Assembly (NCBI GenBank): GCA_964566945.1
Contig: CAZMKE010000007.1
Location: forward strand, 175,743 to 239,742
Source: an uncultured Verrucomicrobiota bacterium
GTDB taxonomy: Bacteria; Verrucomicrobiota; Verrucomicrobiia; Limisphaerales; SXQI01
Length of the DNA stretch: 64,000 nucleotides
Reading direction: 5' to 3'
The notes below the pieces were generated by a model. That model was not told the DNA's origin. It searched no databases and saw only the letters and a list, made by a program, of their open reading frames with translations. Below, piece after piece: positions 1 to 64,000 of this stretch; the stretch's first letter is position 1; each line of letters opens with the position of its first letter. A program made the translations under genes and the position numbers.

Positions 1-30
1 ACCGCCCGGGAGACAGACGGAGCACTGAAA

Positions 31-600
31 ATGGCTCGCGTGGCGTTTGCCTTGGCGGATCTCAGCCCGAGTGACGAGGAGTGTGCGGCGGCCGCCTCCT
101 TGGGAGTGGAAGCGGCCCAATTGGTTTGTCAAAAAGAGCCCCGCAACGCCGCCGCGCAGTACTATCTCGGGCTAAATCTGGGAGCGCTTGCCCGGACCAA
201 GAAGCTTGAGGCTCTTTCTCTCCTAAAACGGATGGAAACCGCATTAACTGCTGCCAGCGAGGTGGATGCGCATTTCGATCATGCCGGGCCGGATCGATCC
301 TTGGGGCTATTATACCTCGAAGCGCCGGGCTGGCCCATCAGCGTGGGGAGCAAGCGGAAAGCCCGGGATTGCCTGGAGAAAGCGGTAGCCCTGGACCCTG
401 CTTTTCCCGATAACCGGTTGACGGTCCTGGAAGCTTATTCCCGCTGGGGCGAGTCGGGGCTTTTGCGGACGGGCATGAAAGAATACGAGTCACGGTTAGC
501 GGTCGCCCGCCAATCTTACGCCGGACCCGAGTGGGAGCAGGCCTGGCATGATTGGGATGCTCGCTGGCAAGCGTTGCGTGAAAAAGCAGGAAAGAATTAA
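31..600 (+). CDS. TPR-like helical repeat protein (hypothetical); possibly 5'-truncated by the window edge
   Basis: 189-aa ORF with helical-repeat segments such as AAQYYLGLNLGAL and ARDCLEKAVALDPAF. The frame stays open back to nt 1, so the true start may lie upstream of the window. Confidence 0.5.
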   Translation: MARVAFALADLSPSDEECAAAASLGVEAAQLVCQKEPRNAAAQYYLGLNLGALARTKKLEALSLLKRMETALTAASEVDAHFDHAGPDRSLGLLYLEAPGWPISVGSKRKARDCLEKAVALDPAFPDNRLTVLEAYSRWGESGLLRTGMKEYESRLAVARQSYAGPEWEQAWHDWDARWQALREKAGKN

Positions 601-717
601 TTTAAAGCTTTGGTCGATCGGCATTTCTGCCGATGGCAGGAGTTTGCCCGCATTTGACAATGGCACTGGCTTTGCTATCTGAGAGGAGCCGCTCAAATTG
701 ATATTTACCTAATTCGT

Positions 718-1056
718 ATGCGCATCCAGACTCGGAAACAATCGGGCTTTACTCTCGTCGAAATCATGATCGTCGTGGCCATTATCGGCCTCCTCGCCGC
801 GATCGCTATTCCCAACTTCGTCAAAGCGCGTGGAACTGCGCAGAAGAATGCCTGTATCAGAAACTTACGGGAAATTGACGGTGCCAAAGAGCAGTGGGCT
901 TTGGAGAACAAAAAAAGTGCGGGTTCGGCAATCGATGAAGCTCAGGTGAACAGCTACATCAAAGGGGGAGGGCCGACTTGTCCTGGGGGTGGCACCTACA
1001 CCTACGGCAACGTCGACACGAATCCTACCTGCACAATTCCCGGACATACTTTATAA
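718..1056 (+). CDS. Prepilin-type N-terminal cleavage/methylation domain protein (type II secretion / type IV pilin-like)
   Basis: N-terminus KQSGFTLVEIMIVVAIIGLLAAIAIPNF matches the class III signal (G|FTLxE followed by a hydrophobic helix). The protein is small and has C-terminal Cys residues. Confidence 0.85.
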   Translation: MRIQTRKQSGFTLVEIMIVVAIIGLLAAIAIPNFVKARGTAQKNACIRNLREIDGAKEQWALENKKSAGSAIDEAQVNSYIKGGGPTCPGGGTYTYGNVDTNPTCTIPGHTL

Positions 1057-1282
1057 GTTGAGTAGCTTTTAAAGTGTTGATGGCAATGCTCTTGCGGGTG
1101 CTGCTCTGAGGTGAAGACGGACCAGAGGTTTGTTCGCTGGAAGAAAAGAACTTGCAAACCAGGACGATTTTGGGGTAGAAAATTTTCGTTACTCAATGTG
1201 ACGGTTGGGTAACGATCATTCCTTCTTATTGCCTTTAGCGATTGATCCGGGGCATGTGCAACGCAGGCCCCAAATTATGTCA

Positions 1283-1310
1283 GGCGGCTCCTTCGGGAGC
1301 CGCCTTTTTT
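1283..1310 (+). terminator. Rho-independent terminator-like hairpin between convergent genes (probably bidirectional)
   Basis: Stem GGCGGCTCC (1283-1291), loop TTCG, stem GGAGCCGCC (1296-1304), then TTTTTT (1305-1310). A second 10-bp hairpin, AATTCGTAAG/CTTACGAATT (1330-1354), abuts the stop codon of the minus-strand gene. Confidence 0.6.
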
Positions 1311-1352
1311 CTGTGGAGATTCTCTGGCGAATTCGTAAGGGTTTCTTACGAA

Positions 1353-2225
1353 TTACACATCACAGATGTCGACCCCCTGGCGGAGGGAGGCGATGGGGTC
1401 TGGTCTTTTTGGAATAAATTCCTGGGCCACGTGGCCTTTGAAACCGGTCTTAAGGATGGCGGCCATGATTGGCTTGTAATTCAGCTCTTGGGTGTCATCG
1501 ATCTCGTGGCGGCCGGGCACGCCCCCAGTGTGGTAATGGGCGATGTAGGGGTGGTACTTGTCGATCGTGGCGATCACGTCGCCTTCCATGATCTGCATGT
1601 GGTAAATGTCGTAGAGGAGCTTGAATCGCTCCGATCCGATCTGTTTGCAGAGTTCAACACCCCAAAGGGTGTGATCGCATTGGTAATCCTTGTGATTCAC
1701 CTTGCTGTTGAGCAGCTCCATCACCACGTTGACGCCGTGCTTTTCCGCCACGGGCATGAGCTTCTTTAGACCCGATGCGCAGTTTTTGATGCCCTGCTCG
1801 TCGTCCAGTCCGGCGCGGTTGCCCGAAAAGCAGATGATGTTCTTCAGGCCGGCATCCTTCACTTTGGGAATGACGGCAGCGTAGCTCTCAATCAACCGGT
1901 CATGATGTTCGAGCCGGTTCCAACCCTTTTCGATGCCCATGCCGGCTCCGTTGGCCATGGCACAAGTGAGGCCGTATTTCTGAATGGTGGGCCATTCGTC
2001 GGGGCCTTGCAGCTCAACCGATTGGATGCCCATTTCTTTGGCGGAACGGCACAGATCTTCGAGAGGGATTTTGTCATAACACCATCGGCAGACCGAGTGA
2101 TTGACGTTACCCTTGCGCTGACCGTTGGTTTCGACGCCTTCAATGAACCGCGACATGGCGAGCAGGGCGGCTCCGGAGACGGCGGTTTGTTTCAGAGCCG
2201 AGCGGCGGGAAAGCAAGTCTTTCAT
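1353..2225 (-). CDS. Sugar phosphate isomerase/epimerase, hydroxypyruvate-isomerase-like TIM barrel, Tat-exported
   Basis: 290 aa with a Tat-like N-terminus, SRRSALKQTAVSGAALLA. IAHYHTGGVPGRHEIDDTQELNY resembles the Hyi-type H.Q.A..PGRHEP..GE.NY motif of the xylose-isomerase-like fold. Confidence 0.75.
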   Translation of the reverse strand: MKDLLSRRSALKQTAVSGAALLAMSRFIEGVETNGQRKGNVNHSVCRWCYDKIPLEDLCRSAKEMGIQSVELQGPDEWPTIQKYGLTCAMANGAGMGIEKGWNRLEHHDRLIESYAAVIPKVKDAGLKNIICFSGNRAGLDDEQGIKNCASGLKKLMPVAEKHGVNVVMELLNSKVNHKDYQCDHTLWGVELCKQIGSERFKLLYDIYHMQIMEGDVIATIDKYHPYIAHYHTGGVPGRHEIDDTQELNYKPIMAAILKTGFKGHVAQEFIPKRPDPIASLRQGVDICDV

Positions 2226-2294
2226 AAGTGGATTTGAAAGATAGTAGACTGCAACCGGCGGAGACCGTCAATTCCCGGTGCGGTGCGGTACACG

Positions 2295-2320
2295 AAAAAA
2301 AGGGACGGAGGTTCCGTCCC
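2295..2320 (-). terminator. Rho-independent terminator downstream of rpmB
   Basis: Stem GGGACGGA (2302-2309) pairs with TCCGTCCC (2313-2320). The A7 run at 2295-2301 reads as a U-tract on the minus strand directly after the hairpin, 30 nt past the rpmB stop. Confidence 0.65.
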
Positions 2321-2351
2321 TTCGAAAAAAATGTGGCGCTGCGGCGCGGTT

Positions 2352-2615
2352 TTAAGCCGCGGCGGTCTGGCCCTTCTTCCAGTTGCGCTTGAGTGGCTTG
2401 GTGATCAAGCCCTTCTTGATGGCGCTGGCACTGACGCGGATATAGCGCACTTCGCCGTCGACAACGGCCTTAACGCGTTGCAGATTCGGGAAAAAGCGAC
2501 GCTTGGTGATGGCCGTCACGTGCGTGCCGATACCGCCCTTTTTCTTGGCTTTACCACTGCGCCAGATGTGGCTGCCCTTGATCGGGCCTTTTCCAGTCAA
2601 TTCACAAATTCGAGC
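2352..2615 (-). CDS. rpmB: 50S ribosomal protein L28
   Basis: MARICELTGKGPIKGSHIWRSGKAKKKGGIGTHVTAITKRRFFPNLQRVK... is a canonical L28 sequence. I set the start at the internal ATG (2615) rather than the ORF-track start at 2663. Confidence 0.9.
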   Translation of the reverse strand, partial: ARICELTGKGPIKGSHIWRSGKAKKKGGIGTHVTAITKRRFFPNLQRVKAVVDGEVRYIRVSASAIKKGLITKPLKRNWKKGQTAAA

Positions 2616-2786
2616 CATAAACTTCCTAAAAAGAACGGAGACAATACGGGCGTTTGCTTCCATTTCAAGTGGAATTTGCTCATTTCTTCAGGCTACGCTC
2701 TCGAACAGGCCCGAGTGAGCGCGTGATCCGGCGTCAGAAAACAGGTTGACCCGTTTTCGTGGTTCCCGCAGCTTTCGTAAATCCCT

Positions 2787-4760
2787 GTGTTGATGAATGC
2801 GGTTCGCAAATGGCTTTGGGTGTTGTCTTCCAGGCATTTGGGAGCCGTTCGGGTTCTGAGTGCGGTAGCGGCGCTTGCTGTCTATGTGGCGAGTTCTCGC
2901 GCTGAGGGTGTGGAGAAGGCGCCTGGATGGGCCTTCCGCCCGCTGCAAAAGCCCGCCCTTCCAGACGGGCCGGCTGGAACGAATCCAATCGACCTTTTCG
3001 TCCGGGGGAAACTTCGCGAGCGCGGGTGGGATGCGACGCCCCGAGCGACTGCTGCAGTCCTCTTGCGGCGTTTGACCATGGACATCACGGGGCTGCCGCC
3101 GTCTCCGGTGGATGTGGAAGCCTTCACCAGAGATTTTGCGGCGGAGGCGTGGGAGACGTGGGTCGATCAACAGCTGAATTCTCCGCAGTATGGCGAGCGC
3201 TGGGCAAGGCATTGGCTGGACCTGGTCCGGTATGCGGACACCGGTGGATTCGAGAAGGACATGATGTTTCCGCTGGCCTGGCATTATCGCGATTATGTGA
3301 TTCGCTCCTTCAATGCGAACAAGCCGTTTGACCGGTTCATCGAAGAGCAGGTCGCCGGCGATGAACTCTGGCCGGACGATCCGGAAGCGCGGGCGGCGAC
3401 CGGGCTTTATGCGGTTGGCCCGGTTTCGCTGGATTCGGCTTTGAGCGCCAACCAGCTCGAGTACGAGTGGCTGACCGATACGGTCGACACAACCGGCGCA
3501 GCGTTTCTTGGGCTGACGGTCGGGTGTGCCCGCTGTCACGATCACAAGTACGATCCGATCACCCAGGCAGACTACTACGGCCTGCAGGCCATTTTCGCTG
3601 CCAGTGATCGGCCCTTTCCCAAGGACGTTCGTGAAGCCCGGTTGAAGGGGTTGAACGGCATTCTCGCCGATGTTCCCATCCCGAAAGAGGCGCTGAATGA
3701 CCCGCGCTGCACGATTGTGACCGACGATAAGGCGGACGCGCAGCTCTTCCATCGAGCCGCGCCTCTAGAGGTCCGGCGGTTGCAGAGAGGCGAGTTGAGC
3801 AAGCCACGCGAGGCTGCCGATCCGGCTCTTCCGGCGGTCTTCCGCGCTCAGCGGGAGTTTGACCCGAGCGCGGTTTCGCCGAACAGCCGGCGGGCCATTC
3901 TGGCGCGCTGGCTGGTTGCGCGTGACAATCCTTTAACGGCGCGAGTCCTGGTGAATCGCATTTGGGCCTGGCATTTCGGCCAGGGCTTGGTGCGAACGCC
4001 CAATGATTTTGGCGCTCAAGGCGAGACCCCGACACACCCGGAATTGCTCGATTGGCTCGCGGCCGATTTCATCGAGCTTGGATGGGATCTGAAGCGGTTG
4101 CATCGGCTCATTCTGACGTCCGCCACCTATCAAATGCGAAGCGCGGGCGGGCTCGCAGCCGCGGCGAAGGCCGATCCGGAGAATCGCCTGCTCGCGCACT
4201 TTTCCCGACGGCGGCTGGATGCCGAAGCGATTTGGGATGCGATGCACTTTGGCGCGGGAACCCTGAACCTGAAAAGTTTCGGGCCGCCGGTTGTGCCGCC
4301 GCTGACCCGGGATGAACTCAGCGGCTTGTTCGGCGACGAGAAATGGAAGCCGACCCGGGAACCCGCGGAAGCCGCTCGGCGCGGCGTTTATCTGTTTGAA
4401 CGGCGCACCTTCTTTCTGCCGGTTCTCGATGCGTTCGATCCGCCGGACAATATGGCGAGCTGCCCCCGGCGTTTTGAGACGATCGTGCCCACGCAGGCAC
4501 TGGCCCTGCTTAACAGTCGCGTGGCTCAGGAACAAGCGCGCGAGTTCGCCCGGCGCTTATTGCGGGAATGCGGCCCGGACGCGGATCAAATTGCCGCGCA
4601 GGCCTGGAGGGTGGCGTTTGGGCGTCGCATTGATCCCGGTGAATTGGCACGCATTCGATCTTTCCTGAACTCGAGCGAGGCCCACGCGCCCACGGAGAAT
4701 GTGGTGACCGCTTTTTGCCTGGCTATCTTTAACATGAACGAATTCGCGTTCGTTGACTGA
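2787..4760 (+). CDS. DUF1549 (PSCyt2) / DUF1553 (PSD1) domain protein, without the N-terminal cytochrome-c module
   Basis: Contains LLRRLTMDITGLPPSP, WLDLVRYADTGG and GCARCHDHKYDPITQADYY, plus a C-terminal DUF1553-like region ending NEFAFVD. Starts are GTG at 2787 or ATG at 2793. It is followed 5 nt later by a DUF1501 gene, which is the conserved pairing. Confidence 0.85.
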   Translation: MLMNAVRKWLWVLSSRHLGAVRVLSAVAALAVYVASSRAEGVEKAPGWAFRPLQKPALPDGPAGTNPIDLFVRGKLRERGWDATPRATAAVLLRRLTMDITGLPPSPVDVEAFTRDFAAEAWETWVDQQLNSPQYGERWARHWLDLVRYADTGGFEKDMMFPLAWHYRDYVIRSFNANKPFDRFIEEQVAGDELWPDDPEARAATGLYAVGPVSLDSALSANQLEYEWLTDTVDTTGAAFLGLTVGCARCHDHKYDPITQADYYGLQAIFAASDRPFPKDVREARLKGLNGILADVPIPKEALNDPRCTIVTDDKADAQLFHRAAPLEVRRLQRGELSKPREAADPALPAVFRAQREFDPSAVSPNSRRAILARWLVARDNPLTARVLVNRIWAWHFGQGLVRTPNDFGAQGETPTHPELLDWLAADFIELGWDLKRLHRLILTSATYQMRSAGGLAAAAKADPENRLLAHFSRRRLDAEAIWDAMHFGAGTLNLKSFGPPVVPPLTRDELSGLFGDEKWKPTREPAEAARRGVYLFERRTFFLPVLDAFDPPDNMASCPRRFETIVPTQALALLNSRVAQEQAREFARRLLRECGPDADQIAAQAWRVAFGRRIDPGELARIRSFLNSSEAHAPTENVVTAFCLAIFNMNEFAFVD

Positions 4761-4764
4761 AGCC

Positions 4765-6240
4765 ATGAATCCCCTCGAACATCTTCGACTCGACCCTCGC
4801 CTCATGTCCCGACGGGATATGCTTCGGCGGGCCGGGCTGGGGTTTGGCGGATGGGCGTTGCTGGATCTTCTCGTTCGGGATGCAAGGGCGATTTCCACCG
4901 GCCCGGCGGGGGCCCCTCTGGCGGCTCGTCCTTCCCATTTCGTTCCGCGCGCCAGGAACGTGATTTTCCTTTTTATGCAGGGCGGGCCAAGCCACATCGA
5001 CACGTTCGATCCCAAGCCCCTTCTGCGGAAGCTGCATGGCCAGCCCCTTCCGCCAAGTGCGACCGAGGGCTTGCAGCTGCGGTTTACAAAAATGGACGCC
5101 TTGATTCATGGCTGTCGCCTGAATTTCTCGAGATGCGGCCAGTCCGGCCTGGAAATCGCCGATAGCTATCCGTACTTGCAGCAATGCGCCGATGAATTGG
5201 CGCTGGTCCGTTCCTGCTATCACGACGCATTCAATCATTCTCCGGCGCAATACATGATGAACACCGGTTCAGCGCGGATGGGGCGTCCCTGCTTGGGATC
5301 ATGGGTCACCTATGGGCTGGGGAGCGTCTCGGAGAATTTGCCGACGTTCGTGGTTATGGCCACGACGAACAACACCAAGGGCGGCCCGCCAGTTTATGGC
5401 CGCGGTTTTTTGCCGGGCACCTATCAACCGACGGTCTTGCGAAATTCCGGCGCGCCGGTGCTTTACCTGGACCCGGCGGAGGGAGGGCCGCACCACGATC
5501 AGCGGGAAATGCTCGATCTGGTGCAGTGGATGAACGAGCGCCACGCGGCGGAACGAGGGCCCGACGTGGAAGATCTGGCCGCGCGAATCGCGTCGTACGA
5601 ATTGGCTTTCCGCATGCAATCGGCCGTGCCCGACGCGGTTGACCTGAGCAAGGAGACGGCTGCAACCCGCGAGCTGTATGGCGTGGACGATCCAATTTCC
5701 GGCGCGTATGCCCGCTCCTGCCTGCGGGCGCGCCGGCTGGTCGAGCAGGGCGTGCGGTTTGTGCAGATCTTTACGGGCAGCGCCGGCAGTGACGACTGGG
5801 ACAATGCGCATGCCGACAATGACGGCGTGCATGCCTCCATGGCCCGGCGAATTGACAAGCCCACTGCGGCGTTGTTGATGGATCTAAAAGCGCGAGGCTT
5901 GCTCGAAAGCACGCTCGTGGTGTGGGGCGGCGAATTCGGACGAACTCCGATCGCTGACGGCCGCTATCCGGACAAGCGGGCCGGACGAGACCATAATCCT
6001 TACGGGTTCACGACCTGGCTAGCGGGCGGCGGGGTCAGGGGCGGGCAAGTGATTGGCGCGACGGACGAGTTCGGATTTCGCGCCGCGGAAGATCGGGTGC
6101 ATATCAATGACCTCCATGCCACGATCCTGAAGCTGCTAGGCCTGGACCATAAAAAACTGACTTTCCTTTTCGAAGGCCGGGAGATGCGCCTGACCGACGT
6201 CGGGGGAGAGAACGATTTTGCTGCCCGACTGACGGCCTGA
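4765..6240 (+). CDS. DUF1501 domain protein (sulfatase-fold), Tat signal
   Basis: Tat motif SRRDMLRRAGLGFGGWA. Also MQGGPSHIDTFDPKP, WDNH-type WDNAHADN, GGEFGRTP and the C-terminal LTFLFEGREMRLTDV, typical of DUF1501. I chose the ATG at 4765. Confidence 0.9.
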   Translation: MNPLEHLRLDPRLMSRRDMLRRAGLGFGGWALLDLLVRDARAISTGPAGAPLAARPSHFVPRARNVIFLFMQGGPSHIDTFDPKPLLRKLHGQPLPPSATEGLQLRFTKMDALIHGCRLNFSRCGQSGLEIADSYPYLQQCADELALVRSCYHDAFNHSPAQYMMNTGSARMGRPCLGSWVTYGLGSVSENLPTFVVMATTNNTKGGPPVYGRGFLPGTYQPTVLRNSGAPVLYLDPAEGGPHHDQREMLDLVQWMNERHAAERGPDVEDLAARIASYELAFRMQSAVPDAVDLSKETAATRELYGVDDPISGAYARSCLRARRLVEQGVRFVQIFTGSAGSDDWDNAHADNDGVHASMARRIDKPTAALLMDLKARGLLESTLVVWGGEFGRTPIADGRYPDKRAGRDHNPYGFTTWLAGGGVRGGQVIGATDEFGFRAAEDRVHINDLHATILKLLGLDHKKLTFLFEGREMRLTDVGGENDFAARLTA

Positions 6241-6310
6241 CCGGTGGTGCGTGTTTTGAAGACTCGTCGCAGGGGCGGACGCGGTGCGGCATCAAGAAAA
6301 TGCAAGCCTT

Positions 6311-7588
6311 ATGAAAACTATCTTACTGATTTGGGCGCTGACGCTCTGCCAACTGCATGCTGATGTCCGGTTTGCAAATTTCTGCGAGTGCGACGGCTGG
6401 ACAAAATGGTCGCCGCGCTCTGAGATTACTCCACGATTCTCGATTTCGGAAGACCAGGGCCGGGAGCATGACGGAGCGCTTCGGATCGAAACGCGATCGG
6501 CGGCGGAGTTTGGCGCTTGGAAAATTTCCGTGCCCGACGTGAAAGGAGGGCGAACCTATCGGCTGGAGGTCTGGTATCAGGTGGCGTCGGTCCCGTATGA
6601 AAAACGGTCAGTGGCGCCCCGCCTGGAGTGGTTTGATGCCACCGGCAAGTCGTTGCGTCCGCCCGAATTTGGACTGGCGGTGGCGGAAGAGCGTGGTTGG
6701 AAAAAAGCTCAGATCGTCACTCCAGCTCCGGAGGGGGCGGTGAGCGCGGAAGTGCAGCTTGGATTTGGTTTCGCGGAGAACGCATCGGTCCTTTTCGATG
6801 ATTTCTTGTTTCAGGAGGAAAAAAAGCCGCGCGATCGCGTGGTGAATGCAGTGACGGTTTTTCACCGGCCGCGCTCGACGAAAGGCGCAGCGGAAAGCGT
6901 CGAGGAGTTTTGCCAGATCGCGGCGCGCGCGGCCGCGCAAAAGCCGGATGTCGTGTGCCTTCCAGAAGGAATCTCCGTGGTGGGCACGGGCAAGACTTAT
7001 TCCGAAGTGAGCGAGCCGATCCCCGGTCCTTCCACGGCGCGACTCGGAACGCTGGCCCGGCAGTTGCATAGCTACGTGGTGGCGGGGCTTTATGAACGGG
7101 ACGGGACTTTGGTCTATAACACGGCGGTCCTGATCGGCCGCGACGGCAAGCTGGCAGGAAAATATCGCAAGACCCATTTGCCGCGCGAAGAGTGGGAAGC
7201 GGGAATCACCCCAGGCCAGGACTATCCGGTGTTTGAAACTGATTTTGGCACTGTCGGACTGATCATTTGCTGGGACGCGCAGTTTCCTGAACCGTCGCGC
7301 GCGATGGCGGCCAAAGGCGCTGAGGTTCTGCTGCTGCCGATCTGGGGCGGGAATGAAACGCTGGTGAAAGCGCGGGCGATTGAGAATCACGTTTTTCTGG
7401 TGAGTTCCAGTTACGACATGAAAACGTTCGTCCTGAATCCGGAGGGGAAGGTCCTGGCGGAGGCGAGCCCGGAAAATCCAATCGCCTTTGCCCAATTGCG
7501 CCTGGATCAGAAGATTTTTGAATGGTGGCTCGGCGATATGAAAGCGCGGACCTGGAGGGAAAGGCGGCCGGATATTCGAATCGATTGA
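6311..7588 (+). CDS. Secreted carbon-nitrogen hydrolase (nitrilase superfamily) with an N-terminal beta-sandwich-like extension of about 190 aa
   Basis: Signal peptide MKTILLIWALTLCQLHA. An E-K-C triad context is visible: VVCLPEG, YRKTHLP and GLIICWDAQFPE. Confidence 0.8.
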   Translation: MKTILLIWALTLCQLHADVRFANFCECDGWTKWSPRSEITPRFSISEDQGREHDGALRIETRSAAEFGAWKISVPDVKGGRTYRLEVWYQVASVPYEKRSVAPRLEWFDATGKSLRPPEFGLAVAEERGWKKAQIVTPAPEGAVSAEVQLGFGFAENASVLFDDFLFQEEKKPRDRVVNAVTVFHRPRSTKGAAESVEEFCQIAARAAAQKPDVVCLPEGISVVGTGKTYSEVSEPIPGPSTARLGTLARQLHSYVVAGLYERDGTLVYNTAVLIGRDGKLAGKYRKTHLPREEWEAGITPGQDYPVFETDFGTVGLIICWDAQFPEPSRAMAAKGAEVLLLPIWGGNETLVKARAIENHVFLVSSSYDMKTFVLNPEGKVLAEASPENPIAFAQLRLDQKIFEWWLGDMKARTWRERRPDIRID

Positions 7589-7669
7589 GCGGCAGTTTCT
7601 GAATAAAAGGCTGAGCTGCCGAAACGCCGCCTTGCCGATGCAGTTTGATTCTGGTAGTCGCGATCCGGA

Positions 7670-7882
7670 ATGGAACCGAACGAAGCGATTGAGCAACTGC
7701 GAGCCAGCGCCGACCAGATTGCCCGAGTGATCACCGGGATGCACCCGATCGTGCCGAAATTGCAGAACGCCCCGGCTCAGGGTGAAATGATCAAGGCTCT
7801 TTTCGAACTCACGAAACAGGTGGAGGTGGTGAAGAAGCACCTGCTCCGGCTGCAGAAAGGCGACGATTCGCGCATTCTTTGA
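7670..7882 (+). CDS. Small helical hypothetical protein (70 aa); doubtful
   Basis: An ORF only. Its 3' end overlaps the non-conserved C-terminal tail of the convergent cyclase gene by 74 nt, and I recognise no family. Confidence 0.25.
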   Translation: MEPNEAIEQLRASADQIARVITGMHPIVPKLQNAPAQGEMIKALFELTKQVEVVKKHLLRLQKGDDSRIL

Positions 7883-9665
7883 GCCGGCCGAGAGCGGACA
7901 CCGCAAAGATCAGCGGGTAAAGCCGCTCGAAATACCACAAGCGGGCAAAATAGAGGCCAATCGGCGCCGCCTCCTGGCCGCTGTCCTCGCGGAGAAGGCT
8001 GAGCAACCGGACCACTCCTCGTTCCAGCGCGACCTCGGGTCCGGACAGAGGAGCCAGCGCCTCAAGAGCCAGGGCGGTTTCTTCAATTGATTCGGGAGTA
8101 TTGGCTGCGCCACCCCAGCCGCCCGTTTCTTGCTGGACAGAGAGGAGAAATCTGGCCGCGCGATTCTGCACCTCCCGGAACTCTGGAGGCAGGGCGCTCA
8201 CCTCATTTAGCCCAATGAGAACCTGCGCGGTTCCGTAGACTGGATTGGATTCATCGGAAGCATGTTCGTTCCCAAACCAGAGCGGTTGGAATGATCCGTC
8301 CCAACGCTGGCTTTTGGCGAGGAAGCGCAAGGCCTTTCCGGTGGCACGGTCCAGAACGTGGCGGACGGTTGGACCCACATGATCACGCCAGCTGGAGAAA
8401 GCGCGGAGGGCATGCGCAGTGATTTCGGGAGTGCTTCGATCAAACGGCAGCGTTCCCCAGCCGCGACAGAACGTGGGGACTCCGCCGTCACTATTCTGCA
8501 GGCCGAGCAGCCAGTGAATGCCGTGTTCGGCGGCGGACACGGTCTTCCCGTTGATGGCTCCGAGATGGTGAAGCGCCACCAGAGCCCCGGCGGTATCGTC
8601 CGCGTCCGGAACGCCGCCCGGGAGATTTGTCCACGCCCATGCGCCTGGCGCCGCTCCGGTGTAGGGATGAACGATTTTGGTTTGTTCAGCGAGCAGGCTT
8701 TGGCTCAGGTGATGGCAGTCCTCTACTGACAGAATCCCGGCCTGGGGTCGAAGCGCTTTGATGCTCAAGGTGGTGACCCAGGTGGAGAGGTTGGTGTCGA
8801 TCGGCCAACTGCCATCGGCCCGGACCGAAGCGCGAAGAAAAGAGACGGCGCGGTTCGCCACCAGGCTGCGGGCCTGGCCCGCCGCTGCGAGGCTCATGGT
8901 CACAAAAGCGGTCAGGGGTGTTGCTTCCAGGAAGCCGCCGTTCACGGGTTGGAGGCGCTCGAGCAAAGCAAGAGCCCGGGGCGCCGCGAAGCAGCGGAGG
9001 GTGCGGGCGAGGGGGTTGCGGGAGGGCGCGTGCGCGTGGATCACGTTCCCGATCGCGATCAGAGCCGGCAAGGCGTAGCTGACCACGGGCAAGCGAAGCG
9101 CGCCGAACAGGCTTCGCGGAAGAACGGCCAGTTCGAAGGGAAGCGCGGGAATTTCGCGCCACAATTCCGGACCGAACCGTCCGCTGATGGCGAGCGTGAC
9201 CAGAATTGGCACGGAGAAGGTGCGGTCCTTGCCATAGCGCTCAGCGATGGCTTCCGGCAGACGATCAAGCGTGCCGGCCCGTTCCGTGAGCCAGCGTTCA
9301 GCGGCGTGAGCTGCGGCGGCGGGGCGAGGATGGCCAGCGACCATAGCCAGCGCGGCCCAGCAAAGTGCGGTGGTCGACATGTTGCTCTTGCTGCGGATGG
9401 TGTCGCCCCAGCCGCCGTCCTGGTTCTGATGGCCCGCGAGCCAGTTGAGGCCCCTTTGGATTAGAGTTTCGTGATCCTCTGCGCTGGTTTGAAGGTCGAT
9501 CTGCCGCAACGCGACAACCGCTACGGCGGTGGACAGAGCACTGCTGCTCAGTTCCCCGCTCCAGCGGCCATCGTCTCCTCGTTCGTTGAGCAACCGGCCG
9601 GTGAGCCGCGCCAGTGCTGACGACACTTCAACGGCCCAGTCGAATGGTGAGGCGCGATTGCTCAC
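7809..9665 (-). CDS. Squalene-hopene cyclase family class II terpene cyclase
   Basis: 618 aa. The protonation motif VPDADDTAGAL corresponds to DxDDTA in SHC. QW-type repeats are present: DDGRWSGE, NQDGGWGD, RADGSWP, RWDGSFQPLW and QETGGWGG. The C-terminal LYFARLWYFERLYPLIFAVSALGRL parallels the SHC GFPGDFYL...FPL.ALGRY. The GTG start overlaps the upstream stop (GTGA). Confidence 0.85.
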   Translation of the reverse strand: MSNRASPFDWAVEVSSALARLTGRLLNERGDDGRWSGELSSSALSTAVAVVALRQIDLQTSAEDHETLIQRGLNWLAGHQNQDGGWGDTIRSKSNMSTTALCWAALAMVAGHPRPAAAAHAAERWLTERAGTLDRLPEAIAERYGKDRTFSVPILVTLAISGRFGPELWREIPALPFELAVLPRSLFGALRLPVVSYALPALIAIGNVIHAHAPSRNPLARTLRCFAAPRALALLERLQPVNGGFLEATPLTAFVTMSLAAAGQARSLVANRAVSFLRASVRADGSWPIDTNLSTWVTTLSIKALRPQAGILSVEDCHHLSQSLLAEQTKIVHPYTGAAPGAWAWTNLPGGVPDADDTAGALVALHHLGAINGKTVSAAEHGIHWLLGLQNSDGGVPTFCRGWGTLPFDRSTPEITAHALRAFSSWRDHVGPTVRHVLDRATGKALRFLAKSQRWDGSFQPLWFGNEHASDESNPVYGTAQVLIGLNEVSALPPEFREVQNRAARFLLSVQQETGGWGGAANTPESIEETALALEALAPLSGPEVALERGVVRLLSLLREDSGQEAAPIGLYFARLWYFERLYPLIFAVSALGRLKECANRRLSAAGAGASSPPPPVS

Positions 9666-10543
9666 AGCGACAGGTGCCCCAGGGCGAGCAGGCCGTAAAA
9701 CGTGTATTCGGGGTCAAGGAAATCGTCGGCCCAATGCCCATGAAAGCCGCCTTCGGCATTCCAGAGCGTATCGAGCAGGTCGAGACATTTTTCGTGGAGG
9801 TTGCTCGGCAGCCGGCGGCCCAGGCAAGAGAGGGCGTGCAGGGCGGTCGAAGTCGACAAGAGGTCCGGGATGGGAGCGCCTGGAACCGCGATGAATCCTC
9901 CTTGAGGATGGGCCTGCCGGAGGATCCAATCGCCAACCGCAGGGTTGACTGGGAACCCAAGGTGCGAAATCAGCGTGACTGCGGCGGCGGTGGGGTTCAT
10001 CGAGCCGGTCTTCTGGGTGGGGAGGTTGCTCCAGGAATGATCGTCCGTCTCAAGCCGTTTCAAGGAACGGATCAGGCGCAGGGCGTCGGGCGGCTTTTGT
10101 TTGAGATCCTGGTAGGCGCCCAACGAGACAAACGCGTCATAGGCAGTTCCGAAGCCAGCCGCGGGGTTGGAGTTGTAGCCGCCGTCCGGCTGGCGGAATT
10201 GCTCGATCCGCTGCAACACGGCGCTGATGGTCTCGGGCGGCGCGCCTCCCGCCACGGCCCAGCAACGAGCTAGGGCTCCCAGATGCACAAAGTCCAAGGA
10301 TGCGCCGTCCCCAAATTGGGTCAACCATGCGCGGGTCTGTTCCGCCGGGACAGGCACATCCAAAGTCTGCGCGCCGGCGAGAGCGAAAATGGTATAATAA
10401 AGATCGGGCTTTCCGTCCCGGTCGCAAGCACACCCTTGAGGAGTGATCTGGCGGGCGTAGAAATCTCTGACCAAGTCCGTTGAGTCCGCCAAGAGGCGGG
10501 GCGCCAGGCGGGCGACCTGGAGCAACTGCAGCCTCAGGCTCAT
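9662..10543 (-). CDS. Prenyltransferase / squalene oxidase repeat protein (single alpha/alpha-barrel, 293 aa)
   Basis: Repeats RQPDGGYNS, AHPQGGFIAV and WNAEGGFHGHW are spaced like prenyltransferase beta-subunit / terpene cyclase barrel repeats. There are ATGA overlaps with both neighbouring genes. Confidence 0.7.
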   Translation of the reverse strand: MSLRLQLLQVARLAPRLLADSTDLVRDFYARQITPQGCACDRDGKPDLYYTIFALAGAQTLDVPVPAEQTRAWLTQFGDGASLDFVHLGALARCWAVAGGAPPETISAVLQRIEQFRQPDGGYNSNPAAGFGTAYDAFVSLGAYQDLKQKPPDALRLIRSLKRLETDDHSWSNLPTQKTGSMNPTAAAVTLISHLGFPVNPAVGDWILRQAHPQGGFIAVPGAPIPDLLSTSTALHALSCLGRRLPSNLHEKCLDLLDTLWNAEGGFHGHWADDFLDPEYTFYGLLALGHLSL

Positions 10544-12297
10544 CCGGCGGGGACAGGCTCAACGGCGCGCGGCTGGGCGGTCGGTTGGGCAGCCCGATTT
10601 AGTTGCTCCTGCTCCTTGCACCAGCCTTTGATTTCCACGTCGTTAAAGATCTTTCCGAGAGTTCGGCGGAGCAGCCCCTTCAGGCTGGCATTCTCGAGGG
10701 ACGCCAAAGCACGAACGGCCTCCTCCTTGTAGCTTTCGAGCAGGTGTTGCGCGCGTTCATCCGCCTTCAATTCACGCGCGAGGGCGGCCAGGCGCGCAGG
10801 GTCGGCGGCTTCCTTTTTCTGCCAGACGGCGTCCAGATAAGTCCGGGTGTCGCCCGCTGCTCGGTCCCGGGCGACCGCCAGAAGGAGGCTGGGGCGCAGT
10901 TGTGCGAAATCGTTCGAGTCGATGCTGCCGTCGAAGTCCGCGAGATCATCGCGAATCTGGTAGGCGATCCCCAAGGCGGCGCTGAACGCGGAGATGACGT
11001 CGGCACATTCATCCTGGCGATTCGCCGCGATGGCTCCCAGGCGCAGGGCAACTTCGAAGGCTGGGGCGGTTTTGCGGCGGAAAATATCAATCACCTGGAC
11101 CGGAGTGAGAACCGATGGAGAACGATTCCAGTCGAGTTCAGCCCCCTGGCCGCGGCAAAGCTCGCGCTGCCCTTCGGAAGCGACGCGGAGCATCTCGCAT
11201 TTGGCCGTCGCCGGCAAATTGCACGAGGCCAGCAAGCGATAACCCTCGCCGATCATCAAATCGCCGACGTTCAGGGCGAAGGGCACGCCAAATTCCGTGT
11301 GCAGGGTCTTCTGCCCATAACGCACGTCGTCGCCATCCTCGATGTCGTCATGGATCAGGGACGCCTTGTGAAAATATTCGACCGCGATGGCAACTTTCTT
11401 CAGATCAGGCGTGACGGGGCTGTTGGAGTCGGCGAGCGCCCGCCAGGCGGCGATGGTCAGGAAGGGGCGCCAGCGCTTGCCAGCTCGCATCAGCCAGTCG
11501 CGCGCCACCTTTTCGGCGGGCGTGGCGGCCGGGCCAAGGAGGATCTCCAAGCTGGCCGGCGTAAACCAGGAATCGACTTCGTCGCGCAATGCTGACAGGT
11601 CGAGGCGCCGGGTTTTGTCGTCGCTGGTGAGGTGGATGTACTCCCAGACCCAGTCCAAGTCGACATTCGTATCGATACAATCGTCCTGCAGCAGGGGCAC
11701 CGCGACGCCGGGAATGGCCGCGGCTTCCATGTAAGGGAAAGCGCGCTCAAGAACACTCAGGCAGCTCACGCCGACAATCGCTTCGATTTTGCCTGTTTGA
11801 ATCAGGCTCATGACAATGGCCGAGCCCTCGGCCACGAGGACGGCGTAGCCGAGCTTTTCCGCTTCGACGGTCAGATCTTGAATCGAACAGAGGCCGCACT
11901 GTTTGCAGAGCAATCCGAACTCATCGAAAGGAGCGGGACACTTGCTCTCCACCCGCAGGCACTTGGGCAATAGGAGCAGACGCCGTTCGAATGGGACGGC
12001 GGCGAGCGATTCGCGCCACATCTCGTTGTTGATCAGAACGCCGATGTAATCGCGATAAATCGGATCACACTGAAGCGCGGTTACCAGGCGGTCCGCGTGG
12101 ACCTTCAGTTCGGCGGCCGGGAGCGGCGGAACCGGATTGAATTCCGCGACGTAGTGGCGAACCGTTTGCAGAATGTGCTGCCGCATTTGCGGCGTGGGGG
12201 GGATGTTCTTTTTCGGCGCCCTCCATTTCTGTAAGGGAACAAGCTTGGGCAGGGCGGGCACTTTACCGATCCCCAGATTCAGCGGCGTTTCGATCAT
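10540..12297 (-). CDS. DUF116 domain fused to a trans-polyprenyl diphosphate synthase
   Basis: The N-terminal half carries the DUF116-like Cys pattern: LLLLPKCLRVESKC, LLCKQCGLCSI, IVGVSCLSVLE and LLQDDCIDTNVD. The C-terminal half carries both Asp-rich motifs: LIHDDIEDGDDVRYG (FARM) and AYQIRDDLADF (SARM). Confidence 0.8.
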   Translation of the reverse strand: MIETPLNLGIGKVPALPKLVPLQKWRAPKKNIPPTPQMRQHILQTVRHYVAEFNPVPPLPAAELKVHADRLVTALQCDPIYRDYIGVLINNEMWRESLAAVPFERRLLLLPKCLRVESKCPAPFDEFGLLCKQCGLCSIQDLTVEAEKLGYAVLVAEGSAIVMSLIQTGKIEAIVGVSCLSVLERAFPYMEAAAIPGVAVPLLQDDCIDTNVDLDWVWEYIHLTSDDKTRRLDLSALRDEVDSWFTPASLEILLGPAATPAEKVARDWLMRAGKRWRPFLTIAAWRALADSNSPVTPDLKKVAIAVEYFHKASLIHDDIEDGDDVRYGQKTLHTEFGVPFALNVGDLMIGEGYRLLASCNLPATAKCEMLRVASEGQRELCRGQGAELDWNRSPSVLTPVQVIDIFRRKTAPAFEVALRLGAIAANRQDECADVISAFSAALGIAYQIRDDLADFDGSIDSNDFAQLRPSLLLAVARDRAAGDTRTYLDAVWQKKEAADPARLAALARELKADERAQHLLESYKEEAVRALASLENASLKGLLRRTLGKIFNDVEIKGWCKEQEQLNRAAQPTAQPRAVEPVPAG

Positions 12298-13586
12298 ACC
12301 GATTGCAGTTGGCTCTTGCTCTTGTCCTCTTTATGTCGCGTTAATTCACGCCGCAAAGTGTCGGCTTTTTCCGCCGCGCCTTGATGCATCTCGCGATAAG
12401 CACCAAAATCGCTGAACCAATACTTTTTGGCCAGCTTATACATCCAGTGCTTCTCCGGGACTTCTTCTCCTGGAAGCCATTGGCTGAAACGAGGTTGCAT
12501 CGCTTCCAGTTCCGCCATGGCCGTGCCGCGCAACGTGGTGTCTCGCGCTCCATGCTTGTGAACGAGTTCCTTGACCAGGTCCGGCCGCTCCAGCACCACG
12601 CACCCGCGAGTGTGGCGGGCGCTCAGCGTGCGAAAATCGCGCAAGAAGGCCGAGTCGCGCATGGTTTCGTAGATGCCCCGGCGGTCGCGGATATTCTCTG
12701 ACGCAAACTGAATGATCGGGCATGGCTCGATGTCACCGGCCGGATTGACATGATGAGAGATTCCGGTCGACATCGGGCAGAGCGCCTGGCCCTTGCCATC
12801 GTAATACGCATCGATGATGGCGATTGGCATTTTGGCCCGCATCTCCACGACGAACTTGCGGACTCGCACTAATTGATCCGGGCGAAGCGCCAGCTCCGGG
12901 TTCATTTTCGGGCCGACGGGCCGGTAGGTGTGATACCAGACGTAGTGGACCCCTCGGGCAATCAATTCCTGCAGCCACGCTTCCGTGAGCAGTTCCTCGA
13001 TGTTGGTCTGGCAAACGCTGGTAGCCACGCCGGTGAGCAGTCCGGCTTTGAGGCAGGCGTCCAACCCCCGCAGGGTTCGATTAAAAACATCCTTTTTTCC
13101 CCGGCGCTGGTCGCTGGTGATCTCACGCCCTTCAATGGAGATGAGGGGAGTGGTGTTGCCAATCGCCCGCAATTCGGTGGCGATCTTATCGGTAATAAAC
13201 TGGCCGTTGGTAAAAACCTGGAAATAGCAGCCGGGATTCGATCGCAGCAACTCCATCAATTCGGGATGCATGAAGGGCTCGCCGCCCAAGATACCGAAGA
13301 ACGCGTTGCCATGGTGCTTGGCCTCGCGGATGGTGCGGTTGAGCGAAGCAAGGTCGATCTGGGTCCGTTCCGCTTCTACATCCACCCAGCAGCCCTGGCA
13401 ACGCAGGTTGCACGAGTTGATGATTGAGAGATAAAGGAATGGCGGAAAGTACTCCCCGCGTTTCAGCCGGTGCTTGAAGCGCTCGACGGACACGAGGCCC
13501 TTGACTCCAAAATTCCAGGCGAATTTGCCCAGGCAATGAAAGCTGGCGGTCCGAGCCGTCCGGAAAATGAGACCCGGCAGCATCAT
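12294..13586 (-). CDS. Radical SAM enzyme (HpnH-like layout)
   Basis: CX3CX2C motif in SIINSCNLRCQGCWV, plus FGILGGEPF. There is a C-terminal Cys pair in ALCPMSTGISHHVNPAGDIEPCPI. ATGA overlaps occur at both ends. Confidence 0.85.
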   Translation of the reverse strand: MMLPGLIFRTARTASFHCLGKFAWNFGVKGLVSVERFKHRLKRGEYFPPFLYLSIINSCNLRCQGCWVDVEAERTQIDLASLNRTIREAKHHGNAFFGILGGEPFMHPELMELLRSNPGCYFQVFTNGQFITDKIATELRAIGNTTPLISIEGREITSDQRRGKKDVFNRTLRGLDACLKAGLLTGVATSVCQTNIEELLTEAWLQELIARGVHYVWYHTYRPVGPKMNPELALRPDQLVRVRKFVVEMRAKMPIAIIDAYYDGKGQALCPMSTGISHHVNPAGDIEPCPIIQFASENIRDRRGIYETMRDSAFLRDFRTLSARHTRGCVVLERPDLVKELVHKHGARDTTLRGTAMAELEAMQPRFSQWLPGEEVPEKHWMYKLAKKYWFSDFGAYREMHQGAAEKADTLRRELTRHKEDKSKSQLQSV

Positions 13587-14419
13587 GATGCCGCGCTCCC
13601 TAAAGCGGCTTTGGCCCGGGCCGCGGCCTCCTCGGCTTTGCGAGCGATTTCCTCCGGGCTCGGCAGGCTCATAAGCACTTCGGGAGGAACGTCAGCGGCC
13701 AGGCTGGCCAGTTTCGTCAGGCATTTTTGTCGCTCGGTCAGCGCCTTGTCCGAATCGCGCTCCTTGGAGAAGCGGGATTGGGCGCGCTCGCTGCGGGTGC
13801 GGAGCATCGAATAAACATCTCCGCCCAGCAGGGCCGAAATATCGATCTTCATCTTTTCACGATTCAGATCAGAGTCGCTCACCACATCCCCGTTGATAGG
13901 GCCGGCTTTGTACTTGGGAAACATGATCGCGGCTTCCGGGCAGACGCGGGAGCACGCCGGGCAGTTCGTTTTGCAATTGTCTTCGTTCTGGACCTGAATG
14001 CGCTTCTCGCCGTCCACGCCATAGACTCCGAACAGGCAAAAACTGAGGCATTGCATGCAGTTGGTGCACCGATCGTAATCAATGACGGGAAACCAGGGCT
14101 TCCACGCGCCCGGGGTGGGGGCGGAGAACCCGTGTTCCAGGCTTCCGACGCGATCCGCGAGTTTCACGGGATCCGATTCCAGTTGTGCAAACCGCACACG
14201 CGGCGAAGGGGACTCGGGCAGGCCATCGGCAAAGCGGCCAAAAACCGCGAGGGGCGTTTCGTCGTCCGGGGCCACTGGGCGTTCGCTGCCGGCGCGCGTC
14301 ACCGAATGTCCGCTTTCAAGCAACGCGGAGATGGCGCTAAACCGCTCCTCGCCGCTCAAGGCTGCGGCACCGTTTCCTTCGTAAAGGATGATTCTGAGTT
14401 GATCGCTTTTCAGGGCCAT
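13583..14419 (-). CDS. 2x[4Fe-4S] ferredoxin-domain protein with Lys/Ala-rich C-terminus
   Basis: CTNCMQCLSFC and CKTNCPACSRVCP are dicluster motifs. The start is set at ATG 14419 (MALKSDQ...), because the ORF-track extension to 14623 overlaps the upstream gene. Confidence 0.8.
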   Translation of the reverse strand: MALKSDQLRIILYEGNGAAALSGEERFSAISALLESGHSVTRAGSERPVAPDDETPLAVFGRFADGLPESPSPRVRFAQLESDPVKLADRVGSLEHGFSAPTPGAWKPWFPVIDYDRCTNCMQCLSFCLFGVYGVDGEKRIQVQNEDNCKTNCPACSRVCPEAAIMFPKYKAGPINGDVVSDSDLNREKMKIDISALLGGDVYSMLRTRSERAQSRFSKERDSDKALTERQKCLTKLASLAADVPPEVLMSLPSPEEIARKAEEAAARAKAALGSAAS

Positions 14420-14424
14420 AGGGT

Positions 14425-14820
14425 CTAGACCGGAATTGGGGTTGAGGTTTCGTCCGGCCTGGTTTCCTTGCCAGCAGGCAGGTTCGGGGTCACGGCAGCG
14501 TTGAACAAAGCGGAACAAGCCTCTTCGGCGGACAATTTTCGAAGGTTGACGACCTCGGTGGTTTCGATCGGCAGCGAGGCGTGCGCGGCCGCGAAGAGCC
14601 ATTTTACGGCGCGCGGGTAGCACGCGGCGATTTTGACCGGGCCGGCCGCCGCCAGGCGCTGCAGCGCAGGGTCGCGACGGGCCGAAAGCTCACAGAGATC
14701 GGCCACCGCCTCGAAAGGTTCGCCGGAATCGCAAAGCTTTTTGAGCACCGCCTTCTTCACCTCGTCGGGGAGAACCCGGGCGTATTGGCAGTGGCAATAA
14801 AGAATCGATGGAGAGGTCAT
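14425..14820 (-). CDS. Cys-containing hypothetical protein (131 aa)
   Basis: MTSPSILYCHCQYARVLPDEV... with further Cys at LCDSG, LCELS and IAACYP. It sits 6 nt upstream of the ferredoxin gene in the same operon. I cannot name a family with confidence. Confidence 0.5.
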   Translation of the reverse strand: MTSPSILYCHCQYARVLPDEVKKAVLKKLCDSGEPFEAVADLCELSARRDPALQRLAAAGPVKIAACYPRAVKWLFAAAHASLPIETTEVVNLRKLSAEEACSALFNAAVTPNLPAGKETRPDETSTPIPV

Positions 14821-14838
14821 GCGCGTTCGACTTTCGCG

Positions 14839-15297
14839 TTACTTGGACTGTTGTTGTTTCTCCAACATTCGATCAATGGTTGCGTCCAGCAGGTTACAGT
14901 AATCTTTGACGTCGAGCGAGCGCGCTTCTGGCGAACCCTCGAACTGGTAAATCCAGCCGCGGTCGTAAGGGGATTCGCTGATGGCGTCCAATGTGGACTC
15001 CAGAGCTGGGTTTCCGCTGACGAACCGTCCTTCGGCCACGCAAAAAATGTCGCTGAGCGCTTTGAAGCCTTCGATGCTGCCGAGGACATCTCCGGGCACG
15101 ATTGGATCGCCAGAGCGCCGCTCCAGCTGCAGATCGACAATTTCTCCGAGCATGCGGAGCGCGAACTTGGTGTAACCAACGCGCCATTGATTGGCGGTGT
15201 CGTCCACCCGGCTGAGCCAGCAGTGGGAATGGGTGAAGCGATACGCATCCGGCAGATGAGTGACGAAGGTGGCGCGTTTGTAAAAGACGGTCGGCAT
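14839..15297 (-). CDS. Glycine cleavage H-protein-like (lipoyl/biotinyl-attachment fold) protein
   Basis: GDVLGSIEGFKALSDIFCVAEGRFVSGN parallels the GcvH G.VESVKAASD...P.SG.V..VN, with the lipoyl-Lys position conserved. SPYDRGWIYQF parallels DPYG.GW. Start set at ATG 15297. Confidence 0.75.
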   Translation of the reverse strand: MPTVFYKRATFVTHLPDAYRFTHSHCWLSRVDDTANQWRVGYTKFALRMLGEIVDLQLERRSGDPIVPGDVLGSIEGFKALSDIFCVAEGRFVSGNPALESTLDAISESPYDRGWIYQFEGSPEARSLDVKDYCNLLDATIDRMLEKQQQSK

Positions 15298-15392
15298 TGC
15301 TTGTCCGGGCGCAAGGTAACGGAACGGGCAGGTGGCATTCAAGCTCCGCGTCCAGACTCGCCAGGGAAGGGCCCGCTGTGTAGGGTGCGGCG

Positions 15393-16508
15393 TTGATTTA
15401 CTTCGACCACAACGCCACATCGCCGATTTGTCCGGCGGCGCGCGAGGCTTGGCTGAAGGCCTGCGAGAATTATCCGGCAAACCCAGCCAGCCCTCACCGG
15501 CTAGGGGGCAGAGCTGAGGCTGCTCTCGAGAATGCCCGGGTGCAAGCAGCCGAGCTTTTGGGCTGTTCCCCGTTGGATCTGGTCTGGACCTCCGGGGCGA
15601 CCGAGTCGAACAACGCGCTTTTCCACCATGCTGGTTTAGCGGGGGCGGGCGAGGCCTGGGTGTCAGCGGTGGAGCACCCCTCCGTGCTCAGACCGGCCCG
15701 GCGTTGGTTCGGCGAACGTTTGCGGACCATTCCAGTCAACCGGGAGGGGGTGGCGGACCTCGATTGGATCGAAACCGGCCTCCGAAAGGCCCGGCCTTCC
15801 CTGGTGGCAGTGATGGCGGCCAACAACGAGACCGGCGTGCTGCAGCCATGGCGTGACGTATTGCGCCTCTGCCGGGAGCGCGAAGTGCCGTTCGCGTGTG
15901 ACGCGGCCCAATGGGTGGGAAAGCAACCTTCGCGCGGGCTGGGGGATTGTGATTTTGTATCGGGCTGCGCTCACAAGTTCGGCGGACCGGTGGGCGTCGG
16001 GTTTATGAAAGTCCCGGCGCGGTTTCGACCGCTGCTGGTGGGGGGAGAGCAGGAACGAGGCTTGCGCTCGGGCACGCAGAACGTCGCTTCGGTGCTGGCG
16101 ATGGTGGCGGCATGGCAAAAACGAAATGAGCAGACTGCCGGCGGTGAGGCCGTGGAACGCGAAGGGTTTCGCGATCAGTTTGTCCGATTGCTGGCGGCGA
16201 GGTTGGCGGAATTTGAGGTCTTGGGAGGAGGACAAGCGCGTCTTTGGAATACGGCCACCGTGCTGTTGCCCGGGTCCTGTCGCAACCGCTGGGTGGTGAA
16301 ACTGGACAAGGCCGGATTCGCCGTTTCGACCGGCTCCGCATGTGCCAGCGGCAAGGCGGAGCCTTCGCATGTTCTGACGGCGATGGGCTACCCATCGGAA
16401 GCGGCGGAGCGGATGATTCGGTTCAGTGCCGGCTGGGAAACTGCGCGTGAAGACTGGGAAGCTCTGGCCGCGGCGGTATTAGCGCTGGCGGAGGGAGGCG
16501 CTGTGTAG
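15393..16508 (+). CDS. Cysteine desulfurase (class V aminotransferase, NifS/IscS-like)
   Basis: N-terminus IYFDHNATSP. PLP-Lys context SGCAHKFGGPVGVGF. Active-site Cys loop STGSACASG. TTG is the only in-frame start after an upstream TAG. Confidence 0.85.
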   Translation: MIYFDHNATSPICPAAREAWLKACENYPANPASPHRLGGRAEAALENARVQAAELLGCSPLDLVWTSGATESNNALFHHAGLAGAGEAWVSAVEHPSVLRPARRWFGERLRTIPVNREGVADLDWIETGLRKARPSLVAVMAANNETGVLQPWRDVLRLCREREVPFACDAAQWVGKQPSRGLGDCDFVSGCAHKFGGPVGVGFMKVPARFRPLLVGGEQERGLRSGTQNVASVLAMVAAWQKRNEQTAGGEAVEREGFRDQFVRLLAARLAEFEVLGGGQARLWNTATVLLPGSCRNRWVVKLDKAGFAVSTGSACASGKAEPSHVLTAMGYPSEAAERMIRFSAGWETAREDWEALAAAVLALAEGGAV

Positions 16509-17576
16509 CGGGGCGGAATCGGAGAATCTTCCGCTGCCGGCTCCCTGCACGTCCTGCAAGGAGGAGATTTGTGATTGGCCCGAGAGCCAGTCGTTAACCG
16601 GGGCGGCGAGGGCGTCGAGATAAAACGGAAGGAGTTCGTGCGCTGCCCTTGGGACGAGGAGCAGTTTATTTCCGGGGCCGGCGAGTTCGTAGAGGCGCTC
16701 GACTTGGTCCGGAGGCGCGATTCGGTCCGCTTCACCCGCGACGAAAAGGGCGGTTTCGTGATTCGCTTCCATCCATCGATCGGGGTTCAGCTCCCGTTCC
16801 GGCACATGCAGCAGTTCGGGCAGCTTGTGCAGGCCGGCGGTGACGAAGCTTTTGGGCACCCAGGGCGCGTATTGTTGTCGGATGTTTTGAGCGGCGCTCG
16901 CGAGATCGGCATAGGGCGACATCGCTACGACTTTGTCCAAGCGCGGATCGCGCAGCTTCCAGCGGAGCGCCAGCACCGCGCCGTACGAATGGCCGACCAC
17001 GCAGACCGGTTGCGCGAGATTCCTGCCTGCGCCCAGCTGATCCAGCAAGGCCGACAAATCCTGAATCTCCTGAGTGCCGAAGTAGATCTGCTTCCCGGTC
17101 GAACGTCCATGGCCCCGCAAATCCACCAAAACGCAGCGCCAGCCCTCCTGAGCCAGTAAGAATGCCCAGGGCAACATGGCGAAGCCGGCCACTCCATAGC
17201 CGTGCAGCAGGACTACAAGGCCCCGTGGGTTCTGGCTCCAGCGATTGGTCCTTTCCGCCGCGGATGCAATTTTGGCGTCAAAACTTAAGTCGAGCGTGCC
17301 CTTGGCTTCGTCCACCCGGTTGGTCCAGTGGAATTGGTAGTCGCCAGGGTCGATGATCCGGTAGCGGATTCTCGCCGCCGGAGACGGAATCTGCAGGTAT
17401 TGGTTGGGGAAGCCGGTCAGGAGCTTCTCGCTGAAGCGGAGAGTGACCGGTGCGTTCGGGGTGAACCAGGTCGGGTAGGTGTTTGGGGCCTGGGCCATCC
17501 GGCGGGCGGCAAAATTCCCGCAGCCCATCCCGCAGAGCAGGACGAACAGCGGCAGAATCACCCGGAGGGCTCTCAC
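16479..17576 (-). CDS. Alpha/beta hydrolase (secreted or lipoprotein)
   Basis: VVLLHGYG, VDLRGHGRS and the nucleophile elbow VVGHSYGA, with an N-terminal signal LPLFVLLCGMGC. Confidence 0.8.
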   Translation of the reverse strand: MRALRVILPLFVLLCGMGCGNFAARRMAQAPNTYPTWFTPNAPVTLRFSEKLLTGFPNQYLQIPSPAARIRYRIIDPGDYQFHWTNRVDEAKGTLDLSFDAKIASAAERTNRWSQNPRGLVVLLHGYGVAGFAMLPWAFLLAQEGWRCVLVDLRGHGRSTGKQIYFGTQEIQDLSALLDQLGAGRNLAQPVCVVGHSYGAVLALRWKLRDPRLDKVVAMSPYADLASAAQNIRQQYAPWVPKSFVTAGLHKLPELLHVPERELNPDRWMEANHETALFVAGEADRIAPPDQVERLYELAGPGNKLLLVPRAAHELLPFYLDALAAPVNDWLSGQSQISSLQDVQGAGSGRFSDSAPLHSASLRQR

Positions 17577-17701
17577 GAGGGGTTAGCATAGAGCCCGCCA
17601 GCGAGGTCGCCATGAGAATTTGGTTTTCGTGGTCATCGCCGCCCGACTTGCCGAGAGGCGGCGCGGCCCGCACTTTAGCCGCTTCCAGTCCTGGTTGGAG
17701 A

Positions 17702-19450
17702 ATGGAGACGAAACCAAAGAAAGGTTTGCGCAGTTTGTTCGGCGTGCTGGCGTTCCTGGGAAGATACCCGGGACGGATTGCCGTCTGCATCTCGCTGCTT
17801 CTGGTCAATATCAGCATTGAAATGTCGCTGCCGCAGATCATTGGGAGCGCGGTGACCAATCTGCGCTGGCACATGGAGTGGGGGGCGGAATTTGCGCGGA
17901 ACAGCTACGTGCTCTTATTCCTGTCATTGGTCCTGATTCGGGCGGGGGTCGGCCATGTGATGGGCCCGGCACGCAACCGGCTCGTGCAAACGACGCTGGG
18001 TGACATTCGCAGCGCCATCTATGACACGATGCAGCGGCTCGCCTTTTCCTACTATGATCGAACAAGCTCCGGGGAACTGATCTCGCGCGCCACCACGGAC
18101 GTCTGGAGGCTCCAGGATTTCTTTTTCGCCTGCCTATTGATGGCGGTGGATATTGTGGTTTCGCTGGTGGTGACCGCCTTGCTCATTTTCTGGATCAGTC
18201 CGGTCCTGGCGCTGATCACTCTGGCGACGGTTTTGCCGACTGCGGGGCTGCTGGCCTACTATTCGAAGATCCTGCATCCCCAATGGCGGAAGGTGCACGA
18301 TCTGCACAGCGAAATGACAACGGTCGTGCAGGAGAACATCGCGGGCGTTCGGGTGGTGAAGGCGTTTGCGAAGGAAGGAGCTGAAGTCGGCAAATTCACG
18401 CGGAAGCGCGACGTTTACGTGGAAACCATGATGCGGACGGTGTCCTTTTGGGCTGCCCGCGTCCCCCTGGCCCAGTTTATTTTTGGGCTGGCTCTCCCCC
18501 TGGTGCTCTGGCAGGGCGGCCGGGAAGTGATCCGCGGCGAAATTCTCCTGGGTGATTTGGTCAAGGTGATCTTTTACTTGTTGGCGATCGGCAACCGGAT
18601 GGGGGCGATTGGCCAGTTCACCAATATTATTCAGAATGCCAGCGCCAGCGCGGAGCGCGTGATGGAGGTGGTGCAGGAGCCGGAAAGAATCCGCAATGGC
18701 CATAAAAAACTCCCGCCAACGGGCGGATCCGTGGAATTCCGGCAGGTCAGCTTTGAATATGGGAAAGGCAAGCCTGCGTTGATCGACGTAACTTTCATCG
18801 CGGAACCCGGGAAAACCTACGCGCTGGTCGGACCGACCGGCTCAGGCAAAAGCACTTTGGTGCACTTGATTCCGCGGTATTACGACGCGACCTCCGGCAG
18901 TGTTTGGATTGACGGCATCGACATTCGGGAAATCGATGTGCGGGACTTGCGAGCCCGGGTGGGCATCATCTTCCAGGACACGTTCCTCTTTAGCGCATCG
19001 GTGGCGGAGAATATCGCCTACGGCAGGCCCGACGCGCACCTGGCCGAGATCGAACGATGCGCGAGGGCGGCGCAGGCCCACGATTTCATTACGGAGCTGG
19101 AGAGCGGGTACGATACGATCGTGGGCGAGCGTGGCGTGACCTTGAGCGGCGGGCAGAAGCAACGCATTGCCATCGCGCGTGCGTTTTTGATGAATCCCCG
19201 CTTTCTGATCCTGGATGATGCCACAGCGAGCGTGGATTCCCGCACGGAACATGCCATTCAACGAGCTCTGGCGGACCTGAGCGCCGGCCGGACCACGTTC
19301 ATTATCGCGCATCGGTTTTCCACAGTGCAGCACGCGGACCAGATCCTGGTTTTGAAGGAGGGGCGGCTGGTCGAGCGCGGGACGCACCATGAATTGGTCG
19401 GCCGGGGCGGGTACTACTCGGAGATTTACGAGCAGCAACTGCATAAATAG
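17702..19450 (+). CDS. ABC transporter, fused permease/ATPase (exporter half-transporter)
   Basis: Walker A GPTGSGKST, signature LSGGQKQR and Walker B FLILDDATS, with six predicted TM helices N-terminal. Start moved to ATG 17702 (METKPKK...) to avoid overlap with the convergent hydrolase gene. Confidence 0.9.
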   Translation: METKPKKGLRSLFGVLAFLGRYPGRIAVCISLLLVNISIEMSLPQIIGSAVTNLRWHMEWGAEFARNSYVLLFLSLVLIRAGVGHVMGPARNRLVQTTLGDIRSAIYDTMQRLAFSYYDRTSSGELISRATTDVWRLQDFFFACLLMAVDIVVSLVVTALLIFWISPVLALITLATVLPTAGLLAYYSKILHPQWRKVHDLHSEMTTVVQENIAGVRVVKAFAKEGAEVGKFTRKRDVYVETMMRTVSFWAARVPLAQFIFGLALPLVLWQGGREVIRGEILLGDLVKVIFYLLAIGNRMGAIGQFTNIIQNASASAERVMEVVQEPERIRNGHKKLPPTGGSVEFRQVSFEYGKGKPALIDVTFIAEPGKTYALVGPTGSGKSTLVHLIPRYYDATSGSVWIDGIDIREIDVRDLRARVGIIFQDTFLFSASVAENIAYGRPDAHLAEIERCARAAQAHDFITELESGYDTIVGERGVTLSGGQKQRIAIARAFLMNPRFLILDDATASVDSRTEHAIQRALADLSAGRTTFIIAHRFSTVQHADQILVLKEGRLVERGTHHELVGRGGYYSEIYEQQLHK

Positions 19451-21256
19451 ATGGCAAAGGACGACCATATTCTGATCGAAGAGGCTTTCGCCCAGAAGCG
19501 AATGACTCGGGCGACGTTTTGGCGGCTGGCGCAGTATGTGCGTCCGTATCGGAGGGCGTTCCTGCTGAATTTGCTGTTTACGCTCCTGGCCACGGTCTCG
19601 CAACTGCTTGGCCCCAAATTCATTCAGCTGGGGATTGACCGGCATCTGGCCAACTTCACGACGATGCAGGCCGCCATGCGGGGCATCTTTGTCATCAGCC
19701 TGGTTTACCTGGTGAATCTGCTCCTGGGGTGGCTGCTTTCCGTGCTGCAGGTGAAGAGTGCCATTCAGGTCGGCCAGCGCGCCATGAACGACATGCGATT
19801 AGCGGTCTTCGAGCATATCCAGCGACTGTCGCTCAGTTTTTTTGACCGAACGCACCAGGGGCGGATCATCAGCCGGGCGGATACGGATATCGACGCCCTG
19901 GATCGGATTGTGACGTGGGGGGCGAACCAGTTGATCGCGAGCGCTTTTACGTTTCTCGGAGTGATTGTGCTGATGGTGCAGTATGATTGGCGTTTATGTC
20001 TGGCTGTCTCCGTGGTCCTGCCGCCGCTGGGGATTGCGACGCAAGTGTTCCAAAAGCATGCCATGCTGGCCTATCGGAAGATGCGCGAGCAGGCTTCGCG
20101 GATTACGGCTGCCCTGGCCGAGAACATCAATGGCGTGCGGGTGGTGCAGGCTTTTGGGCGTGAGGACAAGAACCTGCAGCGGTTTGACGAGTTGAATGAC
20201 GCCTACGCGGAACGAGCCCTGGTGGCCTCCCGCATCTTTCACACCTATCTGCCTTTCGTCGGGCTGGTTTCAGGCATCGCCACGGCCATCATTCTCGGTT
20301 ACGGCAGCACTCTGGTGATCCATCACTCGATTACCGTCGGTGAGTTGGCTGCGTTCATCCTTTACCTCAGCATGTTTTTTGGGCCGATCCAAACCATGGG
20401 TGATCTTTATAATTCCCTGCTTTCGACTGCTGCCAGCGCCGAACGAATCTTCCAACTGCTGGATACCCAGCCGCAGGTGATCAATCGCCCGAAAGCGATC
20501 GATCTGCCCCGCATTCACGGCCGGGTGGAATTTGATCACGTCATGTTTCGTTACGACACCACCCCGGAGGATCAATGGGTCTTGAAGAATATCTCGTTTG
20601 CCGCCGAGCCCGGCCAGACGATCGCGCTGGTGGGGGAAACGGGTTCGGGCAAAACCAGCATTGTCAGCCTGCTGGCGCGCTTCTACGAACCGCAACACGG
20701 CCGCATCCTGATGGACGGCCGGAATCTCGCGGAAAGCACCATCGAATCGTTGCGCGCTCAAATTGGAATTGTGACCCAGGAGAACTTCCTCTTCACCGGA
20801 ACGGTGATGGAGAACCTCAAGTTCGGCCGGCCGCAGGCGACGGACGAGGAGGTCATGGCGGCGGCCAAAATACTCGGAACGCATGAGATCATTCTGCGGC
20901 TCAAGGAGGGGTATCAAACCGCCGTGACCGAGCGCGGGAACAACCTCAGCGCGGGCGAGCGGCAATTATTGACCTTCACCAGGGCCATGGCGGCAAACCC
21001 GCGGATTCTGATCCTGGATGAGGCCACCAGCGCGGTTGATCCCGGCACGGAAGTCATTATCCAGCATGCCTTGGATAAGCTTTTCGAGAAGCGGACGAGC
21101 TTTGTCATTGCGCACCGCTTGTCGACGGTGCGGCACGCGCACTTGATCCTGGTGCTCAGCCATGGCGAGATCGTGGAACGCGGGACGCATGAGGAACTGG
21201 TGGCCAAGTCGGGCCTCTACAGCCGGCTCTACCAGGAATTTGTGCGCCAGAGCTGA
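19451..21256 (+). CDS. ABC transporter, fused permease/ATPase (partner half-transporter)
   Basis: Walker A GETGSGKTS, signature LSAGERQL and Walker B ILILDEATS. It starts directly after the stop of the preceding ABC gene. Confidence 0.9.
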   Translation: MAKDDHILIEEAFAQKRMTRATFWRLAQYVRPYRRAFLLNLLFTLLATVSQLLGPKFIQLGIDRHLANFTTMQAAMRGIFVISLVYLVNLLLGWLLSVLQVKSAIQVGQRAMNDMRLAVFEHIQRLSLSFFDRTHQGRIISRADTDIDALDRIVTWGANQLIASAFTFLGVIVLMVQYDWRLCLAVSVVLPPLGIATQVFQKHAMLAYRKMREQASRITAALAENINGVRVVQAFGREDKNLQRFDELNDAYAERALVASRIFHTYLPFVGLVSGIATAIILGYGSTLVIHHSITVGELAAFILYLSMFFGPIQTMGDLYNSLLSTAASAERIFQLLDTQPQVINRPKAIDLPRIHGRVEFDHVMFRYDTTPEDQWVLKNISFAAEPGQTIALVGETGSGKTSIVSLLARFYEPQHGRILMDGRNLAESTIESLRAQIGIVTQENFLFTGTVMENLKFGRPQATDEEVMAAAKILGTHEIILRLKEGYQTAVTERGNNLSAGERQLLTFTRAMAANPRILILDEATSAVDPGTEVIIQHALDKLFEKRTSFVIAHRLSTVRHAHLILVLSHGEIVERGTHEELVAKSGLYSRLYQEFVRQS

Positions 21257-21382
21257 TTTTTGGCGGATCAATCCGGCACTCTCCGGGCGTTCCGGCGGGG
21301 CCAAAACAGGTGTCCGGAAATCTACGGGAATGCGCTTTACAACTCTGTCGGCCCGGTTAGGCTACGGAAAAACCAAGTTGAT

Positions 21383-21820
21383 ATGCGTAAGTTGATTGGC
21401 TCCGCGGCCGCCGTTTTAAGCATCGCGGCATTCGCGACTGGCTGTGCCGGACCGGAACAAAAGCTCGGTCGAGGGATAAACAACGCGACCGAATTCGCGC
21501 GCATGGGCGAACTTCGACGCTCGATGGAACAAACCGCGATTTGGGATGGAACCGAAGAAGGTTACACCACCGGCTTTATCCGCGGGTTTAATCGCAGCCT
21601 CGCTCGGACCGGCGTCGGCCTTTTCGAAATCGTTACTTTCCCGATTCCGACCCCAAACTACGATCCAATTTTCCTCCCGGCTTCCCCGGTTTATCCGGAT
21701 AGCTACACTCCGGCGTTGATCGCTGATCCGACTTTCGGGCCGGATGCCGCCCTCGGGTTCACTGGCGGGGATGTCACCCCGTTCCTTCCGGGCAGCCGTT
21801 TCCGGATTTTCGACTATTAA
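21383..21820 (+). CDS. Small lipoprotein, unknown function
   Basis: MRKLIGSAAAVLSIAAFATGC is a lipobox-type signal. Start chosen at ATG 21383. Confidence 0.6.
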   Translation: MRKLIGSAAAVLSIAAFATGCAGPEQKLGRGINNATEFARMGELRRSMEQTAIWDGTEEGYTTGFIRGFNRSLARTGVGLFEIVTFPIPTPNYDPIFLPASPVYPDSYTPALIADPTFGPDAALGFTGGDVTPFLPGSRFRIFDY

Positions 21821-21840
21821 TCGGTCAGTTAATTTTTGGA

Positions 21841-21868
21841 AGCGCCAACGGCTCGTTGGCGCTTTTTT
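21841..21868 (+). terminator. Rho-independent terminator after the lipoprotein gene
   Basis: AGCGCCAAC (21841-21849) pairs with GTTGGCGCT (21855-21863), followed by a T-run through 21868. It ends 3 nt before the ispE ATG. Confidence 0.7.
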
Positions 21869-21871
21869 ATT

Positions 21872-22744
21872 ATGCAGGTCGAGCTGAATTCACCCTGCAA
21901 GGTTAACCTCATCCTCAATATTCTGCGCAAGCGGCCGGACGGCTTTCACGAGCTGGAGACCGTGATGCAGCCCGTTCCGATTTTCGATCGGCTGCGCCTC
22001 GAAACGACGGCGAGTGGGATTCAGTTGAGCTGCAATCATCCGGGATTGCCTACTGATTCGGGGAATCTGGTGTATCGGGCTGCTGAATCGTTCTTTAAGG
22101 CCGCCGGGATTTCGGCGGGGGTGCGAATCCATCTCGAAAAGCAAATTCCGCTGGCGGCCGGTTTGGGCGGAGGAAGCGGGAATGCAGCCGTAACCCTGGC
22201 GGGGTTGAACGGCCTTTTCGGTTCTCCATTGTCCAACGCCGATCTGCAGCGGTTGGCGAGCGCTCTCGGGTCGGACGTTCCTTTCTTTCTCCAGGACAAG
22301 CCCGCCATCGGAGTGGGGCGGGGAGAGCAGGTTCGATCTCTGGACAAGTTTCCGGTTCTGCAGGGCAAAGCCTTGATTTTGATCCATCCAGGTTTTGGCG
22401 TCTCCACCGCCTGGGCTTACAAGAACCTCGCCCGGTTTCCCGAAGCGCTGAACGGCGTTCCCGGTCGGGCGGATCGGTTGGTGCAAAACTTGCAGGTGTC
22501 GGTCTCGGCAGCAGCGCCGGACTTCTACAATTCCCTGGAAGCGCCGGTTCTGCGGAAGTTTCCGTTGTTGGCCATGTTTCAGGATTTTCTCCGGGCCGAA
22601 GGGGCTTTGATCGCCATGATGTCTGGCAGCGGTTCCACCACATTTGCCATTGCGGAGACGTTAGCGAAAGCGGAAGCGTTGCTGGAGCGATTCCGGTCGA
22701 AGTTCGGCTCCTTCTGCTGGACGACCAGCGTGGTTTTCGCCTGA
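21872..22744 (+). CDS. ispE: 4-diphosphocytidyl-2-C-methyl-D-erythritol kinase
   Basis: N-terminus SPCKVNLILNILRKRPDGFHELETV. GHMP kinase motif PLAAGLGGGSGNAAV. C-terminal MSGSGSTTFA. Confidence 0.85.
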   Translation: MQVELNSPCKVNLILNILRKRPDGFHELETVMQPVPIFDRLRLETTASGIQLSCNHPGLPTDSGNLVYRAAESFFKAAGISAGVRIHLEKQIPLAAGLGGGSGNAAVTLAGLNGLFGSPLSNADLQRLASALGSDVPFFLQDKPAIGVGRGEQVRSLDKFPVLQGKALILIHPGFGVSTAWAYKNLARFPEALNGVPGRADRLVQNLQVSVSAAAPDFYNSLEAPVLRKFPLLAMFQDFLRAEGALIAMMSGSGSTTFAIAETLAKAEALLERFRSKFGSFCWTTSVVFA

Positions 22745-22822
22745 GGAGGTTTTCGGCGGTAAAAGTAAATTTGGCGGCGATGGCTCCCGCGGTTATTATC
22801 TGAGAGAATCATTGCCGCCCAA

Positions 22823-25087
22823 ATGAATCGCTTCGGCCTCCCGCTGCTTTTTTGCACCCTTCTGACGGCTTTTGGCGCGGTCCCCTTGAGATTCGCGCCG
22901 GCTCCGAACGACACCTATTGGAATCAACAGTGGTATTTGGAGAATCTTGGCACAAATGCCGTCCGAGTTGGCATCGACGTTAACGTCCGCACGGCCTGGG
23001 CGCAGAGCTTGGGCGAGGGAGTGACGATCGCGATAGTCGACGACGGCGTGGACTTGAATCATCCCGAACTGATCGACCGGGCCCGGTCCGAACTGCACTG
23101 GAATTTCGCCAGCGGCGCGCCGAACGGCAATCATCCAACCGACGCGCAAATGCACGGCACCGCAGTGGCTGGCCTGGCGGTGGCGGAGGCGAACAACGAG
23201 CGGGGCATGGCCGGACTGGCCCCTAAGGCGAACTTCACCAGTTGGGTCATCTTCAAGACGAACAACGTGGGCGGGCCATTTGTCGGAACCAACGATCTGG
23301 CGGCCATGTTCCGTTTCCGTTCGCAAGAGGTGCAGGTTCAAAATCACAGCTGGGTAACGCCCAATGGGGATGCGCTGGTCACAATGAGCACCGCGGAGGA
23401 TCAGGCGATTGGTGAGGCGACGACCACTGGCCGGCAGGGCCGCGGGGTGATCATGGTCCGTGCGGGCGGCAACGATCGCATCCAGGGGCGGAACGCCAAT
23501 GATGATGCCTATATTTTGGACGCCAGAGCTATTGCGGTAGCCGCTCTGAATCCGGATGGCGTTGTGTCCAGCTACAGCACCCCGGGAGCGCCTCTTCTTG
23601 TGGCGGCGCCGGGCGGCGAGTTGGGCGTGGCGACGCTGTTCACCACCGATCGGGTTGGGAACAAGGGATACAATCGGATCGGGTTTACCAACGATCTGGC
23701 GGATTACGCTTTTGACAGCCTTGGTTTTACCGGCACATCGGCCGCCGCGCCCCTGGTTTCCGGAACGGTGGCGCTGATGCTTGCTCGCAATCCGGCCCTA
23801 ACCGTCCGCGATGTGCAACAGATCCTGCTGCTTTCCGCTTACCAAACCAATCCGAACGATACGGATGTTCAGCGCACCGGTCCCGGGCTCCTGGTCAGTC
23901 ACAATTCGGGCTACGGCTTGATCAGCGCGGGCACCGCGGTCGATTTGGCTTCGCGCTGGACGAACCGCCCGCCCGCCGTGAGCACGCGGGCGGTGGCGGA
24001 ACAGGAGATCGATATTCCCGATGCCGGCTTGACTCTCGCCATTCAGCCCGCGGGAGGGAGTTCGCCAAATCTGTTGATAACAGCGTTGCCAAGCCTTGGA
24101 CTACATATCGACAAGAGCTCAGACAATGTCCGTCTTGTTTACGTGGGTGACGGTTCGGAACCGCTGGATGATTTGACGGGCAAAGCGGCGTTGATCCAGC
24201 GTGGCAATCTCACTTTTTCCGAAAAAATCGCCAACGCCGCCAAAGCGGGCGCACTCTTTGCAGTGATTTTCAACAACACCGGCGCCAACGCGCTCCAGTT
24301 GATGGGCGGCACCGACTACGCGCCGATTCCGGCGGTCTTCATCTCGCAACAGGATGGAGAGACGCTGACGAACCTGCTCGGCCAGTCCGCCGCGTTTGCC
24401 CAGATCCGCTTCGACACCGCGGATTACGATTTTCAAGTGAGCGACTCACTGCTCTGCGAGCATGTGAAGGTCACCGTGGAAGCGACTCATGAGCAACGGG
24501 GCGATCTGCGGATTACGCTCGTTTCCCCCATGGGGACGCGCAGTGTTTTGCAGCGCCTCGGGCGGGATCTGAGCCCGTTCCCAAAACAATGGACCTTCAC
24601 CAGCACGCATCATTTTTACGAGAGCAGCCAGGGAACCTGGCATTTGCAGATCGGAGATGAATCCGCGGGAGGGACCGGGACTGTGCACCGGGCGACGCTG
24701 GAAATTCTGGGAGTGCCGATCAAGGACGCGGACCATGACGGGCTGGATGATGATTGGGAAATGGCCCACTTCAATTCTCTGCAGTATGGGCCGATGGACG
24801 ATCCGGATCAGGACGGATACTCCAACGCGCGCGAACAGATCTTGGGCACCGATCCGGCAGCCAACGAAAGTCCGCTGGCGGTGGGCCTTTCGTTCTGGGA
24901 CGATTCGGTGGTTCGGTTGAACTGGCCATCCCGGTCCGGCGCGGTCTACCAGATCGTTGGCAAAACAAACCTCAATGCGCCGCTCAGCATTTTCGGGGAG
25001 ATCTCAGGCGGTTTTCCCCGGACAACCTGGTTCCAGAAAGCGGGCGCGCCGTTTCAGTGCTTTATCATCCGTGAAAAGCCGCAATGA
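22823..25087 (+). CDS. Secreted subtilisin-like S8 peptidase with PA domain and proprotein-convertase P-domain
   Basis: Catalytic triad contexts IAIVDDGVD, HGTAVAGLA and GTSAAAPLVSG. PA-like insert KAALIQRGNLTFSEKIANAAKAGA. P-domain THEQRGDLRITLVSPMGTRSVL. Thrombospondin-type-3-like DADHDGLDDDWE and DDPDQDGYSN. Confidence 0.9.
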   Translation: MNRFGLPLLFCTLLTAFGAVPLRFAPAPNDTYWNQQWYLENLGTNAVRVGIDVNVRTAWAQSLGEGVTIAIVDDGVDLNHPELIDRARSELHWNFASGAPNGNHPTDAQMHGTAVAGLAVAEANNERGMAGLAPKANFTSWVIFKTNNVGGPFVGTNDLAAMFRFRSQEVQVQNHSWVTPNGDALVTMSTAEDQAIGEATTTGRQGRGVIMVRAGGNDRIQGRNANDDAYILDARAIAVAALNPDGVVSSYSTPGAPLLVAAPGGELGVATLFTTDRVGNKGYNRIGFTNDLADYAFDSLGFTGTSAAAPLVSGTVALMLARNPALTVRDVQQILLLSAYQTNPNDTDVQRTGPGLLVSHNSGYGLISAGTAVDLASRWTNRPPAVSTRAVAEQEIDIPDAGLTLAIQPAGGSSPNLLITALPSLGLHIDKSSDNVRLVYVGDGSEPLDDLTGKAALIQRGNLTFSEKIANAAKAGALFAVIFNNTGANALQLMGGTDYAPIPAVFISQQDGETLTNLLGQSAAFAQIRFDTADYDFQVSDSLLCEHVKVTVEATHEQRGDLRITLVSPMGTRSVLQRLGRDLSPFPKQWTFTSTHHFYESSQGTWHLQIGDESAGGTGTVHRATLEILGVPIKDADHDGLDDDWEMAHFNSLQYGPMDDPDQDGYSNAREQILGTDPAANESPLAVGLSFWDDSVVRLNWPSRSGAVYQIVGKTNLNAPLSIFGEISGGFPRTTWFQKAGAPFQCFIIREKPQ

Positions 25088-25144
25088 GGGGCCTCGATCG
25101 GAAACGTTTGCCTGACGGAACTGTCTGTTGAATTCTTCCGCCGG

Positions 25145-25648
25145 GTGAAGCTGCCATACAAAATTGCGACGCTCCTTTACGCTTTCAACGAAGAGGGCCA
25201 GGTGCTCCTGATGGAGCGGGCGCGGGAGCCAAATCAGGGCCTGTGGAGCCCGTGCGGGGGAAAGCTGCACGCGGACGAGGGCGAATCGCCCTACGCGTGC
25301 GCCTGTCGCGAAGCCGGGGAGGAAATGGGCTTATCGCTGCGGCCGGAGGATCTGCGCCTGATGGGAATCGTGAGCGAAGCCGGTTACCAAGGGCAGGCGC
25401 ATTGGCTGATGTTTCTATTTGAGATCAAGCCGCGGCTGCGGGCTGTGCCGCCACCGCACCCGGAGGGCAGTTTTTCCTTCTTTTCCCGGGAAGAGCTGGC
25501 GGGACTGAAATTGCCCCGGACCGACTCCGAGCAGATCTGGTCGTTGGTTTGGCGGCACCGACGCGGCTTCTTTTCGGCTCATTGCCGTTCGCAAGAGGAC
25601 CGGCCGGACGAGTGGGTTTTGGAGGAATCAAGACCAGGAGATTGCTGA
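25145..25648 (+). CDS. NUDIX hydrolase
   Basis: Nudix-box-like GGKLHADEGESPYACACREAGEEMGL. GTG start. Its stop overlaps the tadA ATG (TGATG). Confidence 0.8.
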   Translation: MKLPYKIATLLYAFNEEGQVLLMERAREPNQGLWSPCGGKLHADEGESPYACACREAGEEMGLSLRPEDLRLMGIVSEAGYQGQAHWLMFLFEIKPRLRAVPPPHPEGSFSFFSREELAGLKLPRTDSEQIWSLVWRHRRGFFSAHCRSQEDRPDEWVLEESRPGDC

Positions 25649-26139
25649 TGGCTGAGGAACCGATCATCGATATTCAGAGCGACCACTATTTCATGGGGGA
25701 AGCGCTCCGCCAGGCGGCGCGTGCTTACGAGGCGGAGGAGGTGCCGATCGGCGCGGTCATCGTGCGTGAGGGGCGGGTCATCGCGCGGGCATATAACCAG
25801 GTCGAACTGTTGCGCGATGCGACAGCCCATGCCGAAATGCTCGCGATCACCCAAGCTGAGGAATTGGTCGGCGACTGGCGCCTGAACGAGTGCACGCTCT
25901 ATGTTACCAAGGAGCCCTGCCCAATGTGCGCCGGGGCGATTGTGCATGTGCGCCTGAAGCGCGTGGTTTTCGGCGCTCCCGATCCAAAGGGCGGCGCCGC
26001 TGGGAGCGCCATCAACCTCCTGCAGTTTCCCACGCTCAACCACCGCAGCGAAATCACCCCGGGGGTCCGCGATGAGGAATGCCGCAACCTTCTTCAGACT
26101 TTCTTTGCTGCGCAGCGCGCGAAAAAAGGGGGCAAATGA
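25648..26139 (+). CDS. tadA: tRNA adenosine(34) deaminase
   Basis: CDA zinc motifs HAEMLAI and PCPMCAGA, preceded by FMGEALRQA. Start set at ATG 25648. Confidence 0.9.
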   Translation: MAEEPIIDIQSDHYFMGEALRQAARAYEAEEVPIGAVIVREGRVIARAYNQVELLRDATAHAEMLAITQAEELVGDWRLNECTLYVTKEPCPMCAGAIVHVRLKRVVFGAPDPKGGAAGSAINLLQFPTLNHRSEITPGVRDEECRNLLQTFFAAQRAKKGGK

Positions 26140-26230
26140 TTTCACCGATTTTGCCATTCCCGACGCCGGCGTTGGTTTTGGGGGCGGTTTAGGTTGCGAA
26201 GGCCCGGCGGCCGGTCGTACAGTCAGGTGT

Positions 26231-26440
26231 ATGGAACTCGTAGTCATATTCCGGACCTTTGACCTGGCGGAGGCTCAAGTCATTCGTTCGCGCCTGGAGA
26301 GCGCGGGACTCGATGCCACGTTGCAGGGGGAAAATTCAGCCGCCAATTTCGATGTCCCGGGCGGCGGGGTGCGAGTGGTAGTTCCGGCAGCCCAGGCGGC
26401 AGAAGCCCGGGCTTTAGTAGAGTCTCAACCGAATGAGTAG
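26231..26440 (+). CDS. DUF2007-like small protein (putative signal-transducing fold)
   Basis: MELVVIFRTFDLAEAQVIRSRLESAGLDATL resembles the DUF2007 N-terminus. 69 aa, start at ATG 26231, and overlaps the next gene by 8 nt. Confidence 0.55.
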   Translation: MELVVIFRTFDLAEAQVIRSRLESAGLDATLQGENSAANFDVPGGGVRVVVPAAQAAEARALVESQPNE

Positions 26441-27806
26441 TGCCACTTTGAAGCGCCTGCGCGCGAGTTTACCCGCGGGCGAGTTGGAATTGGATCCGTC
26501 CGTCTGCGCGCGTTACGCCGGGGATAAATGGTTTGCTTCACACGTTCCCGAAGCGGTGGCCCTGCCCGGCACGGCCGCGGGAGTGGCGAAGATTCTGAAA
26601 TTCGCCAGCCGCCATTCGATTCCGGTGACGGCGCGCGGGGCGGGCTATGGCTACGTCGGCGGTTGCGTGCCGGTCCGAGGCGGGATCGTGCTCTCGGTTG
26701 AGCGCTTGAACCGGATCAAAGAGATCAATCCAGACGATTTTGTGGCCGTGGTCGAGCCGGCGGTGATCACGGCGAAGCTGCAGGAGGAAGTGGAGAAACT
26801 GGGCCGGTTTTATCCACCTGATCCAGCGAGCCGCGCGGATTCGTCGATTGGGGGCAATATTGCCACCAATGCCGGCGGCCCGCGCTGCCTGAAGTATGGA
26901 GTCACCCGGGAATATGTGATTGGGCTGGAGGTTGCCCTGGCCAACGGCGATATCGTGCGCGTCGGCAGCCGCACGCACAAAAACAAAACTGGTTTCGACC
27001 TGACCAAACTGTTTGTCGGGTCCGAAGGCATGCTCGGGGTGATCACCGAGGCCACACTTAAGCTTCTCCCGCTGCCTCCGTATCGGGCGGCCTTGGCAGC
27101 CGGGTTCGACTCGATGGCGGATGCCTTGGGCGCCTTGAAAGATATCTTCGCGGCGGGCTTTTTGCCCTGTGCCCTCGAGTTGGCCGATCAATTTACCCTC
27201 GCCGCCGCCTACAAACGCACCGGGAGCGCCGCCCTTTCCGGTTGTCGTGCGCACATCATCACTGAGTTGGATGGCCATGCCACATCGGTCCGATCCGAGC
27301 TGAAAATGCTTGAGGCGGTGGTGCGAAAACGGCGGCCGTTGTTCGTGCAGCGCGCTCTGGGGGGAGAGGGCTGTGAGAAGCTTTGGCAGCTTCGCCGCGA
27401 GTTTTCCTATGCCTTGCGGGATACGGGCCTGACCAAGTTGAATGAAGATATTGTGGTCCCGCGCGGACGATTGCGGGACCTGTTTGAGTTCACGAATACA
27501 CTGGAGAAAATGTTTGGCTTTCCTGTGGCCTGCTTCGGTCATGCCGGGGATGGAAATATCCACGTGAACGTGATGGTGGATACGACCCAAAAGGGAGCGC
27601 GACGGAAGTGCGATCAGGCGCTTGACGCGCTATTTCGCAAAGTCCTGGAACTGGGCGGCGTGATCACCGGGGAGCACGGCATTGGCCTGGCGAAGAAACC
27701 GTGGTGGCCAATCGCGACTTCTCCCGAAGTCCGGCGCCTGCATGCGGTCGTCAAGCAGGCGCTCGACGCTCGGGGCATTCTGAACCCGGGCAAGTTTCTT
27801 AAGTGA
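26433..27806 (+). CDS. FAD-linked oxidase, GlcD / D-lactate dehydrogenase-like
   Basis: FAD_binding_4-type N-terminal half (PVTARGAGYGYVGG, NPDDFVAVVEPAV) and FAD-oxidase C-terminal half (HAGDGNIHVN, GEHGIG, LNPGK). Confidence 0.85.
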   Translation: MSSATLKRLRASLPAGELELDPSVCARYAGDKWFASHVPEAVALPGTAAGVAKILKFASRHSIPVTARGAGYGYVGGCVPVRGGIVLSVERLNRIKEINPDDFVAVVEPAVITAKLQEEVEKLGRFYPPDPASRADSSIGGNIATNAGGPRCLKYGVTREYVIGLEVALANGDIVRVGSRTHKNKTGFDLTKLFVGSEGMLGVITEATLKLLPLPPYRAALAAGFDSMADALGALKDIFAAGFLPCALELADQFTLAAAYKRTGSAALSGCRAHIITELDGHATSVRSELKMLEAVVRKRRPLFVQRALGGEGCEKLWQLRREFSYALRDTGLTKLNEDIVVPRGRLRDLFEFTNTLEKMFGFPVACFGHAGDGNIHVNVMVDTTQKGARRKCDQALDALFRKVLELGGVITGEHGIGLAKKPWWPIATSPEVRRLHAVVKQALDARGILNPGKFLK

Positions 27807-27810
27807 TTGA

Positions 27811-29403
27811 CTACTTTGCGCCTGGGCCTTTTTGCCAGCTGAGGACCTGCTTTTGCTCGATCAGCATTTCGTGGAGCCTGGCTTGATTCACCCTTTGCAC
27901 CGAGGTGTTCTCCTGGCGGGCGAGGGTCGCCGCTACGGCCGCTGAGTGGCCGAGGACCATGAAGACTGGTTCCATCCGAATGGAGCCATAGGCGATGTGC
28001 GAGGCGGAGAGGCAGACCGGAACCAGGAGGTTCACGCATTCACTCTCTTTCGGCACGATGCTGCGAAATGCGATCGGGTAGGGAGGAAATCCGCCGACCT
28101 GGACATCCCCTTCATTTTCCGCGCGCCCGTTTTTCACGATCCGGCGGCAGTTGTGCGAATCCATGGTGTAGGCAGCCAGGCCCGCCGTATCGGGGAGGGC
28201 CAGGGATTCGCGACAGTTCGTTTCGGTCATCACATAGTCCGAAATCATGCGTCGTGCCTCGCGAATATAGAGCTGATGGGGCCAACCCTGGGTATCGAGG
28301 AATTCGTCCCGGGTGAGGCCCCATTCGTTCATTTCGTTCCGAATATTGAGAGGCACTCGCGCATCGGTGGCGAGGAAGTGGAGAAAACCGCGAGTATAGT
28401 TTTCGTGTTCCTGCCAGATTCGAGCGCGTGTGGCGTAATCGCCGTCCGGATAATTGTAGTTCGCTCCAATAAAATCCGTGGAGAAGCCGCCGTTGTTATT
28501 AATATCCGTCTTTCCGCCCGGCATCATTTGGATATGCATGAGGCTGCCCAGCGTTGGGGGGCGGTTGGTGGAAGCGCTCCATGCCTGAAGATATCGGCCC
28601 AGCAATTCGTACCGAGCCGGGTTGTAGTCTTTGGGCGGCTCGATCGGCCGGCGGTTCCCTGGATCACGCGTGAGGACAAGGCGAAAGTTGTAAGCCTGGA
28701 CCGATTTATCGCCCGCGCCGGGGGCGCCCGCGCCCTCCGCTTGAATCAGGGGCAACAGCCCGGAATCAGCCGCTCCCGGCGTGGGGTGCGGATCGACCGT
28801 CACCACGAATTGGTGCAGGGGAGTGACCGCACGGATGCCATTCAAAGTTTCCCCGTAAGTGCTGTTGCTTTCACGTCCTACGGTGTAGCTCACACCGGCT
28901 TTAGCGAGCAAATCGCCCTCGTAACTCGCATCAATGAACATTCCGGCCCGGACGGTTCGGCCATCTTCACAACGGATCTCCTCGATGCTCGCTCCGGCTT
29001 TCTTTACCGCCGCGAGACGAGACTGAAAATAGATGGCCACCTTTGCTTCGTTCGCCATATCAAACAGGACATTCTCCGCGACGTGCGGTTCAAAAGTCCA
29101 CGCTTCGTCTTTGCCGTAATGCCGGCCAACCCGGCGATAGAACTCCCGGGCAATTCCGCCGATCGCGCCTTTGTTGCCGATGTCCGTTTGACCGAGCCCG
29201 CCGGACGTCATGCCGCCGAGGTGATTCCCGAACTCGAGGAGGACGACTTTATTGCCGAGCCGCGCTCCTTCGACGGCGGCGGCCACGCCAGCCGCGGTTC
29301 CGCCATAAACGCAAAGGTCGGCCGTGATCTCCTTTTGCGCGCGAGCTGAAAAAGCGGTCAAAACAAGAAGGGCCTGGGAGATAAAATACGGGACAGATCG
29401 CAT
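27811..29403 (-). CDS. Secreted FAD-dependent oxidoreductase (FAD_oxidored family)
   Basis: Signal peptide followed by the dinucleotide-binding motif DLCVYGGTAAGVAAAVEGARLGNKVVLLE and GGMTSGGLG. Confidence 0.8.
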   Translation of the reverse strand: MRSVPYFISQALLVLTAFSARAQKEITADLCVYGGTAAGVAAAVEGARLGNKVVLLEFGNHLGGMTSGGLGQTDIGNKGAIGGIAREFYRRVGRHYGKDEAWTFEPHVAENVLFDMANEAKVAIYFQSRLAAVKKAGASIEEIRCEDGRTVRAGMFIDASYEGDLLAKAGVSYTVGRESNSTYGETLNGIRAVTPLHQFVVTVDPHPTPGAADSGLLPLIQAEGAGAPGAGDKSVQAYNFRLVLTRDPGNRRPIEPPKDYNPARYELLGRYLQAWSASTNRPPTLGSLMHIQMMPGGKTDINNNGGFSTDFIGANYNYPDGDYATRARIWQEHENYTRGFLHFLATDARVPLNIRNEMNEWGLTRDEFLDTQGWPHQLYIREARRMISDYVMTETNCRESLALPDTAGLAAYTMDSHNCRRIVKNGRAENEGDVQVGGFPPYPIAFRSIVPKESECVNLLVPVCLSASHIAYGSIRMEPVFMVLGHSAAVAATLARQENTSVQRVNQARLHEMLIEQKQVLSWQKGPGAK

Positions 29404-29417
29404 AAGAGGCGTTGGGC

Positions 29418-30323
29418 TTACTTTGGGTCGGGACTCTCTTTGCCGTAGAATTCGATGAACCAGGTGAGGGCGGTGCGGAGCTGGCCCTCAGAAAGAGCGT
29501 GCCCGCCTTTGAATGATTCCAGCCGGACGTGGGTGAAGCCGTTGCTCAGCATGCTTTCTTTCACTTGCTGGTGTTGTTCCGGAGTGGCCAATTTGTCGTC
29601 GGTTCCGCTGCTGAGGTAGACCGGCGTTTCCCGAAATCGGACCGCGGGATCATAGACTTTGGAGGCTTCTCCTGCGATATCCTCGTTGATGGCTCCCATG
29701 AAAAGCCCGATCAGATTGTAATCTTTCTGCGCCAGGATGGCAGCGAGCAGCCCGGCCCATTTGCCGCCGCCCGAAACTCCCGCTGACACGAGCGGCCAGC
29801 GTTTGGCCCCGGGCCACGTTTTGTTGACGTGCTCCAGGAGGGATGTAGTCATCGCCCAGCGCCACGGAGGGGTGTCGTTCAGCGGTTTGCCTTCTGGACC
29901 GTCTGCCGCCAGGACGACCCACCCGAGGCGGAGCGCCACGTTGGTGAACGATTGCATCGCCCGGATGCTGGAACCGTCTCGTTCGCTCGTGCCCGACACG
30001 AGCAGGAGGGGGGTGGGGATTTCAGGATCGAAGCCGGTTGGAACCGCGACCCCGACCCGCGCGTGGTCGACAAAGGGATTCTTGCTGTTGACGACCGCCA
30101 GTTGGGCGGACGGCGACAGCGGGACGTAAAAGACGAGGATCTGGTTCTCGGGAATCTTGTAAGGGGCGTTGGTAGCGGCTCCCTTCACAGCGGGCGTGCT
30201 GGCGAGCGGCGCGCTGTTTGTTCCCGCGACGCGGTTGGTCGTGATGCCGGGCTGAGCCTGCGCCAGCACGAACACGCATCGCAACAAAGCGCCGCACAGA
30301 ATAATGGCTTTTGCAGACATCAC
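29418..30323 (-). CDS. Secreted esterase-like alpha/beta-fold protein
   Basis: Signal peptide MMSAKAIILCGALLRCVFVLAQA. GxSxG-like GVSGGGKWAG. C-terminal GGHAL. Confidence 0.55.
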   Translation of the reverse strand: MMSAKAIILCGALLRCVFVLAQAQPGITTNRVAGTNSAPLASTPAVKGAATNAPYKIPENQILVFYVPLSPSAQLAVVNSKNPFVDHARVGVAVPTGFDPEIPTPLLLVSGTSERDGSSIRAMQSFTNVALRLGWVVLAADGPEGKPLNDTPPWRWAMTTSLLEHVNKTWPGAKRWPLVSAGVSGGGKWAGLLAAILAQKDYNLIGLFMGAINEDIAGEASKVYDPAVRFRETPVYLSSGTDDKLATPEQHQQVKESMLSNGFTHVRLESFKGGHALSEGQLRTALTWFIEFYGKESPDPK

Positions 30324-30383
30324 TGGTTCGACATTGCAAAACTAAGGTCGCTCAAACGGATATGCGATAGAAAAGGCAGCCGG

Positions 30384-31517
30384 TCAACGGGTGAGAAACT
30401 GTTCCAGAAAGCGGTAAATCTGTTCGTTGGACTCGGGAGTCGGATCATGCCCGGACCGGGTGCTCATGGCCACGCGGTTGGTGGCGCCCAGCAGTTGGTA
30501 GATTTCATTGATCCGATTAAGGGCGGTCCAGCGTTCCGGTTGATCCTCCGCTCCACCGGAGACCAGGAAGGGCCTTGGCGCCATCAGGGCGAGCACTTCG
30601 GTCAGATCATGGCCGCTCTCGTAGAGTTGTTTGTAGGCGCCGGTGCGCGGGCTTCTTTCCGTAATCAATCCCGGCGAACGGGTTTGGGCGGCATCCAGCC
30701 CCAGATACCAGGGCTCCCAATAGTTGACGTTAGACCGCGCCTCGTCGAAGACGATGCCCGGGTCCGACCAAACCCCGCAGGCGAATTTCTCGTAAAAACA
30801 GGCGCCGAACATCGCCCATTTGCCTCCATAGGAATGTCCCACGATGGCGATCCGTTGCGGATCGACCTTGGGCAGGCCGGCGAGGGCGTGATAGCAGTTG
30901 GCCGCAACGTAGGCCAGAAAGTAGAGCGGCTGGCAGTGCGCGCCAGCGAGGTCCGGCTTGCGAGCATCGCCGCCCGGTGAACCGATGGAGAGCGAGATGA
31001 ACCCGCGACGGGTCAGCTGATAAGCAAAGTCCCGAAGTTTGGCTTTGCCCTGGCCGATGCTCGACTCGGGTTCGTAGTAGGGGACGACAACCCCTGGAAA
31101 TGGCCCGCGTCCGCTTGGGATCAGGAGATAGCCTTCCGTCATTTGCCCCGGGGCGGTCTCCAGGCGAATGTGCTGCTGCAGGAAGGTCTCACGGTTGGTC
31201 TTGCTCAGAATTTGAATGCGCGGCTTCTCCAGCAAAGTCGGCCAGCTTCCCAAGGCCTTCTCCCATTCACTCTGGAGCGTGCGTCGTTGCCGAGCCCAAT
31301 CGTTCGGATTGGTGATTTTCCCCCCGTCGACAGCCTGCAAGAGAGAGCGGTAATTCCCATATTGGCCGGTGAATTCCGCTGGCGGCGAAAAGAGAGGCGC
31401 AATCACCGGCGAAAACGCGGCCTCGGCAGCGAAGGCGGGCGCCAGCGTGAGCAGGCACAAAACCGCGAACCTCCAAGCGCGCGGAGTGACGGCTGGTCCG
31501 AGGGATTCGACTTTCAC
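30384..31517 (-). CDS. Secreted alpha/beta hydrolase (esterase)
   Basis: Signal peptide and the nucleophile elbow IVGHSYGGKWAMF. It shares the GGKWA context with the downstream neighbour. Confidence 0.7.
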   Translation of the reverse strand: MKVESLGPAVTPRAWRFAVLCLLTLAPAFAAEAAFSPVIAPLFSPPAEFTGQYGNYRSLLQAVDGGKITNPNDWARQRRTLQSEWEKALGSWPTLLEKPRIQILSKTNRETFLQQHIRLETAPGQMTEGYLLIPSGRGPFPGVVVPYYEPESSIGQGKAKLRDFAYQLTRRGFISLSIGSPGGDARKPDLAGAHCQPLYFLAYVAANCYHALAGLPKVDPQRIAIVGHSYGGKWAMFGACFYEKFACGVWSDPGIVFDEARSNVNYWEPWYLGLDAAQTRSPGLITERSPRTGAYKQLYESGHDLTEVLALMAPRPFLVSGGAEDQPERWTALNRINEIYQLLGATNRVAMSTRSGHDPTPESNEQIYRFLEQFLTR

Positions 31518-31592
31518 GCCGTTCTTATTTCAGGCAGATTTGTTCCATTCAAGAGAGAAGATGCGCGCGGGCGCGCAGATTCATTGATCGTT

Positions 31593-33929
31593 GTGACCAA
31601 GCATCATTTGCCTCGAAGGACTTTTCTGAAAGCCGCTGGGCTGGCTTCTGCCGGTTTCTTGTGGCGGGATTTCACGCCGGCGACCTTTGCGGCTGAGCCT
31701 GCGGCGGTCCTGCCTGAAGGGAGGGCTCCTGCGCCGGTTTTGTTTCCGCATTTTCCTGACCGGTTGCATGCCTTTATCTGGCGGAACTGGACGTTGGTGC
31801 CGGTGCAAAGGATGGCTGACGTGCTGGGGGCCACGGGCGAACAGGTGCTGGCTTTGGGCTGGGCGATGGGGTTGCTCCCGCCTGGGGAACCGAGCGCCGA
31901 TCAACAGCGGCGCTCTTATCTCACCGTCATTCGCCGCAACTGGCATTTGCTTCCCTACGATCAGCTTCTGCAGTTGCTCGGCTGGTCCGCGGCGAAGCTC
32001 GCTTATATTCTGCGCGAGGACGATTTTCTCTACATTAAGCTCGGGTCGCTCAAGCCCAAGTGCCTGCCGCTGAAATATGCGCCGCCGGAAGAGTCTGTTC
32101 AAACTCGCGCGGGGCACATCGCCAACCTGGTAAAAATGGAGTTGGCGGGCGGCCTTGGGAGCCCCGCCGATCCGCTCTTTGGCTTCGTGGCTGAACTGTC
32201 ATCGTACAGCGGTCCAGCCACCGTTCCAGAACCCGTCCAGGGGCGCAGCCCGCGGTTCTGCTATTCCTACTTCGCGCTCTACGGAGATCCGCTGTTGGAC
32301 ACGGAGATCGATCCTTACCCGGACGGGTATTTGAAGCGATTGGCTGCGCTTGGCGTCACGGGAGTGTGGCTCCAGGCCGTGCTGTCCAAGCTGGCCCCCT
32401 TTCCGTGGATGGAGGAGAACGAGTCCGAGCGGGAGGTTCGTTTGAGGAACCTCCAGGCGCTGGTCCAGCGCGCCGCGCGGCTGGGGATCGGCGTCTATCT
32501 GTATCTCAACGAACCGCGCGCCATGCCCCGCCAGTTCTTTGAGCGGCGGCCCGATTTGAAAGGCGTCTCGGAAGGGGAATATTCCGCGCTGTGCACCAGC
32601 CAGGGGGAAGTGCGGCGGGCGTTGACGTCCGCGATTGCCCACGTCTGCAAAGCGGTCCCGGATTTGGCCGGCTTTTTTACGATTACGGCCTCTGAGAATC
32701 TCTCGAGCTGCTGGTCCCACGGGCAGGGCAGCCAATGTCCTCGTTGCGCCCGGCGCAAACCGGCGGAAGTGATTGCCGAGGTGATCGAGACCTTTTACGC
32801 CGGCATTCGCGAAGCTGGCACACGGACGGATTTGATCGCCTGGGATTGGGGATGGGCGGACGATTGGGCACCGGAAATCATCCAAAGGCTGCCCGCGGGC
32901 GTGGCCCTGCAGAGCGTCAGCGAGTGGAGCATTCCCATCCAGCGCGGCGGCGTCGCCTCCGTCGTGGGCGAGTATTCGATCTCGACGATCGGACCAGGGC
33001 CGCGAGCCACGCGCCACTGGAAACTCGCCAAACAACGCGGATTGCGGCGGATCGCCAAAATCCAGGCTGGGAACACCTGGGAGCTGTCCGCGACGCCCTA
33101 CATTCCTGCCTTGGAAAACGTCGCCCGCCATGCTGCCCGGTTGAAGGAACAGGGCGTGGATGGCTTGATGCTGGGCTGGACCTTGGGCGGCTATCCATCG
33201 CCGAATCTCGAAGTCGCTTGCGCCGTTGCGCAAAGCAAGGATGAGTTGTCCCAGGACGAGAGGGTGAATCGCGCGCTTCAGGTCGTGGCTCAAGGCCGCT
33301 TTGGCAAGGAGCTGGCCGGCCCGGTGGTTCAGGCTTGGAAAACGTTCAGCCGGGCCTTCAGCGAATTTCCGTTCGACGGCGGGCTGGTCTACAACGCGCC
33401 GATGCAGTTTGGACCGAGCAACCTGCTCTGGTCCGAGCCGACCGGTTATCACGCCACCATGATCGGCTTTCCCTACGACGACCTCGATGGCTGGCGGCAG
33501 GTCTACCCTCCGGAAGTTTTCGTCCGGCAATTCATGAAGATCGCGGATGGTTTCGAGGAGGCCATCGCCCTGTTGCGGAAAACGGCCGAGGGTCTTCCGC
33601 GCGATGCGGCGCAGGAAGCCAGCTTTCGCCGGGAGTTGGATGTGGCGACCGCGGCGGCGATCCATTTTCGATCCACCGGCAACCAGGCTCGTTTTGTTGA
33701 ACTGCGCAAGAGAGTGCGGGAAGGGAAAGTCACCGAGGATTTGCGAGTCGAACTGCGGCGCGTCCTGGAATCGGAGATTGCCCTTGCCCGGCAGCTCCTG
33801 GAAATCCAACAACGCGATTCGCGAATCGGTTTTGAAGCGTCCAATCAATACTACTACGTTCCGCAAGACCTGGCTGAGAAGGTAATCAACTGCCGGTATC
33901 TGTTGGACCAGTGGCTGCCGACAGTGTGA
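31593..33929 (+). CDS. Tat-exported protein, glycoside-hydrolase-like TIM-barrel (function unknown)
   Basis: Tat motif PRRTFLKAAGLASAGF. The ORF-track start (31143) overlaps the divergent esterase gene, so I use GTG 31593 (TTG 31584 is an alternative). The central region (GVTGVWLQAV, GVYLYLNEP, GLMLGWTLGGYPSPN) resembles a (beta/alpha)8 hydrolase. Confidence 0.6.
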   Translation: MTKHHLPRRTFLKAAGLASAGFLWRDFTPATFAAEPAAVLPEGRAPAPVLFPHFPDRLHAFIWRNWTLVPVQRMADVLGATGEQVLALGWAMGLLPPGEPSADQQRRSYLTVIRRNWHLLPYDQLLQLLGWSAAKLAYILREDDFLYIKLGSLKPKCLPLKYAPPEESVQTRAGHIANLVKMELAGGLGSPADPLFGFVAELSSYSGPATVPEPVQGRSPRFCYSYFALYGDPLLDTEIDPYPDGYLKRLAALGVTGVWLQAVLSKLAPFPWMEENESEREVRLRNLQALVQRAARLGIGVYLYLNEPRAMPRQFFERRPDLKGVSEGEYSALCTSQGEVRRALTSAIAHVCKAVPDLAGFFTITASENLSSCWSHGQGSQCPRCARRKPAEVIAEVIETFYAGIREAGTRTDLIAWDWGWADDWAPEIIQRLPAGVALQSVSEWSIPIQRGGVASVVGEYSISTIGPGPRATRHWKLAKQRGLRRIAKIQAGNTWELSATPYIPALENVARHAARLKEQGVDGLMLGWTLGGYPSPNLEVACAVAQSKDELSQDERVNRALQVVAQGRFGKELAGPVVQAWKTFSRAFSEFPFDGGLVYNAPMQFGPSNLLWSEPTGYHATMIGFPYDDLDGWRQVYPPEVFVRQFMKIADGFEEAIALLRKTAEGLPRDAAQEASFRRELDVATAAAIHFRSTGNQARFVELRKRVREGKVTEDLRVELRRVLESEIALARQLLEIQQRDSRIGFEASNQYYYVPQDLAEKVINCRYLLDQWLPTV

Positions 33930-33985
33930 ACGGGAGAGGCGTCCCGTTTGTGCGGAAAGAACAGCACTGGATCATGACGGTTGAA

Positions 33986-34026
33986 GTACGAAGCTTTTCG
34001 TATTGACAGTACGAATGGGTTCGTAC
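33986..34026. promoter_or_regulatory. Two operator-like dyads (TACGAA-N4-TTCGTA) flanking a TTGACA hexamer, upstream of blaI-like gene
   Basis: Dyad 1 is TACGAA 33987-33992 / TTCGTA 33997-34002. Dyad 2 is GTACGAA 34009-34015 / TTCGTAC 34020-34026. Their centres are 23 bp apart, and TTGACA lies at 34003-34008 exactly between them. Confidence 0.6.
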
Positions 34027-34038
34027 ATCGTTGCTTTT

Positions 34039-34428
34039 ATGACTCGCCGAAGATTTGCGCAGCCGACAAAAGCGGAATTCGAGATTTTGGAGGTGCTTTG
34101 GAAAAAGGGGCCGAGCACGGTCCGGCAAGTGCACGAAGAGCTGGGCGGCGAGGCTGGCTATACGAGCGTGCTGAAATTGTTGCAGATCATGCTTGAGAAG
34201 AGCCTGGTGAGCCGAGACGACCGGGAGCGGACGCATGTTTACACGGCGGTGATGGAGGAAACTCAAGCAAAGCGGGGTTTGGTGGAGGAAGTCATCGAGC
34301 GGGCATTTCGTGGGTCAGCAAAGGAACTGATTTTGCAGGCTCTGTCGACCCGGAAGAGTTCACGGCAAGAATTGGCGGAAATCCGTGAAATGATCGAAGC
34401 AATCGAAAGGAGGAAATCAGGAGTATGA
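34039..34428 (+). CDS. BlaI/MecI/CopY family transcriptional repressor
   Basis: Winged-helix N-terminus PTKAEFEILEVLWKKGPSTVRQVHEEL and YTSVLKLLQIMLEKSLV. It overlaps the downstream M56 gene by 4 nt. Confidence 0.85.
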   Translation: MTRRRFAQPTKAEFEILEVLWKKGPSTVRQVHEELGGEAGYTSVLKLLQIMLEKSLVSRDDRERTHVYTAVMEETQAKRGLVEEVIERAFRGSAKELILQALSTRKSSRQELAEIREMIEAIERRKSGV

Positions 34429-36431
34429 CGACGATGAACAACGATTGGGTTCAGGCGCTGGGCTGGACGTTAATCCATTCCTGGTGGGAAGGGGCGGCAA
34501 TCGGGCTGGTGGTTTATGGGTTATCCCGGCACAGCTTGGCGGAACGCCGTTATCTCGCCTATTGCCTTGGACTGACCGCACTGCTCCTGGCGTTCTTCGC
34601 CACGCTCGCGGTGGAGTTGAAGGGCCGCACGCCAGCGCCCGCTCAGACGCTGACCCAGGGGATGGGTGCCCAAAAGGATGGACCAACGGGGCTTTATCAG
34701 GTGTTTGTGGAAGGGGTCGCGGTGCAGAAGGCCGCTTTTGGTTGGAGCAAACTCGTGCGGGCGGCTGGCAGCATTTGGTGTTGCGGGGTGATGCTGATGA
34801 GCGTGCGCGCGGGGCGAGCGGCGATGAATGTTCGGGCACTGCGGCGGGAGGCTAGAAGCTGGGACGATGAAGCGTGGCAGGACAAGTTGCGGACCTGGCT
34901 GACGGAACTCGGAATCAGCAAACCGGTGCAGCTCTGTCTGACGACGTTGAATGACGTGCCGGCCGTGATTGGGCATCTCGCGCCGATGGTCCTGCTGCCT
35001 GCGGCCCTCGTGACGCGATTGAGTCCGGGACAGATCGAGGCCTTGATTCTGCACGAGTTGATGCACATTCGGCGGCATGATTACCTGGTGAACATGTTGC
35101 AGCTGGCCTGCGAGACGCTGCTGTTTTTTCATCCAGCCGCGTGGTGGTTTTCGAGGGGCATTCGGGAGGAGCGAGAGCATTGCTGCGATGCCGCGGTGGC
35201 CCGCAGGAATCGCGATCCGATTTCCTACGTAAAAGCTCTTCTGGCTCTGGAAGAGTGGCGAGTAAATGACCAGGCGGCGCTGGCAGTTGGAGCGGCGGAC
35301 GGCTCGCTGAAAAAGCGAGTAAAGGTTCTACTAGCCAGGCCGCAGCGTTCGGCGGCCTGGAGTGGCGGTTGGGCCGTTTCTTTAGGATGCGCGGCTCTCT
35401 TGACGATGTTGGTGGTTTGGAACTGGCCGAGGGTTACAGCCCAGACGCAGCCGTCAAAGACGGCCTTTGAGGTGCGCATGGTGGTAGAGGAAGAAGGAGA
35501 AGAACTTCCTTTCGGGGATTGGAAGGGCTCCGGAGCGAAGCTGCGAGTGGCGAAAGAAGCGGTTTTGGATGACTCGCATGTGCGCGAGGCAAAAGCGGTC
35601 AACGATCCAGTGAGCGGTCAGGCCCAGGTAATGGTCCAACTGAATAACGAAGGAGCGGCCCGGTTTGCCGCGGCTACGCGGAAGAACATCGGACGCCAGT
35701 TGGCCGTTGTGATCGAGCACAAAGTCAGCTCCGCCCCCCGAATCGCGGACGCGATCACCGGCGGGTCGTTGGTGATCAGCGGGAATTTTACCGTTCAGGA
35801 AGCCGAGGAACTGGCCCGTAAACTCAGCGCGAAGCAGAAGGCGGTTGAGGACAAAACCGGCTCGATAAAACTCGAGTCGTACTTTCTGAGAATGTCGGAC
35901 GATCCTGCGACGCATCTAAAGTTGGGGACGCGGATCGATTCTGCGAGCGAGGACTTGTCCGCCTGGAGCGTGACGCGGGCGGAAGCACGCGAGCTCATCG
36001 AGAACTTCAAACTGACGGGCGGTGCGCAGCTCGTGGCTGGTCCTGCCATCACCACCGTGCCGGGCCGACCTGCTTGGGTAGAGGTCGGGGATGTGACGGA
36101 TGGCGAGGGATTTTCGGTCAACGCCAAGCGATTTTTCGCAATACGAGAGGCCCCGGAAAACTTGAAACCGACTGTGATTGGCCAGTCAATCGAATTGCTG
36201 CCAGAGTTGACGCGGGACAAACTGATTGTCGCCGGGAAGTTTCTGGATCGGCAGAGAGTGGCTGTCAAGGCGGGCCCGAGTGTTATCCGGACGGTTTATT
36301 CGGCGCCGTTTTATGTGACGCTGCCGCAGACGGGGGCGTTTGCCTTGAGCCAGAGAAGCAAGGGGCCAGAGTCCAAAAAACCTGGCTTTCTTTTAGTGGT
36401 GGTGATTCCCGAGATTGACGCTCGCGAATAG
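34425..36431 (+). CDS. BlaR1/M56 family membrane metalloprotease sensor with large C-terminal extracytoplasmic region
   Basis: N-terminal TM helices and the HEXXH motif in ILHELMHIRRHD. The C-terminal part includes a SecD-head-like segment (QVMVQLNNEGAARFAAATRKNIGRQLAVVIEHKV). Confidence 0.85.
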   Translation: MTTMNNDWVQALGWTLIHSWWEGAAIGLVVYGLSRHSLAERRYLAYCLGLTALLLAFFATLAVELKGRTPAPAQTLTQGMGAQKDGPTGLYQVFVEGVAVQKAAFGWSKLVRAAGSIWCCGVMLMSVRAGRAAMNVRALRREARSWDDEAWQDKLRTWLTELGISKPVQLCLTTLNDVPAVIGHLAPMVLLPAALVTRLSPGQIEALILHELMHIRRHDYLVNMLQLACETLLFFHPAAWWFSRGIREEREHCCDAAVARRNRDPISYVKALLALEEWRVNDQAALAVGAADGSLKKRVKVLLARPQRSAAWSGGWAVSLGCAALLTMLVVWNWPRVTAQTQPSKTAFEVRMVVEEEGEELPFGDWKGSGAKLRVAKEAVLDDSHVREAKAVNDPVSGQAQVMVQLNNEGAARFAAATRKNIGRQLAVVIEHKVSSAPRIADAITGGSLVISGNFTVQEAEELARKLSAKQKAVEDKTGSIKLESYFLRMSDDPATHLKLGTRIDSASEDLSAWSVTRAEARELIENFKLTGGAQLVAGPAITTVPGRPAWVEVGDVTDGEGFSVNAKRFFAIREAPENLKPTVIGQSIELLPELTRDKLIVAGKFLDRQRVAVKAGPSVIRTVYSAPFYVTLPQTGAFALSQRSKGPESKKPGFLLVVVIPEIDARE

Positions 36432-36450
36432 GCGCAGCCGGCGATACGGG

Positions 36451-37557
36451 TCAAAGAAGGCCGTGCTGACGGCAGCGGCTTTCGTATTGGTCGAGATCGT
36501 CGGACCGGCTCAAGGCTTTCTCCACGCCGCCGAGCAAGGCTGATCGGTGGGCAGCCTCGACGATGACCTGCGCGTCGAGAACTTCCGTTTGTGTGACCCG
36601 GAAGTGGTCCCGTTTGGCCAGGGCGCGACGGAATTCCTCGTGAGCGCTTTGGTAGGCAATTTGAAAGCGAGGCTGGAATTCCGCTCGATCTCCCGGAATG
36701 TCGGTCATGGAAAATGTTTTTGAGGCCGGGTGAAGCGTGCCGTCACAGGTCCAAAGTTCGACCGGGACTGGGCCCGGGTATCCGCAGAACCTCCCAATAT
36801 GAAGGACTCCGTGGTCGCCGATGATCGAGGTTTCGTTGTTGTAGCCGGCCGAGTGCGTCCGGCTCAGGTCGAGCCGGCCGACAATTCCACTCGGGGTCAG
36901 AAACCCCACGTGGGCGGTGTTTCCGCCTTCGTCGATCGGGCTTTGATAGTTCTTCGCGAGGAACATTTTCGCCCAAACGCGGCTGGGAAACTCTCCGGTG
37001 AGCCAGTGCGCTTCGTCGGCAATGTGGATGCCCATGTCGATGATTAGGCCCCGGCTGGAATAGGTTGGCGGGGGCGGATACTGATCGCGCAAAACCGAAC
37101 GGATTTCACGAATTTCCCCAATCAGCTTTTGATCGAGCAATTGCCGGGCATAGACCAGGGCGGGGTCGAACCGCCTTTGCAGGCCGATCTGCAGGATATT
37201 TCGACGGCCTCCAATTTGCCGAACGAACGAAAACGCTTCGTTCAGATCAGCAGTCAGCGGCTTTTCGAGATATACGGGAATGCCCGCGTGAATGAATGGG
37301 GCGGCGTGGCGGGCGTGGTCCTTGGTGTGTGAAGAAATAACGACGGCATCCATTCCACCGCGTCGCGCCATGGTCGCAGGGTCGGTGAATTGAGCGGCCT
37401 CCGGCAGACCGAGCCGGCGGGCGGCCGCGCCCAGTGCTTCCGGGCTTTCATCGCCGAGCGCGACGATGCGTTGTCCTTGGCCAAGCAGGATTTCTCCGTG
37501 GACACATCCACAGCGTCCGATCCCAAAAAGTCCGTAACGAAGTGCGGCTTCTCCCAT
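36451..37557 (-). CDS. Gfo/Idh/MocA family oxidoreductase
   Basis: N-terminal Rossmann segment YGLFGIGRCGCVHG and VYLEKPL, typical of the family. Start at ATG 37557. Confidence 0.8.
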   Translation of the reverse strand: MGEAALRYGLFGIGRCGCVHGEILLGQGQRIVALGDESPEALGAAARRLGLPEAAQFTDPATMARRGGMDAVVISSHTKDHARHAAPFIHAGIPVYLEKPLTADLNEAFSFVRQIGGRRNILQIGLQRRFDPALVYARQLLDQKLIGEIREIRSVLRDQYPPPPTYSSRGLIIDMGIHIADEAHWLTGEFPSRVWAKMFLAKNYQSPIDEGGNTAHVGFLTPSGIVGRLDLSRTHSAGYNNETSIIGDHGVLHIGRFCGYPGPVPVELWTCDGTLHPASKTFSMTDIPGDRAEFQPRFQIAYQSAHEEFRRALAKRDHFRVTQTEVLDAQVIVEAAHRSALLGGVEKALSRSDDLDQYESRCRQHGLL

Positions 37558-37644
37558 GTCAATTGGTCGAATATCGGCAAGGGAGGCAAAGAGCCAGCAA
37601 AAAGCCGATCGCAGCATCGATCCGGCACACGCAAAAAGAGGCCG

Positions 37645-39072
37645 CTAAGCGAGCAAGTCCTTGACGACATTCCCGGCAATATCGGTGAGGCGGTAATCAC
37701 GGCCTTCAAAGCGGTAAGTCAGCTTCTCGTGATCGATGCCGAGGCAATGGAGCATCGTGGCGTGGAAGTCATGCACGTGAACCGGGTTTTCGACAATGTT
37801 GTAGGCGTAGTCGTCGGTCCTGCCGTAGGTCAGGCCGGCTTTGATGCCGCCGCCAGCCATCCAGAGACTGAAGGCGCGGGGGTGATGATCCCGGCCGAAG
37901 CTTTCCTTTTTGATCTCGCCCTGGCTGTAAGTGGTGCGCCCGAATTCCCCGCCCCAGATGACCAGCGTGTCGTCCAGCATCCCGCGCTGTTTCAAATCCG
38001 TGATAAGGGCGGCGGAAGCCTGGTCGGTGATTTTGGCCTGACGGCGGATTTGGTTCGGCAGATCGCCGTGGTGATCCCAATCGCGGTGGCAGAGTTGGAT
38101 GAAACGAACGCCGCGTTCGGCGAGGCGGCGGGCGAGGAGGCAGTTGTTGGCGTAGGAGGCTTTGCCGGGCTCCGCGCCGTAAAGATCAAGCGTTTCCTTT
38201 GATTCTTTGGAAATGTCCATCAGTTCAGGCACGCTGGTTTGCATGCGGAACGCGAGCTCGTAGTTCTCGATATGGGTGGCAATTTCGGGATCGCCCAGCT
38301 GGCCGAGTTGAAGCCGGTTCAGCTCCTGCATGGAGTCGATCAGAGTGCGGCGGGTGGAGAGGCTCATCCCTTTCGGATTGGATACGTAGAGGACGGGGTC
38401 GCCTTGCGTGCGGAATTGGACGCCTTGATAATTTCCGGGGAGAAAGCCATTTCCCCAGTAGCGGGCCTGCAGCGGCTGGCCGCCGCCGCCGGAGAGGAGG
38501 ACGATGAAGGCCGGCAGGTTCTGGTTCTCACTGCCCAGGCCATAACTGATCCAGGAACCCATGGTGGGACGGCCCGGTTGCTGATGGCCGGTGCCGAAGT
38601 AAGTGACCGCGGGATCGTGGTTGATCGGTTCGGTGAACATCGACCGGATGATGGTGATGTCATCCGCGACCTGCGCCGTGTGGGGCAGCAGCTCCGACAA
38701 TTCCGCCCCGGAGTTTCCGTGTTTGGAAAATGAGAAGGGCGAGCCCACGCACAGGAGCTGCTTTTGCCCGCTGGTCATCCCGGTGATGCGCTGCCCCATG
38801 CGGATTGAGCCGGGCAGTTCCGTGCCGGTCAAGTCCTTCAACTTCGGCTTGTAATCGAAGAGGTCGATGTGGGACGGCGCGCCGGACATGAACATGTAAA
38901 TGACGCGCTTGGCCTTCGGCGCGAAGTGGAGATTGGGCAGGGCGCGCTGAGGAGCCCCGAATAGTTTCTGGCTGAGCAGCGATCCGAGCGCGACCGCGCC
39001 GAGGCTGGTCGTGCTGCGCTTGAGGAAAGTGCGCCGGTTCAGAACTTTGGCGATATCGTCACCGAGGTGCAT
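37645..39072 (-). CDS. DUF1501 domain protein (sulfatase-fold), Tat signal
   Basis: NRRTFLKRSTTSLGAVALG, MSGAPSHIDLFDYKP, WDHHGDL, GGEFGRT and the C-terminal LTYRFEGRDYRLTDI. Start set at ATG 39072, 2 nt after the upstream stop. Confidence 0.9.
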   Translation of the reverse strand: MHLGDDIAKVLNRRTFLKRSTTSLGAVALGSLLSQKLFGAPQRALPNLHFAPKAKRVIYMFMSGAPSHIDLFDYKPKLKDLTGTELPGSIRMGQRITGMTSGQKQLLCVGSPFSFSKHGNSGAELSELLPHTAQVADDITIIRSMFTEPINHDPAVTYFGTGHQQPGRPTMGSWISYGLGSENQNLPAFIVLLSGGGGQPLQARYWGNGFLPGNYQGVQFRTQGDPVLYVSNPKGMSLSTRRTLIDSMQELNRLQLGQLGDPEIATHIENYELAFRMQTSVPELMDISKESKETLDLYGAEPGKASYANNCLLARRLAERGVRFIQLCHRDWDHHGDLPNQIRRQAKITDQASAALITDLKQRGMLDDTLVIWGGEFGRTTYSQGEIKKESFGRDHHPRAFSLWMAGGGIKAGLTYGRTDDYAYNIVENPVHVHDFHATMLHCLGIDHEKLTYRFEGRDYRLTDIAGNVVKDLLA

Positions 39073-39074
39073 GG

Positions 39075-42000
39075 CTAATTGGAAATGGCTTCGTTGAGGT
39101 TCAGGAGGACGTTCGCCACGCAGGTGTAGGCGGCGAGTTCGGTTTTGCTGATGTCCGGCGGCAGATCGGATTCGCCGGTCTTGAGGAGGTCCTCGGCCCC
39201 TTCGCTGTTCTGAGCGTAAAGACTCTGCATTTCGCGGAGCGTGCGCAAGAGGATGGAAATCTCCTGGGAACTTGGGCGGCGCGCGAGAGTGGTTCGGAAG
39301 GCGAACACCAGGCGATCTTCCGGCTCCTTGCCGCCTTCGCGCAGCGTGCGCGCGGCGAAGGCCCGGGCGCATTCGAGATAAACGGGATCGTTCATCAGCA
39401 CGAACGATTGAAGCGGGGTGCTGGTGCGCGGGCGCTGGGCGGTGCAGACCTCGCGGCTGGGCGCGTCAAACGTGGCGAATGACGGATAGTGAACCGCGCG
39501 CTTCCAGTAAACATACATGCCCCGGCGGTAAAGGTCGGGACCGTGGCTTTGGTCATACTGCGTGTCGGTGACATCCCAGAGGCCGGCGGGCTGGTAAGGC
39601 TTCACGCTCGGGCCGCCGATCTTGCGATTCAGAAGGCCGCTGACGGCCAGAGCGTGGTCGCGAATGAACTCCGCCTCAAGGCGAAGCCGCGGGCCGCGCG
39701 TGAGCAGGCGGTTGTAAGGATCGCGTTCCAGCAGGGCAGGGGTGACGGCTGCGCCTTGGCGATAAGTGGCCGAGGTGACGATTTGGCGAACGAGAGCTTT
39801 GGTGTCCCACGGCTTCGCGGGCGCCCGCGAGACGGCGCGGGCTGCGGCTGGGTTGACATCGCCGTCGCGGAACTGGCAGGCCAGCCAGTCAAGCAGTTGG
39901 GGGTGGCTGGGCGGCTCGCTTTGGGAGCCAAAATCGTTGACCGTCTTGACCAGCCCGGTCCCGAAAAACATCGCCCAGTAGCGGTTGACTGTGACGCGGC
40001 TGGTGAGCGGATGTTCCTTGGACATCAGCCAGCGGGCAAGCCCGAGGCGGTTGCGCGGTTCGTCCGGCTTGAGCGCGGGCAGAAACGAGGGAACGTTAGC
40101 TGAGACCTTCTCGCTGCGCCGCTGGAAATCGCCGCGGACGAGAATGAATGTGTCCCGGGGCTTGTCCATTTCCCGCATGACCATGGTGTTCGGAATGCGC
40201 CGAAGAAGGTCGGCTTTGCGGCTGCGCGCCGCCGTCAGGGCCTCTTCAGCCGCCCGATAATCCGAGGCGTAGGTGGAGCGGTAGAGTTGGCGGAGATCCT
40301 CAAGTTCCGCGCCGGTGCGCCGGTCGGCGGGAATCGCGAGAATCGGGCCGTAACTCTGGAGTTCGAGGGCGAGAACCTCATCCTTGCTCAGCGCGCGTTC
40401 GTAGATGCGGATTTCATCCAGGAGGCCATTGAAGAACGCCGAGTTGGAGCGCGCCCCGATCCGGAGCGGGGTGTTCGCAGCGATCGATCCGGAAAGGGTG
40501 TCTTTCTGGATTTCCAGGTCCTGCTCAACTCCGTTGACGTAAATCTGGACGCCGGACGCTTTGCTTGAGCCGTTGTAGGTGACAAATACATGCAGCCATG
40601 CGTCCTTGGGAAAAGTCTTGCGGGTCCGCAATTTGATCGCGTTATCCGGCCATTGATTTACCAGGTGAGCTTCAAAAGCGCCATCGGTCAGGAGCAAGTC
40701 GACGCCGCGGGATTTATCCGCCTCATCCATGCGGCTCAGGACTGCGCCGTGGTTGCCGCGAGAGTAGACCCAGCCACCGTAAGAGAAGGCATTCTGGCGG
40801 TCGAACGTGATCGGGTTGCCGGCATCAATGAACTGCTTTTGCCCATTTAAATCGAGTGCTTTGCCGGGGCGTCCCGGGGCGAACGAAGATGATCCTTCCA
40901 GTTTGGTTTCGTGGCGCGCGCCGCCAGCGTCCAGATAGGCCGCGCCGTCGTCGAAGGAAAAGCTGACGGCCAGCCCATTCGTGGGGGCGGCAGCCAGGCT
41001 TTTCCCCCCAACCTCTTTTTCCCAGCGCGCCTGGGCGGCGGGAAGTTCGCGGGCCCGGTCGTTCACGGTCCGTTCGGCGTCGTCCACCGCGCGATCGAGT
41101 TCCACCAGATCAGTTGCTTGCTCGGGGGAGGGAACGGAGAGGCGCGGGAATGGGTTTTCCACGCGGGTTCCGTCGAGCCCCTTTTCCGGAATGTTGTGGA
41201 AGAAAGAGTAGAGTTGGTAGAAATCCCGCTGGGTGAGGGGATCGTACTTGTGGTCATGGCATTCCGCGCACCCGGTGGTGGTGCCGAGCCAGACCGCTCC
41301 GGTGGTGTTAACGCGATCCACCTGGTATTTGCTCAAATATTCGTCGGGATCCGCTCCGCCTTCATCGTTGGTCATCACGTTGCGATGAAAGCCGGTGGCG
41401 ATTCGCTGGGCGACCGTTGGATTGGGCAAAAGATCACCCGCAAGCTGCTCGATGGTGAACTGGTCGAACGGCATGTTCTTGTTGAAGGCATTGATCACCC
41501 AATCCCGCCAGGGCCACATGAACCGCAGGCCGTCGAAATGGTAGCCGCTGGTATCCGCATAGCGGGCCAGATCGAGCCAGTTTTGCGCCATGCGTTCCCC
41601 GTACTGCTCCGCGTCCAGCAGGCGGTCGACCACCTTTTCGTAGGCGTCCGGGCTGTTATCAGCGAGGAAAGCGTCAATTTCTTCAACGGTGGGCGGCAGT
41701 CCGGTGAGGTCGAGGGTGGCGCGGCGGATCAGCGCGGGTTTGTCGGCTTCTGGTGAAGGCTTGAAACCTTCCTTTTCCAGGCGAGCCAGGACGAAGCGGT
41801 CGATCTCGTTTTTCGGCCAGCTCTTGTCCTGCACCTCCGGAAGGGCCGGTCGTTCGGGTGCAACGTAGGCCCAGTGTTCCTTCCATTGGGCTCCGGATTC
41901 GACCCAGCGCCTGAGCAGATCGATTTGGGAGGCGTTGAGTTTCTTTTTAAAGTCAGGCGGGGGCATTTTCTCATCGGGATCGGAAGAAAGGATGCGAGCA

Positions 42001-42302
42001 ACGAGCGCGCTTTCGTCCGCTTTGCCGGCCACGACGGCTTTCTTGCCGGACTTAAGTTCGCGAAAAGCGCTTTCTTTGCGATCCAGCCGGAGGCCGGCCT
42101 TGCGTTGGTGTTCGTCCGGTCCGTGGCAGGCGTAGCAATTGTCCGACAGGATCGGACGGATCTGCTTGTCAAAATCGATGGCGCCTGAATCGGCGGCGTC
42201 GGCGCTGAAACACAGCGCCAGCCCCGCGAGGGCCGCGGCGATTCGAAGTAACGAAGCGATGGGCATCCCGGAAAATCTGCCAGAAGAGGCGAGGGGGTTC
42301 AA
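39075..42302 (-). CDS. PSCyt1 (planctomycete cytochrome c) / DUF1549 / LamG-like / DUF1553 multidomain protein
   Basis: Haem-binding CYACHGPDEHQRKAGLRLD. Also TLDLTGLPPT, WLDLARYADTSG and GCAECHDHKYDPLTQRDFY. It has a central concanavalin/LamG-like block (WLHVFVTYNGS, LDEIRIYERAL) and a DUF1553-like C-terminus. Confidence 0.9.
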   Translation of the reverse strand: MNPLASSGRFSGMPIASLLRIAAALAGLALCFSADAADSGAIDFDKQIRPILSDNCYACHGPDEHQRKAGLRLDRKESAFRELKSGKKAVVAGKADESALVARILSSDPDEKMPPPDFKKKLNASQIDLLRRWVESGAQWKEHWAYVAPERPALPEVQDKSWPKNEIDRFVLARLEKEGFKPSPEADKPALIRRATLDLTGLPPTVEEIDAFLADNSPDAYEKVVDRLLDAEQYGERMAQNWLDLARYADTSGYHFDGLRFMWPWRDWVINAFNKNMPFDQFTIEQLAGDLLPNPTVAQRIATGFHRNVMTNDEGGADPDEYLSKYQVDRVNTTGAVWLGTTTGCAECHDHKYDPLTQRDFYQLYSFFHNIPEKGLDGTRVENPFPRLSVPSPEQATDLVELDRAVDDAERTVNDRARELPAAQARWEKEVGGKSLAAAPTNGLAVSFSFDDGAAYLDAGGARHETKLEGSSSFAPGRPGKALDLNGQKQFIDAGNPITFDRQNAFSYGGWVYSRGNHGAVLSRMDEADKSRGVDLLLTDGAFEAHLVNQWPDNAIKLRTRKTFPKDAWLHVFVTYNGSSKASGVQIYVNGVEQDLEIQKDTLSGSIAANTPLRIGARSNSAFFNGLLDEIRIYERALSKDEVLALELQSYGPILAIPADRRTGAELEDLRQLYRSTYASDYRAAEEALTAARSRKADLLRRIPNTMVMREMDKPRDTFILVRGDFQRRSEKVSANVPSFLPALKPDEPRNRLGLARWLMSKEHPLTSRVTVNRYWAMFFGTGLVKTVNDFGSQSEPPSHPQLLDWLACQFRDGDVNPAAARAVSRAPAKPWDTKALVRQIVTSATYRQGAAVTPALLERDPYNRLLTRGPRLRLEAEFIRDHALAVSGLLNRKIGGPSVKPYQPAGLWDVTDTQYDQSHGPDLYRRGMYVYWKRAVHYPSFATFDAPSREVCTAQRPRTSTPLQSFVLMNDPVYLECARAFAARTLREGGKEPEDRLVFAFRTTLARRPSSQEISILLRTLREMQSLYAQNSEGAEDLLKTGESDLPPDISKTELAAYTCVANVLLNLNEAISN

Positions 42303-42351
42303 TGGCCGCTTGCAATCGATTCTTCAAAGCGCGCTCGCCGGCCGTGCGCTT

Positions 42352-42870
42352 TCAGAGAGAGGGATACAGGCAGATTTCGTGGCGCCGACGGCCCGGGAGT
42401 TGGAAAAGGAACTGTAGAGCGGGTGATCTTTTTTCGTGGCCGCGAATCACGTGAATCGCAAGAAGCCGCCGCTTAAAGGGGAATTGCACGCGATTGAACT
42501 CCTGTTGGGAGATTGAGTGCTTTTCGTGCCGAAGGCAGAGGGCGAAGCGATATGCGTCTTCGACGCTGCGCGAGGTCCAACAGGTTTCGGCGTAATGCTC
42601 GAAGAACGGCCAACCGCCGTTTTCCAGGGCGGAGCAGGTGAGGGGAAGATGCGAACGAGCCGCCTCGAAACGCTTGCGCACGAGCACGCGCGCCTGGGCG
42701 TGCAAATCGTCGGGCGCGAGTTGACGGAAAGCTCCGAGGTCGGAGTCGCGCAACCGTAATTGCGAGGCCACGAGGCCGGGCGACTGGACAAAGGCCCGCC
42801 GGAGTGAAGGGTCAGTCAGGAGCCGGCCCAGAGCGGTGAGCAAATCAATTGAGGTCGCGGATTCGTTCAA
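42352..42870 (-). CDS. Small partner protein of the DUF692 enzyme (family not recognised)
   Basis: 172-aa ORF directly downstream of the DUF692 gene. A TTG start at 42870 overlaps the DUF692 3' end by 26 nt. An alternative TTG at 42843 lies 1 nt after the DUF692 stop. It occupies the position where MNIO partner proteins (MbnC/TglI/BufC-type) are normally encoded. Confidence 0.5.
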   Translation of the reverse strand: MNESATSIDLLTALGRLLTDPSLRRAFVQSPGLVASQLRLRDSDLGAFRQLAPDDLHAQARVLVRKRFEAARSHLPLTCSALENGGWPFFEHYAETCWTSRSVEDAYRFALCLRHEKHSISQQEFNRVQFPFKRRLLAIHVIRGHEKRSPALQFLFQLPGRRRHEICLYPSL

Positions 42871-43624
42871 GCTTTTCCACTTCCGCAGCCCATTCCTTGC
42901 GGCTGGGAAAGTTGGTGTCGCGTTCCAGGATGATGGCTTCGACCGGCGCGTGGCGGGCGATGAAGGAGGCGAGAGTGATCAATTCCTCCTGAATCGGTTC
43001 TCCGTGGCTGTCTCCCAGGCGATCGCCTGGCTCGTAGCCGACGATATGCAATTGCCGGATGAGAGAAAGATCGAGTTGCTGCACCCAATCGATCGGGTCG
43101 AAGCGATGGTTCCTGCTATTGATAAACAGGTTGGTGACGTCGAGCAGGAGTCCGCAGCCAGCCCGCGCGCAGATTTGGTTAAGAAATTCGGTCTCGGGCC
43201 ATTCCCCCGGAATTCTGAGGTGAGAAGAGATGTTCTCCAGCAGAAGTGGCCGGGAGAAGCGGTCCATCAACTCGCGGGCGTGATCCGCAATAATCCGCGC
43301 GTTCTCCGCGGTCGGCGCGACGGGGTTGAGATGGCCGAGATCCAATTCGGAGGTGCGAGTGAAGGCCACGTGTTCGCTGACCCACTGGGGTTGGGCGGCC
43401 TCGACCACCCGGGCAAACTGCTGCAAGTGATCCGGATCGAGCGGGCCGGGAGTCCCGAGGCTGCTTCCGAGGCCATGAACGGAGAGGGTAAAGCTTTTTG
43501 CGAGGGTCCGCAGGGTTTGTTCTCCGCGGGTAAAAAAATGTTCGGCAGTAATTTCGAGACAGTCGAGCGAACCTCCCAGAAGCCACGGCTCCAACGGACT
43601 CCGATAACCTGCGCCGATGAGCAT
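42845..43624 (-). CDS. DUF692 family protein (multinuclear non-heme iron oxidase, MbnB/TglH-like TIM barrel)
   Basis: MLIGAGYRSPL... has the typical DUF692 start. Also LEITAEHFF, SVHGLGSSLGT, WVSEHVAFT, LLLENIS, GLLLDVTNLF, QLHIVGY and ILERD. Its ATG overlaps the upstream stop (TGATG). Confidence 0.85.
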   Translation of the reverse strand: MLIGAGYRSPLEPWLLGGSLDCLEITAEHFFTRGEQTLRTLAKSFTLSVHGLGSSLGTPGPLDPDHLQQFARVVEAAQPQWVSEHVAFTRTSELDLGHLNPVAPTAENARIIADHARELMDRFSRPLLLENISSHLRIPGEWPETEFLNQICARAGCGLLLDVTNLFINSRNHRFDPIDWVQQLDLSLIRQLHIVGYEPGDRLGDSHGEPIQEELITLASFIARHAPVEAIILERDTNFPSRKEWAAEVEKLERIRDLN

Positions 43625-44040
43625 CAGGAGCCTCCGCAACCCCCGCACCCACCCCCACCACCGCAGCCTCCCCCGCCTCCGCCGCTACAGCTGGAAGAAC
43701 TGCAGGATGAACCCGATCCGCCGGACGCCAGATGCTCCGCGCGCAACAGAAACGCAAGACTCCCTGCGATCATCATAAAAAAGAGGATGCCCCATTTCGT
43801 CATGCCGTGGCTCGATCCGACCGTGTAGCGGGCCGCGCCGAGGAGTTCATAAGCCAGCAAACCAGCTCCGGTGACGAAAGGGTTGTCGTGGCCGGCTTTG
43901 CGCAACCCGAGCACGGAAAGAAAAGTCAGGACAAACCAAGCAAGGTAGAGCGCAAGAAAATCGGGGCCGTTCATCGTCTCGAGGAAGCCGAAGGGGTCGA
44001 TCTCCGCGAACAGGCAGGGCGAAGGGAGGGCCAGGTTCAT
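43624..44040 (-). CDS. TIGR04222-like small membrane protein with Cys/Gly/Ser-rich C-terminal tail
   Basis: N-terminus IDPFGFLETMNGPDFLALYLAWFVL plus about 3 TM helices, which matches my recollection of the TIGR04222 domain. The C-terminal 33 aa are SGGSGSSCSSSSCSGGGGGGCGGGGGCGGCGGS. Its ATG at 44040 overlaps the upstream stop (TGATG). Confidence 0.75.
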   Translation of the reverse strand: MNLALPSPCLFAEIDPFGFLETMNGPDFLALYLAWFVLTFLSVLGLRKAGHDNPFVTGAGLLAYELLGAARYTVGSSHGMTKWGILFFMMIAGSLAFLLRAEHLASGGSGSSCSSSSCSGGGGGGCGGGGGCGGCGGS

Positions 44041-44792
44041 CACTCAGCCTGCCAATGGGTTTCGATCCAGGCGACCCCGCGATCGAGCAGCTGAAAGAGC
44101 CGGCTGTGCAGGTCGGTTGTCTCCGCGTCCGACCAGGCGCCCGGAGTTCGCTGGAGGTCCAGCAAAGCGCGGAGGGTTTCTCCTTCCAGGCCCAATTCCC
44201 GTTCGAGAATCGGAATGCGCTCTTCAAAGGGCGTGGGCAGGGAGATCTGCTGCAGGCGGAGGACTTCGGAGAGGTTGACAAACAGGCCGGGAAGATTGCG
44301 AAGAACGAACCGCTGATAGCCCGGGTTGCGGCCGCGAGTGACAAACGCGTGAACGAGTCGAAGCCGGAGGTTGCGAATCGCCTGTTCACACAGAAACCGA
44401 TCCACTTTCGGGTCGACGTGAAAATTCACAAAGGGGTCCGCCCCGAGGAGAACGCGATAGTTGCGCCGGATGCTGGCGAACTTGGTCGCGAAAGCGCGGG
44501 CGCTCCGCTCGAAACCCGGCCAGCCAAGAATGAAAGGTTCGATCGTGGGGGCGGATTCCAGGATGGAGGCGATCTGGTGGTGTGATTCCGGAGTCGAGCG
44601 ATCAAGAACGAGCAGAAGATTGAGATCTGAAAATCCCTCGACCAGATTTCCCCGGACCGCGCTGCCATAGAGGCAGCAGGAATAGAGGTTTTTCCCCAAG
44701 CGCTCACCCAGCGCATGGACGGTTTCATCCAGCATTTTTTGGAATCTGGGGCTCACTGGGTAGACGATTTGGGAGGAAATGAGGGGCGTCAA
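44040..44792 (-). CDS. Nucleotidyltransferase-domain protein (Pol-beta-like NTase plus helical C-terminal domain)
   Basis: LYSCCLYGSAVRGNLVEGFSDLNLLLVL fits the GS-x9-12-D.D minimal NTase motif. The helical C-terminal half of about 130 aa gives a kanamycin-NTase-like layout. Confidence 0.7.
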   Translation of the reverse strand: MTPLISSQIVYPVSPRFQKMLDETVHALGERLGKNLYSCCLYGSAVRGNLVEGFSDLNLLLVLDRSTPESHHQIASILESAPTIEPFILGWPGFERSARAFATKFASIRRNYRVLLGADPFVNFHVDPKVDRFLCEQAIRNLRLRLVHAFVTRGRNPGYQRFVLRNLPGLFVNLSEVLRLQQISLPTPFEERIPILERELGLEGETLRALLDLQRTPGAWSDAETTDLHSRLFQLLDRGVAWIETHWQAE

Positions 44793-44843
44793 GACTTCTT
44801 ATGACCCGTTGACAGCCTCTGGCGCGGTCCTAGTCTGAGGCAT

Positions 44844-45500
44844 GTGATCAAGGTAACGTTTTTTACGGAGGTGACCTCTTCCTGGTGTTATTGGGCGGAA
44901 CCGGCGTGGGCGGAGATCAAGGCCCGCTACGCCGATCGGGCGGAGTTTCATTGGAAGATTGCGTTGCTGGACGCGAAATCTCTCCCTGCATCGGCCGAAC
45001 AGCTGGCCTGGTTTTATCGCCGGAGCGGAACGCTGGTGCGCTCGCCCTTTATGCTCAACACCGGGTGGTACGAGCCGGGAGTGACGGAATACCTGGCCGC
45101 CAACGTCGTCGCCGAAGCCGCGAAGGACCTGGGGGTGACAGATGACAAAGTGCGTCTCGCCATCAGCGATGCCGCTTTGCGGGAGGGCAAGAAGGTGACG
45201 CACTGGGATGCGGTCGTGGCGATTGCGGCAGAAGCGGCCGCCTTGAAGCGAGCCACTTTGAAAGCCTTGGCGCAACGGCCGGAAATTGAAAAGCGGGTGC
45301 GGGCTTCGACGGCGGAATTCCATGCGTTGCAAGTCAGCCAGCGGCCGACGTTTGTGATCGAAAACGGGATTGGGGATAAAGCAGTATTGTCCGGGACCTG
45401 GGTAGCGGCTCCCCTCGCCAGTGTGATCGAGTCGATGATCGCTGATGAGGCCGCTTATGCCTCTTGGAAGTCTCACGCTGGCGAGCCGCCGCGGCAATAA
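44844..45500 (+). CDS. DsbA-family thioredoxin-fold protein (FrnE/HCCA-isomerase-like)
   Basis: IKVTFFTEVTSSWCYWAEPAW is an N-terminal beta-alpha unit with a single-Cys SxxC-type site at the CxxC position. GTG start. It is divergent from the NTase operon across a 51-bp spacer. Confidence 0.65.
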   Translation: MIKVTFFTEVTSSWCYWAEPAWAEIKARYADRAEFHWKIALLDAKSLPASAEQLAWFYRRSGTLVRSPFMLNTGWYEPGVTEYLAANVVAEAAKDLGVTDDKVRLAISDAALREGKKVTHWDAVVAIAAEAAALKRATLKALAQRPEIEKRVRASTAEFHALQVSQRPTFVIENGIGDKAVLSGTWVAAPLASVIESMIADEAAYASWKSHAGEPPRQ

Positions 45501-45565
45501 CGAGCGATCATGTGGCGTCCCCGTTTTTACTTTACTCTGAGGGAGCGCTCGGAACAGTTTTCAAT

Positions 45566-45907
45566 ATGAATCCGCCGGAGATTAACCCACCGGTCATCGA
45601 ACCACCGCCGCCGCCGCCGTCCGTCCCTTTTCGCTGGGGGCTTTTCCTGGCGGCGATATTTCTGCCGACGCTCTTGACAATTCTGGCGTCGGCGGCCGGA
45701 GGCAAAGACCTCGCGCCCCCTGTCGCTTTTATTGGCGGGGGGCTTTCGGGGATCGTTGGAGGAATCATGGTGGGACGCCGGTTTGGGAATAGCGATACCG
45801 GGAAGATCGGTATGAGCCTGGTTTTCGTGATCGTGTTCAGCGTCGCGTGCGTGACGATGAACTGCTTCGGCTGCCTGGCCGGAGGCTACAAGATGGACTT
45901 CAAATAA
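45566..45907 (+). CDS. Small Pro-rich/TM membrane protein
   Basis: MNPPEINPPVIEPPPPPPSVPF followed by 3 hydrophobic helices. The C-terminal segment is CVTMNCFGCLAGG. Confidence 0.45.
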   Translation: MNPPEINPPVIEPPPPPPSVPFRWGLFLAAIFLPTLLTILASAAGGKDLAPPVAFIGGGLSGIVGGIMVGRRFGNSDTGKIGMSLVFVIVFSVACVTMNCFGCLAGGYKMDFK

Positions 45908-45928
45908 CATGACGGGCCTGGATCCAGA

Positions 45929-47332
45929 GTGAGCAGCCTTTTTGATCTGCGAGGCGCCGCGGCAGCGCCGGATTCACGCCGAAAGGATTCGGCGGAAGCG
46001 CCTTTATTCATCGACACGCTGCTCAAGCGCACGACCTCGCGCTGCCCGGTTTGCCATGCGGCTTGTCCGGCGGAGGTTTGGAAGACCGGGGGCATTCCGG
46101 CGAAAGTCCTGCTGCGCCGCACTTGCCGCGAGCACGGCGTGCAGGAGGCGTGCATCGCTTCAGACGCCCGGTTTTATTGGCTCTCGCGGGGCCGGGACGA
46201 AAACGCCTGCTCCGCGCAGGGTTCCTGTTGTTCTGCTGAGGGCTCGAACGCGGGGACGCTGGGGCGGAACGCTGATCCAGGGGAGGCATTGGGAATTCAG
46301 GAGAAGCTCTCGACTTGCCTGGCGCTAATAGAGATCGTCCGTTCCTGCAATCTGGCCTGCCCCACGTGCTACGCGGATTCACCCCGGCGAGCCGAGGTGG
46401 ATGCGGCGCCGCTGGAGGGTCTGAAAAGCCGCATTCAGGGAGTGATTGATCGCAAAGGCAAAATCGAGATTCTCCAGCTCTCTGGGGGCGAGCCAACGTT
46501 GCATCCGGAATTTTTTGATCTGTTGCGCTGGCTGCATGGCAACCCCGGCGTCGATTACGTTTTGCTGAACACCAATGGCGTGCGGATCGCTCAGGATGCA
46601 GCGTTCGCGGACGAACTCGCGCGGACCTTTCGCTACGGCAAATTCCAGCTTTATCTCCAGTTTGACGGGCCGCAGGAGGCGGAGCAACACGCGCTGCGTG
46701 GGGCGGACCTGAGAGCGCTCCGCGTTCGCTGCCTGGAGCGCTGCCGGCAGATCAAGCTCCCGGTGACACTGGCGATGACGGTGACAGCGGGCAACCTCGA
46801 TTTTGTCTGGCAGACGATCGAGTTCGGGCTTGGCTGGCCGAATGTGCGCGGCGCGGCGTTTCAGCCCGCTTTTGGGAGCGGACGAACTTCCGGGGGCGCG
46901 AATCGGCGGCTGAACACCGCGGATGTTCTGCTCGCCGCGGTGCAACAATCGGGCGGGGCCTTGCGCTGCGAGGATTTTACGCCCCTGCCGTGCGGCGACC
47001 CGAATTGCGCGGTGATCGGTTATCTCCTGAAGGTCGGCGGGCAGGTGCGGTCCGTCAGCGACTTTATCGACTTCCGCAACGTGCAGGGATTTCTTGGAAC
47101 AAAAGTGCGGTACCAGCTGGAAGATTTGCTCCGATGCGGCTGCGAATCCGAGCCGTTGGGCCGGTTGCTGAAGAAGTTTGAATTGGATGAGTCACACACC
47201 TTCCGTCTGTTCATCAAGCCGTTCATGGACGCGTGGAGCTGGGATGATGATCGAATCGACCGCTGCTGCACGCACGTGATTCGCCCAGACGGAAGGCTGG
47301 ACTCGTTCTGCCGTTACTATTCCGGGTTCTGA
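45929..47332 (+). CDS. Radical SAM enzyme with N-terminal zinc-ribbon (MJ0619/Tes-like architecture)
   Basis: N-terminal CPVCHAACPAEV...LRRTCREHG. Radical SAM core VRSCNLACPTCYA. Also LQLSGGEPTLHPE and YLQFDG. The C-terminal FMDAWSWDDDRIDRCCTHVIRPDGRLDSFCRYY completes the architecture. Confidence 0.8.
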   Translation: MSSLFDLRGAAAAPDSRRKDSAEAPLFIDTLLKRTTSRCPVCHAACPAEVWKTGGIPAKVLLRRTCREHGVQEACIASDARFYWLSRGRDENACSAQGSCCSAEGSNAGTLGRNADPGEALGIQEKLSTCLALIEIVRSCNLACPTCYADSPRRAEVDAAPLEGLKSRIQGVIDRKGKIEILQLSGGEPTLHPEFFDLLRWLHGNPGVDYVLLNTNGVRIAQDAAFADELARTFRYGKFQLYLQFDGPQEAEQHALRGADLRALRVRCLERCRQIKLPVTLAMTVTAGNLDFVWQTIEFGLGWPNVRGAAFQPAFGSGRTSGGANRRLNTADVLLAAVQQSGGALRCEDFTPLPCGDPNCAVIGYLLKVGGQVRSVSDFIDFRNVQGFLGTKVRYQLEDLLRCGCESEPLGRLLKKFELDESHTFRLFIKPFMDAWSWDDDRIDRCCTHVIRPDGRLDSFCRYYSGF

Positions 47333-47349
47333 CCGGCGCGGAATTGCGC

Positions 47350-48483
47350 TTAACCACGCATTTGATCCGGGTCGAGACCCACCGTCCGGCACCAATCTCC
47401 GTACGCAAATGGGGAAATCTCCGACGGCTTGATTTCGCTGCGGCCGCCCCAAAAGACGTTGGTGTAAGAGAATCCGATGCCGCATTTCTGCAGGTGATCA
47501 TCAATGGCGGCCTTGTGCGCGAGCACCAGGTCTTTGTCGGTTCCGTGGGCCACAGCCATGATGTTCACATTGCGGAATTCTGGTCCGCCCTCCCGCCAGT
47601 AGGCATGCGTAAGGATGTGATGGCGGCCAACCTCGCAACCGGCTTCCAGTTCGCGGCCGGGGGGAACCGCCCAATGAAAGAGGGCGTTGAATCGTGTGAC
47701 TCGCTCGCCATCGGCCAATGGCTTGACGTGCTCGAGGAAGGTCGAAAAGCGGCCAACCACCTTGCGTTGGTTCAAATCCTCGGCCACTTCAAAGAAGGTT
47801 TGCAGGGGCACGTTCGCTTCGGCGGCCCGGGCGGCCCAAATGCCGGGCGTCAGTTCGGCGGGCTCAAATTCCCGTTTGATGGCCATCAGAACGCGCCACT
47901 CGAGTTCGTTCAGGGAAACTACGTTCACGTCCATGGCTTCGGCCGGTCCGTCCGACTTGCTGCCCGGCTCCATGCCGCGGCGGCGGACGTGCCCGACCCC
48001 GAGAACGAACAGGCGCTTGGCGGGCATGATCCGGAAATGGTCCGCGCCCACGCGCTTCCGTAGAAACTCGCAATGCTTCTGCATCGAGAATCCCTGCGGG
48101 ACTTTGAGAGTTGTCCAAAGTTTGTAGCTGGCTCCGGGCGACGCGGGGTCGGCCGAGCGAATGACGACGTGTCCGGAAAAGGGATCCTGCTGAAACAGAA
48201 AGTCGAAGGCGGCATCAAGTCTATCCGTGGGAACCTGCCAGGCCACGAGAGCGCCTGGGGAGAGGTTGGTGGCCATGAGCGTCTGACGCACCCGCCGGAT
48301 CGCGCCGGCGCGCAGCATGGCTTGAATCCGTTCGATCACCGTTTCGAGAGGGACGCCGGACCGGAGGGAAATCTCACCGAGGGGATCTCGTTGGAACCCC
48401 TGCACTTTATCCTCGGAAATCGCCAGAATCCGGGCATTCACCGGATCGGTAATGGCGGTCGGAATTGCTGCGCTCACGCTCAT
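47350..48483 (-). CDS. Fused double Lrp/AsnC-like protein, siroheme decarboxylase (AhbA/AhbB, NirDL)-like
   Basis: Two tandem modules. The first contains GAIRRVRQTLMATNLSPGALVAWQVP...FSGHVVIR...YKLWTTLKV, which parallels the NirD/L pattern G.IRR...VAW.VP...VSH.Y.R...NLF.MVH. Start at ATG 48483. Confidence 0.55.
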   Translation of the reverse strand: MSVSAAIPTAITDPVNARILAISEDKVQGFQRDPLGEISLRSGVPLETVIERIQAMLRAGAIRRVRQTLMATNLSPGALVAWQVPTDRLDAAFDFLFQQDPFSGHVVIRSADPASPGASYKLWTTLKVPQGFSMQKHCEFLRKRVGADHFRIMPAKRLFVLGVGHVRRRGMEPGSKSDGPAEAMDVNVVSLNELEWRVLMAIKREFEPAELTPGIWAARAAEANVPLQTFFEVAEDLNQRKVVGRFSTFLEHVKPLADGERVTRFNALFHWAVPPGRELEAGCEVGRHHILTHAYWREGGPEFRNVNIMAVAHGTDKDLVLAHKAAIDDHLQKCGIGFSYTNVFWGGRSEIKPSEISPFAYGDWCRTVGLDPDQMRG

Positions 48484-48631
48484 TGAAGGGCCGAATATAG
48501 CCGCAGGCCGGGGGAATGCGTAATGAAATCGATTCTGCGCCGATCCTGCTGGACGGGTGGTTGGCCGCACGTGGTTGCTTTCCCGGTTTGATTTGGCGGC
48601 TGTTTTTTTGCTATACCACCGCCTGCAAATT

Positions 48632-50467
48632 ATGAACCCGCCTTTTGCCTATTTTCGGCAGGCCCTTTTTGGGCTGTTTCTCCTTTGGTCTGCCGCGTTT
48701 CCGGGCTGCTCCGCCGCGGCGAATCTGGTCCTGTGGGACACTTGGACGCCCATCACGGATGCAGGTCGCTTAAACAAAGAGGAATGGCGCGTTGTCCCAA
48801 CGGACCTGTTCAAGCTGGAGGCGGATCCGCTGAAGTCGAGCTCGGACCCGGGGTATTATGGCCGGGAGTATTCTTTCAAGGGGGATTTGGCGGTCGAGAA
48901 TCGGAATTACACCGTGATTTTTGCCGGGGCGCAGGGGAAGTTGCTTTTGTACGCCAAGACTGCGGGCGCCTCTGTGTCCGGCGACTCGCCGCTCGGAGAA
49001 AAAATCGGGGAGTTGGCCCCGCTTTCAGCGCGGGGACCGATTCGTCAATTCAGCCTCTGGCGCAATTCCGGGGATGAGATCGCCGGGGAGGCCTACTTCA
49101 GCAATCGAGAGGGTGTCGTCCAGCCGCTGCGATTTGTTTTTGGAAAGAACGAGATCATCGAGTTCAAGCCGCATGAAACGTTGGGTGGATTGAGCGTGCG
49201 GGCGGCGCTGGATTTTGCGGTGGTTCCAAGTTTTGTCGGGGACGATCTGATTTTTGGCGCGATGGAAGGATTGGAGGCCGATACCCTGACCCTGCCGGCG
49301 GAGAACATGCTGATGGCGCTGCTGCGGGGCGGGAATCAGCAGTTGGTGCTGACCTGGCCGCGAGAGAAGGAGACCCCGAAGCTGAAGCTGGCGGACGAGA
49401 AGGAAGGCAAGCGAGCGCTGGCGGCGATTGAAGTTGAGACGCGTGGGCAGTCTCTGTTTATCGCGCCCCAATCCGCGCCTGGGATCTGGCATCGGGAAGC
49501 GTTGAGCGCCGCGTATTTGGAGAAGGCGGTCGCCAGTTCCTGGAAACGTCCATTTCCGGCGCGATGGCAGACCCAGTTGATGGAGGCGGGTGTGAGGACG
49601 CGCTTCGGCTTTCACGATGGCCCGGGAACGGTGTGGCGCGGGGTGCCCGGCAGCTACAACTATCCAGTCTGGTTTGAGGGCGAGACGGCGTTTTACCACT
49701 TGAGCAAGAAGGTCCCGCCGAAGGGAGAATCCATCATTTACTTTGTGGAGGGGCAGGAAACGCCTGCGACCGTCTTGACGCCGGCTGATATTCTCAAGGC
49801 CACCTTGGGACGGGCTGAAACCGAGGAACTAGTCGATCTTTCAGGCCGGAAATTGCGCACCCATCACCGCCGGGGCGGGGCGGGCGTCAGGCGCGCCTGC
49901 ACCTGCGGCTGCACGGAGGCAATCCAGGCCATTTTTGAGGCCGGTGAAGAAACCGCGCGCAAAGAAGAGATCCGCGAAGCGATTGGCGACATGATCTATT
50001 TCGTGCAGGCCCACGTTCAGCGGATCGACGAGTATCGCCGTTTCGCCGGTGACATCGCGCAGTATTTGCAGGCGCGGGCGGCGGCCGCCCCAGAATTGAA
50101 GCCCTGCCTGGCGGAGGCGCAGCAGATCGCGGAGCAGATCCCGCAGGAATATGAGGTGCAGAAAGAGAATATGAAATCGCTCGCTTACGCGGATGAATTG
50201 TCCGCGCGCACCCTGCAGTTGGCCGAAAAGAAGGAAACGACCAACCTGGCCGCTTATATGGAATTGCTCAAAGCCTGGCGCGGGATGGGCGGTTCCCAGG
50301 ATTACGTAGTCGCGCAATGCCATGCTCTTACGCGCAAGCTCTTTCAAGAAGCCAGCTACGGGTGTGTTACTCAGGCGAAAGCTCTGGAAGTTGCCCTCGA
50401 AGTGAGAAGGCGGTGCCGGGCAATTCTGCGAAATGCGGATGGCTATGAGATTTGGCCGAACTATTAA
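48632..50467 (+). CDS. Secreted hypothetical protein (611 aa)
   Basis: Signal peptide LFGLFLLWSAAFPGCSAAA and a long uninterrupted ORF. I recognise no family. Contains a RRACTCGCTEA Cys cluster. Confidence 0.6.
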   Translation: MNPPFAYFRQALFGLFLLWSAAFPGCSAAANLVLWDTWTPITDAGRLNKEEWRVVPTDLFKLEADPLKSSSDPGYYGREYSFKGDLAVENRNYTVIFAGAQGKLLLYAKTAGASVSGDSPLGEKIGELAPLSARGPIRQFSLWRNSGDEIAGEAYFSNREGVVQPLRFVFGKNEIIEFKPHETLGGLSVRAALDFAVVPSFVGDDLIFGAMEGLEADTLTLPAENMLMALLRGGNQQLVLTWPREKETPKLKLADEKEGKRALAAIEVETRGQSLFIAPQSAPGIWHREALSAAYLEKAVASSWKRPFPARWQTQLMEAGVRTRFGFHDGPGTVWRGVPGSYNYPVWFEGETAFYHLSKKVPPKGESIIYFVEGQETPATVLTPADILKATLGRAETEELVDLSGRKLRTHHRRGGAGVRRACTCGCTEAIQAIFEAGEETARKEEIREAIGDMIYFVQAHVQRIDEYRRFAGDIAQYLQARAAAAPELKPCLAEAQQIAEQIPQEYEVQKENMKSLAYADELSARTLQLAEKKETTNLAAYMELLKAWRGMGGSQDYVVAQCHALTRKLFQEASYGCVTQAKALEVALEVRRRCRAILRNADGYEIWPNY

Positions 50468-50489
50468 GATTTTTTGGTTTTTGATTCGA

Positions 50490-51296
<807 letters not shown>

Positions 51297-51387
51297 GCCG
51301 GACGGCCGGGGGCGGGGTGAGTGATTATAAGGGCCATTTGGCTTTGTAATCGTTTTTTTGCCCAAAGAGAGGCATGCTGCGACTGTT

Positions 51388-51636
51388 ATGAACACAGGAC
51401 CTTTGGCGGCATGGCGGGCTTTAAAATTTCTGGTCGTCGGGCCGTTGGTATTGTGCGTTCTCTGCGTTATCAACTACCTGACCTCCCCCGGGCACTGGTG
51501 GGTGAAATGGGCGGCTCTGGGGATAGGCCTGGCCTGGCTGATCAATTTCTTCCGCGTTGTTCGGGCGCTGGTGGTTGTAGGCGGCCTGGCGGCGCTGGTT
51601 GCCTGGCTGAGCCGGCGTCAGGCCGGGCGAAACTAA
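51388..51636 (+). CDS. 2TM-domain small membrane protein
   Basis: 82 aa with two hydrophobic helices. HWWVKWAALGIGLAWLINFF resembles the 2TM family signature. Confidence 0.5.
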   Translation: MNTGPLAAWRALKFLVVGPLVLCVLCVINYLTSPGHWWVKWAALGIGLAWLINFFRVVRALVVVGGLAALVAWLSRRQAGRN

Positions 51637-51662
51637 AAAGCGGCAGACGATGCGTCTGCCGC
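51635..51662 (-). terminator. Rho-independent terminator between convergent genes
   Basis: GCGGCAGACG (51640-51649) pairs with CGTCTGCCGC (51653-51662). The A5 run at 51635-51639 gives a U-tract on the minus strand, downstream of the 51691 stop. Confidence 0.6.
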
Positions 51663-51690
51663 CGGGTTGAAACTTTGGCTGGAGTGTGGA

Positions 51691-52242
51691 TTACAGACGG
51701 CTCTTGCCGGCTGCTTTGGCTGCTGCCCAGCGTTTGCGGGCGGCTTCGGCGATCGCTTTCCGGCCGGCCGCGCTGATCTTGCGCTTCGCGGGAGCAACCG
51801 GAACGGCCTTGGCTGCCGGAGCGGTTGAGCGCGTAGCTCCTTTGCCGCCGGGGAGGGAGAAACGGCCATCCACGCGAGGGAACCGGGGGCTCTTTCCGTA
51901 AAGGATGACGCCCAGGGAATTCAGCGGGTTGGTGGTGGAGAACTTGTAGCCCCGCTTTTGCACGGCCGCGAGGACTTCTTCCTTGGTTTTCGGTCCGTCC
52001 TGCAGGACGGCGAAAACGTGTTCGCGAAGGGAACCGCCAATGCCGATGGGCTTGCGGCCCGGCTTCACTTTGGCGGCCACAGGAACCGGAGCCGCAGCTG
52101 TCGGCGCTGCTTCGGCCGGAGCCGCCGCGGAGATTTCTCCGAGAGCTTCATTAATTTTGGCCAGCCGCCGGGAGAGCTCGTCTCTTTCCTGGGACAGCTC
52201 GCGGCGGAGGTTTACATATTGTTGCAGAGTGTCGATCTTCAT
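51691..52242 (-). CDS. Hypothetical protein with N-terminal coiled coil and Lys/Ala-rich basic C-terminus (possible DNA-binding)
   Basis: 183-aa ORF with coiled-coil LRRELSQERDELSRRLAKINEAL and a basic tail ISAAGRKAIAEAARKRWAAAKAAGK. Confidence 0.5.
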   Translation of the reverse strand: MKIDTLQQYVNLRRELSQERDELSRRLAKINEALGEISAAAPAEAAPTAAAPVPVAAKVKPGRKPIGIGGSLREHVFAVLQDGPKTKEEVLAAVQKRGYKFSTTNPLNSLGVILYGKSPRFPRVDGRFSLPGGKGATRSTAPAAKAVPVAPAKRKISAAGRKAIAEAARKRWAAAKAAGKSRL

Positions 52243-52389
52243 GCTCGGTCAACTTAGGTCCTTTGAGAATCAACTTCAAGGGGATATTCTAGCCTGAGTT
52301 TTGGCAGCGGGGCTAGGGCTCCTCTGATTTTAGAGGCCGCTAGCCGCAAGGTTAGCTGCGGAATTAGCGTTGGCGGCCCTGGCAATTCC

Positions 52390-54681
52390 CTAATCCCAGC
52401 AGGTCACAACGTCGTCCCGCCGGGAAGGGGGAAATACTTGCAGCCGTGTCAGTTTGCCGTTTTTCACTTCTCCTTCGACCACCGTCCGGCGCGGGGCGTG
52501 GAGCTTGAACTGGCAATCCCAGTCGCGGGGCCAGGCGGGGAGGAGATAAATGTGCGAGTCGTCTGCCTGCAAAAGCATCAATTCCAACGTTTCCATTAGG
52601 TTGCCGCCATGATTCATGTCCGGCAGCCAATCGTAGTTGGGACCCCAGCTTGCGGGAAAGCGGTGGGCGGGATGAGCGTTAGCGCACTTGGCCAAGATGA
52701 TCCGTCTGGCTTCCTCGGTCAGCCCAAGCAGCGCGGCTGCGTTGCCGTCATAACCCCACCCATTGTCCAGTCGTTCTTTGCGGGCGGCATAAGTGTTTCG
52801 TGCTATTTCCAGATCCGGTTTGCCGATCCCGTAAAGGCGGAAGGGCCAGATGGCATAAAGTTCCGGATTCTCGACATTGCTCCGGCGTGGGTCGTACGCG
52901 GCAGCCGGCGCAAGCACCCGGGTTTTGCGGCCTTTGAGCGCGGTTTCCAAGGTCGGGAGGGGCGGGCAGGCTGCCTGCATTCGCGCGGCGAAATCCTTTT
53001 GTTCCGCGCTTAAAAGCGGGTCCGGGAGTGCGCGCAGCCGGCTCAGGACCGCCCGGAGCCCGGATAGGCTGACGATGTCATTGGTGACGCCGGTCTGATA
53101 GGTTTCGATGACCTGCGTGGGGGCGATGATAAGATAACCGGCTTGGTCTCGTCCAAACCGCGTATCGTAATAACGGAGGACGGACAGGGCCATGGGCAGC
53201 AGGCGATCGAGGGCAAACGCCCGGTCTTCGGTCCAATCCCAATAGTCGAACATTAAAGAGGCCAGTTCGAGCCCTTGGGTCCAGATCCGCCCGGTCCAGG
53301 CGCTTTCGACGTCGCCCGGGCGGCGTCCCGCACGATTCCGACCGTAATCGCCCGCGGCGTAGGCCCCAAAAACGGTCATCGTTTCGGGGAAGAAAGCCCC
53401 TTGGGCATTGTACCAGCTCTGGGTTCGCGCTTGGGCCAGTGGAAGCGTCCTCTCATAGAGGCGGAAGAAGGGGTTTAAGAGTTCAAAATCGCCAGAAGAA
53501 AGCAACGGATGGTACATGTGGCGCGTGTTCTGGTACCAGAAGGCGTCGCCCCATTCACGGTAGTCGGGCGAACCTTGTTTTCGGGGATTTGTAATGTGCG
53601 GATCCACCGTGAAAATCCCGCCATTGAATTTGATTGGGAATTCGCCTTTGCCCTGGCAGGCCGTGACATAGCGTTGCAGCGCGTAGGCTTGGGCGACGGG
53701 GACCGGCGCTGGGCGCTGCGCGGTTGAGGGAGGGGGCGCCACCGGAAGGACCCAGGAACGATCCCAGAAGCTTTGCCAGGCTTCCGCGGCCCGAGCGCGC
53801 GCTTTTTCCGGGGCGTCCGCAGAGGCGGCGATGGACCGGGCGGCGTCGATCCAGGCGCCCGCAGTTTCAGTGACCCCCACCACACCGGCGATCCGAAGGT
53901 CGAGAGTTTTCCCGGCCTCTGCGGATTCGAGAGTTTTGGCGTTGCGGCGTTTCAGGTCCGGGCTAGCAACCCAGAGGCCAAAGGTCCGGTTTTTGAGTGG
54001 ATCAAAGACGCCGGGAAGCTGATCGCACGATTGCAATTTGAGCAATTCAGCGGTGACGGTCGTGTCATTTCGATGGTATGAGCCCATCGCCGCCGCATCC
54101 GTTTCCAGGACGGTATCGGGCGTCTCTCTCCAGCCCAGACCGCTCCAGCCACCGGCGGCTGTCGGTTCTGTTCGCCAGATTTCGTTGGTGACGAGGACTC
54201 GGAAAGGTTCCTCGCTCCGGACGCTGACTCGGACCAGCGGTTGGACCGGATCGATAAAGAGCTCCCAGTGCGACGCTCCCAGATCAGCCTCCAGCCGGCC
54301 CTCCCGCAACCGCAAGGTCTGGGTGAAGGCAGATCCCGGCGCCAGGAAGGAGGGGGCGGTGGAGATCCGGAGCCTCCCCAGCTTGAGCAGGTTGGGTGTG
54401 CCGCTGAAGCTATCCGGGCTGGACAGATACATGACCAGATCGCCGTTCGGCTCAAACCAGGCGGAGGCGCCGAGCGCGCCGTTCCCCAGTGGCACCGCGC
54501 CGGAAGCGTCCTTTGACGGACTGGTGAAGGTGACGTTGCAGTTGTCCAATTGCGAGGGCGCGCTGGCGTGAGCGGGCGTAACCAGGCAGATGAGTGCGAG
54601 CAGACACCTGGCGACGCCGCGAGCGGTGGCGAAAGGCGGCCGCGTTGAGGTTTTCGATTTTTTTCCGGGGATTGGATTCAT
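52390..54681 (-). CDS. Secreted large hypothetical protein, glycoside-hydrolase-like
   Basis: Signal peptide CLLALICLVTPAHA and a 763-aa uninterrupted ORF. The central and C-terminal composition suggests an alpha/alpha-barrel hydrolase, but the family is not verified. Start at ATG 54681. Confidence 0.55.
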   Translation of the reverse strand: MNPIPGKKSKTSTRPPFATARGVARCLLALICLVTPAHASAPSQLDNCNVTFTSPSKDASGAVPLGNGALGASAWFEPNGDLVMYLSSPDSFSGTPNLLKLGRLRISTAPSFLAPGSAFTQTLRLREGRLEADLGASHWELFIDPVQPLVRVSVRSEEPFRVLVTNEIWRTEPTAAGGWSGLGWRETPDTVLETDAAAMGSYHRNDTTVTAELLKLQSCDQLPGVFDPLKNRTFGLWVASPDLKRRNAKTLESAEAGKTLDLRIAGVVGVTETAGAWIDAARSIAASADAPEKARARAAEAWQSFWDRSWVLPVAPPPSTAQRPAPVPVAQAYALQRYVTACQGKGEFPIKFNGGIFTVDPHITNPRKQGSPDYREWGDAFWYQNTRHMYHPLLSSGDFELLNPFFRLYERTLPLAQARTQSWYNAQGAFFPETMTVFGAYAAGDYGRNRAGRRPGDVESAWTGRIWTQGLELASLMFDYWDWTEDRAFALDRLLPMALSVLRYYDTRFGRDQAGYLIIAPTQVIETYQTGVTNDIVSLSGLRAVLSRLRALPDPLLSAEQKDFAARMQAACPPLPTLETALKGRKTRVLAPAAAYDPRRSNVENPELYAIWPFRLYGIGKPDLEIARNTYAARKERLDNGWGYDGNAAALLGLTEEARRIILAKCANAHPAHRFPASWGPNYDWLPDMNHGGNLMETLELMLLQADDSHIYLLPAWPRDWDCQFKLHAPRRTVVEGEVKNGKLTRLQVFPPSRRDDVVTCWD

Positions 54682-54838
54682 GGTCGCGCAGAAGCGAGGG
54701 GTGACGTTTGATTTGGCGGCGTGACGGGCATCGCCGTTCTTTGCCAGCAAACCCAATCAATCGAATCCGATCTTACCGGATTTTGCGCGGAAGCGTACGG
54801 CGGTTGGCGTCGTTCAGGGGGGCTTTCGCCCGCTTTGA

Positions 54839-55741
54839 TCAGTTGCGGGAGAGGTTCAAGAGAAATTGGCGGATGATCGCCAAGCGTGCGGCGTCGGAAA
54901 ACCGCGGCCCGCCATGGCCGGCGCCGTGCACCACCTCGAAATGGACGGGCAATCCCGCCGCGGCGTAAGCGCCCTCCAGTTCGTGCGATTGGTTGATCGG
55001 CATTTGCGGGTCTTGATCCCCATGCATCAGCAGGAGGGGAGGGTCCGATTTATCGACGTGAAAGACCGGGCTGGCCAGGCGCGCCAGGTCGCGTTGCTGA
55101 TCCGGTTGACCGCCCAGCAGCAGTTCCAGCGCGGGGATTCGCACGCTCAAACCGTGCGGCGTTGATTGTGCGAGAATCGTGGTGAGATTCGCCGCTCCGT
55201 AGAAGCTCATGATGCCCTGGACCGAGGAACTCTCCTTCAGATTCCCGCCGATCTCTCCCTCCAGTTCCGGGTTGCCGTTGCTCACTCCGACCAGCGCCGC
55301 GAGATGGCCGCCTGCAGAAGCTCCCGCGATGACAATCCGGCTGGCGTCGATCTGCAGCGCTTCGGCGGAAGCGCGCAAAAACCGGATGGCTGCCTTGATG
55401 TCGTGGGCTTGAGCCGGGAAGCGAGCCACGGGAGAAAGGCGATAATCAACGCTGGCGCAAGGCCAGCCTTCATCCGCGAGCGTCCGAAGCGGCATCTCGT
55501 CTTTCGATCCGGCGCGCCATGCGCCTCCGTGGACCCACACGATCAAAGGTCCCTTTTGGACGGGGCTGCGATAAAGATCGAGCCTCAGGACGTTGGTCCC
55601 GACCCGGCCAAATTCGATGTCTTTAACGAGTGTGGCGACCGGTTCGGCAGCAATCAATGGGGCGGCCCAAAGCAGGGCGAGCATGAGCCAGCCGCCCTGC
55701 AAAAGGTCAAATTTCCTGGTTCTGGGGACTTTCTGGGTCAC
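54839..55741 (-). CDS. Secreted alpha/beta hydrolase (carboxylesterase/lipase type)
   Basis: Oxyanion HGGAW in IVWVHGGAW, nucleophile elbow GASAGGHLA, and HGDQD before the catalytic His region. Confidence 0.8.
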   Translation of the reverse strand: MTQKVPRTRKFDLLQGGWLMLALLWAAPLIAAEPVATLVKDIEFGRVGTNVLRLDLYRSPVQKGPLIVWVHGGAWRAGSKDEMPLRTLADEGWPCASVDYRLSPVARFPAQAHDIKAAIRFLRASAEALQIDASRIVIAGASAGGHLAALVGVSNGNPELEGEIGGNLKESSSVQGIMSFYGAANLTTILAQSTPHGLSVRIPALELLLGGQPDQQRDLARLASPVFHVDKSDPPLLLMHGDQDPQMPINQSHELEGAYAAAGLPVHFEVVHGAGHGGPRFSDAARLAIIRQFLLNLSRN

Positions 55742-55797
55742 TGGGCCTTCGTGGGCGCTAAATTGCTTTTCCTACCCTGCTGTGTTTGAGTCTGTCG

Positions 55798-56997
55798 ATG
55801 TTTATCGATGAGATCAAGGTCTTCGCTCGCGCCGGACATGGCGGGAAGGGCTGCGTGGCTTTCCACCGTGAGGCCTTCGTGCCCAAAGGCGGGCCCAGCG
55901 GTGGCAACGGTGGTCGGGGCGGGAGCGTGATTCTCCAGGCGGACCACGATCTGAACAACCTAATCGCTCAGTACTACACCCCCCGTCTGATCGCCCAGGT
56001 GGGCGAAGCAGGCTTGGGTAAGGGAATGGACGGTCACGCGGGCAAAGATCTGATCGTCAAAGTTCCCTGCGGCACTCTGGTTTGGAAATTGAACTCCGGA
56101 ACCTCGGTTGAGCCGCCTGCTCCAGTGGCTGAACCCGAGGACGAAGGCGAGGCGGAAGAGAAAGAGCGGCCGACGTTCAAATCGGCCGGCAGCGCGCGTC
56201 CGGTCATGCGCCGCGCCGGAGGGGAAAAAGCGATCGAGATTGACCTGAAGACGGAGGAGGACGGTCCGGCTCGCGACGACAAGAAAGGCGAGTTGGTGGT
56301 CGACTTGACCGAGCACGGTCAGCAGTTCGTCCTGTGCAAGGGCGGGCGTGGAGGCCTGGGAAACAGGAATTTCGCCACAGCCCGGCGGCAAGCGCCCCGT
56401 TTCGCCCAACCCGGCGAACCGGGTGACGAAGGAGAGTTCCTGTTGGAACTGCGCATCATCGCGGAGGTCGGTTTGGTGGGCTATCCGAACGCCGGCAAAT
56501 CCACTCTGTTGACGGCGATATCCAAGGCGCGGCCGAAGGTCGCGCCGTATCCCTTCACCACTCTGACACCGCAAATCGGCATCGTTGAATACAGCGATTG
56601 GAAGCGGCTCACTGTCTGCGATGTGCCGGGATTGATCGAAGGCGCCCATCGCAACGTCGGGCTCGGCCACGAGTTTCTGCGCCATATCCAGCGCTGCAAG
56701 ATCATCGTTTTGTTGCTCGATATGGCTGGCGTGGACGGGCGAAATCCGTGGGATGATTACAAACAGCTTCTGTCGGAGCTGGAGCTGTACGACCCGGCTC
56801 TCGTGCAGAAGCCGATTTACGTGGTGGCCAATAAGATGGATGAACCTTCGGCTGAGGAGAATCTGAAAAAATTCAAGCGCCGGATCAAAAAAGTGAAGGT
56901 GCTGCCGATTGCCGCCGGGTTTGACGAGGGGATCGATCTTTTCAAAAAGCTGATTCGCGAGGCGGTGGAAGAGGCCGGGAGCGCAGGGGTGAAGTAA
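55798..56997 (+). CDS. obg: GTPase Obg/CgtA
   Basis: MFIDEIKVFARAGHGGKGCVAFHRE..PKGGPSGGNGGRGGSV is the Obg fold. G1 GYPNAGKST, G3 DVPGLIEGA and G4 NKMD are present. Confidence 0.9.
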   Translation: MFIDEIKVFARAGHGGKGCVAFHREAFVPKGGPSGGNGGRGGSVILQADHDLNNLIAQYYTPRLIAQVGEAGLGKGMDGHAGKDLIVKVPCGTLVWKLNSGTSVEPPAPVAEPEDEGEAEEKERPTFKSAGSARPVMRRAGGEKAIEIDLKTEEDGPARDDKKGELVVDLTEHGQQFVLCKGGRGGLGNRNFATARRQAPRFAQPGEPGDEGEFLLELRIIAEVGLVGYPNAGKSTLLTAISKARPKVAPYPFTTLTPQIGIVEYSDWKRLTVCDVPGLIEGAHRNVGLGHEFLRHIQRCKIIVLLLDMAGVDGRNPWDDYKQLLSELELYDPALVQKPIYVVANKMDEPSAEENLKKFKRRIKKVKVLPIAAGFDEGIDLFKKLIREAVEEAGSAGVK

Positions 56998-57141
56998 GAA
57001 TTCGCCCTGGTTGGGGTAGGGAAAAAGAATTAATACGTATAGGTATTATTCTGTTGCCAACCCGCCCGGTCTCATCAATAGTTGCCCGTACAGGAGAACT
57101 TTCGGCCCGACGGCCGGAATTCAACTATTGCTTTCAGGATT

Positions 57142-59472
57142 ATGAAGCTTTCAATTCGAAATGCGGTGGTCCTTGCGTTTCTTGGCTCTTCCCTTTTCTC
57201 ATCTCCCGCGTCTTCGGCCGCCCCCGTGGCAGGCTGGTTGGAATGGCGCGGTCCGGAGCAATCCGGCATTTCCAGGGAGACCGGCTTGCCCGACGAGGTC
57301 GATCCGGCCCACCCGCTTTGGACCGCGGATTTTCCCGGATCTTCAACCGCGGTCGTGGCGAACGGCCACGTCTACATCATCGGTTATGTCGGCGAGGGGG
57401 CGGACTTGCAGGAGGGCATCGCCTGCTTTGATGCCGAAACCGGCAAAGAACTGTGGCGGCATCTCTACAACGATTACCTGAGCGACATCATTTACCAACG
57501 CTATGCCACGTCGAGCGCCGCGGTGGATCCTGAGACCGGAAACGTCTACATGCAGGGGACCCAGGGAACTTTGGCGGCTTTCACTCCGGATGGCAAAGAG
57601 CTTTGGACGATTCCGATGATGGAGCTTTACGGGCGCCTCACATTTCCGAACGGCCGCACCGCCTCCCCGGTGATTGACCAGGACTTGGTGATTACCCGCG
57701 GCATTACAGCCAACTGGGGAGCGAACGGCCCCGCGGGCGATCGCGTTTACGCGTTCGATAAGCGGACCGGCGAACTGGTGTGGGCGAGCGGAGATGGCCA
57801 GCGTCCGATGGACAGCTGCTTTGCCCGCCCTTACCTCACCTTTCTGGACGGCAAGCGCGTGTTCATTACCAGCACGGGCGATGGCAGCATTTTCTGCGGC
57901 AACGCCAGAACGGGCGATCCGCTTTGGGTCATACCGATCGCAAAAGCGGGCATCAACCCCTCGGTGCTGGTGCACAACAATGACAAAGTGATCGCCATTT
58001 ATGGAACGCCTTACGAACCGGGCCAGCTGATTGCGCTGAAGATTCCGCATGTGCGGCCAACAAACAACCTGCCGGTGGTGGTGGAGCGGAGCCAGGTGGA
58101 ATTGTGGAACAATCCGCTCTCGACCTCGGCCAGTTCCCCGATTCTCGTGGGTGACCGAATCTACGTGGTGAGTGAAAAAGGAAACCTTTGCTCAGTCGAC
58201 GTCAATACGGGCCAGATCGTGTGGCAGATGGCGATTGGAATCGAGCAGCGTAATTCCTGCCCGCTCTATGCGGATGGCAAGCTCTACGTGCCGATGCTCG
58301 ACGACCCGAAAACCAAGGCGGAATCTGGCGAGACCGGGACGAAAGGAGCTTTCTATATCATTCGCCCGGGGCCGGACAAAGGAGAGATTCTGTCGCACGT
58401 GGCGCTGGATGGTAATTGCCAGGGCACGCCGACCGCCTACAACGGCAAGGTCTACATGCAGACCAAGAAGAAGCTCTATTGCTTCGGCAAGAAGGGCAAC
58501 AATCCGGGCGCGCCCAAGCCGTCTGCTGAAGCGTGGCCGAAGCCGGGCCCTGCTGCTCAATTGCAGATCATTCCTTCCGAGGTGCTTTTGATGGCCGGGG
58601 AGAGCCGTTCGGTGCGCGTCCGCTCGCTCGACGCCAACGGCTTTGTGGTGCAGGAGAACATCGATCCGAAAACGGTGAAATTTGAAAGCTACATCCCCCC
58701 GACCGCGCGCGTGCGGGCTGCCATGAAGGCGAAGTTCCAGGGGGAGAAGATCGTGGCGGATTCGGATTCTGTCGGATCCGCGGGCGCGTTCCAGGCCACG
58801 CTCGGCGGGCTCAAGGGCGTGATGCGCGGGCGCGTGATGCCGGCACTCCCGCTGAAAGAAGATTTTGAAGAGTTTAAGCTCTCGGAGACGACCACGAATA
58901 CGGTCGAGCAGCCGACGCCCTTCGCCTATCCGCCTCTGCCGTGGATCGGCGCTCGCTTCAAGTTTGATGTGCGGGAGAAGGATGGCAACAAGGCGCTCGT
59001 GAAGACGATCGACAACCGCTTTTTCCAGCGAGCGACGATGTTCATCGGGCCGCCGGACCTGAGCAACTACACCATCGAAGCGGATGTGATGAGCGAAGGC
59101 TCGAAGCGCAAGATGTCGGAGGTGGGCTTGATCTGTCAGCGCTATATGATCGTGCTGAAGGGCAATGACCAGAAGTTGGAGGTGAGTTCAAATTTTGAAC
59201 GGCTGCGCGTTCCGGCCCAGAATGAACCCTCCAATTTTAAATGGAGCCCAAACATTTGGTATCACCTCAAAGCCCGGGTGGACTACCAGCCGGACGGGAG
59301 CGGGATTGTCCGGGCGAAAGCCTGGAAGAAAGGCGAGCCCGAACCGGATGGCTGGTTAATGGAGGTGCCCCACAAAACGGCGCATAAACAGGGGGCTCCC
59401 GGCTTGTTTGGTTTCGCGCCGCAGGATATGCGCGTCTACATTGATAACGTGCTGGTGACAAAGAACAATTAA
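57142..59472 (+). CDS. Secreted PQQ-like beta-propeller repeat protein with C-terminal LamG/DUF1080-like domain
   Basis: Signal peptide. WLEWRGPEQSG plus repeated propeller blades (GHVYIIG, GNVYMQG, GKLYVP, GKVYMQ). The C-terminal jelly-roll-like region ends VYIDNVLV. Confidence 0.8.
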   Translation: MKLSIRNAVVLAFLGSSLFSSPASSAAPVAGWLEWRGPEQSGISRETGLPDEVDPAHPLWTADFPGSSTAVVANGHVYIIGYVGEGADLQEGIACFDAETGKELWRHLYNDYLSDIIYQRYATSSAAVDPETGNVYMQGTQGTLAAFTPDGKELWTIPMMELYGRLTFPNGRTASPVIDQDLVITRGITANWGANGPAGDRVYAFDKRTGELVWASGDGQRPMDSCFARPYLTFLDGKRVFITSTGDGSIFCGNARTGDPLWVIPIAKAGINPSVLVHNNDKVIAIYGTPYEPGQLIALKIPHVRPTNNLPVVVERSQVELWNNPLSTSASSPILVGDRIYVVSEKGNLCSVDVNTGQIVWQMAIGIEQRNSCPLYADGKLYVPMLDDPKTKAESGETGTKGAFYIIRPGPDKGEILSHVALDGNCQGTPTAYNGKVYMQTKKKLYCFGKKGNNPGAPKPSAEAWPKPGPAAQLQIIPSEVLLMAGESRSVRVRSLDANGFVVQENIDPKTVKFESYIPPTARVRAAMKAKFQGEKIVADSDSVGSAGAFQATLGGLKGVMRGRVMPALPLKEDFEEFKLSETTTNTVEQPTPFAYPPLPWIGARFKFDVREKDGNKALVKTIDNRFFQRATMFIGPPDLSNYTIEADVMSEGSKRKMSEVGLICQRYMIVLKGNDQKLEVSSNFERLRVPAQNEPSNFKWSPNIWYHLKARVDYQPDGSGIVRAKAWKKGEPEPDGWLMEVPHKTAHKQGAPGLFGFAPQDMRVYIDNVLVTKNN

Positions 59473-59481
59473 GAGCGAGTC

Positions 59482-61068
59482 ATGAAAAGAGTTGCGATTA
59501 CTGCCGGTTTATTGAGTGCGTTTGTCCTGGCCGGGACTTCATTGGGCGAGGACTGGCCCCAGTGGGGCGGGCGTCCCACCCGCAACATGTATTCCGCGGA
59601 GAAGGGCCTGCCGGACCGGTTTGATCCGGGCAAACCGAAGAAAGGGACGGAGGAGATTGATCCCAGCACGACGAAGAATGTGAAGTGGGTGGCGAAGCTG
59701 GGTTCGCAGAGCTACGGCAACGTGACGATCGCCGGGGGCAAAGTGTTTGTCGGAACGAATAACGATTCCCCTCGCAATTCACGGGACGAAGGCGATCGAA
59801 GCATCCTGATGGTGTTCGATGAAGCCACCGGCAAGTTCCTCTGGCAGCTTGTTGTGCCGAAACTCGCCTCGGGCAAGGTGAATGACTGGGAAAATCTCGG
59901 CTTGCTCTCTTCTCCCACGGTTGAGGGAGATCGCGTCTACCTGGTGACCAGCCGATGCGAAGTGATCTGCCTTGACGTGAACGGAATGGCCAACGGCAAC
60001 CAGGGTTTTCAGGATGAAGCCCAGTATTTCGCCGGGCCGGGCAAGCCGAAAGTAAAAGTCGGAGAGACCGACGCGGATATCATCTGGGTCTATGACATGA
60101 TCAATGAGTTGGGCGTGTTTCCGCATAACGCTTCGAACTGTTCCGTCCTGCTGGTCGGCGATATTCTTTACACCTGCACCTCCAATGGACAGGACTGGAC
60201 CCACTCGAACATCCCGTCGCCCCTTTCTCCGAGCTTTATCGCCTTGAACAAAAACACCGGGGAATTCCTCGGAGAAGATGAGGCGAAGATCGGCCAGCGC
60301 ATTTTCCACGGGCAATGGAGTTCACCTTCCACCGGCGTGGTCAACGGCCGGCCCCTGGTTTTCTTCGGCGGCGGTGACGGTTTCTGCTATGCCTTCGATC
60401 CGAAGCCGGTCAAGAGTGACGACACCAGCCTGCTGAAGAAGGTTTGGTGGTACGACGGCAATCCGCCGGAATATCGCGTCAAGGACGGGAAGCCAGTCCG
60501 CTATCCCTCGGCTGAAGGCCCCAGCGAAATCAACGCTACGCCTGTCTTGTGGAAGAATCGCGTTTATGTCGCCATTGGCCAGGATCCGGAGCACGGCGAA
60601 GGCATCGGCAACTTGAACTGCATCGATGCGACGAAGGAAGGCGACGTGACCAAAACCGCCAAAATCTGGAACTTTTCCAAGATCAACCGCAGCATTTCCA
60701 CTGTCTCGATCACCCCGGATGGCCTGTTGTTCATCGGTGATTTTTCCGGCTTCGTTTATTGCTTGAACGCGGACACGGGTGAACTTTATTGGACCTACGA
60801 CATGAAGGCCCATATGTGGGGTTCGACCATGGTTGCGGATGGCAAGGTTTATGTCGGGGACGAAGACGGCGATCTGGTCGTGCTCGCGGCGGACAAGACC
60901 AAGAAAGTCATCAGCGAGGCCAACCTCGGCGCGCCGGTTTACTCCACGCCGGTCATCGCCAATGGGGTCCTTTATATTTCCAGTAATACGCACCTCTATG
61001 CGTTTTACGACGAGGCCCGCGCGAAAGCGGTCGGTGACCAGCCGAAGCGCATCGACCTCAAAAAATAA
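59482..61068 (+). CDS. Secreted PQQ-like beta-propeller repeat protein
   Basis: Signal peptide. DWPQWGGRPTRN plus blades GGKVFVGT, GDRVYLVT, NRVYVAIG, GLLFIGD, GKVYVGD and GVLYISS. Confidence 0.85.
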   Translation: MKRVAITAGLLSAFVLAGTSLGEDWPQWGGRPTRNMYSAEKGLPDRFDPGKPKKGTEEIDPSTTKNVKWVAKLGSQSYGNVTIAGGKVFVGTNNDSPRNSRDEGDRSILMVFDEATGKFLWQLVVPKLASGKVNDWENLGLLSSPTVEGDRVYLVTSRCEVICLDVNGMANGNQGFQDEAQYFAGPGKPKVKVGETDADIIWVYDMINELGVFPHNASNCSVLLVGDILYTCTSNGQDWTHSNIPSPLSPSFIALNKNTGEFLGEDEAKIGQRIFHGQWSSPSTGVVNGRPLVFFGGGDGFCYAFDPKPVKSDDTSLLKKVWWYDGNPPEYRVKDGKPVRYPSAEGPSEINATPVLWKNRVYVAIGQDPEHGEGIGNLNCIDATKEGDVTKTAKIWNFSKINRSISTVSITPDGLLFIGDFSGFVYCLNADTGELYWTYDMKAHMWGSTMVADGKVYVGDEDGDLVVLAADKTKKVISEANLGAPVYSTPVIANGVLYISSNTHLYAFYDEARAKAVGDQPKRIDLKK

Positions 61069-61094
61069 ACCCGAAACCCAAAAAGAATGCTGAC

Positions 61095-61114
61095 GGCGCT
61101 CAGAGATGAGCGCC
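61095..61114 (+). terminator. Possible terminator hairpin after the second PQQ-like gene (weak)
   Basis: GGCGCTCA (61095-61102), GAGA loop, TGAGCGCC (61107-61114). The T-run (ATTTT) begins only 8 nt later, so this is a weak intrinsic terminator at best. Confidence 0.35.
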
Positions 61115-61127
61115 CATAGAAATTTTC

Positions 61128-62213
61128 ATGAACATCGATCCCGCTCTCCAACCCGCGATCAAAGCCGCCCAAGAAAAGCTCGAGGCGCATCTCAAGCAAA
61201 TCATTGATTGGCATTTCTCGCCTGAGACCGGTTGCCCGTTCTGGCTCGACTGGGCGAAAAAGGCCGGCTGGGATCCGCGGAAGGAGATTCGCTCCTTCGC
61301 GGACATGAACAAATTTCCGCATTTCCAGGATGAGTGGCTGCGCGACCTCCAGAATGAGGTCTGGGTGCCTGCCCAGTACAAGGGGCGTCCCTTCAATATT
61401 TTCGAAACGGGCGGCACGACGGGGATGCCCAAGCAGCGCATCGGCTGGGAGGATTACAAGATTGATTATAGCGAGTTTTCGGAACGGATTTCCGACGAGC
61501 ATTTTCCCCGCAATCATTACTGGCTGATGGTTGGGCCAACCGGCCCCCGGCGTCTGCGTTTAGCCATTGAGCACCTGGCCAACGTGCGCGGTTGTTCCTG
61601 CTATTTCGTGGACCTGGATCCGCGCTGGGTGAAGAAGGTCATTTCTAATAAGCAATTCGACCAGGCGCGCGCCTACATGGACCACGTGGTGGATCAGGCG
61701 GTGACAATTCTGAAGCATCGCAAGGTCAGCGCCCTGTTCACCACACCGAAGCTGCTTGAGGCGCTGGGAGAGAAGATTAACCTGTGGGATGCTGGCATTC
61801 GGGGCGTTTTCTGCGGCGGCACGACCATGAGCCCGCAGTACACCCGCTTTCTCGTCGAGGAAGTCCTCGAGAACCGAATCGGGTTTGCGCCGACCTACGG
61901 CAATACCTTGATGGGTCTGGCGGCGAGCCGGCCGTTGCGTCCCGAGGACAATTTCTCGATCACCTACCACTCGCCGCAGCCGCGCGCGGTGCTGCGGATC
62001 GTGAATCCGAATAAAACGGACGAGCTGAAGGGCTACGGCGAATGGGGCCGGGTTGAACTCACGACGCTCACGCGGGAGTTTTTTATGCCGCGCTTCCTGG
62101 AACGGGATGAGGCCATCCGTCGTGAACCTTGCCAGCTTTATCCTTGGGACGGCGTCGCTGAAGTGCGCCCGTTCGGAGCCATGGAGAAGAATATCGTCGA
62201 AGGTGTATACTAA
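61128..62213 (+). CDS. Adenylate-forming enzyme (PaaK / LuxE-like acyl-adenylate synthetase)
   Basis: P-loop-like FETGGTTGMPKQR, comparable to SSGTTGKP in PaaK/F390 synthetases and SSGT in LuxE. 361 aa. Confidence 0.6.
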   Translation: MNIDPALQPAIKAAQEKLEAHLKQIIDWHFSPETGCPFWLDWAKKAGWDPRKEIRSFADMNKFPHFQDEWLRDLQNEVWVPAQYKGRPFNIFETGGTTGMPKQRIGWEDYKIDYSEFSERISDEHFPRNHYWLMVGPTGPRRLRLAIEHLANVRGCSCYFVDLDPRWVKKVISNKQFDQARAYMDHVVDQAVTILKHRKVSALFTTPKLLEALGEKINLWDAGIRGVFCGGTTMSPQYTRFLVEEVLENRIGFAPTYGNTLMGLAASRPLRPEDNFSITYHSPQPRAVLRIVNPNKTDELKGYGEWGRVELTTLTREFFMPRFLERDEAIRREPCQLYPWDGVAEVRPFGAMEKNIVEGVY

Positions 62214-62222
62214 GCAGCAGTC

Positions 62223-63659
62223 ATGAGCATTCCGCATCTACCCGCCCTCCGGCGCGGCCGGCCTTACGAAAGCCTCGACAAGGCGCCGCTGGTCGACCAT
62301 CGCACCGGGAATCCGTTGGTGTCGATCAGCCAGGTCAACGCCGGCATCATTCGCAAGGACATGGCGCGCATTGCGGAGTCGCGCGCGGTGCTCAAGCGGT
62401 TCTCGGTGGCGCAAATGCTGGAGCTCTGCGCGCGGGCGGGCGAACAGTTTCTGCAGGCGACACTGCCGCTAGGCGACAAAGGCCACACTCAATCGCCGCA
62501 GGAATATCTCGAGACGCTTTCGCGGACCAGCGGCCTGCCCTACAACATGGTGCGCCGCAACATGAACAAGATCAATGACTCCCTCGTGCACATGCGGGAG
62601 GTGTTGAATGGATTGACGCGCGGCCTGCCTTTGGAGGTTATCGACAAAGGGATCGGGGAGCAGAACGGCAGCACGGTTTGCTTTTACCCTCGCACCGCGT
62701 CTCTCGGCGTGGTCATGCCGAGTAATTCGCCGGCGGTGAATTCCCTCTGGCTGCCTGCGATCGCGCTCAAGATTCCGGTGATTATTAAGCCGGGGCGGGA
62801 GGAGCCTTGGACCCCCTACCGATTGATTCAGGCGTTCATTGCGGCTGGCTGCCCTGCAGAGGCTTTCGGTTTTTATCCGACGGATCACGAGGGCTCCGGC
62901 GAGATTCTGAAATCCTGCGGCCGGGCCTTGATTTTTGGCGATAAGAACACCACGGCTCAATACGCGAATAACCCGAATATTCAGGTGCATGGTCCGGGCT
63001 ATAGCAAAGTGCTGATCGGCGAAGATGAAATTGAACGTTGGCCTGATTTCATCGACCTGATGGCCGGGGCTATTTCAGAAAACGGCGGACGCAGTTGCAT
63101 TAATGCATCGGCCGTGGTGGTCCCGCGCTTTGCCAATGAAATCGCCGAGGCTCTGGCGAAGAAACTCGGGCCGGTGGCCCCGGTCCCGGCGGCAGACGAG
63201 AATGCCAGGCTTTCCGGCTTCGCGAATCCCAAAATGGCCGAGTTTATTGATGCCACGATTGAGGATGGCCTGAAGACTCCGGGAGCGGAGGATGTGACGG
63301 CGAAATACCGGAACGGTCCTCGCAAGGTCTCGTTCGAGGGCGGCACCTACATGCGGCCGACCATCGTGCGTTGTGATTCATTCAACCATCCTCTCTCGAA
63401 CAAGGAGTTTCTCTGCCCTTACGCCAGCGTGGTCGAGGTTCCGCAGAGCAAGATGCTGGAACAGATCGGCTATTCATTGGCGGTGACGGCGATTACCCGC
63501 GACAAGAATTTCATCGAGTCACTCATGGAATGCACCTGGATCGACCGCTTGAATATCGGGCCGATTTCAACGATGAAAGTTTCCTGGAGCCAGCCGCATG
63601 AGGGGAACATGTTCGAATTCCTCTATAAGCGGCGTTCGATCGAGTTGGCCAACCCGTGA
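62223..63659 (+). CDS. Aldehyde dehydrogenase superfamily protein (possibly acyl-CoA/acyl-protein reductase, LuxC-like)
   Basis: 478 aa. Candidate catalytic Cys context ENGGRSCINASAVVV, and Rossmann-type VMPSNSPAVNSLW. Confidence 0.7.
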   Translation: MSIPHLPALRRGRPYESLDKAPLVDHRTGNPLVSISQVNAGIIRKDMARIAESRAVLKRFSVAQMLELCARAGEQFLQATLPLGDKGHTQSPQEYLETLSRTSGLPYNMVRRNMNKINDSLVHMREVLNGLTRGLPLEVIDKGIGEQNGSTVCFYPRTASLGVVMPSNSPAVNSLWLPAIALKIPVIIKPGREEPWTPYRLIQAFIAAGCPAEAFGFYPTDHEGSGEILKSCGRALIFGDKNTTAQYANNPNIQVHGPGYSKVLIGEDEIERWPDFIDLMAGAISENGGRSCINASAVVVPRFANEIAEALAKKLGPVAPVPAADENARLSGFANPKMAEFIDATIEDGLKTPGAEDVTAKYRNGPRKVSFEGGTYMRPTIVRCDSFNHPLSNKEFLCPYASVVEVPQSKMLEQIGYSLAVTAITRDKNFIESLMECTWIDRLNIGPISTMKVSWSQPHEGNMFEFLYKRRSIELANP

Positions 63660-63710
63660 TGGCTTTTTCGTGAATCCCAAGGGCCTTTCCGCGCGTCTGA
63701 TGCTGTGTCG

Positions 63711-64000
63711 ATGACTCTTGCAAGCTCCACCGCCACAGCACCGATGCCGCTCAGCAGCCTGGCGGAATTCGATCATCAGCCCCGCGTCCGATTGGTGTTC
63801 GGGCCGGGAACGGCAATGCGGGTGGGGGAGTTGGCCCGAGAGTATGGCGGTCGCCGAATCCTTCTTGTGACCGACCCGGGGATCGTTGCCGCCGGACATG
63901 CCGGCCGAATTCAGGGTTGTCTGGAGGCGGCGGGACTCGAAGTCACGGTTTTCGGCAAGGCCGATCAGAATCCGACCACCAGCACCATTAATCGCTGTCT
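63711..64000 (+). CDS. Iron-containing alcohol dehydrogenase, N-terminal fragment (runs off the window)
   Basis: My own translation from ATG 63711 gives MTLASSTATAPMPLSSLAEFDHQPRVRLVFGPGTAMRVGELAREYGGRRILLVTDPGIVAAGHAGRIQGCLEAAGLEVTVFGKADQNPT... This matches the Fe-ADH N-terminal pattern (F..P..I.FG.G....L.....G....LLVTD.G......V...L...G.....F..V..NP). It is absent from the ORF track because it is open-ended. Confidence 0.7.
   Translation, partial: MTLASSTATAPMPLSSLAEFDHQPRVRLVFGPGTAMRVGELAREYGGRRILLVTDPGIVAAGHAGRIQGCLEAAGLEVTVFGKADQNPTTSTINRC

Follow-up and report, generated by a model that had tools for sequence, protein, structure and literature searches.

A conserved operon around an SHC-like cyclase may encode an oxygen-independent route to a non-hopanoid cyclic polyprenoid

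Seven open reading frames on the minus strand, spanning 7809-15297 of the 64-kb stretch of DNA analyzed here (the window), encode, in the direction of transcription, a GcvH-like lipoyl-carrier protein (152 aa, 14839-15297), a 131-aa protein with a four-cysteine domain (14425-14820), a ferredoxin-like protein (278 aa, 13583-14419), a radical SAM enzyme of an uncharacterised family (430 aa, 12294-13586), a fusion of a DUF116 domain with a trans-prenyl diphosphate synthase (10540-12297), a single alpha/alpha-toroid protein (293 aa, 9662-10543), and an SHC-like class II terpenoid cyclase (618 aa, 7809-9665). The cyclase and 293-aa barrel genes share a 4-nt GTGA overlap at 9662-9665, and 4-nt ATGA overlaps at 10540-10543, 12294-12297, and 13583-13586 include the two that flank the radical SAM gene; at the remaining junctions the genes lie 5 nt (14420-14424) and 18 nt (14821-14838) apart. 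The starts at 14419 for the ferredoxin and 15297 for the GcvH-like protein agree with orthologue lengths of 277-283 and 130-159 aa, respectively. All boundaries, overlaps, and gaps were verified on the sequence, which upholds the seven coupled genes of the initial annotation, and a Pfam scan, which matched six of the seven proteins and left the 131-aa one without a family, upholds every domain assignment.

The conserved neighborhood extends beyond these seven genes. Divergent from the operon and separated from it by a 95-bp spacer lies a plus-strand gene for a NifS/IscS-type cysteine desulfurase (371 aa, 15393-16508; Pfam Aminotran_5; NCBIfam NifS 243 bits, under cut-off), which is a neighbor of the cluster in 19 or more loci, lying divergently upstream or else downstream of the cyclase. 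At the other end, a 70-aa plus-strand ORF (7670-7882) converges on the cyclase gene, sharing 74 nt with its 3' end. ORFs in the corresponding place in L001, L002, L088, and L089 have 56% identity to it, and tblastn also detected it in L004, L005, and L166; a family search gave no match. The initial annotation had not counted either neighbor to the conserved neighborhood.

The cyclase comprises two alpha/alpha-barrel domains (Pfam SQHop_cyclase_N and SQHop_cyclase_C) and carries the DxDD-type motif DADDTA at residues 354-359, with D354-D357 encoded at 8595-8606. Residues D354, D356, D357, and H418 are invariant among 57 orthologues; the DxDD motif and His418 align with D374-D377 and H451 of SHC, and Y477 and W463 with its Y495 and W489. 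Judged by its scores against the NCBIfam hopene cyclase model (85.5 bits, cut-off 431) and squalene/oxidosqualene cyclase model (125.9 bits, cut-off 322.7), the enzyme is neither a canonical SHC nor a canonical OSC, in line with the earlier proposal that this is not an ordinary hopanoid locus. A profile of the family matched the A. acidocaldarius SHC best (130 bits), followed by lanosterol synthase (70.6 bits), drimenyl-PP synthases (60-63 bits), and ent-CPS (35.8 bits), which places it nearer to triterpenoid than to diterpene cyclases. It fits the published "SHC-like" clade, whose function is given in the literature as undetermined, whose context hints at a precursor other than squalene, and whose PVC and FCB members fall outside SHC in published trees (PMC7306690, PMC12414744); that the literature already flags the clade as such had escaped the initial annotation. 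No SQS/HpnCDE-type, HpnG, other hpn, or amine-oxidase gene lies in the 64-kb window, and the related loci annotated with Pfam hold neither SQS_PSY nor amine-oxidase genes, so that the absence of squalene synthases (HpnCDE or Sqs) claimed earlier extends to both; the cluster conserves no further tailoring enzyme. We infer that the cyclase acts on a substrate other than squalene.

The fusion protein matches Pfam DUF116 (124 bits) over a cysteine-rich domain at residues 75-220 (11638-12075) and polyprenyl_synt (148 bits) at residues 263-505 (10783-11511), with the first aspartate-rich motif (FARM) read as DDIED at residues 317-321 (11335-11349) and the second (SARM) as DDLAD at residues 450-454 (10936-10950). 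The two domains are fused in all 77 orthologues, and seven DUF116 cysteines are invariant among them. On the synthase side FHKASLxHDDIED, GKRWRP, and KT are conserved among orthologues, the FARM, GKRWRP, KT, and two of the three SARM aspartates at 88% or more. The best PDB match is the P. horikoshii GGPPS, and the domain is overall closest to short-chain (C15-C20) enzymes. By an established rule (Ohnuma and co-workers), an aromatic residue at position -5 before the first aspartate-rich motif keeps the chain from growing beyond C20. Tyr or Phe stands at -5/-4 in 1WY0 and 5JFQ, both GGPP synthases, and in 6KD7, an unnamed polyprenyl synthetase; the synthase here has Ala/Ser, like the long-chain-type 3OYR. 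These residues, which the initial annotation had pointed to as a guide to chain length, suggest a product longer than C20, a soft reading because small residues occur at -5/-4 in type III GGPP synthases too and because the overall similarity is to short-chain enzymes. The same fusion is carried by Pirellula staleyi (PMC5898192).

The 293-aa barrel (Pfam Prenyltrans, 37 bits) was modeled with AF2 at moderate quality (pLDDT 72.9), and the Foldseek matches of the model, at E ~1e-4, are led by the beta subunits of RabGGTase, FTase, and GGTase-III, followed by MstE-type single-domain cyclases. The predicted fold thus resembles a beta subunit of the protein prenyltransferases, and D277 and E279 align with the FTase-beta zinc ligands D297 and C299. 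Conserved positions are R42, D47, D84, H87, R93, D227, D255, D258, D273, D277, and E279; no cysteine is conserved among orthologues, and the zinc-thiolate site of the protein prenyltransferases is absent. While the fold is shared with these beta subunits and with MstE, the barrel is shorter than both (293 vs. about 330-440 aa), differs from the former in having no Cys/His zinc site and no alpha subunit encoded in the cluster, and differs from MstE in that no DxD(D) acid motif was found at the MstE position.

The radical SAM enzyme (Pfam Radical_SAM) bears a CxxxCxxC motif (CNLRCQGC, 13389-13412) and a conserved YRLAKKxWFFGFGAYG motif at its C-terminus; the cysteines C59, C63, and C66 and three further ones (C270, C289, and C329) are invariant in 169 sequences with one exception, at C59; its family comprises 283 representative clusters at E ≤ 1e-30. 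No NCBIfam model reached its cut-off. The earlier "HpnH-like" label does not stand as family membership: the TIGR03470 score was 47 bits where 225 are required, its match was confined to the radical SAM core, and NirJ/AhbD/BlsE-type models outscored it. The ferredoxin, which matches Fer4 dicluster families, combines a variable N-terminal domain, a 2x[4Fe-4S] region (two Cys4 motifs), and a conserved C-terminal tail. The four cysteines of the 131-aa protein (C9, C11, C43, and C67) are invariant in 13 split and fused versions, and with no sequence match in Pfam, NCBIfam, or PDB, the domain is previously undescribed and probably binds a metal or Fe-S center. It is fused to the ferredoxin in L083, L084, and L086, and in P0125 both are joined with the radical SAM enzyme in a single chain. 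These natural fusions identify the two small proteins as a dedicated partner that feeds the radical SAM enzyme, a relationship not noted in the initial annotation.

Verrucomicrobiota, Planctomycetota, Kiritimatiellota, and Bacteroidota all have members with this cluster, as do unassigned metagenome contigs, with an identical gene set and order in dozens of loci of other organisms and 70-85% sequence conservation within Verrucomicrobiota; the operon is kept as a unit in relatives, a point on which the initial annotation had staked its reading. In a set of 60 loci where the radical SAM gene is flanked on each side by 7 kb or more, the DUF116-synthase fusion and the ferredoxin each lie near it in 35, the barrel in 33, and the cyclase in 31. 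The radical SAM gene stands alone in ~40% of loci with full flanks, so that its commitment to the terpenoid pathway may not hold in every genome. No further gene family recurs beside the cluster in the 60 loci, so that the genes listed here make up the whole conserved set. Its invariant core consists of the Cys4 domain and 2x[4Fe-4S] ferredoxin, the radical SAM enzyme, the DUF116-prenyl synthase, the prenyltransferase-beta-like barrel, and the SHC-like cyclase; GcvH, CobW (not in the 64-kb window), and NifS are lineage-specific additions. The GcvH-like protein (Pfam GCV_H 56.8 bits; all NCBIfam GcvH models under cut-off) conserves E76-x-F78-K79-A80 in 28 orthologues, with the lipoyl Lys79 codon at 15061-15063, and its gene is confined to Planctomycetota/Verrucomicrobiota-type clusters, being absent from L083, L084, and L086 and from those of Bacteroidota and Kiritimatiellota.

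We lean, by a modest degree, toward reading the operon as one example of a terpenoid module that is widespread, self-contained, and independent of oxygen, is built around an SHC-like cyclase, and makes a non-hopanoid cyclic polyprenoid; a cyclic terpenoid other than an ordinary hopanoid is a very probable product. From DMAPP/IPP the synthase domain would build a regular all-trans prenyl diphosphate with a chain that probably exceeds C20, and the SHC-like enzyme, given its DxDD, His, and Tyr residues, would protonate a terminal double bond and close rings. The barrel would bind the prenyl chain and could serve as a partner subunit, a transferase, or a second cyclase. One radical step on the lipid would fall to the radical SAM enzyme after reduction by its fusion-linked partners, the Cys4 protein and ferredoxin. 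The seven-Cys DUF116 domain may perform redox chemistry on, or beside, the allylic diphosphate, with GcvH-like protein, CobW, and NifS-like desulfurase as putative lineage-specific helpers in metal/Fe-S loading or a redox/sulfur relay; the end product would be neither hopanoid nor sterol. It counts against this reading that no member has a known product or activity.

An alternative, Fe-S-dependent synthesis of squalene, or of a different C30-C40 hydrocarbon with a head-to-head or tail-to-tail linkage, in which DUF116 and/or the radical SAM enzyme reductively joins two prenyl diphosphates from the fused synthase and the SHC-like enzyme cyclizes the product to a hopanoid-like triterpenoid, is improbable. 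It would explain why the cluster has no SQS/HpnCDE yet a cyclase profile nearest SHC and then OSC, why a seven-Cys domain is invariably attached to a short-chain-like synthase, and why dedicated low-potential electron carriers are supplied; in a Bipolaricaulota isolate, DUF116 and IspH are grouped with an SHC, a polyprenyl synthase, and an enzyme annotated as HpnH, and the genes listed include no squalene synthase (bioRxiv 10.1101/2025.11.21.689855, Fig. S12). Such coupling is, however, without precedent, the fusion partner of the ferredoxin is the radical SAM enzyme rather than DUF116, the Ala/Ser pair at -5/-4 speaks against an FPP product, the published sister clade cyclizes regular head-to-tail chains (PMC12414744), and HpnCDE is already present in Planctomycetota (PMC7306690). 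We accord an equally small chance to a meroterpenoid or cofactor-like product, formed when a small molecule or a protein is prenylated and the attached chain cyclized, with the barrel as transferase to an acceptor, possibly the GcvH-like dihydrolipoyl arm, and the radical SAM enzyme building or modifying a head group: the prenyltransferase-like fold with carboxylates at zinc-ligand positions, the conservation level within Verrucomicrobiota, which suits a cofactor-like role, and the action of the sister clade (Lon15, AtoE) in meroterpenoid or polyprenyl natural-product pathways (PMC12414744) argue for it, but the cluster conserves no enzyme that would form an acceptor, GcvH is missing from the Bacteroidota and Kiritimatiellota clusters, and the barrel has neither zinc site nor alpha subunit.

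Two unrelated modules side by side, one for Fe-S/GcvH redox or lipoylation and one for terpenoids, would accord with the restriction of GcvH, CobW, and NifS to some lineages, with toxin-antitoxin insertions between the ferredoxin and radical SAM genes in L001 and L002, and with the many loci in which the radical SAM gene, at times with the Cys4 protein and ferredoxin, lies apart from terpenoid genes; this is nonetheless very unlikely, given that ferredoxin and radical SAM genes still adjoin the DUF116-synthase, barrel, and cyclase in distant phyla devoid of GcvH, CobW, and NifS, and given the 4-nt overlaps that link the window's radical SAM gene with each of its neighbors. Least credible of all is an ordinary hopanoid locus of SHC and HpnH-type side-chain enzyme with squalene made elsewhere in the genome, since the superficial layout, the DxDD motif and QW-type repeats, and the HpnCDE/Sqs genes of some Verrucomicrobia (PMC7306690) are outweighed by the hopene cyclase and HpnH scores, a window free of any other hpn gene, a cluster that always carries its own synthase, and the published position of PVC/FCB SHC-like sequences.

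Compared with known systems, the favored terpenoid module shares with the hopanoid locus (SHC, HpnH, HpnCDE/Sqs, HpnG) a DxDD two-barrel class II cyclase beside a radical SAM enzyme, as well as oxygen-free chemistry, but both enzymes here score far under the family cut-offs, and the cluster adds its own DUF116-fused synthase, single-barrel protein, and dedicated Fe-S carriers. In the Bacillus sesquarterpene (C35) pathway (HepS/HepT, YtpB, SqhC), a regular polyprenyl diphosphate rather than squalene feeds an SHC-family cyclase, a likeness we propose for this cluster, which nevertheless has no YtpB-type class I enzyme, a cyclase of another clade, and radical SAM and Fe-S components that the Bacillus pathway lacks. 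The epoxy-polyprenyl cyclases Lon15, AtoE, Bra4, and PlaT2, reported as a sister clade, act on head-to-tail chains of C20 to C40 (PMC12414744) but need an oxygen-dependent epoxidase, of which the cluster has none, and the cyclase here keeps the full DxDD needed for alkene protonation. With the "SHC-like" clade known from PVC, FCB, Spirochaetota, and Acidobacteriota (Santana-Molina et al. 2020, PMC7306690; MBE 2025, PMC12414744), the cyclase here shares taxonomic range, size (618 aa within 550-700 aa), catalytic residues, and a context without squalene synthase, and nothing seen contradicts its apparent membership. To what is known of that clade, our analysis contributes the complete set of conserved genes, the fusions by which the Cys4 domain and ferredoxin are linked with the radical SAM enzyme, and a GcvH/CobW/NifS block that is specific to certain lineages.

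The operon at 7809–15297 brings together a prenyl synthase and a DxDD cyclase, both intact, in one unit, and its radical SAM enzyme comes with its own Fe-S donors. Seven minus-strand ORFs of the window follow one another head to tail as a single conserved, translationally coupled unit: the cyclase overlaps the 293-aa barrel protein by a GTGA at 9662–9665, ATGA overlaps join the barrel to the DUF116-synthase fusion (10540–10543), the fusion to the radical SAM enzyme (12294–12297) and the latter to the ferredoxin (13583–13586), and gaps of 5 nt (14420–14424) and 18 nt (14821–14838) separate the 131-aa protein from the ferredoxin and the GcvH-like H-protein, respectively. All junctions of the initial annotation were reproduced, its shorter starts for the ferredoxin (14419) and the H-protein (15297) are consistent with orthologue lengths, and each of its domain calls is backed by Pfam: SQHop_cyclase_N and SQHop_cyclase_C in the cyclase, a weak Prenyltrans match in the 293-aa protein, DUF116 and polyprenyl_synt in the fusion, Radical_SAM in the radical SAM enzyme, 4Fe-4S dicluster families in the ferredoxin and GCV_H in the H-protein, with no Pfam family matched by the 131-aa protein. 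Rfam detected neither a riboswitch nor any other RNA in the window, and a promoter/terminator scan gave no signal exceeding shuffled expectation.

Conservation of the operon as a unit, which the initial annotation had set as a check, is borne out by the same gene order in the related loci L001, L002 and L088–L090, and the conserved unit is in fact bigger than first described. In every one of these close relatives it is flanked by a divergent upstream NifS-like cysteine desulfurase (15393–16508 in the window) and a convergent downstream 70-aa ORF (7670–7882). In many relatives a CobW-type GTPase gene additionally separates the H-protein gene from that of the 131-aa protein; it is absent from the window and from L089/L090. 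Scanning the radical SAM enzyme alignment against one genome per species matched at least 600 stretches, of which at least 591 were confirmed as relatives; the best 80 of these share at least 57% identity and belong to Verrucomicrobiota, Planctomycetota and MAGs labelled Vicinamibacterales and Abditibacteriaceae, with remoter orthologues (36–40% identity) in Kiritimatiellota (Pontiella), Lentisphaerae and Bacteroidota (Plebeiibacterium). Scanning metagenomes contributed another 80 loci.

Three layouts emerged when the window proteins were placed on the full set of loci. The first runs GcvH, CobW, four-Cys protein, ferredoxin, radical SAM, DUF116-synthase, barrel and cyclase, with or without NifS; the second begins with a four-Cys-ferredoxin fusion, continues with radical SAM, DUF116-synthase, barrel and cyclase, and is interspersed with PQQ_2 propellers, NHL-like proteins and additional ferredoxins; in the third, divergent one the radical SAM gene faces the cyclase, DUF116-synthase and barrel genes. 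Such embedded genes were located at 16120–20827 of L083 and at 8132–9313 and 14057–19997 of L084, recur in L122, L128, L143, L148, L149 and L170, and include two to five PQQ_2 beta-propeller proteins in each Bacteroidota/Kiritimatiellota-type cluster. The window has PQQ_2 genes of its own (57082–61068), whose ~25% identity to the FCB-type cluster propellers led us to drop a tie to the cluster; the two sets are probably unrelated.

Several loci show local departures from these layouts. HicB-like/HicA toxin-antitoxin-like genes and an AAA ATPase gene sit between the ferredoxin and radical SAM genes of L001 (6668–8700) and L002 (8243–8693), where the window has a 4-nt overlap. The CobW-type GTPase of L002 (4952–6970) is called as one product of 672 aa whose N-terminus holds a MIP (aquaporin) domain; the fusion could be genuine or could reflect an error of gene calling. 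In the distant cluster L086, on a 12.8-kb contig without an SHC-like gene, a 702-aa HEAT-repeat protein (7242–9350) follows the barrel protein in the cyclase's usual place; it contains no cyclase domain and was therefore dropped as a stand-in. In the window itself, IspE of the MEP pathway (TIGR00154, 211 bits, above cut-off) is encoded at 21836–22744 (+), 6.5 kb from the operon, with two MsbA-like ABC exporter genes at 17483–21256 (+) in between, none of which are conserved neighbors of the cluster in other loci. The PSCyt2/PSD1 (DUF1549/DUF1553) and DUF1501 gene pairs at 2787–6240 and 39075–42302 are of a kind typical for Planctomycetota and Verrucomicrobiota; together with the labels of close homologues (Limisphaerales, Verrucomicrobiae), they assign the window to Verrucomicrobiota.

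The radical SAM enzyme falls into an unnamed family of 283 representative clusters at E≤1e-30, with no NCBIfam model reaching its cut-off. Its earlier description as HpnH-like is not supported as family membership, as TIGR03470 scores 47 bits against a cut-off of 225.05 and aligns over model positions 16–180 only, that is, over the common core. Beyond the SAM-cluster cysteines, C270, C289 and C329 are invariant in 169 sequences; no SPASM Pfam match was obtained, and we infer that the three residues would ligate a putative auxiliary cluster with one open iron site. Second-tier relatives (~30% identity) bear names that gave no functional clue. The domain carried by the 131-aa protein has four invariant cysteines and no Pfam, NCBIfam or PDB match in sequence and profile searches, and an AF2 model built from the protein's sequence alone reached a pLDDT of 46.8, too low for use. 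The domain is fused N-terminally to a 2x[4Fe-4S] ferredoxin in Plebeiibacterium, Pontiella and one unassigned contig, and the 675-aa metagenome protein P0125 combines the four-Cys domain, the ferredoxin and the radical SAM enzyme in a single chain. These natural fusions establish that the 131-aa protein and the ferredoxin are the redox partner dedicated to the radical SAM enzyme. The idea that the ferredoxin's N-terminal domain is a Cys-less copy of the four-Cys domain was dropped (hhalign 3% probability, E=0.014).

The window holds a second radical SAM gene at 45929–47332 (+), with an N-terminal Zn_ribbon_HMPTM domain and best NCBIfam scores of 210.7 bits for TrsS (cut-off 490) and 158.4 bits for the tetraether lipid synthase Tes (cut-off 450); a fused AhbA/AhbB-like siroheme-decarboxylase-like gene (47350–48570, -) adjoins it. 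A link between this gene and the cluster was dropped, as L075 is the sole locus where a homologue (31% identical) comes after the cluster's radical SAM gene.

Turning to the fusion protein, its synthase domain scores 148 bits against PF00348 (cut-off 27) and carries the motifs DDIED (first Asp-rich motif, FARM), DDLAD (second, SARM), GKRWRP and KT, of which FARM, GKRWRP, KT and two of the three SARM aspartates are at least 88% conserved across orthologues. The nearest solved relatives are archaeal-type GGPP synthases. An aromatic residue five positions before FARM limits the length of the prenyl product; this position is Tyr in 1WY0 and Phe in both 5JFQ and 6KD7, whereas the window synthase, unlike type I short-chain GGPP synthases, has Ala there and shares with its orthologues an Ala-Ser pair at -5/-4, as in the long-chain-type 3OYR, together with a conserved Phe at -8. 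The initial annotation had proposed to predict chain length from the residues preceding the first DDxxD, and by the rule these residues predict a product longer than C20, a prediction that we hold loosely because type III GGPP synthases are an exception. The DUF116 half has seven invariant cysteines, including a CxxCxxC, and no solved relative in PDB sequence and profile searches; Makarova et al. predicted it to be a flavodoxin-like metal-binding domain and had already noted the DUF116-synthase fusion in Pirellula (PMC5898192).

For the cyclase, a family profile built from 13 orthologues and searched against PDB families ranks A. acidocaldarius SHC first (130 bits), ahead of lanosterol synthase (70.6), drimenyl-diphosphate synthases (60–63) and ent-copalyl diphosphate synthase (35.8). 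D354-A-D356-D357 aligns with SHC D374–D377, H418 with H451, W463 with W489 and Y477 with Y495; D354, D356, D357 and H418 are invariant in 57 orthologues and Y477 in the 13-sequence alignment. Since the DxDD, His and Tyr are retained, the alkene-protonating machinery is intact.

On balance, we favor a general model in which the synthase would provide a regular prenyl diphosphate, probably longer than C20, on which, or on a derivative of which, the SHC-like enzyme would close rings, with the 293-aa barrel handling the prenyl chain and the radical SAM enzyme and DUF116 carrying out oxygen-independent redox or radical steps. On a bolder reading, the module might make polycyclic regular polyprenoids without O2 (e.g. 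tricyclo-polyprenol-type lipids) and/or harbor a new DUF116/radical SAM Fe-S reaction on allylic diphosphates, such as reductive diphosphate loss or C-C coupling, an outcome that we consider speculative. It has long been postulated that the ubiquitous tricyclic terpane (cheilanthane) biomarkers derive from bacterial tricyclo-polyprenol-type lipids; to our knowledge the producers of these precursor lipids have never been found, and we take the operon module to be a possible source of them.

Neither a squalene synthase nor an additional conserved tailoring enzyme was found in the window or the Pfam-annotated related loci: when the other ORFs around the cluster in related loci were clustered, no further family occurred in more than five loci, and no methyltransferase, glycosyltransferase, reductase or SQS-like partner emerged. 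An Fe-S-dependent coupling that yields a squalene-like hydrocarbon, followed by cyclisation, is an unlikely alternative to direct cyclisation of a regular chain. Equally doubtful is a prenylated and cyclised small molecule or protein as the product. The AF2 model of the 293-aa protein (pLDDT 72.9) adopts the beta-subunit alpha/alpha-toroid fold, and its first 14 Foldseek hits are all beta subunits, from FTase, RabGGTase and GGTase-III (TM up to 0.62), followed by MstE-type single-domain cyclases. D277 and E279, both at least 90% conserved, align with the FTase-beta zinc ligands D297 and C299; the chain stops before the zinc His position, no Cys is conserved, and no alpha-subunit-like gene is conserved near the cluster in related loci. 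The beta-subunit zinc site and alpha partner are thus both lacking, and a zinc-thiolate protein prenyltransferase identity is excluded by D277/E279 in place of Asp/Cys and the lack of a conserved Cys. A cluster of Asp, Glu and Arg residues is conserved. The protein is a predicted prenyl-binding barrel.

Linkage was counted in 60 loci having at least 7 kb on either side of the radical SAM gene, near which the DUF116 fusion and the ferredoxin each lie in 35, the barrel in 33 and the cyclase in 31. In the other loci the radical SAM gene is on its own, with surroundings that differ from locus to locus, a pattern that would be compatible with dispersed genes. That the operon is two unrelated modules side by side strikes us as very improbable. 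The H-protein, CobW and NifS, found together only in Planctomycetota/Verrucomicrobiota-type clusters, are treated as accessory; they could serve to load metal or Fe-S centres, or act as a relay for redox equivalents or sulfur. The H-protein has the GcvH fold and motif (PF01597, 56.8 bits; lipoyl-lysine K79 conserved) and an equivalog score of 61.9 bits, below the GcvH cut-off of 115.85; no gcvT or gcvP was found among the larger window ORFs scanned.

Least credible of all is an ordinary hopanoid locus, a reading the initial annotation had also set aside, since it is contradicted both by gene content, with no Sqs or HpnCDE within the 64-kb window, and by the family scores: the cyclase reaches 85.5 bits against TIGR01507 (squalene-hopene cyclase; cut-off 431.1) and 125.9 bits against TIGR01787 (squalene-oxidosqualene cyclases; cut-off 322.7), and lies far under the curated OSC cut-off as well. 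Judged by its sequence, it is not a canonical SHC despite the intact DxDD/His/Tyr machinery.

What the analysis adds is the full conserved gene set, the fusions by which the radical SAM enzyme is tied to the four-Cys domain and ferredoxin, the invariant Cys patterns, chain-length signature and barrel fold, and the division into core and lineage-specific genes. A compact set of five or six co-travelling genes, with no other conserved tailoring enzyme, turns the question into a defined experiment, and the locus is worth one for its product, a potential and so far unrecognised lipid biomarker of Planctomycetota, Verrucomicrobiota, Kiritimatiellota and Bacteroidota. The analysis also points to the Fe-S proteins that would be needed alongside the radical SAM enzyme, and it ties two uncharacterised domains, DUF116 and the new four-Cys domain, to isoprenoid chemistry. 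We found no functional study of the SHC-like cyclase clade or of DUF116 in the literature. Recent work singles this clade out, among the branches of the triterpenoid-cyclase tree, as the main one yet to be characterised, and its substrate would discriminate between ways in which hopanoid and sterol cyclases may have evolved (PMC12414744).

In kind the finding is not novel, because the cyclase clade and its odd context had been noted in the literature before. The cyclase shares the published traits of the "SHC-like" clade, namely PVC/FCB hosts, a length of 550–700 aa, retained catalytic residues and a context without squalene synthase. Santana-Molina et al. describe that clade as having conserved catalytic residues and a context suggesting a non-squalene precursor (PMC7306690). 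The window cyclase fits this clade, and likewise the one listed under "unknown function" in the 2025 MBE study (PMC12414744).

Follow-up and report, generated by a model that had tools for sequence, protein, structure and literature searches.

Does a small membrane protein that ends in nothing but Ser, Gly and Cys serve as the substrate of the MNIO encoded directly behind it, and on which side of the membrane would its product lie? This question is raised by a four-gene cassette in a 64,000-nucleotide stretch of contig CAZMKE010000007.1 (assembly GCA_964566945.1) from an uncultured Verrucomicrobiota bacterium, the whole of which we refer to as the window. MNIOs are yielding a rapidly growing number of unusual peptide chemistries and of molecules with which bacteria handle copper. 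The MNIO substrates characterised are soluble or lipidated peptides and proteins; the class of membrane proteins with Ser/Gly/Cys tails is a predicted one.

Results

The tailed protein is encoded in a conserved four-gene cassette

The gene of the tailed membrane protein (138 aa plus stop codon, ATG start; 43624..44040, minus strand), for which the open reading frame, an independent gene call and homologues all speak, is the second of four minus-strand genes, in the order NTase-like protein, tailed membrane protein, MNIO and a 172-aa partner. At both ends the gene shares a TGATG with its neighbour: its ATG overlaps the stop codon of the NTase-like gene, and its stop codon overlaps the ATG of the MNIO gene. 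An independent gene caller gave the same model of 231, 138, 259 and 172 aa (locus L051). Of 50 related loci, which come from Verrucomicrobiota and Planctomycetota and in a few cases from Gammaproteobacteria, about 40 have the cassette, and in most of them the MNIO gene is preceded by the tailed ORF. Cultured bacteria with the cassette include Verrucomicrobia bacterium LW23 (locus L037) and the Opitutus lineage (L015).

The genes of the cassette are packed too closely for an additional small precursor gene to fit between them, and no other Cys-containing candidate is among them. Among the 28 loci whose surroundings were compared, no neighbour gene recurred beyond the four, and neither protease genes nor genes for export or TonB-type uptake were conserved beside the cassette. 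No copper-related genes linked to the cassette were found. Genes for DsbA-like, radical-SAM (TrsS/Tes-like), AhbA/B-like and PSCyt/DUF1501 proteins were near the cassette in 0–2 of the 50 loci, and we dismissed them as parts of the system because they are not conserved there.

The tail is real coding sequence

Translation of ORF 43624-44040 (minus strand) ends in SGGSGSSCSSSSCSGGGGGGCGGGGGCGGCGGS followed by the stop codon, which agrees letter for letter with the hand translation in an earlier, sequence-only reading of this DNA. This tail, the putative modified 'core' region (residues 106-138; 43627..43725, minus strand), makes up the last 33 residues and consists exclusively of Gly, Ser and Cys; the span 43624-43725 given before takes in the stop codon at 43624-43626. 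Five of the six Cys of the protein lie in the tail, at gaps of 4, 7, 5 and 2 residues and mostly in a G-C-G or S-C-S context, and the final 54 nt are three copies of an imperfect 18-nt (six-codon) repeat. The tail is disordered in the AlphaFold prediction. The plus-strand 'poly-Pro' ORF 42836-43828, previously taken for a shadow ORF, is indeed the shadow of the tailed gene and of the MNIO gene, the latter identified on the minus strand by its Pfam match (E=1.6e-65).

We considered whether the tail could be a spurious ORF end, or the product of a frameshifted or misassembled G-rich tract, as might be suspected from one assembly (X3) that breaks within this tract and from two database homologues (P0005 and P0018) that give the tail in a different frame. 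However, a contig from an independent assembly, with 99.25% DNA identity, has the identical tail, and four activated-sludge runs showed zero indels in the tailed gene. Nor is the run expected by chance: the tail is the sole G/S/C-only run of at least 10 residues in all six frames of the whole window, and the longest such run in 100 first-order Markov simulations was 11 residues. Frame and CGGCGG end are also kept in more than 70 homologues, although the identity of the core is just 30–57%. Within the gene, all five differences seen in one strain (X6) are synonymous third-position changes, a signature of purifying selection on the tailed gene. The artefact explanation is already refuted by this conservation, and we give it next to no weight. 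Conservation of the tail and integrity of its frame, on which the sequence-only reading had made its proposal depend, thus both held, the tail being kept across 74 homologues and the frame being intact in independent assemblies and in the four runs.

The end of the tail is the most conserved part of its pattern

An exhaustive HMMER search gave 68 homologues of the tailed protein. In a word-indexed homologue search the N-terminal 112 aa found no relatives, and a profile version of that search found 3 proteins; the family came up in the exhaustive search. In all homologues compared (n=74) the tail is in frame. An alignment of the kind that the sequence-only reading had proposed revealed that the terminal CGGCGG(S/G/D) is near-invariant, with the last Cys pair spaced CGGC in nearly all 74, while the number of Cys per tail ranges from 3 to 9 and the spacing further upstream varies. 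Tails in the family are 44% Gly, 20% Ser and 12.5% Cys, with 260 Cys in a G-C-G context among the 74 homologues, and are nearly devoid of positive charges. The C-terminal ends seen in the family are GGS, GG, GGG, GGD, GS and GD. Long forms of the protein have an additional domain at the N-terminus, which is of the double-CxxC (zinc-ribbon) or ankyrin type or is strongly basic, and behind this domain there is almost always one extra TM.

The MNIO is related to BufB and HvfB and is accompanied by a candidate partner

The MNIO gene (259 aa, DUF692/MbnB-TglH-ChrH family; 42845..43624, minus strand) encodes a protein without a signal peptide that belongs to Pfam PF05114 (MbnB_TglH_ChrH; E=1.6e-65, 221 bits against a cutoff of 25) and has 3bww, TglH and MbnB as its relatives in the PDB. 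Residues H50, H85, E130, D162, N165, H193, D205, H207 and E234 correspond to H54, H90, E133, D163, N166, H192, D208, H210 and E239 of MbnB, so that, by alignment, the metal site is complete, with all nine MbnB ligands kept. The nearest NCBIfam models were BufB (NF050167; 192.4 bits against a cutoff of 310) and HvfB (NF003818; 161.2 against 360). By these scores, which fall below both equivalog cutoffs, the enzyme is a subfamily distinct from, yet related to, BufB/HvfB. BufB and HvfB both produce Cu-binding 5-thiooxazoles (PMC11626156; bioRxiv 10.64898/2026.07.17.739211).

Downstream of the MNIO gene, in at least 37 of the 50 loci and with divergent copies in addition, lies the gene of a candidate MNIO partner (172 aa; 42352..42870, minus strand), whose start overlaps the end of the MNIO gene by 26 nt. 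A domain search found no DUF2063 match in it, so it fits the description of a PME-type 2 protein, whose gene immediately follows that of the MNIO and which has no DUF2063 signature (PMC12452194). There is a weak precomputed match to PF26136 (SCO6045_C), and its first 55 aa bear a weak resemblance to NHLP-type domains. The AlphaFold model, predicted from a 7-sequence alignment (pLDDT 88), has a helical domain followed by a helix and a three-stranded sheet. The highest-probability broad-coverage Foldseek match of this model was MbnC (7dz9_C; probability 0.60, TM 0.38), which at E=0.38 is not significant; NGO1945 (3dee) and TglI (8hi7), to which PME-type 2 partners are expected to be related in structure by a helical domain, with or without an RRE-like one (PMC12452194), were absent from the top 50 matches. 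No Cys is among the invariant residues of the partner.

The first gene of the cassette (231 aa, also in the L051 call; 44040..44735, minus strand, with an ORF that could reach 44792) is conserved in 39 of the 50 loci and encodes an accessory protein with a predicted NTase fold. Single-sequence searches of the PDB gave no matches for either this protein or the partner, and profile searches gave weak NTase N-domain and NHLP-like matches at most; the NTase matches span only the first ~60 residues, to which support for the fold is confined. PF01909 matches 10 of 17 members, and the protein of the window, at 16.5 bits against a cutoff of 21, falls outside Pol-beta-type membership. The motif is degenerate (G-S...D-L-N compared with the catalytic G[GS]...D-x-[DE]) and wholly lost in the planctomycete branch. 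The protein is probably a non-catalytic scaffold or recognition subunit. We rejected a ThiS/MoaD-like mechanism, in which it would adenylate the C-terminal Gly-Gly, because the C-terminus varies and the NTase motif is degenerate.

The family is a variant of a predicted class of MNIO substrates

Antoine et al. (Microb Genom 2025, PMC12452194) proposed that TIGR04222 membrane proteins in which a Ser/Gly-rich C-terminal tail is interspersed with Cys may be MNIO substrates. The predicted substrate class has thus been known since 2025, and the present family is a variant of it. Like those proteins, the protein of the window is membrane-bound, lacks a Sec signal peptide and has a disordered Ser/Gly/Cys tail, and its gene adjoins that of an MNIO of the bufferin/oxazolin-like branch whose partner is no genuine DUF2063 member; both sets are predictions from sequence and context. 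The claim of the sequence-only reading that such a tail departs from the leader-core logic of the known MNIO substrates is therefore outdated, being preceded by the TIGR04222 tails (PMC12452194) as well as by DAG-RiPPs and MerC–bufferin fusions (PMC13056109; PMC12452194).

The two sets also differ. The large extramembrane (periplasmic) domain of the TIGR04222 proteins is absent from the 138-aa protein, whose helices are joined by loops of 5–6 residues; TIGR04222 proteins are found in Actinomycetota, whereas the present family is mainly from Verrucomicrobiota and Planctomycetota; and the cassette starts with an NTase-like gene, of which PMC12452194 makes no mention ('nucleotidyltransferase' has 0 occurrences). 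The protein of the window did not match the TIGR04222 HMM even at E≤10. Sub-threshold matches were obtained for 6 of 46 family members (best E=0.013; P0020 at 14.2 bits), and by the curated threshold of 43 bits the family does not directly belong to TIGR04222. In these weak HMM matches the TM2-loop-TM3 hairpin maps to profile positions ~138-193, which suggests that the family may be a remote, minimal relative of TIGR04222. By description the protein also resembles the putative Adjamnio-I precursors (122–293 aa, 8–21 Cys, no signature, in the order precursor, MNIO, PME-type 2; PMC12452194, Table 2), with which it shares the length range, the gene order and the lack of a database signature; it has 6 Cys, however, and only the long zinc-ribbon forms of the family would fall in the range of 8–21.

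We asked whether such a tail needs to be modified at all. It might be an intrinsic thiolate-rich tail, metallothionein-like or binding Fe-S or metal, with the MNIO acting elsewhere or having another role. One-third of the genomes with TIGR04222 genes are without any MNIO, and one-quarter of TIGR04222 proteins have no Cys near the C-terminus (PMC12452194); tails of this kind can thus occur where there is no MNIO. The weak NHLP-like N-terminus of the partner also leans this way. Several features of the cassette nevertheless argue against an unmodified tail: across phyla the tailed gene strictly keeps its place beside the MNIO gene and its stop/start overlap with it, the cassette offers the enzyme no alternative Cys-bearing candidate and no space for a small ORF, and the invariant residues of the partner include no Cys. 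In addition, the characterised members of the BufB/HvfB branch all modify Cys (PMC11626156). We therefore hold an unmodified tail to be improbable.

The side of the membrane depends on the middle helix

AlphaFold predicted three helices of 22–24 residues each with pLDDT >90, separated by the short loops. Helix 1 (TM1, residues 25-48; 43897..43968, minus strand) starts at the conserved G25-P26-x-F28-L29 and has the near-invariant R47 at its end; helix 2 (putative TM2, residues 54-77; 43810..43881, minus strand) contains the near-invariant E65, G68 and R71; helix 3 (TM3, residues 84-105; 43726..43791, minus strand) has a conserved G-x-x-x-G-M-H-K-W loop before it and R100 and a basic flank after it. 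A Foldseek search with the model of the membrane domain gave no match with E≤0.001. The protein had been called a polytopic membrane protein, and it is a membrane protein, but for 138 aa with three predicted TM helices the term overstates its size.

Whether helix 2 spans the membrane decides on which side the tail lies. In the long forms, the single extra TM after the N-terminal domain implies that GPxFL is outside, and if the middle helix spans, this architecture would place the tail in the cytoplasm. The N-terminus would then lie outside, all three helices would cross the membrane, and the tail would be exposed to the cytoplasm beside the enzymes, in contrast to TIGR04222 tails, which are predicted to be periplasmic (PMC12452194). 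Helices 1 and 3 of the protein of the window are strongly hydrophobic and the middle helix is weaker. From the charge bias, neither a cytoplasmic nor a periplasmic tail is clearly to be preferred.

Alternatively, the core may span the membrane twice, with helix 2 at the cytoplasmic interface, and the tail may be modified in the cytoplasm and then translocated, so that the same substrate–enzyme pair would yield a periplasmic, membrane-anchored metal buffer. The periplasmic tails predicted by Antoine et al. (PMC12452194) would agree with this, as would bufferins, which are periplasmic and have a cytoplasmic MNIO (PMC11626156), the indecisive charge bias, and a tail so nearly free of positive charge that translocation is possible. 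Helix 2 of the window protein, with a maximum KD of 1.24 and its conserved E and R, also fits an interfacial position. In the family, however, the median maximum is 1.73, with KD ≥1.6 in 62% and ≥1.2 in 92% of members, and mean hydropathy exceeds +1 at 14 of 20 positions. Its polar and small residues (T57, G60, E65, G68, R71 and G75) form one narrow stripe, more typical of helix packing than of an amphipathic surface helix; helix 2 equals the flanking TMs in length and is held between very short loops; and the flank behind TM3 is consistently basic (mean 1.85 K+R). We thus consider a double span with a periplasmic tail unlikely, if still deserving serious attention.

A periplasmic tail would in any case not exclude modification by the MNIO, because bufferins act in the periplasm, which they reach by Sec export, while their MNIO has no signal peptide (PMC11626156). 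Topology, which the sequence-only reading had proposed as grounds for discarding the idea, is thus not a valid test of it.

Discussion

The tailed protein is most likely the membrane-tethered substrate of the MNIO, as it is encoded directly ahead of it. Our full reading, to which we give a little less than an even chance, is that of a leaderless RiPP-like substrate in which a three-helix membrane domain stands in the leader's place, the tail is cytoplasmic and the product stays tethered. The organisation differs from that of a canonical leader-core RiPP precursor, with the three-TM domain at the position of the leader and no protease or exporter.

In the proposed mechanism the three-helix domain would substitute for the leader peptide, and a cytoplasmic complex of MNIO and partner would oxidise the Cys of the tail to metal-binding heterocycles, most likely 5-thiooxazole. 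We favour 5-thiooxazole on two grounds, namely that BufB/HvfB are nearest to the enzyme and that G-C-G resembles the K-C-G of oxazolin repeats; as both equivalog cutoffs are missed, this is chemistry that we infer. As the cassette has neither protease nor exporter, the product would remain bound to the membrane and act there as a flexible chelator with several sites, probably for copper. That the tail sits on a membrane protein, as the sequence-only reading had it, is borne out by a conserved, coding and translationally coupled gene directly upstream of the MNIO gene; that the product is kept at the membrane is the simplest reading, since nothing else in the cassette is a candidate for the substrate gene and neither a protease nor an exporter is conserved in it.

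The membrane domain might instead be a carrier or leader from which the modified tail is cleaved and released as a soluble, methanobactin-like metallophore. This would fit classical RiPP logic; the G-C-G and S-C-S contexts resemble methanobactin-type cores, and the tail starts after a fairly conserved juxtamembrane segment. The linker from TM3 to the first Cys, however, varies in length and sequence and shows no conserved cleavage motif, and the genes that cleavage, export and re-uptake would call for are not conserved at the 28 loci. Release of the tail therefore seems to us quite improbable.

The tethered substrate that we prefer has features in common with several known systems. Bufferins (BufA/BufB/BufC) and oxazolins (HvfA/HvfB/HvfC) have the nearest MNIO models, Cys targets, protein substrates and no dedicated protease or exporter, and oxazolins carry repeated short Cys-Gly motifs, as the present tail does. 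They differ in having Sec signal peptides, in being soluble in the periplasm and in their DUF2063 (PME-type 1) partners (PMC11626156; PMC12452194), whereas the present protein has no signal peptide, an integral anchor and a non-DUF2063 partner. DAG-RiPPs and MerC–bufferin fusions are also membrane-bound MNIO products (PMC13056109; PMC12452194), but the former are made by ChrH-type MNIOs and anchored by lipidation after export, and the latter hold a folded bufferin domain in the periplasm, compared with a dedicated three-TM anchor and a low-complexity tail here. With methanobactin (MbnA/MbnB/MbnC) the system shares an identical set of MNIO metal ligands, Cys flanked by small residues and, weakly, MbnC as the top broad-coverage structural match of the partner; the short leader-core peptide MbnA, in contrast, is cleaved and then secreted, and MbnB is distant from the present MNIO (E about 1e-6 to 1e-11).

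A more specific proposal, possible though doubtful at present, is that the family represents a minimal 'in-membrane' class of MNIO substrates. The three-TM domain, with a buried conserved Glu-Arg pair, would act as the leader, and the tail would be converted on the cytoplasmic face to thiooxazole-type chelators that are never exported, serving as an intracellular membrane-tethered metal buffer or chaperone. A catalytically dead NTase-fold scaffold would assist and, as part of this proposal, would be a new link to MNIO systems.

The true extent of the class is underestimated, because curated models (TIGR04222, DUF2063) miss part of it. Within it the present family is the smallest and cleanest test case, with a 138-aa substrate, an overlapping four-gene cassette and a fixed CGGCGG end, in which modification of the tail, leaderless recognition and action of the product at the cytoplasmic face of the membrane can be addressed. 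If the proposal is true, these bacteria would use enzymes to build an intracellular metal buffer or chaperone that is tethered to the membrane.

Results

The 138-aa membrane protein encoded at 43624-44040 on the minus strand ends in 33 C-terminal residues, SGGSGSSCSSSSCSGGGGGGCGGGGGCGGCGGS, followed by the stop codon. A Cys/Gly/Ser tail at this place had been noted in the sequence-only reading; we confirmed it, and the 33 residues translated by hand there match the translation of the ORF exactly. No reading frame of the 64-kb window contains another run of ten or more Gly, Ser or Cys residues, and the longest such run arising by chance in 100 first-order Markov simulations was 11 residues. Its final 54 nt consist of three copies of an imperfect 18-nt repeat, i.e. 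three G5C-like hexapeptides. The 'poly-Pro' ORF of the plus strand, taken in the same reading for a shadow, is indeed the shadow of the tailed gene and the MNIO gene.

The tailed gene is tightly packed among its neighbours. Its ATG and the stop of the ORF upstream (231-250 aa) share a TGATG, as do its own stop and the ATG of the 259-aa MNIO gene (42845-43624, minus strand); the last 26 nt of the MNIO gene are shared with the beginning of a 172-aa ORF (42352-42870, minus strand). The cassette has no intergenic space for a separate small precursor. The same 231/138/259/172-aa model, with an identical tail, was produced by an independent gene caller on L051, a contig from another sequencing run with 99.25% DNA identity to the window. 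No indels were found in the tail across four assemblies aligned to the gene, and in one strain all five within-gene differences were synonymous, at third positions. The overlapping gene model, the independent gene call, the indel-free tail and the synonymous-only differences thus show that this ORF is a genuine gene and that purifying selection acts on it. The locus is present in activated-sludge metagenomes from two studies. In run X3 the assembly of the window strain breaks within the tail, and a second, unrelated 7.1-kb contig (record 3) matches the G-rich tail DNA only (window 43648-43680), which suggests that a similar Gly/Cys tail is encoded elsewhere in the community, by a different organism or by a paralogue.

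With the MNIO as a probe we collected 50 related loci from species-representative genomes, mostly of Verrucomicrobiota and Planctomycetota with a few Gammaproteobacteria; at most of them, the product of the ORF that runs up to the MNIO start has a homologous membrane core and, after it, a Gly/Ser/Cys tail. The 109 N-terminal residues, which are free of the repeats, were compared exhaustively by HMMER with 1.84 billion representative proteins; this returned 68 relatives, of which 27 reached E<=1e-10. Across 74 curated members the tail spans 31-71 residues, counting from the first one beyond TM3, and has 3-9 Cys (median 5); Gly makes up 44% of it, Ser 20% and Cys 12.5%, and 260 Cys of these members lie in a G-C-G context. 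Comparison of homologues had been proposed as a check in the sequence-only reading: judging by the near-constant CGGC spacing of the last Cys pair (nearly all of the 74) and the shared endings, most commonly GCGGCGGS, GGCGGCGG and GCGGCGGG, the C-terminal register is fixed, and the upstream Cys differ in number and spacing. Two homologues, P0005 and P0018, conserve the membrane core and carry the tail in another frame (Ala/Val/Glu-rich, ending in ...DWAWLSS), most simply through frameshift errors in the G-runs of metagenome assemblies. The in-frame 18-nt repeats could drive real variation in tail length.

The 259-aa enzyme matches Pfam PF05114 (MbnB/TglH/ChrH) at E=1.6e-65 and has no signal peptide. 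Among NCBIfam models it comes closest to BufB, the bufferin maturase, with 192 bits against a cutoff of 310, and to HvfB, with 161 bits against one of 360. Since both scores fall under the cutoffs, the enzyme belongs to a subfamily related to but distinct from BufB/HvfB. Alignment to solved MbnB structures and to the published ligand list (H54, H90, E133, D163, N166, H192, D208, H210 and E239; PMC9060507) showed that all nine metal ligands are kept, as H50, H85, E130, D162, N165, H193, D205, H207 and E234. Cu-binding 5-thiooxazoles are installed by BufB (PMC11626156) and, according to a 2026 preprint, by HvfB (bioRxiv 10.64898/2026.07.17.739211), from which we infer the chemistry of the tail.

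The first cassette gene (44040-44735, possibly to 44792, minus strand) is detectable in 39 of the 50 loci. The first ~60 residues of its product have a Pol-beta NTase fold. The catalytic motif reads G-S...D-[IL]-N in the family and G-S...D-L-N in the window, with the second carboxylate lost; in the planctomycete branch the motif is wholly degenerate. The invariant residues (G98, D100, E117, Q118, N122 and R126) sit in the helical half. On these sequence features the protein would be a non-catalytic accessory subunit.

The 172-aa partner occurs in at least 37 of the 50 loci. It has no DUF2063 match; one homologue is labelled 'hypothetical protein' by NCBI, and a weak precomputed assignment to PF26136 'SCO6045_C' exists. 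Its ~55 N-terminal residues (6-60) weakly resemble NHLP/Nif11-type leader-like helical domains, with matches to the Os1348 NHLP clan (E=5.8e-5), to Frankia_peptide, to a PDB chain of the nitrile-hydratase-alpha-like type and, in Foldseek, to fragments of SonA. In the AlphaFold model (pLDDT 88) a helical domain precedes a helix and a three-stranded sheet. The most probable Foldseek match of broad coverage, MbnC in the MbnABC complex, is suggestive but not significant (probability 0.60, TM 0.38, E=0.38).

None of the window's DsbA-like, radical-SAM, AhbA/B-like or PSCyt/DUF1501 neighbours is conserved with the cassette across the 50 loci, and clustering of 140 neighbour ORFs from 28 loci gave no recurrent family except divergent partner copies. 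The four genes thus form a module that stands by itself and includes no gene for a protease, an exporter or metal resistance.

Several of these neighbours have features of their own. The divergently oriented DsbA-like thioredoxin-fold protein (44844-45500, plus strand; PF01323, E=1.3e-10), found with the cassette in 0 of 50 loci, has no obvious signal peptide and a single Cys (SWCYW) at the expected CxxC site. A small unannotated membrane protein (45464-45907, plus) precedes the radical-SAM gene (45929-47332, plus), whose product has an HMPTM-type N-terminal zinc ribbon and is closest to TrsS (211 bits) and the tetraether lipid synthase Tes (158 bits), both under cutoff. It adjoins a fused AhbA/AhbB-like (siroheme decarboxylase-like) protein (47350-48570, minus); this group is retained in the 99%-identical L051, whereas other genomes show no link between it and the MNIO cassette. 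For the 636-aa ORF at 48557-50467 (plus), Pfam gave nothing at E<=0.001. At 37645-42302 (minus) lie a 1075-aa PSCyt1/PSCyt2/Laminin_G_3/PSD1 protein and, after it, a DUF1501 protein, a pair typical of Planctomycetota and Verrucomicrobiota that fits the verrucomicrobial origin of the window.

The membrane core has near-invariant residues (G25, P26, F28, L29, Y32, R47, D52, E65, G68, R71, G75, G79, M80, K82, M90, G93 and R100) and three hydrophobic stretches (28-46, 55-74 and 85-99). AlphaFold, with a 46-sequence alignment, predicts helices at 25-48, 54-77 and 84-105 with pLDDT above 90, joined by loops of 5-6 residues, and a disordered tail. Long members carry an additional N-terminal domain, which has a zinc-ribbon-like pair of CxxC motifs, ankyrin repeats or as many as 34 Lys/Arg and is followed in nearly every case by a single extra TM helix right before GPxFL. 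Zinc-ribbon and ankyrin domains are cytoplasmic, as are positively charged flanks under the positive-inside rule. With the added domain in the cytoplasm and one extra TM helix, GPxFL would lie outside, and three core TM helices would therefore return the tail to the cytoplasm, in agreement with the basic residues that flank TM3 on its C-terminal side. In the planctomycete loci L024, L029, L039, L041, L042 and L049, the ORF upstream of the MNIO encodes a variant of 317-384 aa; at the N-terminus it has zinc-ribbon-like CxxC pairs (one or two), and between the conserved hairpin/TM3 and the Gly/Cys tail it has two more hydrophobic segments. These two additional passes preserve parity and hence the side of the tail. 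If, however, helix 2 is interfacial and does not span the membrane, the tail would be periplasmic, the location predicted by Antoine et al. for TIGR04222 proteins (PMC12452194). The middle stretch, which includes the conserved E65 and R71, has 14 hydrophobic positions out of 20; in helix 2, 62% of members attain a hydropathy of 1.6 or more and 92% one of 1.2 or more, with a maximum of just 1.24 in the window protein. Among readings with a membrane-retained MNIO-substrate tail, we lean modestly towards the cytoplasmic over the periplasmic location. Either would be compatible with modification, since bufferins, whose MNIO is cytoplasmic, are nevertheless exported by Sec and function in the periplasm (PMC11626156).

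Discussion

A membrane-tethered MNIO substrate, the core idea of the sequence-only reading, is the best-supported reading, with function and chemistry inferred. That reading also set the tail apart from the leader-core logic of known MNIO substrates; the arrangement is not without parallel, because bioinformatic work published in 2025 had already described a class much like it. According to Antoine et al. (Microb Genom 2025; PMC12452194), TIGR04222 membrane proteins make up about 40% of the Cys-containing proteins that lack a signal peptide and are encoded ahead of an MNIO gene; these putative substrates are predicted to have unstructured C-terminal Ser/Gly-rich tails with interspersed Cys and are partnered by PME-type 2 rather than DUF2063 proteins. 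The TIGR04222 model does not recognise the window protein, yet it gives the commonest weak match among family members (6 of 46, with E=0.013 at best), and in two independent weak matches the TM2-loop-TM3 hairpin aligns to its positions ~138-193 of 229. Our family is therefore best described, from these alignments, as a remote, minimal TIGR04222 relative, lacking the large extramembrane domain of those proteins. It may be the unassigned adjamnio-I cluster (122-293 aa, order precursor-MNIO-PME-type 2; PMC12452194), although the window protein has six Cys in all, compared with 8-21 in the published description of adjamnio-I. Membrane-bound MNIO products have precedents in DAG-RiPPs (PMC13056109) and MerC-bufferin fusions (PMC12452194).

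What is new is a compact family that scores under the curated threshold and has its centre in Verrucomicrobiota and Planctomycetota, together with the fixed CGGCGG terminus of its tail, a conserved degenerate NTase-fold gene in the cassette, which has no mention in the 2025 survey (PMC12452194), and a topology argument that would place the tail on the cytoplasmic face.
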